This document shows positions 1 through 25,921 of a stretch of 25,921 nt of DNA, piece by piece. The notes under the pieces are model-generated. The model did no database searches. It was not told the origin of the DNA and saw nothing but the letters and a program-made list of their open reading frames with translations. Position 1 is the stretch's first letter, and each line of letters starts with the position of its first letter. The translations under genes were made by a program, and so were the position numbers. Origin of the DNA: Gammaproteobacteria bacterium (GTDB taxonomy: Bacteria > Pseudomonadota > Gammaproteobacteria > UBA9339); NCBI GenBank assembly GCA_030631035.1, contig DAOVLX010000001.1, forward strand, positions 1 through 25,921, given 5' to 3'.

Positions 1-17
1 AACTAATATAGTTTTGT

Positions 18-1043
18 ATGAGAAAAGAAATGAACAAAATCGAAAAAATCGAATTTCAGCTTACAAATTCTTGTAATATGAATTGTAGCTTTTGTTTTGG
101 TGGCCATATTAATCGTAATGTGGAAATGTCTCCAGAAATTATTTGTAGAGTGATAAAAGAAACTGTGGAACAGAATAATATAGGACATCCACTATTAAAT
201 TTAAAGAATGTTTGGCTGACTGGGGGTGAGCCACTTTTAGTGGAAAAATCTGTTATAAAGATAATTAGAGAATGTAAATTGTTAGGGATTGATGTTGGAC
301 TAAGTACAAATGCCTTACTATTGAACGAGCATTTGGATGCATTGCTTGATGCTGGTCTTAAGGAGATTAGAATATCCATGGATTCAGTAGACAAGCATAT
401 ATTTGAGAAGGTCAGAGGAAAAAAAGATTCATTTGAGCCTGTAATGCGAAATATAGTGTTGTCTGTAAATGCTGGGCTAAAAACAGTAATTAGAATAACT
501 GTTACCAATGATAATGTGGATGCTATTGAAAACATTGTGGAGTCTCTTGCTAACGTTGGGGTTTCGAAAATTGAATTAAAAGGAGTAATTCCCATTGGGC
601 GTGCGGACTTTAACATGATGCCCAAGTATCGTAAGCTGGAAGAAGCTTTCAAAAAAGGTATTAATATAGTAAATGGCCATCCGGGTGATGTAAAGATTGG
701 CATAATGTGCAATTATTTGCCACGATGCAAAGGGTATTCTGTTGCAAATAACACAGCATGTGTTTGCGGTTATTCTGCTATTTATGTATCAGCTAATGGG
801 GCAATTACTCCTTGCAGCTATTTTCCTAGCGAAAGTAATTATAATATATACAAGAATACCATTACGGAGGCATGGGAGAGCCCGCTTTTTAATAGCATTA
901 GGAAAGATGTTCCAGGGAAGTGTATGAAATGTGATGATTGGGAGCATTGTCGAAATGGGTGTCCGGCTATATTATATAGTGGTAACGCAATAGGGAAATC
1001 ATGTTTTGATTTTATAAATGAAACTAATGATAATTTAATATAA
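18..1043 (+). CDS. Radical SAM enzyme with C-terminal SPASM domain (PqqE/NirJ-like superfamily; substrate unknown)
   Basis: CxxxCxxC motif CNMNCSFC, GGEPLL motif, and SPASM cysteines CVCGYSAIYVSANGAITPC ... CMKCDDWEHCRNGCPA. The true start could be ATG at 30. Confidence 0.92.
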   Translation: MRKEMNKIEKIEFQLTNSCNMNCSFCFGGHINRNVEMSPEIICRVIKETVEQNNIGHPLLNLKNVWLTGGEPLLVEKSVIKIIRECKLLGIDVGLSTNALLLNEHLDALLDAGLKEIRISMDSVDKHIFEKVRGKKDSFEPVMRNIVLSVNAGLKTVIRITVTNDNVDAIENIVESLANVGVSKIELKGVIPIGRADFNMMPKYRKLEEAFKKGINIVNGHPGDVKIGIMCNYLPRCKGYSVANNTACVCGYSAIYVSANGAITPCSYFPSESNYNIYKNTITEAWESPLFNSIRKDVPGKCMKCDDWEHCRNGCPAILYSGNAIGKSCFDFINETNDNLI

Positions 1044-1056
1044 AGGAAATTATGTT

Positions 1057-1845
1057 ATGTATACATATTTTGAAGGCCGAGCATCAGCATACGAAAAATA
1101 TAGGCCAAAATTGCCAGATAATTTCTTTAGATTTTTATCTGATAAACTTCGATTAACTGAAGCCGAAAAATGTAATCGATATATGGATATTGGATGTGGT
1201 ACAGGCCAATTAACAATTCCTCTTAGTAGGTATTTTAATGAAGCAGTAGGCATTGATCCTGCTTTTGATATGGTGCAAGAAGCAAAAAAAGTAGCAAAAA
1301 AGAGTAATTGTGAATCTATTAAATGGGTACAGGGGTATGCAGAAGATATTTCAATAGAAGATTATAAAAATTTTAATTTGGTTACGATAGCAAATGCGTT
1401 TCATTGGATGGATCAACCAATAGTTATTTCAAAAATACTTCGCTTGCTTGATTCTCAAGGTTATTTAGTGCTTGTTCGCTCTTATGCAGATATTACTTCA
1501 AATGCTTCTGATTGGCAGAAAGCTTTGAATGATATTCTTGAATCGTGGGTTGGGGAAGAAAGGAAGGCTACAGTTGGGAGTAAATATGAGCAAATTAATT
1601 GGGTTGAAATGTTAAACGCATTCCCATTTTCTTCTGTGTTGACTCATGAAATTCCGGAAACAAGGATTTGGAGTATTGAGGATCTGTTAGGTTTTTATTT
1701 TACAGTATCATTCTGTTCGGAAGAAAAATTAGGTGAATACGTTGAGGATTACAAAAAAAATGTAGAAAAGACACTACTCAAGATTCATCCTGACAATAAA
1801 TTTGTGCAAAAGCATAATATAACATTAATTATTGCCAAAAAATGA
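1057..1845 (+). CDS. Class I SAM-dependent methyltransferase
   Basis: SAM-binding motif I MDIGCGTGQLT, acidic motif GIDPA, post-II VTIANAFHWMD, N-terminal YEKYRP; AAGGA RBS at 1043-1047. Confidence 0.92.
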   Translation: MYTYFEGRASAYEKYRPKLPDNFFRFLSDKLRLTEAEKCNRYMDIGCGTGQLTIPLSRYFNEAVGIDPAFDMVQEAKKVAKKSNCESIKWVQGYAEDISIEDYKNFNLVTIANAFHWMDQPIVISKILRLLDSQGYLVLVRSYADITSNASDWQKALNDILESWVGEERKATVGSKYEQINWVEMLNAFPFSSVLTHEIPETRIWSIEDLLGFYFTVSFCSEEKLGEYVEDYKKNVEKTLLKIHPDNKFVQKHNITLIIAKK

Positions 1846-2936
1846 AATATAAAAAGATTTTCTTGAATATCTGTTTGCTGGTTATAATTTTTGTTTGTCA
1901 GACTGCTAATGCTAAGCAGTTTATTCTTACTGCTATTTACTCTCCTGATAAACAGCTTCATAGCTGCATGAATGTTTTACAGTCTGTAATTAATCAAGCT
2001 AACAATAATGGACTAAATATTAAGCTTGTTAAATTGATAAATAAAGATGATTCTTCAATAGGAGCATTACAGTTAGCTAAAGAAGCAAAAAATATCCATT
2101 CGGATGCCGTTATTGGCGGTGGTAGTTCGGAACAGATGCTATTAGAGTCAAGGGTATTGAATAGTGCTGATATACCCGTATTTGTACTCACTGCTGAACA
2201 TCCAGACATTTCTGTAGATAAGCCATATGTGGTTACATTGTTGCCGAGTTTAAAAGTATTTTGTAACTCTGCAGCAAATAGGATTATGAATATTTCACCT
2301 AAAGCAAAAAAAATATTAATTGTTAGAAATATATCGATGCAGTATGCAATATACGTTTCTGATGCTGTCACCAAAATTACTAAAAAAGAAAGACCAAATA
2401 CAAAAATTGAATACATTAACATCATTAATGGTTATGGGTTTATTAATAGTTTAGCGGAAAAAATAAAACAAAATCGGCCTGATATGGTATATTTGCCAAT
2501 ATATAATAAACAGATAGCAAGCCTTTTGATCGAATTAACTAAACAGCATCCATTTCCTATCGATATTTTTATTAACGCTGGCCCATCAGTGATAAATGAA
2601 ATGAAATATTATCGTTTAATCTTAAGAGATCACCCTGAAATAAAACTCCATATATTCACGGTTTGGTCAGGAAAGCCCTCTGGCAAATATTCGTTACTAT
2701 ATAAAAGTTTACTTAATAAAAATGAAAGTGCAAGTGATTTAAAAGTGGCTCTTACATTTGATGCGGTAGAATTGCTTATAAATGCGCTCAAAGAAAATTC
2801 TAGTATTCGGGGCATGAATCTGGTTTATTTGGTTAAATTAGAAAAATTTCCCGGAGTAACGGGGGATATTTGGTTTGATAAATTCGGCAATACTGTCAAA
2901 AGAAAAAAGGACAGATTTTTTTATTATGTGATTTAA
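1842..2936 (+). CDS. Periplasmic solute-binding protein, LivJ/LIVBP-like (type 1 PBP fold), with no adjacent ABC permease
   Basis: Signal peptide ending TANA, AVIGGGSS segment, C-terminal FPGVTGDIWFDKFGN typical of the LivJ/K family; ATGA overlap with the methyltransferase stop. Confidence 0.8.
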   Translation: MKYKKIFLNICLLVIIFVCQTANAKQFILTAIYSPDKQLHSCMNVLQSVINQANNNGLNIKLVKLINKDDSSIGALQLAKEAKNIHSDAVIGGGSSEQMLLESRVLNSADIPVFVLTAEHPDISVDKPYVVTLLPSLKVFCNSAANRIMNISPKAKKILIVRNISMQYAIYVSDAVTKITKKERPNTKIEYINIINGYGFINSLAEKIKQNRPDMVYLPIYNKQIASLLIELTKQHPFPIDIFINAGPSVINEMKYYRLILRDHPEIKLHIFTVWSGKPSGKYSLLYKSLLNKNESASDLKVALTFDAVELLINALKENSSIRGMNLVYLVKLEKFPGVTGDIWFDKFGNTVKRKKDRFFYYVI

Positions 2937-2948
2937 AAAGGCTTATAT

Positions 2949-4964
2949 ATGAAATCAGATACAAATGGTATTAGTAAAATTAATCTGTATAAGATAATAT
3001 TATGGCCAGTAATTATTTTAGTGATGTCATTTCTGTTTGTATTTGCTATAGCCTCCCATTTTCATAGCATACATAGTGCAGAAAAATTGCAGCACGATCT
3101 CAAGCAGGCCCTGTTTGATGCAGAAAGTAGTTTTGCTGATGAGGTGGTTTTGCAGGAATATCCGGCAATTCAAATGAGGATTAATCGTATAATACTTGAT
3201 GTACAAACAAGGTATGAAGGCGCTAATATTTGCATTAGTTTGCAGCCAGAATATGCAAAGTCAAACCTTAATAAACCTATTACTCAATGTAGTGATAGGG
3301 CAGGCATAGATGATTTTTTACAATCTTCTAATAATTTTGTTAGGCAGATTAGGGTTTCAGGCGTAAATATCGCCAAGGTTGTTTATAGATCAAGTTTACA
3401 GGTAAATATATATAGCTTTTTTTCGCCAGAAGTAATGTTTGCAACTTTTGTGGCTATGTTTATTACTTTTGTTGCATTTTATTTTTTGATAAAAAACATC
3501 AGAAAAAACATCATCATGCCTTTTCAAGAAACTGTAGAATATAATGCAAAATCAGTAGCTTTTTCAGAATTAGCCGGACAGGTTGCGCACGATATACGTT
3601 CACCAGCTGCTGCTGTTTTAATGTTGGCTAAAGAATCTGTAGGATTGCCGGAAGAGCAGCGCCTATCTCTTAGAGATGCGGCTAATAGAATTCATAACAT
3701 AGCCAATCATTTGCTAAGTCAATATGGTGGCGATTCAAATGACGAAATTCGTGCTGGGAAAATATTAATTCCACCTTCAGTTCTGTCTGTTTTTACAGAA
3801 AAAAAGATGCAACACAAAGAGTTGCCAGTATCTTTTTTATGCAATATTGCTGAATCAGCTAGCTTCGCTTATGTTAATATTAATAAAACTGATTTTGAAA
3901 GAATGATCTCCAATTTGATAAGTAATGCTTTTGAGGCGTTAATTTTTAATCAGGGAGAAGTTGAAGTCCGATTATTTATAGAGCCTGGAGTTAATAATGT
4001 AGTTATTCAAATTATAGACAATGGTAGGGGGATGTCGCAAGAATTTATTGATGAATTTCTTAATAAGGATAAAGTAATAAGTCAAAAACAAAATGGGCAC
4101 GGGTTAGGGCTGACATACACCAAGTCAGTGTTGAAAGAAAGCACAGGAGTACTTGATGTCTTTTCGCAAATAAATCAAGGAACTACTATAGAATTAAGAT
4201 TTAAAGCAGAAGAGCCGCCCATTTGGATTGCAACAGAGATCAATTTTCGATCAGATGATATTATAATTATTCTTGATGATGATTGCTCAGTTCATGGGGC
4301 ATGGGATCGCAGATTTCAAACTATTCTTGCTACTCATAAAAATAGTAAAATTTTGCATTTTAATACTGCTGAAGAATGTCTCGTGCAGATTCAATCTTTT
4401 TCTCAATCTGATAAAAGCCGAGTATTATTGTTGGCTGATTATGAGCTAATCAATCAAGATAAAAATGGATTAGATGTAATTGAACTAATTGATATAAATC
4501 GCTCTTTTTTAGTGACTAGTCATTATGAAAATATGGAAGTTATTAAAAGAGCTATTTTGTGTAATGCATATGTGTTGCCAAAAATTTTGGCTTCTGATGT
4601 TAAATTGATTTTAAATGAAGAGAATAGCTTCGATGAAAATAAAGATTTTGATTTAATTATTGTTGATGACGCTAAAGAATTTTCTGAGGTAATATCGTAT
4701 TTATTTTCTTCAAAAGATAAGAAACTGCGAGTCTATCACAATCCTTATGAGTTGCTTAGTAGCTTGCTTAGTTGTGACAAGCAAATTAAAATATGTTTTG
4801 ACTATGACTTGGAATGTCCAGTGAATGGTGTTGAACTTGCAGAAGTACTATGGAGAAAAGGATATAATAACTTATATTTAGCAACAGGTTACCAAACTCA
4901 GAAAATGAAATTACCAGCGTATTTAAGAGTATTGAATAATAAAATGGACCTGCTTAATCTTTAG
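2949..4964 (+). CDS. Membrane-bound hybrid sensor histidine kinase with two C-terminal receiver domains
   Basis: Two hydrophobic TM segments flanking a ~125-aa periplasmic domain; H-box VAHDIRSP, N-box MISNLISNA, G1 IIDNGRGM, G2 GHGLGL; REC1 (ILDDD...LADYEL...LVTS...PK) and REC2 (IVDDA...CFDYDL...LATG...NK). Confidence 0.92.
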   Translation: MKSDTNGISKINLYKIILWPVIILVMSFLFVFAIASHFHSIHSAEKLQHDLKQALFDAESSFADEVVLQEYPAIQMRINRIILDVQTRYEGANICISLQPEYAKSNLNKPITQCSDRAGIDDFLQSSNNFVRQIRVSGVNIAKVVYRSSLQVNIYSFFSPEVMFATFVAMFITFVAFYFLIKNIRKNIIMPFQETVEYNAKSVAFSELAGQVAHDIRSPAAAVLMLAKESVGLPEEQRLSLRDAANRIHNIANHLLSQYGGDSNDEIRAGKILIPPSVLSVFTEKKMQHKELPVSFLCNIAESASFAYVNINKTDFERMISNLISNAFEALIFNQGEVEVRLFIEPGVNNVVIQIIDNGRGMSQEFIDEFLNKDKVISQKQNGHGLGLTYTKSVLKESTGVLDVFSQINQGTTIELRFKAEEPPIWIATEINFRSDDIIIILDDDCSVHGAWDRRFQTILATHKNSKILHFNTAEECLVQIQSFSQSDKSRVLLLADYELINQDKNGLDVIELIDINRSFLVTSHYENMEVIKRAILCNAYVLPKILASDVKLILNEENSFDENKDFDLIIVDDAKEFSEVISYLFSSKDKKLRVYHNPYELLSSLLSCDKQIKICFDYDLECPVNGVELAEVLWRKGYNNLYLATGYQTQKMKLPAYLRVLNNKMDLLNL

Positions 4965-5208
4965 TAATTCCGGCTATATCAGCTTCATTATTTAATTTTT
5001 CTACATATTCTCTAATTAATCTAGCAGACAATGCCATTTTCTCAGAAGCTTCTGAACATTCTTCCAAATGTTTTTTCGCATTTTTATCGTCGAAATTTGC
5101 ATGCGGGTTAATGGCATTCAATAATTGCGAGATAATAGAGCTTAATTCCGTTATTGCATTGGATAACGGTAACAAGTCATGAGCTATCTTTTTGATGTTT
5201 TTAACCAT
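4954..5208 (-). CDS. Small helical hypothetical protein (84 aa), HisKA/DHp-like
   Basis: Strong RBS GAGGA 7 nt upstream of the ATG; 19 nt downstream of the repressor stop; contains KKIAHDLLPL followed by two predicted helices. The gene is well supported; the function is inference. Confidence 0.7.
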   Translation of the reverse strand: MVKNIKKIAHDLLPLSNAITELSSIISQLLNAINPHANFDDKNAKKHLEECSEASEKMALSARLIREYVEKLNNEADIAGITKD

Positions 5209-5227
5209 AGTTTATTCCTCAGTTAGT

Positions 5228-5884
5228 TCAATAAGAAACCTTTTTTACACATTCTCTATATGCTCCTAGCATGACATCTCCATCTCTTAGTGATAACTTA
5301 CAGGGTGTGGTATCAAGAGACACAAGCACTATGTCTATTTTTTCGATGTGGAATCCATATTTTAATGTAATATTATTAGTTTTAGCCAGATATACTAACA
5401 ATATTTCTCCATCTTTAAAAGTTTCTGTTTGTTCAAAGGTTACAATATCTTTTACTTCAAATTTTGGTGAAAATTCAGTTCCTGTAATATAAATAGCTAT
5501 AGCTTTTTTGGGGTAAGGGGTGGTTGTTAGGATAAAATTGTTAGTGGTTAGCGTATCTTCTTTGTTGGTGGAGTAATAAAGTTTTAATTGGTCTAGATAG
5601 TAGACTGGTATTTTATACGTTTTTACTGTAGTATTTTCTTCATGAATTTCTCCTTTTCCCGTTGCAAGCCATTCTTCATTCACATTTAAGTGTTCGGCTA
5701 TTCTTTTTACATGTTTAGATGATTTAGTGTCGCTATTTAAAAGATAGTGCATGCCAGATGGTGACAAACCAAGTTTGTTCGCCATGTGCGATTGTTTTAC
5801 CCCTAGGGTATCAAGGACGTATCTTAATCTTTTTGATATGTTGTTTAGTTTCCTAATATCATCTGCATTTTCTTGGGTTGCCAT
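5228..5884 (-). CDS. Phage CI/XRE-type repressor with degenerate S24 domain (LvrR-like position)
   Basis: N-terminal Cro/CI HTH (RLRYVLDTLGVKQSHMANKLGLSPSGMHYLL...LNVNEEWLATGKGE); C-terminal S24-like fold with GTEF in place of GDSM; divergent from the LvrA-like and csrA genes. Confidence 0.85.
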   Translation of the reverse strand: MATQENADDIRKLNNISKRLRYVLDTLGVKQSHMANKLGLSPSGMHYLLNSDTKSSKHVKRIAEHLNVNEEWLATGKGEIHEENTTVKTYKIPVYYLDQLKLYYSTNKEDTLTTNNFILTTTPYPKKAIAIYITGTEFSPKFEVKDIVTFEQTETFKDGEILLVYLAKTNNITLKYGFHIEKIDIVLVSLDTTPCKLSLRDGDVMLGAYRECVKKVSY

Positions 5885-6173
5885 TTTAATATTTTCCTAG
5901 CTATGTTTTAAAATTAAATCCAGTTAATCAAGCATTAAAAAATACAAAATACCACATATTGCTATTTTTTAAAAATAAATTTCATAAATGACTAGCCTTA
6001 CGCACACCTTTTGTGTGGGCTGGTAAGAAATAATATGTACTTTTTAAAGGGTTGCTTTATGTGCCGATCCATTGCAAAACATTAAAATCAGAAGCTTACA
6101 GAATAATATTTCTATTTTAGGGCGCGTTTATATCGAATTTGAAGATAATCCGGGGGTTAGCCAAAGAAAAATC

Positions 6174-6201
6174 TTGACACTGAATTTTTATTCAGTAAAC
6201 T
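6174..6201 (+). promoter_or_regulatory. Sigma70-type promoter for the rightward operon
   Basis: Perfect -35 TTGACA (6174-6179), 16-nt spacer, -10 TAAACT (6196-6201). Confidence 0.65.
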
Positions 6202-6238
6202 GCGCAAATACACCTCATGTTTTCAGTAATTTTTACTG
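6179..6238. promoter_or_regulatory. Candidate repressor operators (palindromes)
   Basis: ACTGAAT-TTTT-ATTCAGT (6179-6196) fills the promoter spacer; CAGTAA-TTT-TTACTG (6224-6238); TTCAGTAA directly repeated at 6191 and 6222. Confidence 0.5.
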
Positions 6239-6393
6239 GTGAAGATGTTTAATAAAGGGTCAAATTTGTTGAAATTTGAGAAAAACGAGCTAGCGGAGCG
6301 ATAACTTGCAGTGGCTCTGATTATGAACAAGGCAGCATAAAGGGGCTGGTAAGACGGCAATCTCAACTAGCCTAACATAAAAATGTGAAATAG

Positions 6394-6449
6394 AGGAAAT
6401 GATTTTTCACTAATAATATTAGCATATTATTTTGAGTGCGTCATTTCCT
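6394..6449 (+). other. Long nested stem-loop in the 5' leader
   Basis: AGGAAATGA (6394-6402)/TCATTTCCT (6441-6449), CACT/AGTG, and AATAATAT (6412-6419)/ATATTATT (6424-6431) around the loop TAGC. Confidence 0.6.
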
Positions 6450-6630
6450 TATCGGGGAAAAGGATAATGGCATGCTTAAAAAACAAATATGTCGGAATTG
6501 CGCATATATTTGTCTCTATTCTAAGCTTAGGCGAGCTATACATTATATGTGCTATCATATCCCTATTATCGTTATCGTTTTGGTCCCTCCTATCTAATAC
6601 ATTTACATTTATTCATATAGGAGGGTTACT

Positions 6631-7785
6631 ATGACCATGCCTACTTGCATCAATAATCCTGGCAGCGAGCTTCTATTGGTATTACGTCGATGGCAAGTAG
6701 ATATCTGTGATAACAACAAGTGCGCGGCAGCTGTTTTGTCATTTTTAATCTACTTTCATGATGTAAAAAGAGAAATGATCAGGAAGAATAAACAGGCAAA
6801 CGATTTGGCTGAATTACACGGGGATGAGCGCACCCAGGATGAGACCATTTATCAGTTTCACACCATAGAAGAGATCACTGAGCGCATTTTAGGATTATAT
6901 GGTAGGACAGCCATCAATGAGGGAATTAAGCTGCTCGAGAAGAAGGAAATCATATCTATCCACAGAAATCCCAATCCAAAATATAGCTTTGATAAAACCA
7001 GATACTTTTTATTGCATCCTGCTGTGTGTAACGAGTGGCTAGAAGAAAAATACAATAAAAACAATAGGTTCCAAAAGCGGCACATCGATGAGCCGGAAAA
7101 CGGTCATCGATCAACCGGAAATAGCACATCGATGAACCGGAAAACGGTTATCGATGAACCAGAAGTAGCAGATCGACAACCGCAAACCTGCGCACCGTCA
7201 ACCGGAAATAGTACAGCTATAACAAAGAATACATACAAAGAACAGATAGATAAAAAAATAGGCTCTGATAATAATTTTTCTGTGGATAACTCGGACGAAG
7301 CTACAGAAGCTTCTCCTGAGGTCAGAGCGGTTATCGATTATCTTGTTGAACATGGTATGCCTAGAAAGTTATTGACTCGTACAGATGATATATGCGCGAT
7401 TCAGACGATTTTAAAAGCAGGGGCAACACAGACAGATTTTGCTAATGCATTAGTCAAAGCGTATGTGGCTAAGGGAGAGGAAAAATTTGGGCTTTATTAT
7501 TTGCTTAAAATTATCAGTAATTTCTTAGAAGAGAGGAAACGTAGGCAAATATCGAAGCAGAAGCGGCGTGAGCTTCCTGAGGAGCATAGTGGTTCATTAT
7601 CAGTTAAAGATACTGTTCAACGCCCTAAGTTAGAAGATTTTACAGGTCGCACGCAAGAGCGCCCAAAAGTAGATCAGGCAACGATAGATGCATCATTGCG
7701 GGATATCAAATCAATTTTACAGAAAACCATAAAAAATAATTACGGAGGAAAAGATGATGTTGATTTTAACAAGAAGAGCAGGTGA
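6631..7785 (+). CDS. lvrA: LvrA-like winged-helix protein; probable phage-type replication initiator
   Basis: AGGAGG RBS; N-terminal domain ([21 protein letters not shown]...[16 protein letters not shown]) resembles Legionella vir-region LvrA as recalled; lies between a divergent repressor and csrA as in lvr modules; internal iteron-like repeats. Confidence 0.7.
7084..7214. repeat. Six degenerate 22-bp tandem repeats (iteron-like), consensus ATCGATgAACCGGAAA(A/T)(C/A)G...
   Basis: ATCGAT at 7084, 7106, 7128, 7150 and ATCGAC at 7172 (exact 22-bp spacing); sixth degenerate copy at ~7193 (TCAACCGGAAATAG). Confidence 0.9.
7281..7289 (-). promoter_or_regulatory. Perfect DnaA box (TTATCCACA on the minus strand)
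   Basis: TGTGGATAA at 7281-7289, just after an A-rich strip following the 22-bp repeats; a one-mismatch box CTATCCACA lies at 6956-6964. Confidence 0.6.
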
Positions 7786-7969
7786 GACTGTCATGATTGG
7801 CAATAATGCTGAAATCACAGTAACAGTTTTGGGTATTAGAGGTAATCAGGTGCGTTTAGGAGTGCATGCACCAGCTGAGATTCCTGTGCATCGGGAGGAG
7901 ATATACGAACGTATCCAAACAGAGAACAACACAAACGGTAGAAAATATAAATTTGAAGATGATGAATAA
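7754..7969 (+). CDS. csrA: CsrA/RsmA family RNA-binding translational regulator (element-borne paralog, LvrC-like)
   Basis: [15 protein letters not shown]...VRLGVHAP...[11 protein letters not shown]; GGAGG RBS; start at 7754 or 7757; overlaps the upstream gene by ~30 nt. Confidence 0.97.
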
Positions 7970-8168
7970 TACCCAGAGAAATAAATCTAGTTGTGATTTA
8001 AGAGAAATTTATTTTGCTCTTAGACATGGGCGGTTGTGTGGCGCTGTTAGTGGAATATTAACAGCGTTGTGCAACTTTGTTCCACATAACTGCGTTGAGG
8101 GAAACTGCAGCTATTCTATGGCGCCATATTTCTCAAGAGGTATTTGGTTTTATGCTATTAACAATTAA
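7959..8168 (+). CDS. Possible small Cys-rich hypothetical protein (69 aa)
   Basis: The ATG overlaps the csrA 3' end and the stop lies just before the traT RBS, so the ORF fills the gap exactly; no recognisable family and a weak RBS. Confidence 0.3.
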
Positions 8169-8181
8169 AAAGGGGAAAAAC

Positions 8182-8928
8182 GTGAAATTTTTAATCAAAC
8201 CAATAATCAAGCTAGTACTAATAAGTACATTACTGTCATTAATGGGCTGTGCGGCGGTTAACACTGCGGTAAGCAAACACGATTTAGATGTACAAACTAA
8301 AATGAGCGCATCAATATTTTTGGATCCAGTAGCTCCTAGTCAAAAGGTGGCTTATGTTGGAGTTCATAACACCTCTGGTCAGTCATTGGATGTCACCTCA
8401 GCAATTAAGTCAGATATAGAGGCAGAAGGGTATCGAATAACAGATGACCCCACTAAGGCCCATTATTTGCTGCAGGTTAACGTATTAAGGATAGGGAAGG
8501 CAGATAAGAGGGATTCCTCTAAATCTTTAGCACATGGCTATGGTGGGGCTATAACTGGTATGGCAATAGGCACAGGAACTGCAATAGCAGCAGGAGGAGA
8601 CACTGATACAGCTATAGCTGGAGGCCTTATTGGCGGTGCAGCAGGAAGTATTGCTGATGCTTTAGTTAAGGACCAAGTCTATACCATGGTTACTGATGTT
8701 CAGATATCAGAGCGTGCAGCCAAGGGACAGAAATTGCATAAGCATTCAACTTCAGTATTAAAGCAGGGTACTAGTGGTCAAGAGGTAATAACTGGAGGAG
8801 GTGATGCCCAGTGGATGCGATATAGAACCCGGGTAGTAAGCACAGCAGAGAAGGTAAATTTGAAGTTTGCTGATGCAAAACCTGTGTTAGAAAAAGAGCT
8901 GGCAAAATCAATCGCAGGTATTTTGTAA
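8182..8928 (+). CDS. traT: TraT-family surface exclusion/complement resistance lipoprotein
   Basis: GTG start after an AGGGG RBS (the track's 8077 start is probably too long); lipobox LMGC, then AAVNTAVSKHDLDVQTKMSASIFLDPV, a glycine-zipper region and RYRTRVVSTAEKVNLKF. Confidence 0.9.
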   Translation: MKFLIKPIIKLVLISTLLSLMGCAAVNTAVSKHDLDVQTKMSASIFLDPVAPSQKVAYVGVHNTSGQSLDVTSAIKSDIEAEGYRITDDPTKAHYLLQVNVLRIGKADKRDSSKSLAHGYGGAITGMAIGTGTAIAAGGDTDTAIAGGLIGGAAGSIADALVKDQVYTMVTDVQISERAAKGQKLHKHSTSVLKQGTSGQEVITGGGDAQWMRYRTRVVSTAEKVNLKFADAKPVLEKELAKSIAGIL

Positions 8929-8984
8929 ATGAGGGAAGATCAATCAATCCAGTTTTTTCCATTTTCACAAGCTAGAGTGAAGAT

Positions 8985-9419
8985 ATGAAGGCAAAGCAGA
9001 TGATATACATGTGGTGGTTTTTGTTATTGTTGTTGCCTGTGTTAGTTTTTGGTGCTGATGTTAGGGTAGGGCGTTATTTAAGTACAACCAGTGCCCCAAA
9101 GGCATCGCAGCAAAACCCACTAGAGCAGATATTTTCTTTAACCTTTCCGAATTCAATTAACACTATTGGTCAGGCCATGGATTATATTTTAAACAATACT
9201 AGCTATAAGTTAATGCCTAACGAATATCGTAGCGAAGATATAGCATCGTTGTTGGGTCAGCAATTACCACTTTCAGATAGACAGATAGGGCCTATTAGTG
9301 TTGATCAGGCTTTGCATGTATTAGCTGGCAGCTCTTATCAGATGCTGATTGATCCTAAACATCGTTATATCTCATTTATTCTAAAACCGACATTTAACAA
9401 TTTATATCCTATCAGGTAA
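8985..9419 (+). CDS. pilL: PilL-like ICE protein (PFGI-1 class)
   Basis: Signal peptide; RVGRYL...QQNPLEQI...TIGQAMDYILNNTSYKL...RQIGPISVDQALHVLAG pattern. Confidence 0.8.
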   Translation: MKAKQMIYMWWFLLLLLPVLVFGADVRVGRYLSTTSAPKASQQNPLEQIFSLTFPNSINTIGQAMDYILNNTSYKLMPNEYRSEDIASLLGQQLPLSDRQIGPISVDQALHVLAGSSYQMLIDPKHRYISFILKPTFNNLYPIR

Positions 9420-9425
9420 CGCACT

Positions 9426-10322
9426 ATGGAAAATAATCAGATACAAGAAACACAAGAAATAGAAAAAGACAAAAAACCGTCAAAATTAAAGCTAGCTGTT
9501 ACTTTTGTTAAAGCTTGGTTTAATAGGATTTGGAGTTTTTCCAAAAGAGTCGTTAGAAGAATTATGACGCAAATTTGGGGTTTTTGTAAAAAACGACCTA
9601 TTTATAGCGGTATTATCATAACAATTGTGATTCTAGCTGTTGTTCTATGTTGTTTATTTGTTCCCATTTTTCATGGACGGAATGACTTACACAATACCTT
9701 ATGGGATAGCGCCAGTGTGACTAATAAACAGGATGTTGCGTCGTTAAAAATTGCAAAAGAGATGCAGCAAAAAGAACATAATCAACAGTTGACTAAAGAG
9801 CTAGAACAGAAACTTAATGCAATTCAGCAAGAGGTTAATCAGTCTCATCAACTATCAACCCAGAGTGTAGAGCAGCTGGAGCAACAGATTACAGCCTTGA
9901 CGCAAGATATAGCTGATATCAAGCAAAATGCGAAGGAGGCAAAGGATAGTGCCAGGCAAAGCGTTCAAACAACACAGCAGCATTATCACGAGTCTAAAAA
10001 ACAGGTAGCAAAGGTTGTTTCTCAATTACAAGAGATCCACAAACAGCTTGAGCCCCAGAGATATTTACCACCAAGTATTTTGCCATTTGAAGTTGTTGGG
10101 TTGGATTTTTGGAATGGAAAAGCAATGATCACTGTTGCAGTTAAAGATGTTACAGGATCTGTGCATTATCGCTTGATGGGGCAGGGTATGCAGTTTGCCT
10201 GTCATAGTGTTAAGTTGAAAGATCCTGGTTGCACTAGTTGGTGGCTAGATAAAATTTCTCCAGACTCAAGCACAATTATTTTTAAGAACTCAACCGGTAA
10301 AAAAGTAAGAGTAGAGCTCTAA
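9426..10322 (+). CDS. ICE membrane-anchored coiled-coil protein (conserved gene after pilL)
   Basis: One TM segment, a long Gln/Glu-rich coiled coil, C-terminal LPFEVVGLDFWNG beta-domain; position after pilL. Confidence 0.7.
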   Translation: MENNQIQETQEIEKDKKPSKLKLAVTFVKAWFNRIWSFSKRVVRRIMTQIWGFCKKRPIYSGIIITIVILAVVLCCLFVPIFHGRNDLHNTLWDSASVTNKQDVASLKIAKEMQQKEHNQQLTKELEQKLNAIQQEVNQSHQLSTQSVEQLEQQITALTQDIADIKQNAKEAKDSARQSVQTTQQHYHESKKQVAKVVSQLQEIHKQLEPQRYLPPSILPFEVVGLDFWNGKAMITVAVKDVTGSVHYRLMGQGMQFACHSVKLKDPGCTSWWLDKISPDSSTIIFKNSTGKKVRVEL

Positions 10323-10558
10323 TGATAGATAAAATCAAGAGAACAATAGGTTTTGCAATGATGTTGTTACTGACAACTGCTGTTACGGGTTGTGCCTCAA
10401 TAAAGAAGTCTCATACAGAATTTACAGCATTACAGCTTGCCTGTGTCAGCTCTCCAGTTTTATATACCAATTTACAGAAACCTGAATTACAGAGGGTTTA
10501 TTTGCTGTCAAATGGGAATGATTGCACTCAGTTTTACAGGGCGGATTATTATGTATAA
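10322..10558 (+). CDS. Small lipoprotein, hypothetical
   Basis: Lipobox VTGC after a signal peptide; start and stop overlap both neighbours. Confidence 0.7.
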   Translation: MIDKIKRTIGFAMMLLLTTAVTGCASIKKSHTEFTALQLACVSSPVLYTNLQKPELQRVYLLSNGNDCTQFYRADYYV

Positions 10559-11366
10559 AAGGTTGGCACCACTTATAGTATTGATTTTTATCTGTTCTGG
10601 CTGTTTTGCATCTGAAAAAGAAGACGTACAAAAGACAGAGTATACCAAGATGCCTTTGTTAAATGTGATAGGAGGCAATAAAAAAGACGATTTTACTCAG
10701 TTTCAGAATTTAACTGCAAAACAGAAGCACACTATGGCAAAGGAGTGGGGACTTAGTCCAGAGCAATATACCAAATATCTCTATTATATAAATTATACTC
10801 CAGATGCTACAACAGTTGATAAAAATACTACTAGTCCATTATTAGTTTTAGCGATGCATGCTCAAAATAAAGCTCAATATGATGGTTATATAAAACAAGC
10901 TGTTATTATCGAACATAATGAGATGGCACGTTTTTTGCAGGTGCAGCATGATTTTACCAAAATGGTGCATCAGCTTTATCCAAAGCAATATCCGATAACG
11001 GCATCATGGATGAAAACCAGTGAACTACAAGCTGGAGATGTAGTACAGCTTTTTTGTAATACCCATAATCAGACTTGTAGTAATGTATTAGGCGCTATTT
11101 TGCCGAAAATTCGTAAAGTATCTGGTGCCAGAATTGATATATTTGCAGTTAATAAGCCAACTGCTACACAAATAGTAGAATTTGGTAAAAAGAATAAGAT
11201 CAGCAAGAAAGAGGTGCAGAGTAAGAAAGTTACCCTAAATTTTGGGGATAAGGCGTTTAATTTATTAGAAGGAGAGACCCATAAAAAATTGTCATTACCA
11301 TTTATTGTAGTAAGACGTAATGGTAAGGAGGTAGCAGTTAATTTAGGGGATAGACATGGCGCCTAA
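10551..11366 (+). CDS. ICE protein, TIGR03759 (PFL_4693)-like
   Basis: Start reassigned to ATG 10551 (signal peptide MYKRLAPLIVLIFICSGCFA); AKEWGLSPEQYTKY...PLLVLAM...QLYP pattern. Confidence 0.75.
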   Translation: MYKRLAPLIVLIFICSGCFASEKEDVQKTEYTKMPLLNVIGGNKKDDFTQFQNLTAKQKHTMAKEWGLSPEQYTKYLYYINYTPDATTVDKNTTSPLLVLAMHAQNKAQYDGYIKQAVIIEHNEMARFLQVQHDFTKMVHQLYPKQYPITASWMKTSELQAGDVVQLFCNTHNQTCSNVLGAILPKIRKVSGARIDIFAVNKPTATQIVEFGKKNKISKKEVQSKKVTLNFGDKAFNLLEGETHKKLSLPFIVVRRNGKEVAVNLGDRHGA

Positions 11367-11853
11367 TATAGCAACTATCACCTGTTTACTTGTTGTTAGT
11401 GGCCCTGTTTTTGCTTTTACTAAAATTATAGCAACTGTGGGTCCAACTACCGACATAAAACCATATATGCAAGTAATTCAAGGTAGTCAGTCACAACGAT
11501 CCAAAAGTTTGGATCCTAAAAAATCATATAGATTTAGTTATAAGACAGACTCCAAAGAGTTAACACCTGGCATAGTAAAAACTCGGAAAATCAATAATCC
11601 AATGCTAAAAGAACCAATTTTTATAGTTGGAGACGATGATCTTTCTATGAAATGGCTGGATAAATATGCGAGTAAACTAAAAACAATCAAGGCGATTGGA
11701 GTCATTGTAAATATAAAAGATAGTAATGATTATCATAAGATTACTAATAAATATGGCCTTCCTCTATTATCTGTCAACGGTGATGGTATAGCCAAAAGTC
11801 TTGGTATTAGGCATTACCCGGTATTAATTGGCCAGCATGTAATTGAGCAATGA
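11356..11853 (+). CDS. ICE protein, TIGR03765 (PFL_4695)-like
   Basis: PIFIVGDDDLSMKWL...GVIVNI...GDGIAKSLGIRHYPVLI...IEQ pattern. Confidence 0.85.
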   Translation: MAPNIATITCLLVVSGPVFAFTKIIATVGPTTDIKPYMQVIQGSQSQRSKSLDPKKSYRFSYKTDSKELTPGIVKTRKINNPMLKEPIFIVGDDDLSMKWLDKYASKLKTIKAIGVIVNIKDSNDYHKITNKYGLPLLSVNGDGIAKSLGIRHYPVLIGQHVIEQ

Positions 11854-12179
11854 AGATGAAATTTATAAAGAAGACCATACTAATTTTATTAATCGGAGTA
11901 AGCATGAATGCATTTGCTGATCCTTTTCAAGAGAATATTGAATTAGCACAAATCAGTAATGTATTAAATGCGGTTTATCCTCTTATTGCTGAGGCAGAAA
12001 AGGAAGCTGATCCTAATGCCAGAGTTAAGTTTCACTATGATTGGCTGCAACAGGATATTCAGGGTATACAAAGTGGAATAGCGCAAAAGATTAATGCAGC
12101 CAAGATTGAACCAAGAGTAGTTAAACCGCTGAAATCTTCTTTTATTACTCAACAGAATGTTAATAGGGGAGGAGAGTAA
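11850..12179 (+). CDS. RAQPRD-family ICE protein (TIGR01690-like)
   Basis: Signal peptide; VKFHYDWLQQDIQGIQSGIAQKINAAKIEPR corresponds to the family C-terminal motif. Confidence 0.8.
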   Translation: MKMKFIKKTILILLIGVSMNAFADPFQENIELAQISNVLNAVYPLIAEAEKEADPNARVKFHYDWLQQDIQGIQSGIAQKINAAKIEPRVVKPLKSSFITQQNVNRGGE

Positions 12180-12415
12180 TGTCGCTATCTGCTTTTGAAG
12201 ATGGTTCAGGACTTAGTGCTGTTTGGTTTAATCATTGGGTAGTTGGGCTAACTGGAACGCTGGTCATTGTTACTGCAGCAGCTTTAGTGACGCTTTTGGC
12301 GCATCGCTTAGAGATTGTAGAGGACGCAAGTCGTATGTGGATAGTTGGCTATATTCTGTTTGTAATCATGATGGTGTTTGTTTTTCTTGGGTTTTTAAAT
12401 AATTTTTGGAGATGA
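12179..12415 (+). CDS. Small ICE membrane protein, TIGR03758-like
   Basis: AFEDGSGLS N-terminus, two TM helices, position after the RAQPRD gene. Confidence 0.7.
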   Translation: MSLSAFEDGSGLSAVWFNHWVVGLTGTLVIVTAAALVTLLAHRLEIVEDASRMWIVGYILFVIMMVFVFLGFLNNFWR

Positions 12416-12422
12416 GAAGTAA

Positions 12423-12806
12423 ATGAAATGCATTAAAAAAATAAATCAGCTTTTTTTAAATATAAGTTTGCGGCCATATATCTGGCTTACTTTATTGCTC
12501 AATAGCACCCTGGCTTTTGCCAGTGATAGCCCATTTGGGAATATGAATATAGATCCATCTGATTTAGAAAAGACAGCAGGGGACACTACTAGCTCGACCT
12601 TGCAATATATCATTTTAGGTATAGGGGTGTTTTTGTGTGCAGTATGCGCTATGAATCTTATAAAAATAGCTTCTCGCTCTGCCGAAGAGAAGCAGGAGCA
12701 TGGCAATAGTTTGATTGGGATTCTAGTGGTAATTTTTTGTGGTTTTCTTGGGTTAGCCTTGATTGCTATAGGCTGGAGCGGTGCGAGTAATACTATTAGT
12801 ACATAA
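12423..12806 (+). CDS. ICE membrane protein, TIGR03745-like (candidate pilin, VirB2-like topology)
   Basis: Signal-like leader ending LAFA plus two hydrophobic helices; syntenic position. Confidence 0.65.
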   Translation: MKCIKKINQLFLNISLRPYIWLTLLLNSTLAFASDSPFGNMNIDPSDLEKTAGDTTSSTLQYIILGIGVFLCAVCAMNLIKIASRSAEEKQEHGNSLIGILVVIFCGFLGLALIAIGWSGASNTIST

Positions 12807-12861
12807 TCATCAATTTTTAATAAAGAACAAATTGAGTATTTGTTAATTAGAGGGGTTCATC

Positions 12862-13203
12862 ATGACAAAAAAGATATCAGGTAATTCTAAAGTAGTTAAT
12901 ATAGGAAAAACTCTTGATTTGATTATGAGTGGCCCTAATTACAGACAGAAAATAGCTTGTTTTTTAGGCGATAATTTTCCAGGAGTATATTTTACCCCAA
13001 GAGAAGCAGCCTGCATGATGCGATTACTTCAAGGGAAGAGTATGCGTGGTATCGCTGAGGAACTAAATTTATCACCTAGGACAGTAGAGTTTTATACTGA
13101 AAATATGAGAGGAAAATTGAGTTGCAAGTCAAAATTTGAATTAATAGATTTTGTTAAAAAAAGTGATTTTTTGCAGAATTACAAATCTAAGGATACAGAT
13201 TAG
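12862..13203 (+). CDS. LuxR/GerE-type HTH transcriptional regulator without a receiver domain
   Basis: FTPREAACMMRLLQGKSMRGIAEELNLSPRTVEFYTENMRGKLSCKSKFELI; AGAGGGG RBS. Confidence 0.92.
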   Translation: MTKKISGNSKVVNIGKTLDLIMSGPNYRQKIACFLGDNFPGVYFTPREAACMMRLLQGKSMRGIAEELNLSPRTVEFYTENMRGKLSCKSKFELIDFVKKSDFLQNYKSKDTD

Positions 13204-13225
13204 TATTTGGAGAGTGAATTAGAGT

Positions 13226-13579
13226 ATGGCAGAACTAGATCTTTTGGTTAATAGATTAAACTTTGACCCAGTTATTTTTAAAGGCTGCAGTGAAAGAGAG
13301 CTCTATTTCACTATTATTGGAGTTTCTTTGCCAATTTGTGCGATTTTTGGACTTTTTGGCTATTTAGCCTGGAGTAATATTTTTTATGGGATTTTGATAG
13401 GGGCAGTTTTAAGTTTGGCAGTAGTATTTTTTGCCTTAGGGATTGTGGAGAAAATTAAGCGGGATAAGGAGCCAGGTTATGTGCAGCAGTTAATAACATT
13501 TAAACTGGAACAAAAAGGTTTTATCAAAACGCCAATAATTAGACGATCTGGGATCTGGATGATTGGGAGATATTTATGA
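13226..13579 (+). CDS. ICE conjugative transfer region protein, TIGR03750-like
   Basis: NRLNFDPVIFKGCSEREL, two TM helices, KRDKEPGYVQQ. Confidence 0.85.
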   Translation: MAELDLLVNRLNFDPVIFKGCSERELYFTIIGVSLPICAIFGLFGYLAWSNIFYGILIGAVLSLAVVFFALGIVEKIKRDKEPGYVQQLITFKLEQKGFIKTPIIRRSGIWMIGRYL

Positions 13580-14232
13580 GCCGATTTAAACATGCATTAG
13601 GCAATGCTCAATTAGCTATTATTTGTCTAGCATTTGCTCTAGTTTTATCTTTTGTATTGAATGTTTTTTTAGGGGTATTTTTGTTTAGAGTCCCAAATGA
13701 TATTACGGTTAATGTGCCACCGGCAATTCCAGCGTCCGGATTAAAAATCAAACCTGGAGAAATCAATTCTGCCAGGGTTTATGCGTTTACCTATTATATC
13801 TGGCAGGCATTACAAACCTGGCCTGTAAATGGAAAACATGACTATGTAGATAATATTAAGAAATTTGCGCCCTATTTGACGATGTCATTTCAGAACACCC
13901 TGAAAGAGGAGGGCAAAAAAATGGATGAACAGGGATTTTTATATAAACACCAGCAGATTACTTTTGGTGTGCTGGGTAGCTCTTTTTCTCCAAAAGAGGT
14001 GCGATATATTGGTAATGGAACCTGGCTGGTGCATCTTCGCATGCGTACTATTAATGCAGTGGCGCCACCTGAAGAAAATAAGAGCTTTAATGAATCCCAT
14101 ATTGCCATGGATGCAGAGACTAGTTTTGTGTTTAAAGTGGTGCGGTATGACTATTCTCCAGACAAGAACCACTGGGGTTTGGCAATTGCAGGGTATGCGG
14201 CACCACCACAAGTTAAAAAGGCGTACAAATAG
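13576..14232 (+). CDS. ICE protein, TIGR03746 (PFL_4703/DUF2895)-like
   Basis: One TM then PNDITVNVPP...VYAFTYYIWQALQTWP...DY...APYLT pattern. Confidence 0.85.
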   Translation: MSRFKHALGNAQLAIICLAFALVLSFVLNVFLGVFLFRVPNDITVNVPPAIPASGLKIKPGEINSARVYAFTYYIWQALQTWPVNGKHDYVDNIKKFAPYLTMSFQNTLKEEGKKMDEQGFLYKHQQITFGVLGSSFSPKEVRYIGNGTWLVHLRMRTINAVAPPEENKSFNESHIAMDAETSFVFKVVRYDYSPDKNHWGLAIAGYAAPPQVKKAYK

Positions 14233-14243
14233 AGAGGCATATT

Positions 14244-15092
14244 TTGAAGAAAATAAGCAAAATAATTATAGGGTTTTTGCTATTTGGTGTAATAGCTGGA
14301 GTCCTCGCTGCACCAAATATAGAGGATCAGGCAAATTGGCAACATCTGGTATGGAAGCATATACCACTTACGATTAATCTACCTTTTAATAAAGAAAAAA
14401 TCATTCATTTTCCCCATTCTGTGTCCTTGGGGATTCCATCTGATATCAATGGTGATCTTGTAGTACAAAATAATGCTGGGTGGTTGTATTTGATGGCAAA
14501 GGCCGAATTTGCCAAAACAAGGGTTGAGGTAAAAGATAATGAAACTGGAGATATTATTTTATTAAATGTAGCTACAAATAATGCGGCAGATGATATTAAT
14601 ATTGATATAGTCTATCAGCCAGAAGATAGCACAAAGCCAAAGAGTGCAAACAAACTAAAAGGTGATCTATCTTACGTAATGTTAACCCGCTATGCCTATC
14701 AGCAGCTTTATGCACCCAAAAGATTACAAAAGAACCCTTATAACATTCAATTAATTACTTCCTACGCAAAAGATAATAACGTTGATGTTAAAAATTGGTT
14801 TTCTAATTTGTTTATGGATAACAGTACAATAAACATACCCTGGGCAGAATGGCATGGAGGTGATTATTATATAACAGCAGTTTTAATAAGGAATCAACTT
14901 CCAAAAAAAATCAATTTAAATCATAAATTACCACTAATTTGTGGCCGTTCCAACCATCTCTGGCAGGCCGTGACATTTTTTCCAGATTGGAGGCTTGATA
15001 AAGCTGGCAGTTTGCATGATACAGCCGTGGCATTTTTAGTTTCTCGAAAACCTTTTGATGAAGCAGTTAAGATTTGTAAGGGGATGAGTTAA
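14244..15092 (+). CDS. ICE protein, TIGR03749 (PFL_4704/DUF3438)-like periplasmic T4SS component
   Basis: TTG start with a GAGG RBS; signal peptide; WKHIPLTINL...GWLYLMA...LTRYAYQQLYAPKRL pattern. Confidence 0.85.
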   Translation: MKKISKIIIGFLLFGVIAGVLAAPNIEDQANWQHLVWKHIPLTINLPFNKEKIIHFPHSVSLGIPSDINGDLVVQNNAGWLYLMAKAEFAKTRVEVKDNETGDIILLNVATNNAADDINIDIVYQPEDSTKPKSANKLKGDLSYVMLTRYAYQQLYAPKRLQKNPYNIQLITSYAKDNNVDVKNWFSNLFMDNSTINIPWAEWHGGDYYITAVLIRNQLPKKINLNHKLPLICGRSNHLWQAVTFFPDWRLDKAGSLHDTAVAFLVSRKPFDEAVKICKGMS

Positions 15093-16444
15093 TGGCAAAT
15101 AAATTCCAGGAAAAGCTTGTTAGATTTGTTAAAACCCCAGTGGGCATGCTTATCTGTGTTATGGCAGTGTCTTTTTTAATTTTGATAGTTATTGTTAGAT
15201 TTTTTTTGGGCACAGGGCATCATAATAAAGCCGCTCAGGATATGTTGACTATGAACACACCCGAGGTACAAAGAAATGTGCGTTATACAACCCAGGAAAC
15301 ATTAAGTACCCTGACAGGCGAAACTGATAATCTAGAAAAGGGATTAACTGATGTGCAGAAGCAATTTGCTGATCTGAAGAACTCACAAGGTCAGGCTAGT
15401 CAAGCGATGCAGCAAAAAATGCAACAGGAGCTGCAGGATTTACAGCAGCAGAATAAAAAATTCCAACAGGCGCTTGCTCATGAGTTAAAACAAAAAACAA
15501 ATGAAGAAACTGAGTCTATGGTTAATAATGTGTCTGATAAATATGATAGTGCGGGAGAGACTTCTTCAACCAATCAGACGGTTTGGATTAATGATATGAA
15601 GCAACCGGTTGTTACTAATAATCCTCAAGATAATAGTAATCCAGATTCTCTTTTGCATCCACAAACAGCTTCAAGCACTTTTGCTGGTAATAAAGATAAA
15701 CCACCAGCTATACCTAAATATACTATCCCGGCAAATACCTGGTTTACAGGTGTTACTCCAGAGCAGCCATTGGTTGGGGTCATTCCTACTGATGGCAAAG
15801 TAATGAATCCAGAGACAGTGATGTTTATGGTAGGGGAGAAAAATATAGCTGCCAAAAATTGGCATTTACCTCCAGCGTTAAAGGGTATCCAGGGCAATGC
15901 ACTATGTCAGGGAGTATTTAATTTTAAGCATTCGGCAGTGCGTTGTGATATTACCAGTTTAACCTTTATCTTTAAGGACGGAAGAATAGCAACTGAAAAT
16001 GCAGACAAAGGTAATGCCTTTGGGCAATTAACTACCTTGTATGGTAATCCCTATATTCCAGGAGAATATAAAGGTAATGCTCTTTTGGGAGCTGTTGGCA
16101 CAGGATTTTTTTCTGGCATGCAGGGTTTTGGTAATGCTTTTGCCTCTTCACAGGTTGATACAGAGACCGATACAGATACGATCACAACTAGCTTTAAAAA
16201 TGCTAATGATTATGCGATAGGGCAGGGAGTTGGCTCTACTGGTGAAGCGCTAAACCAATGGTGGTTACAGATTATGAAATCAACCACTAACTATGTATTT
16301 GTTCCAAATTGGGATCCTAAAACCCAAAAGCTATTAATTCTAAATGCAAAAATTACCCAGGAGATTCCTATTGATTATGATCCTTCAAGCAGGAGAGTAG
16401 AGTATGACCAAGATAATTCGTATTCTGATAGTAGCCTTGATTAG
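15092..16444 (+). CDS. ICE protein, TIGR03752 (PFL_4705)-like; TraB/VirB10-like core component
   Basis: N-terminal TM, coiled coil, Pro/Asn-rich linker, C-terminal beta-domain (YTIPANT...PLVGVIP...SLTFIFKDGRI). Confidence 0.8.
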   Translation: MANKFQEKLVRFVKTPVGMLICVMAVSFLILIVIVRFFLGTGHHNKAAQDMLTMNTPEVQRNVRYTTQETLSTLTGETDNLEKGLTDVQKQFADLKNSQGQASQAMQQKMQQELQDLQQQNKKFQQALAHELKQKTNEETESMVNNVSDKYDSAGETSSTNQTVWINDMKQPVVTNNPQDNSNPDSLLHPQTASSTFAGNKDKPPAIPKYTIPANTWFTGVTPEQPLVGVIPTDGKVMNPETVMFMVGEKNIAAKNWHLPPALKGIQGNALCQGVFNFKHSAVRCDITSLTFIFKDGRIATENADKGNAFGQLTTLYGNPYIPGEYKGNALLGAVGTGFFSGMQGFGNAFASSQVDTETDTDTITTSFKNANDYAIGQGVGSTGEALNQWWLQIMKSTTNYVFVPNWDPKTQKLLILNAKITQEIPIDYDPSSRRVEYDQDNSYSDSSLD

Positions 16445-16835
16445 CTATTTTATTATTTTTTTAACAGGTTGTACCTCTGGATATGTAGATCCATCAGCTG
16501 GCAGTCCTACAGTAGCTGAGGTGTATAACTCAGCCAATAGCAGTCAGACAACTTTTGGTTCTGGAACAACAGATAGTGATGTTGCTCAGCCAAGTGTAGC
16601 TCTACCAAAAGTACAGCAAGGTAAATTCAATGATAATATTGCGAGTGTCATTGATTCACAATTTCCAAAATTACCCAATCCAGAAGGGGTAATGTATATT
16701 TTTGGCCATTACGCAGATAGCGGCGAAATACCGGTTCCAGGCCATTTTATTACTTTTACCATGTATAAAACCGATTACTATGCTTTGCCTAACGAAATTC
16801 AAATGCCTTATAACGATGGTAGATTTGTGGAGTAA
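16404..16835 (+). CDS. Conjugative transfer region lipoprotein, TIGR03751-like
   Basis: Lipobox LTGC; FPKLPNPEGVMYIFGH...PVPG...FTMY...YALPNE. Confidence 0.85.
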   Translation: MTKIIRILIVALISYFIIFLTGCTSGYVDPSAGSPTVAEVYNSANSSQTTFGSGTTDSDVAQPSVALPKVQQGKFNDNIASVIDSQFPKLPNPEGVMYIFGHYADSGEIPVPGHFITFTMYKTDYYALPNEIQMPYNDGRFVE

Positions 16836-16840
16836 TATCT

Positions 16841-19681
16841 GTGCTAGAACTATTAAAAGATCTATTGAAATTTGATGACTATGAAGTTGCTAAAAAAGAG
16901 GCAGCAAGTTACGTATTGCCACCTAGTATTGCGCAAAAATTTAGCTGGGGAGATTATAATAACGGTTTTTTTGAGTTAAATGCTGGTAAAGGATCTGTTG
17001 CTGTTGTGTATGAGCTAACTCCTGTGTCTACCGAAGGACAGCCAATGCACTATTTAGATGAAATAAGGCAGGGAATAGAGGAGATTTTTCGAGGAGATAC
17101 CTTTAGGCAGTATTATGACCATGAGTCGCCCTGGATAGTGCAGGTCTATGTTTCAGATGATTTTAATTTAGATCCGTTTTTACAGCAATTTAAAGAGTAT
17201 ATTGAAAAAAATTCATCTGCCTCGCAGTATTCCAAAGTCTATTTAGAAATTTTCAGAAAACATTTTGATTATTTTGTGCAGGCAGGTGGGATTTTTGAGG
17301 ATTCCATGTCCGGAGCTCAGTTTCAAGGTAGGGTAAGACGAGTGCGATTGGTACTGTATCGACGGATGCATAGTAAATCCTTTATTAACAAGCGTTCTAC
17401 TCCAGAAAAGGACCTGCATTCAGTTTGTGTGAAGCTTGAGAAAGCACTACAGCAGTCAGGCATTCTTTTCAAAAAATATACTGAATATGATTTTTACTGC
17501 TGGATGCTGAAATGGTTAAGCCCTAAACCTAAGGGGTTTAAAGATCCAGATGAATATATAGCAAAAGTACCATTTCCCATGCAAGAGGACGAAAAGTCAT
17601 TTGGATTTGACTTAACTCAAGCAGTATTTACCAGTATTCCAGTTTCAGATAGTAAAAATAATATTTGGTATTTTGATGAGTTGCCACATAAATTTATTCC
17701 AATAGTAGGGTTTAGTCGAATACCTGCTAGTGGTCATCTAACCGCTGAGCGTAAAATGACCCGAAGTGATGATCCGGAAAAGATCAGATACTACGCTCCA
17801 TTTGACCATATGCCAGAGGGCGCCACATTTGTAATGACTATTGTGATTCAAAACCAGGAGTTTCGTAAACAGGCATTAGAGCGGTTAAAAAAGAGGGCAC
17901 GTAAGTGTCGAGATAGGAATGCCCAAAAAGCTGGGGAAGAGGCAATGATTGCTGAAGAGATGATAGCAGAAGGTAATTATATTTTTCCCGTTTGTATGGG
18001 AGTTTATGTGCGCGGTAAAAATCAAAACGATCTTTTGGACAAAGAAGAATCAACTTTAGCTGTTTTAGCGACCAATGGTTTTAAACCACTTCCAGAAGAT
18101 AAAGATAGCTTGAAAATTGATCGCTATTTAAGATTTTTGCCGATGAACTATAACTATACCTATGACAAGAAGTATATGCTGCAAAGTAGACTTTGTTCAG
18201 TCAAACAAATAGCGTCAGTTCTACCGGTATATGGGCGCACCAGGGGAACAGGGCACCCATGTTTAGTTTGCTGTAATAGGTTAGGCGAGCCATTTTTTGT
18301 TGATCCTATTTTTGACCGACAAAATAATGCCCATGGCCTGATTCTAGGAACTACTGGTTCCGGGAAATCTAGTATGTCAGCCTATTTTTTAATGCAAATG
18401 ATGGCAGTTTATATGCCACGTATGGTTATTATTGATGCAGGTGGTTCATTTAGATATATGGTGGAGTTTTGGGAGAGGCTAGGCATTAAAGTCAATAAGA
18501 TTGAAATTAAGATGGAGTACCCAGAATATACCCTTAATCCTTTTGTTGAAACAGAAAAGATGTTGCACCAGGTAGATGCGATAGAGAAGATCCAAAAAAC
18601 CCTGAACGAATATGAAGTAGATTTGGAACAACGCTTGGATGAGACCGTAAAAGAAGCGACAGTAGAGGAGAAGCAAGGTAGCACTGAAAATCGTGACTAT
18701 TTAATGGAGTTTATGACAGCAGCAATGCTGATGATTACAGGAGGAGAACAGAAAGAGATCGATGCTTTAGATCGACAAGATCGATTTTTAATTTTAGAAG
18801 CCATTAAAAATGGCGCTAGGAGTGTTTTAGCTGCAGGCTATGAGCAGATGATCCCTGCTGATTTAGCAGATGCTCTGGAAAAAATGGCTAACAAGGCAGA
18901 AGCTAGCACGAAACACGCTGACAAATTGATTTCAGCCAGATTAATGCGGATGGCAAATGGCGCTAGAGCCTTTATTAATGTACCTATTAATGCCATGTAT
19001 TTTAATCAAAGAGGTAAAGGTTTGCCTGATTCTGATGTGATTTGGTTTGAAATGGGGCTTTTAAAAGACGATCGGCCAGAAAATGAAGCGCCAAGGGCTT
19101 TGGCTTTTATTACCATGATGAACAATACTATGTCTAAAGCTGAAAAATATAAAGATAGTGGTAGACCTTATATTTTTTATGCTGATGAGTGTCATACAGT
19201 GACCTCAAAGCCTTTAACTGCAGCCAGTGTAGTGCAATGCACTAAGATGAGCCGTAAGGTTAATTTATGGATATGGCTTGCAACTCAGAATGTATCTGAT
19301 TTTCCAGATAGCGCTCGTAAGGCAGTTTCCATGTTGGAATACAAAATTGTGCTTTGGTGTGACAAAAAAGAGCGCAAACGTATAGCAGAATTTATAGAGC
19401 TTACTCCAGAGCAAGATGCTGTTATTAATTCACTGCGTAAAGTTAAACGAAAATATGTAGAAGGGGTTTTATTGTCTAATAGCGCCGCCTATTTATTTAG
19501 GAATATTCCACCTAGAGAGGTTTTGGCGCTAGCTATGACAGATGGTGATGAGAATGCTTGGCGCAGAGAACTTATGCAGAAATTTAATTGTGACGGCATA
19601 GAGGCCTCATTTTTAATAGCTCAAAATTTAAGAGGAGAGGAGTATGATCTTGATAAAATAAGGAGTCTTTGGGGTGGTTAA
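16841..19681 (+). CDS. virB4: Conjugative transfer ATPase, VirB4/TraC family (TIGR03744-like)
   Basis: 946 aa; Walker A GTTGSGKS, IIDAGGSF, Walker B FYADECH, KMSRK..WIWLATQN. Confidence 0.95.
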   Translation: MLELLKDLLKFDDYEVAKKEAASYVLPPSIAQKFSWGDYNNGFFELNAGKGSVAVVYELTPVSTEGQPMHYLDEIRQGIEEIFRGDTFRQYYDHESPWIVQVYVSDDFNLDPFLQQFKEYIEKNSSASQYSKVYLEIFRKHFDYFVQAGGIFEDSMSGAQFQGRVRRVRLVLYRRMHSKSFINKRSTPEKDLHSVCVKLEKALQQSGILFKKYTEYDFYCWMLKWLSPKPKGFKDPDEYIAKVPFPMQEDEKSFGFDLTQAVFTSIPVSDSKNNIWYFDELPHKFIPIVGFSRIPASGHLTAERKMTRSDDPEKIRYYAPFDHMPEGATFVMTIVIQNQEFRKQALERLKKRARKCRDRNAQKAGEEAMIAEEMIAEGNYIFPVCMGVYVRGKNQNDLLDKEESTLAVLATNGFKPLPEDKDSLKIDRYLRFLPMNYNYTYDKKYMLQSRLCSVKQIASVLPVYGRTRGTGHPCLVCCNRLGEPFFVDPIFDRQNNAHGLILGTTGSGKSSMSAYFLMQMMAVYMPRMVIIDAGGSFRYMVEFWERLGIKVNKIEIKMEYPEYTLNPFVETEKMLHQVDAIEKIQKTLNEYEVDLEQRLDETVKEATVEEKQGSTENRDYLMEFMTAAMLMITGGEQKEIDALDRQDRFLILEAIKNGARSVLAAGYEQMIPADLADALEKMANKAEASTKHADKLISARLMRMANGARAFINVPINAMYFNQRGKGLPDSDVIWFEMGLLKDDRPENEAPRALAFITMMNNTMSKAEKYKDSGRPYIFYADECHTVTSKPLTAASVVQCTKMSRKVNLWIWLATQNVSDFPDSARKAVSMLEYKIVLWCDKKERKRIAEFIELTPEQDAVINSLRKVKRKYVEGVLLSNSAAYLFRNIPPREVLALAMTDGDENAWRRELMQKFNCDGIEASFLIAQNLRGEEYDLDKIRSLWGG

Positions 19682-20108
19682 AAAAATCATTACATTAATT
19701 TTATTGTTTTTGGCAATTCCTTGTTATGGGCATACGTTTGAAATTTTTACTGCGCACGATATAACAAATAATGTAGTAGACAAGTCACCTTTAATTGGGA
19801 ATAAGATCCAAGTTTATTATTTAGACGATATGCAAAGGATGCAAGATCTATTAAATCAGCATATAAAAGCAATTTATCTAGCAGCAGGAGAAGATGCGGC
19901 AACACAGGAAGCGAAAGCTGAAATAGCAAGAAATAGCAAGCAGTACAAACAAGCAGCTCAAGGGTTAATAAAGGCACAAAAATATAACATAAGAAAAATA
20001 CCAGCTGTAATAATTGATGGTAAATATCAAGTGCTGGGGACTACCAATATCAATCAAGCCTTCAATAGTTATGAGCATTATCTTTTGATTACAGGTATAT
20101 CATCATGA
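19674..20108 (+). CDS. ICE protein, TIGR03757 (DUF1525)-like
   Basis: Signal peptide; AQGLIKAQKYNIRKIPAVIIDGKYQVLG pattern. Confidence 0.8.
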   Translation: MVKKIITLILLFLAIPCYGHTFEIFTAHDITNNVVDKSPLIGNKIQVYYLDDMQRMQDLLNQHIKAIYLAAGEDAATQEAKAEIARNSKQYKQAAQGLIKAQKYNIRKIPAVIIDGKYQVLGTTNINQAFNSYEHYLLITGISS

Positions 20109-21109
20109 GGATAATTTGGTTTTTTATGCTTATATTTATTAGTTGCGCTGCTGTAGCAGAGGTGGATACCTTCAAAATTACAAGAGATGTAGTAGATGCT
20201 GCATTAAGACATCCATTTCCAAGTGATAAAAGTTTCCTGAACTATAAAATTGAAGGGATGTGTTTTTGGAAGCACAAGGAGCATGGAATTCCCCATTTTA
20301 GTAGCACTCTAAAGGTTAATGAGTTTCTGCCGGATGCGGTGGTATCTGTTTATGACAATCTAGGCAGTAATCCCTGGAAATATGCCAATAAATTTATTGA
20401 TCCTTTAGCTAAGGATGTTGGAGATCAGATTTACGAATTAAAAGATGATGTCAAACCAAATAGTACAGATTATGAGGTTGGATCCACAAAAAATATGATG
20501 GAAAAATTTAAAGAGGTTGATGTGATAGGTGACCCAGCATTAGTGACGCTATTTGTAACCTTAGGGTTTATGCTAATACCAAGTAAGGCAGATGCCTATA
20601 ATCTTTACTATAGCTCTATGGCAGATTCGTATTTATGGAGAAATCCCTTGTTGGATGATATTACCCATCCACAGGATTTGTTGCCTAATGTTAGAACTGA
20701 AGGGTCGTCAATAGATGAGTGGGGCAGCATTTTTCCCAGAATTGGTTATATTAATCAGCTAGGTGACTATAAGGCAGCTGCTGTCTTGGCGCTTAGGGCT
20801 GCAGATATAGCTACAAATAGTGATCAATCTCATGTGTACCATTATTTAAAGTCTGGTGGTTGTGGGGATCATTGTACAGTTTGGGCTAGTCATGAGAATG
20901 ATTTTAACGATGTAAAATTTCAAGAAATCTATCCTGTAAGACAAAAAGATGCTGAAAAGAACTTTGGAATAAATGATTTAGATGCGCTAACCGCATATAA
21001 CCAGGATCAACTTGATAAAGGAGATGGTAATTATCTCTGGGTAATGTGGCGACATTATGAGGGTTGTATTCAGGGTGATGGTGATTATATAGGAGAGGTA
21101 ACATGGTAA
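20105..21109 (+). CDS. traU: TraU-family ICE protein (TIGR03756-like)
   Basis: Signal peptide; NYKIEGMCFW...PDAVVSVY...WGSIFPRIG...AAAVLALRAADI...WVMWRHYEGC. Confidence 0.85.
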   Translation: MRIIWFFMLIFISCAAVAEVDTFKITRDVVDAALRHPFPSDKSFLNYKIEGMCFWKHKEHGIPHFSSTLKVNEFLPDAVVSVYDNLGSNPWKYANKFIDPLAKDVGDQIYELKDDVKPNSTDYEVGSTKNMMEKFKEVDVIGDPALVTLFVTLGFMLIPSKADAYNLYYSSMADSYLWRNPLLDDITHPQDLLPNVRTEGSSIDEWGSIFPRIGYINQLGDYKAAAVLALRAADIATNSDQSHVYHYLKSGGCGDHCTVWASHENDFNDVKFQEIYPVRQKDAEKNFGINDLDALTAYNQDQLDKGDGNYLWVMWRHYEGCIQGDGDYIGEVTW

Positions 21110-22524
21110 ATAAACGTGTTCTGCTGTTCATTTTGTGTGTTTTTTTCAGCATGACTGGTGTTGCAAGTGTAACCCCACTTATTCCTGGTAGTAATGGCAG
21201 TCTTTATTATGAGATTGGCGGCGGAGATGTAACCCCACTTCCTTATACAGGAGAGGGCACAGATATTCATATAGATTTTGGTGGTAATGCAAGTTTAGGT
21301 TTTAACTGTGGGGCTTTTGATCCTGCTATCTCAATAGTTAATTCACTAAATAGTGTGGAAGAGTCATTTGGTAATATTACCCAATATATTTATGACAATA
21401 TGACATCGCTTATTATCGGTGAAGCAGGTTATCTTATGGCTAAGGCCATGCCGAATGTTTATAAATTTATGCGAGACGGTATTGATTTTGGGCAACAAGA
21501 TTTTTCATTAACCACTAAAAGTTGCGAAACAATGTTAGATGATGTTGATGAGGGTAAAAATCCAGGTGATGACTGGATGCAAGTCGCGATGGGAGATGAT
21601 TGGAAATATCATATGTCGTTGGCTGGCACTCAGGCTGCTAAACAAGGGATGTTAGGTAGTAGTAATGATAGTGATATTGTAGCAGCTAAAGCTGATGTTG
21701 ATGAAGATGGAGGCGAAAATGGGGTCCAATGGGTACAAGGCAATTCAAGTGATGGGCAGTTATATGCGGGAGGTAAAGGACAGCCTAAAATTTATTTAAC
21801 TTATGATACCGTTATGGCCGGGTATAACGTATTGGTTGATCCAAGTCGTAGCTATAACGATAACAGTGCTCCACCTGATACTGATGAATATAAAAGATTA
21901 AGGGATGATTTCTCTACTCCACAAGATGCCGCTAACTGGATGGTTAAAGTTGTAGGCGAGCAGGAGGTAACCACTTATTCTGGAGGCGATAAAAAATCTA
22001 CCCCTGGTATTGGGCTATTAAATGACGTGCAAGACCAAACTACACTAATAAAAGATGATCTCACTGATTTAATTGATGGTTCAAAAGAGCTAAATGTTGA
22101 TAACCTAACCGCAGTTTCACCACCTAAAATTATGCTTAATGATTCAGTAATTGAGATGCTCAGAAAACAAACTGATCCGTTAATGCAGGCTATTTATGTA
22201 AACAAGCTTGCAGCCGAAGTTGCAGTCGCGCAGGTAATTGATAAAGCTAAACTTGGTCTGCAGATGTTAGAGGTAGGCAAACAGGTGCCTGAGATCTATG
22301 TAAATAGTGCTGCTCAAAAAGGCATAGAAGAGGATATAAAACGCATGCAACAGTGGATTAGTGATTTACGTGCGAACCCCAGAGATAATGAAGAGTTTGT
22401 TGGGAAAACCGTAACAACTATGATGGGAGCTACTAGCGCACAAGAAAGATCAAGTGCAACCATACGTCCTTCAGGAGATCAGATTTCTGCTATGGAAGGT
22501 GGAGCGATCCAAAAGGAGCAGTAA
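21103..22524 (+). CDS. ICE protein, TIGR03755 (PFL_4711)-like
   Basis: LYYEIGGG, FNCGAFDP, KSCE, WMVKVVGEQ motifs. Confidence 0.85.
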   Translation: MVNKRVLLFILCVFFSMTGVASVTPLIPGSNGSLYYEIGGGDVTPLPYTGEGTDIHIDFGGNASLGFNCGAFDPAISIVNSLNSVEESFGNITQYIYDNMTSLIIGEAGYLMAKAMPNVYKFMRDGIDFGQQDFSLTTKSCETMLDDVDEGKNPGDDWMQVAMGDDWKYHMSLAGTQAAKQGMLGSSNDSDIVAAKADVDEDGGENGVQWVQGNSSDGQLYAGGKGQPKIYLTYDTVMAGYNVLVDPSRSYNDNSAPPDTDEYKRLRDDFSTPQDAANWMVKVVGEQEVTTYSGGDKKSTPGIGLLNDVQDQTTLIKDDLTDLIDGSKELNVDNLTAVSPPKIMLNDSVIEMLRKQTDPLMQAIYVNKLAAEVAVAQVIDKAKLGLQMLEVGKQVPEIYVNSAAQKGIEEDIKRMQQWISDLRANPRDNEEFVGKTVTTMMGATSAQERSSATIRPSGDQISAMEGGAIQKEQ

Positions 22525-22525
22525 T

Positions 22526-24109
22526 ATGGGTGTGCAGGATTATCTATCGCTTTACACCATTTTATTAGGCTGGCAAGTCTATGATGGTCTTTGGGATATT
22601 TTAACCCAACTGGGTTTGGTTATGTTGCCGTTTGGGTTTATTGCTGCTAGATGCTTTTTGGCACCATATCTTTCCATGGGAGCTAAAGATGCAGGTGTGG
22701 TTGGAGCTAGACGTTTTGTGTTTCATACTTTTACAGCGTTATTTATTTTGATGATAGCAGGTGTCCCTATGGTTCATCTGGACCCACAAATTTTGCATTT
22801 TAAGCCAGATTGCTCTACAGATGGAAGAGTGTTAACACCAGGCAATACAGGCACTACTTATGATGATGTTCTGCCTGTGCCACAAGATATAAAAGTGCCA
22901 TTGCTCTGGTATGTGGTTTTAGCAGTTTCCAATGGAATTACCGATCAGGCTAAGGAGATAATTTCTTGCCAACCTGTAGATCTACGCGCACTCCAAAATG
23001 AACTTAATCTCACCCAGATTAAAGATACAGAATTAAAAACTGAGATAAGTCAATTTTACAGTAGTTGTTATTTGCCAGCTTACAATAAATTTGTTTCTGA
23101 AAATAGTGACCAAACGTTGCAGCAGCAGATTGATGATTCACTTGATACTTATGGTAAAGACGATATAGGTTGGATTGGCAGTCGGACTTTTCAAAACATA
23201 AGTGGTTTCTATGACTCTTTTTATGCTACTAAAGAGGTGCCTAACTTTGCATCAGATAGCAGTGATCCACATGATCAAATTAACTCTCAAGTTGGGGCTC
23301 CAGATTGGGGCGAGCCATTATGTAAAACCTGGTGGCAAGATTCCAGATATGGCTTAAGAATTAGGCTATTAAACGAGTTTGATGATCAAAGTAAAGAAGC
23401 TTTAACCAAGATTTATAGTGGCGGAGACGAAGTTTATGTTCAGGATGCTGTAATTCGAGCGGTAATAATGAAGAGCACAAATAGTGGGGCGTTCAATCGT
23501 GGTTATGCTTCTGAAGAAGATTCTAAAAATGGAACCATGAATGCATATGGGAAATGGGGCGCCAAAGGCTATACAGAAAAGGCCACTTTGTCAGAGTATC
23601 CTAAAATACATATTTTAGAGAATATGTTGCCAGTGTTGCAAGCGGTGATACTTTTTGCAGTTATTATGCTGCTGGCTTTAGCGCTACCATTATCTTGTTA
23701 TGCCCCAGGTTTTTGTGTTACAGCTAGCGTTTTTCTATTTAGCATAACTTTTTGTGGTTTTTTATGGCATGCAATCAGTTGGTTTGATCAGTTTATGTTA
23801 CAGGCCCTGTATGGCTTTACTGATTTAGGAGCACATGCTGATCCAGCTGTAAGTTTTGTGAAAAATCTAACTGTAGATACGGTAAACCCACAAAAGAATC
23901 TCGTTGATATCACCATTTCGATTATGTACATAATTATACCCACGCTATGGTTAACTGTAGCTGGCTGGGCAAGTGTTGCTATTGGTGGTGCATTAGCTGG
24001 ACTTGGAGGTGGTAAGGGCACAGCTGAGAAAATAGGTAATAGCACGGCAGCTGGAACTTTAGCCTTTGGTAAAGGAACAGCGCGTTTTTTTAATGATAAC
24101 AAAAAATGA
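22526..24109 (+). CDS. traG: TraG N-terminal-domain mating-pair stabilisation protein
   Basis: Start reassigned to ATG 22526 (MGVQDYLSLYTILLGWQVYDGLWDIL); VPLLWYVV, CYLPA, WIGS, CKTWW motifs; C-terminal TM helices. Confidence 0.85.
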   Translation: MGVQDYLSLYTILLGWQVYDGLWDILTQLGLVMLPFGFIAARCFLAPYLSMGAKDAGVVGARRFVFHTFTALFILMIAGVPMVHLDPQILHFKPDCSTDGRVLTPGNTGTTYDDVLPVPQDIKVPLLWYVVLAVSNGITDQAKEIISCQPVDLRALQNELNLTQIKDTELKTEISQFYSSCYLPAYNKFVSENSDQTLQQQIDDSLDTYGKDDIGWIGSRTFQNISGFYDSFYATKEVPNFASDSSDPHDQINSQVGAPDWGEPLCKTWWQDSRYGLRIRLLNEFDDQSKEALTKIYSGGDEVYVQDAVIRAVIMKSTNSGAFNRGYASEEDSKNGTMNAYGKWGAKGYTEKATLSEYPKIHILENMLPVLQAVILFAVIMLLALALPLSCYAPGFCVTASVFLFSITFCGFLWHAISWFDQFMLQALYGFTDLGAHADPAVSFVKNLTVDTVNPQKNLVDITISIMYIIIPTLWLTVAGWASVAIGGALAGLGGGKGTAEKIGNSTAAGTLAFGKGTARFFNDNKK

Positions 24110-24479
24110 GGAAATCAAGCTGATGAATAGGATGGTAAAAACTACGTTGTTTATTACAGTGCTGTTGTTAAGCCTTATTATTTTTAGTGTTGTTGGGGCG
24201 CTATTACTGAAAAATGTAGATGCTATAGGTAATTTTAATAAAGTTGTAACTCAACACAGGCTTTATTTTGCTATTTGGCGCTATATTCTGATGGGAATAA
24301 TTGTCTATTTCTATCCGGCCATAGTTCGATATTTTTTAACGGGAAAGGATGGAATAACAACAGAGAAACTAGCCTATTATGCCAGACGTAGGCATGTAGT
24401 TATTATGTTGTTGTTTATAGAAATTGTAGTAGTTAATAACGGGTTAAGCTGGCTGGTAAATTGGTTGATTAACCTATAG
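24093..24479 (+). CDS. Small ICE membrane protein (family usually adjacent to TraG_N)
   Basis: Hydrophobic helices; FAIWRYIL...RRRHVVIMLLFIEIV pattern; start uncertain (24066, 24093 or 24123). Confidence 0.65.
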   Translation: MITKNEEIKLMNRMVKTTLFITVLLLSLIIFSVVGALLLKNVDAIGNFNKVVTQHRLYFAIWRYILMGIIVYFYPAIVRYFLTGKDGITTEKLAYYARRRHVVIMLLFIEIVVVNNGLSWLVNWLINL

Positions 24480-24490
24480 GAATTTTTAGT

Positions 24491-25069
24491 ATGACTGGAT
24501 TAAAACGAGTTATGATTATTGCTTTGTTATTTTTAGCTAGTAATTCGGTTTATGCTGATATTACTTATGGCAATTCCAATGGAGCTATCACATTAATTGA
24601 ATATTTTGACTACAACTGTCCAATCTGCAGGAATTACACTTTAATAGTGAGCTCTGTCGCCAAGGCCAATCCTGATCTGAAAGTTATAGATAGAGTGGTA
24701 CCGATTATTGCTAAAACGTCGCCGGCTATTGATAGCGCGGTTTTAGCTTCGTACCTACAAAATAAATTTTCAGAAATGCAATGGGCTGTTTTGCATGTGC
24801 CAGACCCAGAAACTATTCCTATTTCTGAGGTAAAAAAGATAGCTAAAAAAATAGGTTTAGATTTACAAAAACTAGCGGCTGATATGAGTAGCGACACTAT
24901 AAAAAAAGAGCTGTTAGCTAATTTAACAGCTTATAGCAAACTGAATCAAACTAGAGTTCCTATTACTGTAGTTTATTCAAATAAGAATCCTGACGCAAAG
25001 AAAATATTTGTTGGGGAGCAGTCTTTTGCTGAACTACAGCAGGCTATTAACCAGCTTAAAGAGCAATAA
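24491..25069 (+). CDS. DsbA-like thioredoxin-fold disulfide oxidoreductase
   Basis: Signal peptide; TLIEYFDYNCPIC active site; cis-Pro loop candidate TRVP. Confidence 0.88.
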   Translation: MTGLKRVMIIALLFLASNSVYADITYGNSNGAITLIEYFDYNCPICRNYTLIVSSVAKANPDLKVIDRVVPIIAKTSPAIDSAVLASYLQNKFSEMQWAVLHVPDPETIPISEVKKIAKKIGLDLQKLAADMSSDTIKKELLANLTAYSKLNQTRVPITVVYSNKNPDAKKIFVGEQSFAELQQAINQLKEQ

Positions 25070-25111
25070 GCAACAAAAAAAGATTTATTAACTAAAATTG
25101 GAGGTGACATT

Positions 25112-25501
25112 ATGGCTAAAGGTACATTACAAAGACTCACATTGTTGGGACGTTTGGGGACAGATCCAACAGTAAAGGAGCTAAAAGGGGTGCTGGTTGC
25201 AAAACTCAAAGTTGCAACTACTGACAGAATTAAAAAGAAAGATGCAGAGGATTGGCAAGAAGAGACTACTTGGCATTTGGTTACTGCATTTGGGCAGAAT
25301 GCGGAGTTTTGCCGAGATTATCTCAAAACAGGAGATACTGTCTATATGGAAGCCAAACTCCGGAATGCTAAATGGACAGATAGTCAGGGCGCAGAAAAAT
25401 TTTCTGTGGACATTATAGCTAATATGGTTCAGCAGGCAGGAAAATCACCCAATTCTAATAATGAACCAAAGTCAGATGATCCATTAAATGAAATAGAATA
25501 G
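25112..25501 (+). CDS. ssb: Single-stranded DNA-binding protein
   Basis: LTLLGRLGTDP...VATT...EETTWHLVTAFG...YLKTGDTVYMEAKLR...WTD; GGAGG RBS. Confidence 0.95.
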   Translation: MAKGTLQRLTLLGRLGTDPTVKELKGVLVAKLKVATTDRIKKKDAEDWQEETTWHLVTAFGQNAEFCRDYLKTGDTVYMEAKLRNAKWTDSQGAEKFSVDIIANMVQQAGKSPNSNNEPKSDDPLNEIE

Positions 25502-25512
25502 GGTAGTCTTTT

Positions 25513-25921
25513 ATGCAGCTAATTAATATACATTTATGGATGCAGATATTGTGGTCTACTGTAGGAGGTAGACCACTCCCACCAGCTTACCATGAAGCGA
25601 TAATACCAATCATTCATTTTTTTGCGGGATATAGTAATTATGATTGGTTTTTCATTAGTTGTATGCTGATAACAGTGATGCTTATTATGGTAAAGTTGGG
25701 GAGAGGTTGTTTAAAAGGAGTAAAGAACTTGCCTCTTGCAACTTCTTTTCAGAAAGGCTTTTGCCAAATGTTTGAAATTGTATTGCTTTTGGCATGGATT
25801 GGTGTGTGTCTATATGTTTTATCAGTGTTAATTTTAGGGCTTATCTGGTTCAAAGATTTAGGTTATGTAGCTTGGATTGCGAAAAAATTTCTGCCTGGCT
25901 GGATATTGGGGTTATTTTTAG
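25513..25921 (+). CDS. Multi-TM membrane protein, 3'-truncated by the window edge (not in the supplied track)
   Basis: Hand translation gives 136 uninterrupted codons from ATG 25513 (MQLINIHLWMQILW...GWILGLFL) with at least three hydrophobic segments. Confidence 0.65.
   Translation, partial: MQLINIHLWMQILWSTVGGRPLPPAYHEAIIPIIHFFAGYSNYDWFFISCMLITVMLIMVKLGRGCLKGVKNLPLATSFQKGFCQMFEIVLLLAWIGVCLYVLSVLILGLIWFKDLGYVAWIAKKFLPGWILGLFL

Follow-up and report, generated by a model that had tools for sequence, protein, structure and literature searches.

To our knowledge, it is not understood how Legionella-type islands and plasmids reach the decision to excise and transfer. The 25,921-nt stretch of gammaproteobacterial DNA analysed here (the window) raises the question of whether a self-made chemical signal could enter that decision. 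Genes for a radical SAM/SPASM enzyme, a methyltransferase, a periplasmic binding protein (PBP) and a hybrid histidine kinase end directly against the repressor operon of an ICE (Table 1). A first-pass annotation had proposed that they form an autoinducer-like circuit, in which a modified, methylated product is detected by the PBP and kinase and may gate conjugation.

Table 1. Features of the proposed cassette and of the adjoining ICE genes
Feature	Position	Strand	Length	Basis
ATP-grasp L-amino-acid ligase, first operon gene	L003:657-1913, off window		418 aa	NF005543
Radical SAM/SPASM enzyme, second operon gene	18..1043	+	341 aa	Pfam Radical_SAM 8e-24, SPASM 1e-6
Class I SAM-dependent methyltransferase	1057..1845	+	262 aa	Methyltransf_11, _25, _31 at E 1e-16 to 1e-17
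Secreted type-1 (LivJ/HAAT-fold) periplasmic binding protein	1842..2936	+	364 aa	ANF_receptor 7e-9, Peripla_BP_6 weak
Hybrid histidine kinase	2949..4964	+	671 aa	HATPase_c 6e-16
p84, helical protein, convergent with kinase	4954..5208	-	84 aa	
LvrR-position repressor, CI-type HTH + S24-like domain	5228..5884	-	218 aa	HTH_19, Phage_CI_repr, Peptidase_S24 near cut-off
LvrA-like gene and CsrA (LvrC-like), first ICE transfer-region genes	6631..7969	+		CsrA Pfam match

The four open reading frames lie on one strand with spacings of 13, -4 and 12 nt, as the annotation had given, and the kinase gene, whose stop is at 4964, runs 11 nt into the 3' end of the convergent p84 gene, so that the operon does end against the repressor operon. 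Because the first base of the window is also the first base of its contig, the operon had been suspected to start further upstream. This proved correct: an identical ENA scaffold (L003, 29,347 bp) adds 1,964 bases of upstream sequence and carries a ligase gene 68 nt ahead of the radical SAM gene; between the ligase gene and the contig end lie only fragments of IS3-type transposases. From gene spacing alone, the ligase and the four window genes are predicted to be co-transcribed as one five-gene operon; promoter and terminator scans of this stretch performed no better than shuffled sequence. The annotation had advised inspecting the upstream region for a precursor peptide or further biosynthetic genes. 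The ligase is one such gene, but no plausible small ORF is present in the gaps that separate the genes, the 68-nt one included, or in the 650 bases upstream. Also as annotated, the operon contains no transporter or exporter and no separate response regulator, the kinase itself carrying two receiver domains; across the whole cassette, none was found that bears an output domain. We found no operator-like word common to the operon upstream region and the switch region.

What might such an operon make? The ligase matches NF005543 over its full length (354.9 bits; cut-off 302), which places it among the ATP-grasp L-amino-acid ligases. It is DdaF-like (219 bits with the DdaF model, below the equivalog cut-off), and LAL_C2 matches it weakly. 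The second enzyme has both features that define radical SAM/SPASM proteins: a CX3CX2C motif, read in the translation as C19, C23 and C26, and a C-terminal SPASM motif CX2CX5CX3C (C302-x2-C305-x5-C311-x3-C315), as well as C251-x15-C267 with Gx4C. No NCBIfam model attains its cut-off on this protein, and its family is rare, with 21 matches, the best of them from Sporomusa at 53% identity. Its relatives sit in NikR / ThrRS-like / TrmO-like cassettes and always adjoin an amino-acid-activating enzyme, a ThrRS paralog, which fits an amino-acid-derived product. The methyltransferase matches Pfam Methyltransf_11 at 4e-17 and has no equivalog match in NCBIfam. Searches of the window with Pfam and NCBIfam found no member of the known autoinducer-synthase families LuxI, LuxS, LqsA/CqsA or AfsA.

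The PBP belongs to the LivJ/HAAT type-1 class by its two-lobe fold and signal peptide, with cleavage likely after ANA (residues 22-24). Its predicted structure has the LivJ fold (pLDDT 92.9); the top Foldseek matches are LivJ and LivK (TM 0.71-0.76; 4gnr, 3td9), and the family profile matches 3td9 at E 5e-70. The nearest of its 176 relatives is 43% identical, and the only aminotransferase seen near one of them is a PatB C-S lyase. Neither LivH nor LivM was found in the MAG (completeness 94.8%). Equivalents of the carboxylate-binding LivJ residues Ser79 and Tyr202 and of the pocket residue Tyr150 are retained, while the ammonium-binding Thr102 corresponds to Glu119 and Glu226 to Ala. The protein therefore has neither the full LivJ set of alpha-amino-acid residues nor a cognate LivHMGF transporter, and the retained carboxylate and altered ammonium residues fit a ligand that is amino-acid-like but non-standard.

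The kinase has two transmembrane segments (TM scan; TM1 at ~residues 8-35, TM2 at ~163-181) enclosing a periplasmic domain of ~125 aa. A DHp domain with His214 (codon 3588-3590) and a CA domain follow, and then two receivers with acceptors Asp497 (codon 4437-4439) and Asp618 (codon 4800-4802). Pfam scores neither receiver above its cut-off, yet all hallmark residues of a hybrid histidine kinase are retained: the alignment contains the H, N, G1 and G2 boxes, and the acidic-pocket, Asp, Thr/Ser and Lys positions of the receivers (D443-445, D497, T523/S524, K545, D574, D618 and K665) are invariant or nearly so. Judged by these residues, the catalytic core is intact and both receivers have conserved acceptor aspartates.

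An independent check on the pairing of PBP and kinase is whether the two recur together. In two other loci (L023 and L024), PBP homologs of 37-39% identity adjoin kinases whose periplasmic domains are homologous to that of the window (34-38% identity, E 1e-27 to 1e-31), so that PBP and periplasmic domain have been inherited together in three loci. Because of these two further loci we regard the binding protein and kinase as a real and conserved sensor pair, and the pairing made by the annotation holds. The enzymes do not share this pattern. The window's exact enzyme set accompanies neither PBP nor kinase in any other locus examined, and relatives of the PBP occur without these enzymes; the expectation that all four genes would travel together thus holds for the sensor half only.

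A secreted binding protein without its own transporter beside a 2-TM hybrid kinase, with the partner pair conserved between loci and the binding protein co-inherited with the periplasmic domain, is the arrangement of LuxP/LuxQ (Vibrio AI-2) and TorT/TorS. The present pair differs in that its binding protein is of LivJ/HAAT type and its kinase has two receivers without a recognised Hpt domain or partner. In place of LuxU/LuxO or TorR, the conserved partners are the 84-aa His-protein and the CI-like repressor.

The evidence for these partners comes from seven independent loci, the window and six from other uncultured bacteria, in which the kinase core, p84 and the repressor are found together. 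Starting from the repressor, the trio was recovered in every locus whose flanks were long enough; starting from the kinase, it was recovered for P0025, P0038 and P0040. It is kept across at least two orders and two gene arrangements, and in one locus (L030) its genes, spaced 9 and 19 nt apart, form a single co-directional operon. This conservation supports a functional tie between the kinase and the repressor operon, and with it the link between sensor operon and switch that the annotation had drawn from position.

Within the trio, p84 is 48-68% identical across the seven loci (the L030 homolog has 74 aa and an hhalign probability of 97%) and contains an invariant His10-Asp11-Leu12-x-Pro14 motif. 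It has no assignment in Pfam, PDB or Atlas, and by profile comparison it is not detectably DHp- or Hpt-like (hhalign probability of 0.3% against the kinase DHp). Predicted to be co-transcribed with the repressor, it is a candidate link between kinase and repressor. The repressor is 55-62% identical in six loci and 33% in L030, and has no receiver domain. At the position of the S24 nucleophile serine it has Glu; the family alignment reads E/H/N/Q/N/S/N there, and the position is not conserved. Canonical neighbours in L023, L024 and L030 have D-x-S-M. Lacking the serine in G/D-x-S-M of self-cleaving LexA/CI proteins, the repressor is probably a non-cleavable CI-like type with a dead S24 domain.

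The lvrA-like and csrA genes, divergent from the repressor, are its presumed targets. Downstream lies a GI-type element (TIGR03744 at 783 bits; TIGR03749, TIGR03755 and TIGR03765 above cut-off), and these T4SS families together with the divergent gene order identify a Legionella-type GI-T4SS ICE with an lvr module. In Legionella, lvrRABC is the regulatory module of T4SS islands and plasmids (PMC3864950). The window resembles it in that the repressor is divergent from lvrA-like and csrA genes, before a GI-type T4SS with traT, and departs from it in the absence of the S24 serine, in the extra, presumably co-transcribed 84-aa gene, and in a repressor locked to a kinase operon. We found no signal input into lvrR described in the literature. 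The same layout exists on pLELO-type plasmids of Legionella, where an enzyme, a type-1 PBP, a kinase of the same family and a small HD-motif ORF adjoin lvrA-like/csrA/traT/tra genes. No T4SS genes are present within the flanks examined in L016, L013 and L030, which suggests that the conjugation link is specific to the window and pLELO.

The genes that precede the kinase differ between loci, and the type of sensor shifts with them. For example, L013 has a HAD-AfsA-SDR-AKR-EamA set and L019 a KAS-HAD-MFS-TPP enzyme set, each with an 8-10-TM sensor, and secreted proteins accompany the 2-TM sensors in the window and L016. In five of the seven trio loci, small-molecule enzymes are co-directional with and directly upstream of the kinase, four of these with exporters; in L017 the trio has no enzymes before the kinase. 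That other small-molecule pathways and exporters fill this position in sister loci is the pattern expected of signal synthases. AfsA, the gamma-butyrolactone enzyme, is found only in the sister loci L013 and L030 and is absent from the window. L013 recalls the Streptomyces systems further in having a phosphatase, reductases and an exporter before the kinase, but here a multi-TM histidine kinase would serve as receptor in place of a TetR-family protein of ArpA type. The annotation had also compared the operon with lqsA/lqsS. The comparison is apt for the layout, synthase genes and a sensor kinase in one cluster of a Legionellales-like bacterium, as in Legionella lqsA-lqsR-hdeD-lqsS and Vibrio cqsA/cqsS. 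It fails for the enzymes, which belong to none of the known autoinducer-synthase families: a PLP enzyme of LqsA/CqsA type is absent, as is LqsR. The kinase differs too, in its periplasmic domain and in having its receivers fused.

Taken together, we put at slightly under one half (about 0.48) the probability that the operon and the convergent p84-repressor operon act as one signalling cassette, modular and autoinducer-like, that gates the ICE switch. On this reading, which is built from gene content and conservation, the ligase would form an amide, the radical SAM enzyme would alter it and the methyltransferase would methylate it, giving a small, hydrophilic, amino-acid-derived molecule. Once in the periplasm, the product would be bound by the PBP, and the loaded PBP would dock on the kinase and alter how it autophosphorylates at His214 and passes the phosphate to Asp497 and Asp618. 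The p84/repressor pair would be the target of this phosphorelay, with p84 His10 as phospho-acceptor or with p84 as an adaptor binding the dead S24 domain, and repression of lvrA-csrA and the T4SS genes would be relieved or reinforced. Since the repressor would be unable to respond to RecA, we propose that the kinase replaces the SOS input. A self-made extracellular signal gating transfer through a repressor at the edge of the element would recall Rap-Phr with ImmR/ImmA (ICEBs1), TraI/TraR (Ti plasmids) and PrgX/cCF10 (pCF10). The proposed transduction differs in being a two-component phosphorelay onto a CI-type repressor, with no role for a LuxR-type receptor, a protease or a peptide receptor in the cytoplasm. 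The circuit first suggested for this operon thus gains from the sensor pair, the repressor link and the synthase-like position of the enzymes, and loses from an enzyme set that does not recur and from the missing exporter.

In an alternative reading, the PBP and kinase would respond to a cue from outside, for instance an amino acid of the host or the environment or a related nutrient, and pass it to the repressor, the enzymes being unrelated cargo or a regulated output and not the makers of the ligand. The PBP is of the Leu/Ile/Val-binding family with its carboxylate-binding residues retained, its relatives adjoin kinases without the window's enzymes, the operon has no exporter, and L017 dispenses with enzymes before the kinase. 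We nevertheless consider this rather unlikely, given the small-molecule enzymes in the pre-kinase position of five trio loci, four with exporters, the joint shift of sensor type and enzyme set, and the altered residues that in LivJ hold the alpha-ammonium group. It is improbable that the enzymes make a metallophore, with the PBP and kinase reporting the metal-loaded form and the switch answering to metal supply. Relatives of the radical SAM enzyme do occur in NikR-headed cassettes near FecCD/Peripla_BP_2, SBP_bac_5, ArsP and MFS transporters, but in the window NikR, metal transporters and ThrRS-like or TrmO-like partners are all lacking, its binding protein is of amino-acid and not siderophore or nickel type, and we found no such pathway described in the literature.

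IS3 fragments flank the operon and ICE cargo regions are mosaic (PMC3864950), as one would expect if IS activity had placed ordinary cargo beside the regulatory module with no functional meaning. Finding the trio in seven loci, at least two orders and two gene arrangements makes such a chance neighbourhood very improbable. There is also a slim prospect that the radical SAM/SPASM, ATP-grasp and methyltransferase enzymes mature a ribosomal peptide whose precursor gene was missed. SPASM and ATP-grasp enzymes are both known from RiPP pathways, and models for PapB, SkfB and other maturases match the radical SAM enzyme partially, at 60-100 bits. These scores, however, are far below the cut-offs, so that the enzyme does not classify as a RiPP maturase, and neither the 68-nt gap nor the 650 bases upstream offer a plausible small ORF for a precursor. 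The ATP-grasp enzyme is of the L-amino-acid ligase / DdaF type, relatives of the radical SAM enzyme are paired with ThrRS paralogs and not with peptides, and no operon protein is a protease or has a PqqD-like domain by Pfam.

If the window is indeed a self-signalling cassette, it may be one of a mobile, Legionellales-like family, although we hold this wider view only tentatively. In such a family, synthesis genes and sensor domains (PBP-dependent 2-TM or 8-10-TM) would be swapped, in matching combinations, on a constant chassis of dual-receiver kinase, p84 and repressor, and a lysogeny-type switch would take its input from a phosphorelay instead of from RecA-driven autocleavage, in this case turning on ICE conjugation. 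The pLELO-type layout in cultured Legionella makes the idea open to bench work. If true, a non-cleavable CI-like repressor fed by a kinase would couple chemical communication to a phage-type switch in a new way. The variable enzyme sets would then point to several undescribed signalling molecules, that of the window being an amide formed by an amino-acid ligase and subsequently modified by the radical SAM enzyme and the methyltransferase.

We confirmed the position and + strand of all four ORFs that the first-pass annotation had joined into an operon, together with the 13, -4 and 12 nt gaps between them; none of the four proteins reached the cut-off of an NCBIfam equivalog. Base 1 of the window is also base 1 of its contig. 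An ENA scaffold identical to the window (L003, 29,347 bp) supplies 1,964 extra bases, including a gene for a 418-aa ATP-grasp protein that ends 68 nt ahead of the radical SAM gene. The suspicion that the operon starts before base 1 was thus correct, and it holds five genes in total. The ATP-grasp protein matched NF005543 above cut-off and resembles the dapdiamide synthase DdaF, and is therefore an L-amino-acid ligase. Beyond it, IS3-type transposase fragments are all that precedes the contig end, and we found no precursor-like small ORF upstream on L003. The enzymes of this five-gene operon suggest a small-molecule product and not a ribosomal peptide. The transposase fragments (IS3-family OrfA, L003:226-428) adjoin the operon on its left, where the contig stops, and IS activity may have brought the operon in or cut it short.

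Genes of the window and gene sets of related loci (L-numbers denote other contigs)
Feature	Position	Strand	Assignment or content
Radical SAM/SPASM gene	18-1043	+	Pfam Radical_SAM and SPASM
Class I methyltransferase gene	1057-1845	+	Pfam
Type-1 binding protein gene	1842-2936	+	Pfam ANF_receptor; Peripla_BP_6 weak
GHKL kinase gene	2949-4964	+	Pfam
p84 gene (84 aa)	4954-5208	-	19 nt downstream of repressor gene
CI/S24-like repressor gene	5228-5884	-	
Radical SAM relatives with ThrRS paralog	L006:6419-9754; L010:6434-9727; L008:3615-10557; L004:6612-16603		
L013, upstream of kinase		same as kinase	HAD phosphatase, AfsA, SDR, aldo-keto reductase, amine oxidase, EamA exporter
L019, upstream of kinase		same as kinase	KAS II, HAD, MFS, split TPP enzyme
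L016, upstream of kinase		same as kinase	MFS, membrane protein, secreted protein with weak Peripla_BP_6 match
L021, upstream of kinase		same as kinase	GNAT and proteins of no known kind
L017, upstream of kinase		same as kinase	none
pLELO-type gene order			216-aa protein, alpha/beta hydrolase, type-1 binding protein, kinase, 75-aa ORF

A trio consisting of the kinase, p84 and the repressor connects the operon with its right-hand neighbours. Searching genome and metagenome collections with the repressor, we found p84 and a convergent DHp-CA-REC-REC kinase of the same family in every locus with enough flank (L012, which is the same place as L016, L013, L017, L019 and L021). A separate search from the kinase led, via its relative P0040, to a more distant version in which the genes for a repressor 33% identical to ours, a p84 homolog of 74 aa (hhalign probability 97%) and a kinase run in one direction as a single operon, 9 and 19 nt apart. 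All eight p84 sequences retain His10-Asp11-Leu12-x-Pro14. The nucleophile serine of S24 proteins is missing from the repressor family, though present in canonical neighbours; a response to RecA is therefore improbable, and the repressor needs another input. It has no receiver domain. The trio is patchy. In the window's order one genome out of 22 carries it, and in that of genome G288 one out of 14; a sample of 400 Gammaproteobacteria added two more cases, one of them a remnant. Such a distribution suits a mobile module. Three loci (L016, L013 and L030) carry it without T4SS genes inside the flanks examined, and therefore the repressor appears to be the general output of the cassette, with ICE control as one use.

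The role of p84 was approached in several ways. It was not recognisable as a DHp or Hpt domain: hhalign against the kinase family gave a probability of 0.3% with the AHD motif alone aligned. A PDB profile search returned only a weak LemA match, the Atlas nothing above 0.76 and Pfam nothing. A complex prediction of two p84 copies with kinase residues 425-671 scored 0.00, the partner being poorly folded, which speaks neither for nor against binding. A truncated p84 remnant lies near an Hcp-like gene in genome G300 (L029:9747-9911). In L019 (1747-2589 and 7556-12308) the genes beyond the repressor are CsrA and then an Hcp (T6SS-type) gene, not T4SS genes. Receiver-less HTH genes of the GerE/LuxR type occur near the trio in the window (12862-13203), L016 (7201-7440) and L030 (2875-3135); with the receivers fused to the kinase, they could be a split NarL-type regulator.

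Scans for promoters and terminators gave the same counts as in shuffled sequence, and operator words were shared between the sequence before the operon and the repressor-lvrA intergenic region no more often than in shuffles. The stretch occurred in one DNA sequencing run, from a cold seep metagenome, and in no RNA run. The kinase and p84 genes, on opposite strands, share 11 nt at their 3' ends. The overlap is exactly 11 nt in three loci (window 4954-4964, L017:1898-1908 and L021:3409-3419), where a terminator was not found; transcripts that ran on past the sensing operon would be antisense to the p84-repressor mRNA.

On the input side, a full HMMER search found 176 relatives of the binding protein. 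A model built from their alignment (pLDDT 92.9), which replaced a discarded single-sequence fold (pLDDT 37), superposes on LivJ and LivK, and the family profile matched 3td9 with an E-value of 5e-70. Compared with E. coli LivJ, the protein retains Ser79 and Tyr202, which bind the carboxylate, and Tyr150 of the pocket, but has Glu119 in place of the ammonium-binding Thr102 and Ala in place of the ammonium-binding Glu226. No Liv-type permease was found in the MAG. Kinases adjoin the two closest binding protein relatives with readable context (L023 and L024), and their N-terminal periplasmic domains are 34-38% identical to that of the window kinase; binding protein and sensor domain are therefore conserved as a pair. 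In the window kinase a TM scan places a domain of about 125 aa between two TM helices; the H-box (His214) and ATP-binding boxes are intact, and both receivers conserve their acidic pockets, acceptor aspartates (D497 and D618) and lysines. Both related loci (L023:1596-11191 and L024:180-3411) also cluster a canonical HTH-S24 regulator and a 310-aa receiver protein with the binding protein and kinase. L023 further contains a PatB C-S lyase and a methyltransferase, while a homocysteine S-methyltransferase follows the kinase in L016; these genes may share a sulfur or methyl amino-acid theme. We dropped an lqs-like reading of L023 because its aminotransferase is the PatB C-S lyase.

What the enzymes make is a separate question. 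The radical SAM family is rare (21 database matches), and of the 21 other genomes from the window's family or order none carries its gene or p84. In four unrelated genomes a truncated ThrRS paralog adjoins its relatives, and thus the enzyme's usual partner is an ATP-dependent amino-acid-activating enzyme, a role that the ATP-grasp ligase fills in the window. An amino-acid-derived product is consistent with this partnering. The same neighbourhoods raise a rival reading, in which the product is a metallophore: L006 and L010 contain a NikR gene and a TrmO/TsaA-like gene, and metal-type transporters occur in three of the four loci (L006, L008 and L004). The four loci may encode a pathway, as yet undescribed, that makes an amino-acid-derived compound under nickel regulation; we found no literature on a NikR, radical SAM and ThrRS-like pathway. 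As for a signal, none of the operon enzymes falls within a known autoinducer-synthase family, and the operon has no exporter gene. We also dropped a defence-system reading, the PADLOC matches being generic viperin and methyltransferase folds only.

The best indirect support for the autoinducer-like circuit proposed by the first-pass annotation comes from other loci, where enzyme set and sensor change together. Lipid-like enzyme sets accompany mutually related 8-10-TM sensors, and the window and L016, with their secreted proteins, have 2-TM sensors. Such joint change on a constant chassis has the look of diversifying signal-receptor systems. The L013 genes are presumably a gamma-butyrolactone synthesis toolkit (compare A-factor biosynthesis). 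The set, which also includes a tautomerase, lies directly ahead of a 9-TM member of the kinase family (L013:479-10562). On this Legionellales-like metagenome contig the genes suggest signalling of the gamma-butyrolactone type through a histidine-kinase receptor. Kinase relatives P0088 and P0091 have fused ATP-grasp and methyltransferase domains, but we abandoned a Rosetta-stone argument from them because they resemble the window's enzymes at fold level only. In P0088, P0091 and P0074, N-terminal ATP-grasp, methyltransferase or GNAT domains are fused to PAS-DHp-CA-REC-REC, and these enzyme-like domains may act as sensor modules.

To the right of the operon lies a GI-type ICE transfer cluster (TIGR03744 at 783 bits, three more ICE families above cut-off). 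It opens with an LvrA-like gene, CsrA and TraT, the layout of the Legionella lvr module (PMC3864950). We found no literature on a signal input into lvrR. A related arrangement exists on pLELO-type conjugative plasmids of L. pneumophila, L. longbeachae and others, where it is divergent from lvrA-like, csrA, traT and F-type tra genes. Its binding protein matches the window family with an hhalign probability of 97.7%, its kinase belongs to the same family (28% identical over 468 aa), and its 75-aa ORF carries the motif KLKHDFLN. We rejected equating that ORF with p84, and the 216-aa protein with the repressor, as homology was not detectable; layout, kinase family and binding protein family are all that the plasmids and the window have in common. 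On pLELO itself (L032, NC_018141.1 142912-148852) the kinase is dual-receiver, the motif of the 75-aa ORF is of the HD type, and a 330-aa receiver protein is convergent.

The first-pass annotation proposed that the enzymes make an autoinducer-like signal, sensed by the binding protein and kinase, that may gate conjugation. Its observation holds and its interpretation is supported in part: comparative genomics gives good support to the sensor pair and to the coupling of that pair with the repressor. That the operon enzymes make the sensed signal is a plausible but unproven prediction; the exact enzyme set did not recur with the sensor in any other locus examined. The closest known systems are LuxPQ and TorTS for the input, as hybrid kinases dependent on binding proteins, and the signal-gated conjugation switches of ICEBs1, Ti and pCF10 for the logic. 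As far as we found, no described system joins a dual-receiver kinase to a tiny His-protein and a non-cleavable CI-type repressor, and the predicted link that this trio makes between the operon and the switch is the main new result of our analysis.

Follow-up and report, generated by a model that had tools for sequence, protein, structure and literature searches.

We have analyzed a stretch of 25,921 nucleotides of gammaproteobacterial DNA, called here the window. The sequence was present only in the assembler contigs of one cold-seep run. Table 1 collects the features found. A gene coding for a putative replication initiator, P0001, is flanked by a divergent gene for a cI-type repressor and by a gene of the CsrA family, and precedes the genes of a conjugative T4SS. 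The latter were recognized with the models TIGR03748, 03759, 03765, 01690, 03750, 03746, 03749, 03752, 03751, 03744 (TraC), 03757, 03756 and 03755. A divergent repressor is also found upstream of the homologues of P0001 in loci L128 and L129 and in the P0002 contig. When positions 5700–8200 were scanned for sigma-70 promoters and terminators, the sites found were no more than expected by chance.

Table 1. Genes and sequence features of the window, with the evidence for each.
Feature	Position	Strand	Evidence or remarks
Divergent cI-type repressor, HTH plus S24-like, in the LvrR/PrpA position	5228..5884	-	Pfam HTH_19, Peptidase_S24, Phage_CI_repr
Control region, 746 nt, between repressor and initiator genes	5885..6630		20-nt direct repeat, 5900-5919 / 5961-5980
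Putative initiator gene (P0001, 384 aa), O-like/DnaD-like winged-helix family	6631..7785	+	ORF, PHROG, BFVD
N-terminal winged-helix domain, residues 1-149, presumed iteron-binding	6631..7077	+	AlphaFold2 pLDDT >95
One-mismatch DnaA box (6956-6964) and left arm (6957-6968) of inverted repeat	6956..6968	+	Motif and repeat search
Six iterons, period 22 bp	7083..7214		Within linker-coding DNA, residues 150-227 predicted disordered (AlphaFold2)
AT-rich strip, candidate unwinding element	7221..7280		GC ~0.22; two tandem 13-mers (7222-7234, 7235-7247)
Perfect DnaA box (7281-7289) and right arm (7277-7288) of 12-nt inverted repeat	7277..7289	-	Motif and repeat search
C-terminal helical domain, residues 228-314, presumed replisome-recruiting	7312..7572	+	pLDDT >94
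Isolated copy of iteron junction	7327..7338	+	Repeat search; far side of AT-rich strip
CsrA-family gene, LvrC position, 32-nt overlap with initiator gene	7754..7969	+	Pfam CsrA, E 7.6e-24; NCBIfam csrA
TraT surface-exclusion lipoprotein, start of transfer genes	8077..8928	+	Pfam TraT, E 4.4e-77
T4SS cluster of genomic-island type (PFGI-1 / ICEclc class)	8985..24109	+	NCBIfam models
Single-stranded-DNA-binding protein	25112..25501	+	NCBIfam ssb, E 3.5e-25

The most conspicuous feature is a tandem array located inside the P0001 gene. Its six units start at 7083, 7105, 7127, 7149, 7171 and 7193, and their cores (ATCGAT at 7084, 7106, 7128 and 7150, ATCGAC at 7172 and a degenerate ACCGTC at 7194) are spaced by exactly 22 bp. 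There is an A-tract in every unit, and the types of iteron alternate producing a higher order of 44 bp. Both periods were detected by Tandem Repeats Finder, 22 bp over 7083–7164 (score 108) and 44 bp over 7080–7215 (3.1 copies, score 158), and an independent repeat search recovered the identical families. The 19-nt iteron motif has two exact matches in the 25.9 kb, both of them in the array, and zero are expected from shuffled sequences. Successive units fall in all three reading frames and, since 22 is not a multiple of three, the repeat belongs to the DNA level and there is no peptide repeat; a reading of the array at 7083–7214 as a peptide repeat was discarded on account of this period. The junction between units (an 11-mer plus one base) was found three times in the window versus 0.1 expected. 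Its sole further copy is the one at 7327–7338, in which the 11-mer 7328–7338 is identical to 7145–7155.

The strip adjoining the iterons is AT-rich, with a GC of 0.217 (7220–7279) versus 0.47–0.52 over the array, and occupies the place where the homologues have a conserved AT-rich 12-mer repeat. Beyond it, TTATCCACA, on the minus strand at 7281–7289, is the only perfect DnaA box of the window, with an expectation of ~0.35 for the whole window and ~0.005 for any 400 bp. One-mismatch boxes were not above chance (13 found across the window, 9.1 expected). The one at 6956–6964, however, is paired with the perfect box, both lying at the core of a 12-nt inverted repeat without mismatches (6957–6968 and 7277–7288); by our own estimate, a stretch of 450 nt should contain ~0.01 such pairs that do not overlap. 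An earlier note on this DNA had described five ATCGA(T/C) cores at 22-bp spacing with a degenerate sixth unit and a 44-bp pattern, a periodicity of the DNA and not of the protein, followed by an A-rich strip, a perfect DnaA box and a lone 11-bp repeat copy, with a one-mismatch box upstream. We have recomputed all of this from the sequence and every element is where it was described.

P0001 has no match in Pfam or NCBIfam, whether the whole protein, its halves or several of its relatives were scanned, and the whole protein and its N-domain found nothing in Pfam, Phage_rep_O and Rep_3 included, even at E values up to 10. Searches of the PDB by sequence with the family profiles and of named phages and plasmids by tblastn gave no match either. 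Phage families were more informative. P0001 matched PHROG 678, annotated as replication initiation O-like, with an E of 2.4e-5, and its N-domain matched a PHROG of DnaD-like helicase loaders (E 3.7e-4). The family comprises 836 clusters at 50% identity. When 114 members were compared with PHROG, 36 matched DnaD-like families, 31 O-like and 11 replication initiation proteins; among the 25 PHROG families listed, all the named ones are replication-related, and the most-matched one and several others are unannotated. Some members of the family carry Phg_2220_C or DnaT C-termini. P0001 represents a large uncharacterised family of predicted origin-binding initiators of the lambda-O / DnaD-like kind. 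We searched also 21 other genomes of the same family or order with the protein and the profile and found no match, which indicates that the module is foreign to the source lineage.

The structural models are consistent with this assignment. The N-domain modelled alone had a pLDDT of 94 and a pTM of 0.84, and the BFVD fold matches were phage replication proteins, including the N-terminal domain of gpO (weak, E 1e-3). Fold searches of the PDB returned winged-helix matches that were weak and mostly to generic regulators; the longest alignments to the N-domain included the plasmid-initiator N-domain chains 4pt7 and 4pql (TM 0.41–0.49, E ~0.02; their PDB labels are 'initiator' and 'N-terminal domain of DNA binding protein'), which we take to be RepA_N proteins. 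The predicted C-terminal helical domain is common to the T4SS-linked homologues, and its look-alikes include DnaB_2 (DnaD-type) and Phg_2220_C, which serve as leads only. Between both domains, residues 150–227 are predicted to be disordered and are poorly conserved as protein; it is precisely there that the array, the AT-rich strip and the perfect DnaA box are encoded.

A disordered and poorly conserved linker tolerates insertions, so the repeats might have been regarded as a by-product of slippage or duplication with no function at the DNA level. The homologues make this very improbable. We have examined 86 non-redundant homologous loci, and in 55 of them a 21–22-bp tandem array was found within ~300 nt after the N-domain (period 21 in 47 loci and 22 in 6). 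At this position the arrays have a density of 2.05 per kb versus 0.027 per kb elsewhere, a 76-fold enrichment, and in most of the 32 loci negative by Tandem Repeats Finder the strongest autocorrelation was still at a lag of 21, 22, 42 or 43. The units differ in sequence but follow a common plan, an A-tract enclosed by a short inverted repeat together with CACCGT or ATCGAT, and they track the similarity of the N-domains weakly (Mantel r 0.14, reached by 16 of 2000 permutations). Most homologues thus have, at one and the same place, independent arrays that are alike in period and unrelated in sequence, which is not what slippage would leave, and besides, in the window the period fits two helical turns rather than codons and the array is accompanied by the junction copy and the AT-rich strip. 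A period of 21 is a multiple of three, so judged by the period alone a peptide repeat is possible in most of the homologues, and the conserved 12-mer beside their arrays, which is in a single reading frame in 44 of 46 loci, may be in part a peptide motif.

The DnaA boxes behave differently from the arrays. They were not enriched in the 86 homologous loci (0.44 one-mismatch boxes per kb vs. 0.27 per kb), a perfect box appears only in the gene of the window, and L128, the nearest relative, lacks it at the aligned position. This survey led us to reject the boxes as an origin feature of the whole family. Therefore, of the phased repeats plus DnaA box that the earlier note sought in homologues, the repeats are present but the box is not a family trait. 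Of the origin of R6K/RK2 type with DnaA boxes that it proposed, the iterons, the AT-rich strip and the box are present in the window; the boxes are not kept in the homologues, so that a dependence on DnaA like that of R6K or RK2 would be particular to the window.

The genes around the homologues also point to replication. At 57 loci the next downstream gene could be assigned to a DnaB helicase in 8, to an IstB/DnaC-like loader in 8 and to a Toprim protein in 3. Locus L003 has the layout cI-like gene, initiator with four 22-bp units, DnaC. In the closest homologues the order is repressor, initiator, (DnaC-like gene), CsrA, before T4SS genes of F-, P- or GI-type, and the same repressor-to-CsrA position upstream of a T4SS was found in L128, L129, the P0002 contig, L046, L050, L063 and L081. 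In L129, a T4SS-linked relative, a DnaC-like loader occupies the LvrB position. These data bear on another reading, namely that P0001 was once a phage initiator and has been co-opted for the control of transcription, with the repeats serving as its operators. Binding within its own gene, where it would act as an autoregulator or a roadblock, it would now only control excision or the CsrA/T4SS operon, and no replication would start there. The gene sits indeed in a repressor/CsrA regulatory setting, the lvrRABC genes of Legionella have been treated as regulatory and influencing excision (Wee et al., 2013, PMC3864950), the closest folds in the PDB are winged-helix regulators, and in the window no helicase or helicase-loader gene (P, DnaC or DnaB) adjoins the initiator gene, which is followed by those for CsrA and TraT. 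However, a mere operator would not need the array together with the AT-rich strip, the junction copy and the DnaA box, all of which are kept. Members of the family are often followed by DnaB or DnaC genes, the LvrB position of L129 holds a loader, and the two-domain architecture of an initiator is intact. We consider that P0001 is improbable as a mere regulator.

Centromeres, too, typically show phased tandem repeats to which small DNA-binding proteins bind, and a TubR chain was among the weak fold matches. On this reading the array would be a partition site resembling a centromere, and the protein on it a winged-helix adaptor of ParR/TubR type. But there is no gene for a partition NTPase nearby, the neighbours of the family are helicases and loaders, and its named PHROG matches are replication-related, so we give this possibility hardly any credit.

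The reading that we favor is that P0001 is a lambda-O / DnaD-like replication initiator whose own gene contains the oriV of the conjugative element. It is well supported by sequence comparison, and we consider it probable. An iteron origin inside an initiator-like gene, as in lambda O, was also the proposal of the earlier note, and it is supported by the PHROG matches of the family, the location in the linker, the arrays of the homologues and the DnaB/DnaC neighbours. The comparison with ori-lambda, with its four 18-bp iterons and 38-bp AT-rich segment within gene O (PMC3349717), is close in several respects. In lambda too the origin is part of the gene for the initiator, where it falls in the linker that joins an origin-binding domain at the N-terminus to a recruiting domain at the C-terminus, and phased iterons are followed by an AT-rich segment. 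P0001 is likewise modelled as a two-domain initiator with a winged-helix N-domain and a flexible linker, the phased iterons lie inside linker-coding DNA and appear to be selected as DNA, and an AT-rich segment adjoins them. As in the lambdoid modules, the initiator gene is downstream of a divergent cI-type repressor, and in the relatives L003 and L129 a loader follows. The window departs from ori-lambda in its iterons, which are six in number, strictly spaced at 22 bp and of a 44-bp higher order, and in having besides a perfect DnaA box and, on the flank, a further copy of the junction. P0001 does not match Phage_rep_O of Pfam, and no P/DnaC-like gene is found in the window. The module stands at the head of a T4SS operon that includes a CsrA gene, where a phage would have its late genes. 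Origins of this kind are already known, while the initiator family and its setting in a conjugation module are undescribed.

Other known systems share only part of these features. The iteron origins of plasmids such as R6K, RK2, pSC101, F and P1 have in common with the window iterons of ~22 bp, an AT-rich unwinding region and a DnaA box. In these plasmids the initiator of the element works with the host DnaA and DnaB-DnaC, and by analogy we presume the same here. Their origins are outside the rep gene, however, and their initiators are Rep_3 proteins with two winged-helix domains, whereas P0001 has no match to Rep_3 and its AlphaFold2 model holds a single winged-helix domain. In the RepA_N initiators of Gram positives (e.g., RepA of pSK41) an iteron origin occupies the middle of repA, with a DNA-binding domain encoded on its N-terminal side and a host-specific domain on its C-terminal side. 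They resemble P0001 in this layout and in the weak fold match, but there is no sequence similarity and the host range is another. The origins of SGI1 and of Vibrio PLE are not known to lie inside the initiator gene. SGI1, with RepA/oriV, and PLE, with its RepA, are integrated elements (chromosomal or mobilisable) that have their own initiator and iterons and replicate after induction (PMC7433901, PMC7145576). The initiator families are different from that of P0001, and SGI1 and PLE lack a T4SS of their own.

The setting of the module is that of the lvr genes of Legionella. The lvrRABC cluster (PrpA/LvrR, LvrA, LvrB and LvrC, which is CsrA, upstream of Lvh, F-, P- and GI-type T4SS) shares with the window gene order and position, and the islands LdrGI-c and LdrGI-d, with 'lvrA-like', lvrC and traT genes (PMC3864950), have the same layout. 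The plasmid pLPP of L. pneumophila Paris, considered as a possible full lvr module, was discarded, only csrA and traT being there. We compared the P0001 family with the 303-aa protein found in the lvr position in Legionella lytica, and no homology was detectable (hhalign probability 2.4%); nor did we find in its gene a clean tandem array like that of the window. The term LvrA-like that the earlier note gave to the gene is therefore justified by its position, from cI-type repressor to CsrA and upstream of a T4SS, but not by homology to the L. lytica protein. The L. lytica protein has matches of its own among the PHROGs of phage replication initiators (E 3.7e-17), and NCBI gives the name 'replication protein' to its relatives in Legionella. 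The earlier note was not aware of lvr modules described as replicons. No replication module was found in the Legionella-type genomic-island ICEs (Wee et al., 2013, PMC3864950); the NCBI names show, on the other hand, that the replicon idea is already present in automatic annotation.

If P0001 is an initiator, its action could be envisaged as follows, although iteron binding, unwinding, the use of DnaA, the timing and replication itself are steps that we infer. Relief of the divergent cI-type repressor would allow transcription of the operon through the origin and the production of P0001. Its winged-helix N-domain would bind the six A-tract-bearing iterons, all on one face of the helix since 22 bp amount to two helical turns, and the DNA would be wrapped and bent. 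This would open the adjoining AT-rich strip with its 13-mers, and the C-terminal helical domain would then recruit the host DnaB helicase, perhaps with host DnaA at the flanking box. Theta replication would follow, and the operon would also provide for the expression of CsrA and the T4SS genes, which belong to the same transcription unit in this scheme. Control of replication together with conjugation by a repressor/CsrA switch, also put forward in the earlier note, is suggested by the conserved gene order.

Granting the origin, the element might not be an ICE at all, but a conjugative plasmid or phage-plasmid with a vegetative replicon. No integrase, att site or tRNA gene was found in the window or in the 29.3-kb contig, which ends inside the element, so that ICE is a presumed label. 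Besides, the positional counterpart in L. lytica is on a 136-kb plasmid and 35 homologues are on contigs classed as viral. Against this are the T4SS, of a genomic-island type whose NCBIfam models were defined on integrating elements, the lvrA-like / lvrC / traT layout of LdrGI-c and LdrGI-d, which are chromosomal islands (PMC3864950), and the lack of partition genes in 29 kb of contig. None of the three is decisive, and on balance we regard a non-integrating element as rather unlikely.

Extending the favored reading of P0001 as an initiator, lvr-type modules in general could be lambdoid immunity-plus-replication cassettes, formed by a cI-like repressor, an O-like initiator carrying the origin, and CsrA, with a DnaC-like loader at the LvrB position in some cases. 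De-repression would give a theta-replicating episome and transfer on the same transcript, and this would be the missing replication module of the Legionella-type genomic-island ICEs. We propose this generalization tentatively, its chances being slightly under even. Should the LvrA position be occupied by an initiator with its own origin, such elements, and those related to them that carry other T4SS types, would have a phage-like theta replicon controlled by a repressor. This would account for the episomal forms reported for Legionella islands, and copy number and transfer would be linked. The analysis defines a large initiator family for which neither Pfam nor NCBIfam has a model, and in which the origin of each member would be readable from the gene itself, an aid for the annotation of prophage and ICE replicons.

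An iteron-type replication origin had been proposed by the earlier note within the gene of P0001, a putative replication initiator, and comparison with other sequences supports this reading through the link of the protein family to replication, the arrays found in homologous loci and the DnaB- and DnaC-type neighbors. Reading of positions 6500-7900 and Tandem Repeats Finder (TRF) bore out all the coordinates of the cores, spaced by exactly 22 bp. The period of 44 bp scored better than that of 22 bp, and an independent repeat search of the window retrieved the same repeat families. The 19-nt unit motif had two exact copies in the 25.9 kb, both within the array, with no further match at up to three mismatches and none in 100 shuffles. 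The starts of the units cycle through codon phases 2, 0, 1, 2 and 0, therefore the array is not a peptide repeat and, as had been claimed, is periodic at the DNA level.

Coordinates of the putative origin and its gene setting in the window
Feature	Position	Remarks
Cargo-like operon	18-4964	left of repressor; radical SAM/SPASM enzyme, methyltransferase, periplasmic binding protein, hybrid histidine kinase
cI/S24-type repressor gene	5228-5884	divergent, upstream of initiator gene
20-nt AT-rich direct repeat	5900-5919, 5961-5980	90% identical, 61 nt apart, beside repressor gene start
Initiator gene (P0001)	6631-7785	ORF, 384 aa
One-mismatch DnaA box	6956-6964	
12-nt perfect inverted repeat	6957-6968, 7277-7288	TATCCACAGAAA and complement, arms 308 nt apart
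Array cores	7084, 7106, 7128, 7150, 7172, 7194	ATCGAT (first four), ATCGAC, degenerate ACCGTC
TRF period 22	7083-7164	score 108
TRF period 44	7080-7215	3.1 copies, score 158
AT strip	7220-7279	GC 0.217
Pair of 13-mers	7222-7247	
Perfect DnaA box	7281-7289	minus strand
Isolated 11-mer	7328-7338	
CsrA gene	7754-7969	downstream of initiator gene
Initiator/CsrA overlap	7754-7785	32 nt before initiator stop codon, different frame
TraT and PilL2 genes		next after CsrA
Genomic-island-type T4SS, complete		after PilL2; TIGR037xx families, including TraC ATPase at 783 bits
LuxR/GerE-type HTH gene	12862-13203	small, no receiver domain, inserted in T4SS operon
SSB gene	25112-25501	

The other elements of the proposed origin were all present. 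Beside the array (GC about 0.5) lies the AT-rich strip, where the pair of 13-mers takes the place of 12-mer repeats found in the homologues. The perfect DnaA box is the only one in the window, about 0.35 being expected per window from base composition and about 0.005 per 400-bp target; one-mismatch boxes as a class were not above chance (13 found vs. 9.1 expected in the window). The upstream one-mismatch box pairs with the perfect one, since both arms of the inverted repeat that brackets the array and the AT strip hold these sites, and DnaA-mediated looping is one possible role for it. The isolated 11-mer was confirmed by the repeat search and is, once extended by one base, the only additional place in the window where the unit junction occurs (3 matches vs. 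0.1 expected).

Despite matching no Pfam or NCBIfam family, P0001 could be linked to replication initiators by several lines of sequence and modeling evidence. It matched PHROG 678, "replication initiation O-like" (E 2.4e-5), and its N-domain a PHROG "DnaD-like helicase loader" (E 3.7e-4). Exhaustive phmmer search (E <= 1e-3) gathered 836 related representative clusters (50% identity), with conservation centered on residues 5-145 and variable C-termini, and by these similarities P0001 is a member of a large unnamed family of putative initiators. The PHROG matches in 114 members included DnaD-like (36), O-like (31) and "replication initiation protein" (11) families, with a best E of 1.5e-37; among the 25 PHROG families listed all named ones are replication-related, and the most-matched one (39 members) and several more are unannotated. 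At the C-terminus Phg_2220_C was found in two members and a DnaT domain in one. AlphaFold2 (114 sequences) predicted for P0001 two folded domains, a winged-helix N-domain (1-149, pLDDT above 95; modeled by itself, pLDDT 94 and pTM 0.84) and a helical C-domain (228-314, pLDDT above 94), with a disordered linker (150-227) between them. The three DNA elements fall entirely in the linker-coding part, the array spanning residues 150-195, the AT strip 197-217 and the DnaA box 217-220. Foldseek against viral models retrieved phage replication proteins (DnaD, "replication protein" and gpO N-terminal protein); the PDB fold search gave only weak winged-helix matches, with the plasmid "initiator" N-domains 4pt7 and 4pql among the longest alignments.

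We gathered 118 homologous loci from genomes, metagenomes and viral contigs (86 non-redundant), anchored by tblastn at the end of the N-domain. Within about 300 nt past the anchor TRF detected an array of about 21-22 bp period in 55 of the 86, a density of 2.05 per kb vs. 0.027 per kb in 447 kb of flanking DNA (76-fold). The period was 21 in 47 loci and 22 in six, and a higher order of 42-44 bp appeared again in L008, L028 and L039. Most TRF-negative loci (n = 32) had their top autocorrelation at lag 21, 22, 42 or 43, and degenerate units could be seen by eye in L002, L128 and L129. Of the phased repeats and DnaA box that were to be sought in homologues, the repeats were recovered in most loci, but the perfect box of the window is absent from its relatives. 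The units differ widely in sequence but follow a common plan, in which an A-tract is flanked by a short inverted repeat and accompanied by CACCGT or ATCGAT. The codon phase of the A-tract core varies: 14 loci have phase 0, nine have phase 2, one has phase 1 and 14 are mixed. Unit similarity correlated weakly with N-domain identity (Mantel r 0.14, reached by 16 of 2000 permutations), and the nearest relatives L007, L008 and L128 have units of the ATCGAT ... CCGAAA type of the window. Slippage without function is a very unlikely origin for such arrays, and a centromere role seems just as improbable. Directly after the array most loci carry two to five tandem 12-mers of the type AGAGAYTWC / ACAGAGATTACT (e.g., L003:4536-4562 and L064:4597-4632), at 2.2 per kb vs. 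0.04 per kb elsewhere, kept across initiators only 40-50% identical. They are in one reading frame in 44 of 46 loci, coding ITEIT-like peptides, and therefore both their DNA and their peptide sequence may be under constraint.

The gene next downstream of the homologues (n = 57) coded for a DnaB-type helicase in eight cases, an IstB/DnaC-like loader in eight and a Toprim domain in three. In L003, from a Neisseriaceae MAG, the order is canonical: a cI-like repressor, then an initiator whose gene has four 22-bp units, then DnaC (E 6.4e-34). That the repeats serve solely as an operator is unlikely, as it leaves the AT strip, the junction copy and this DnaB/DnaC linkage unexplained. The nearest full-length relatives, sharing the C-domain of P0001, were all in the same module as the window. 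A divergent S24 repressor, initiator and CsrA are followed in P0010 (L128) by VirB11, TrbC, VirB3 and VirB4 and in P0002 by a P-type T4SS; P0005 (L129) has S24 repressor, initiator, an IstB/DnaC-like protein and then F-type TraL/E/K/B/V/C; L046, L050, L063 and L081 have initiator, one gene and CsrA, with TraT too in two. The module precedes different T4SS and is therefore portable between T4SS types. On the P0002 contig a GerE gene lies just upstream of the initiator. A gene of about 230 aa occupies the LvrB position in L129 (5112-5810), L046 (5007-5696), L063 (3715-4419) and L081 (782-1480). The one of L129 has an IstB_IS21 (DnaC-like helicase loader) domain, so by domain content the LvrB position would be a helicase loader in at least some modules, and lvr-type modules may hold a lambda O/P-like pair.

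In Legionella lvrRABC has been called a regulatory module, and no replication module was identified in the LGIs (Wee et al., 2013; PMC3864950). On two islands, LdrGI-c and LdrGI-d, traT is accompanied by weak homologues of lvrA and lvrC (PMC3864950), which is the layout of our window. Other papers mentioning LvrA assign it no function. The lvrA-position protein of the Legionella lytica plasmid NZ_CP071529.1 (L123, 303 aa, 10828-11739) had no detectable kinship to the P0001 family (hhalign probability 2.4%); "LvrA-like" hence holds by position and broad functional class, not by family. It matched phage replication-initiator PHROGs at E about 1e-17 (3.7e-17 for phrog_428, also matched by 11 members of the P0001 family), and in its gene linker, where no clean array was found, GAAA-type sites lie scattered and one stretch is AT-rich. 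LvrA is regulatory or unknown in the literature, whereas NCBI names many Legionella homologues of this protein "replication protein"; that lvr modules are not described as replicons is thus true of the literature searched but not of automatic annotation.

The window is an entire contig of a 1.78-Mb MAG from a cold-seep metagenome. In a 29.3-kb version of it the sole extra gene is one for an ATP-grasp protein, to the left of the cargo-like operon, with which it may form a peptide-modification and sensing unit. Neither version has a tRNA gene or an integrase, which would fit a plasmid rather than an ICE; we give this a rather low probability, and the origin reading is unchanged either way. On another contig of the MAG (G000:C197:5769-6014, L130) a 789-aa open frame, weakly similar to the TraD-type coupling protein (E 8e-10), may supply what this conjugative element is missing. 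P0001 homologues were found in none of 21 other genomes of the same family or order. In the divergent control region the direct repeats beside the repressor gene are operator candidates, and the 32-nt overlap suggests that expression of the initiator is coupled to that of CsrA, an RNA-binding regulator.

In ori-lambda four 18-bp iterons and a 38-bp AT-rich segment lie inside gene O, theta initiation needs O bound to ori, and the AT-rich region is where DnaB is loaded (PMC3349717). The layout equals that of the array and AT strip here, and comparison supports a lambda-type intragenic origin in the window. In the most likely mechanism, relief of the divergent repressor would allow the origin to be transcribed and the initiator to be produced. 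Its N-domain would bind the six phased units bearing A-tracts; the AT-rich 13-mer strip would then open and the C-domain recruit the host helicase. Host DnaA may assist through the flanking box, because the element is without a loader gene of its own, although this role is the weakest part of the mechanism, the box being absent from relatives. The conserved placement of the putative origin in a repressor/CsrA module ahead of conjugation genes gives it added interest.
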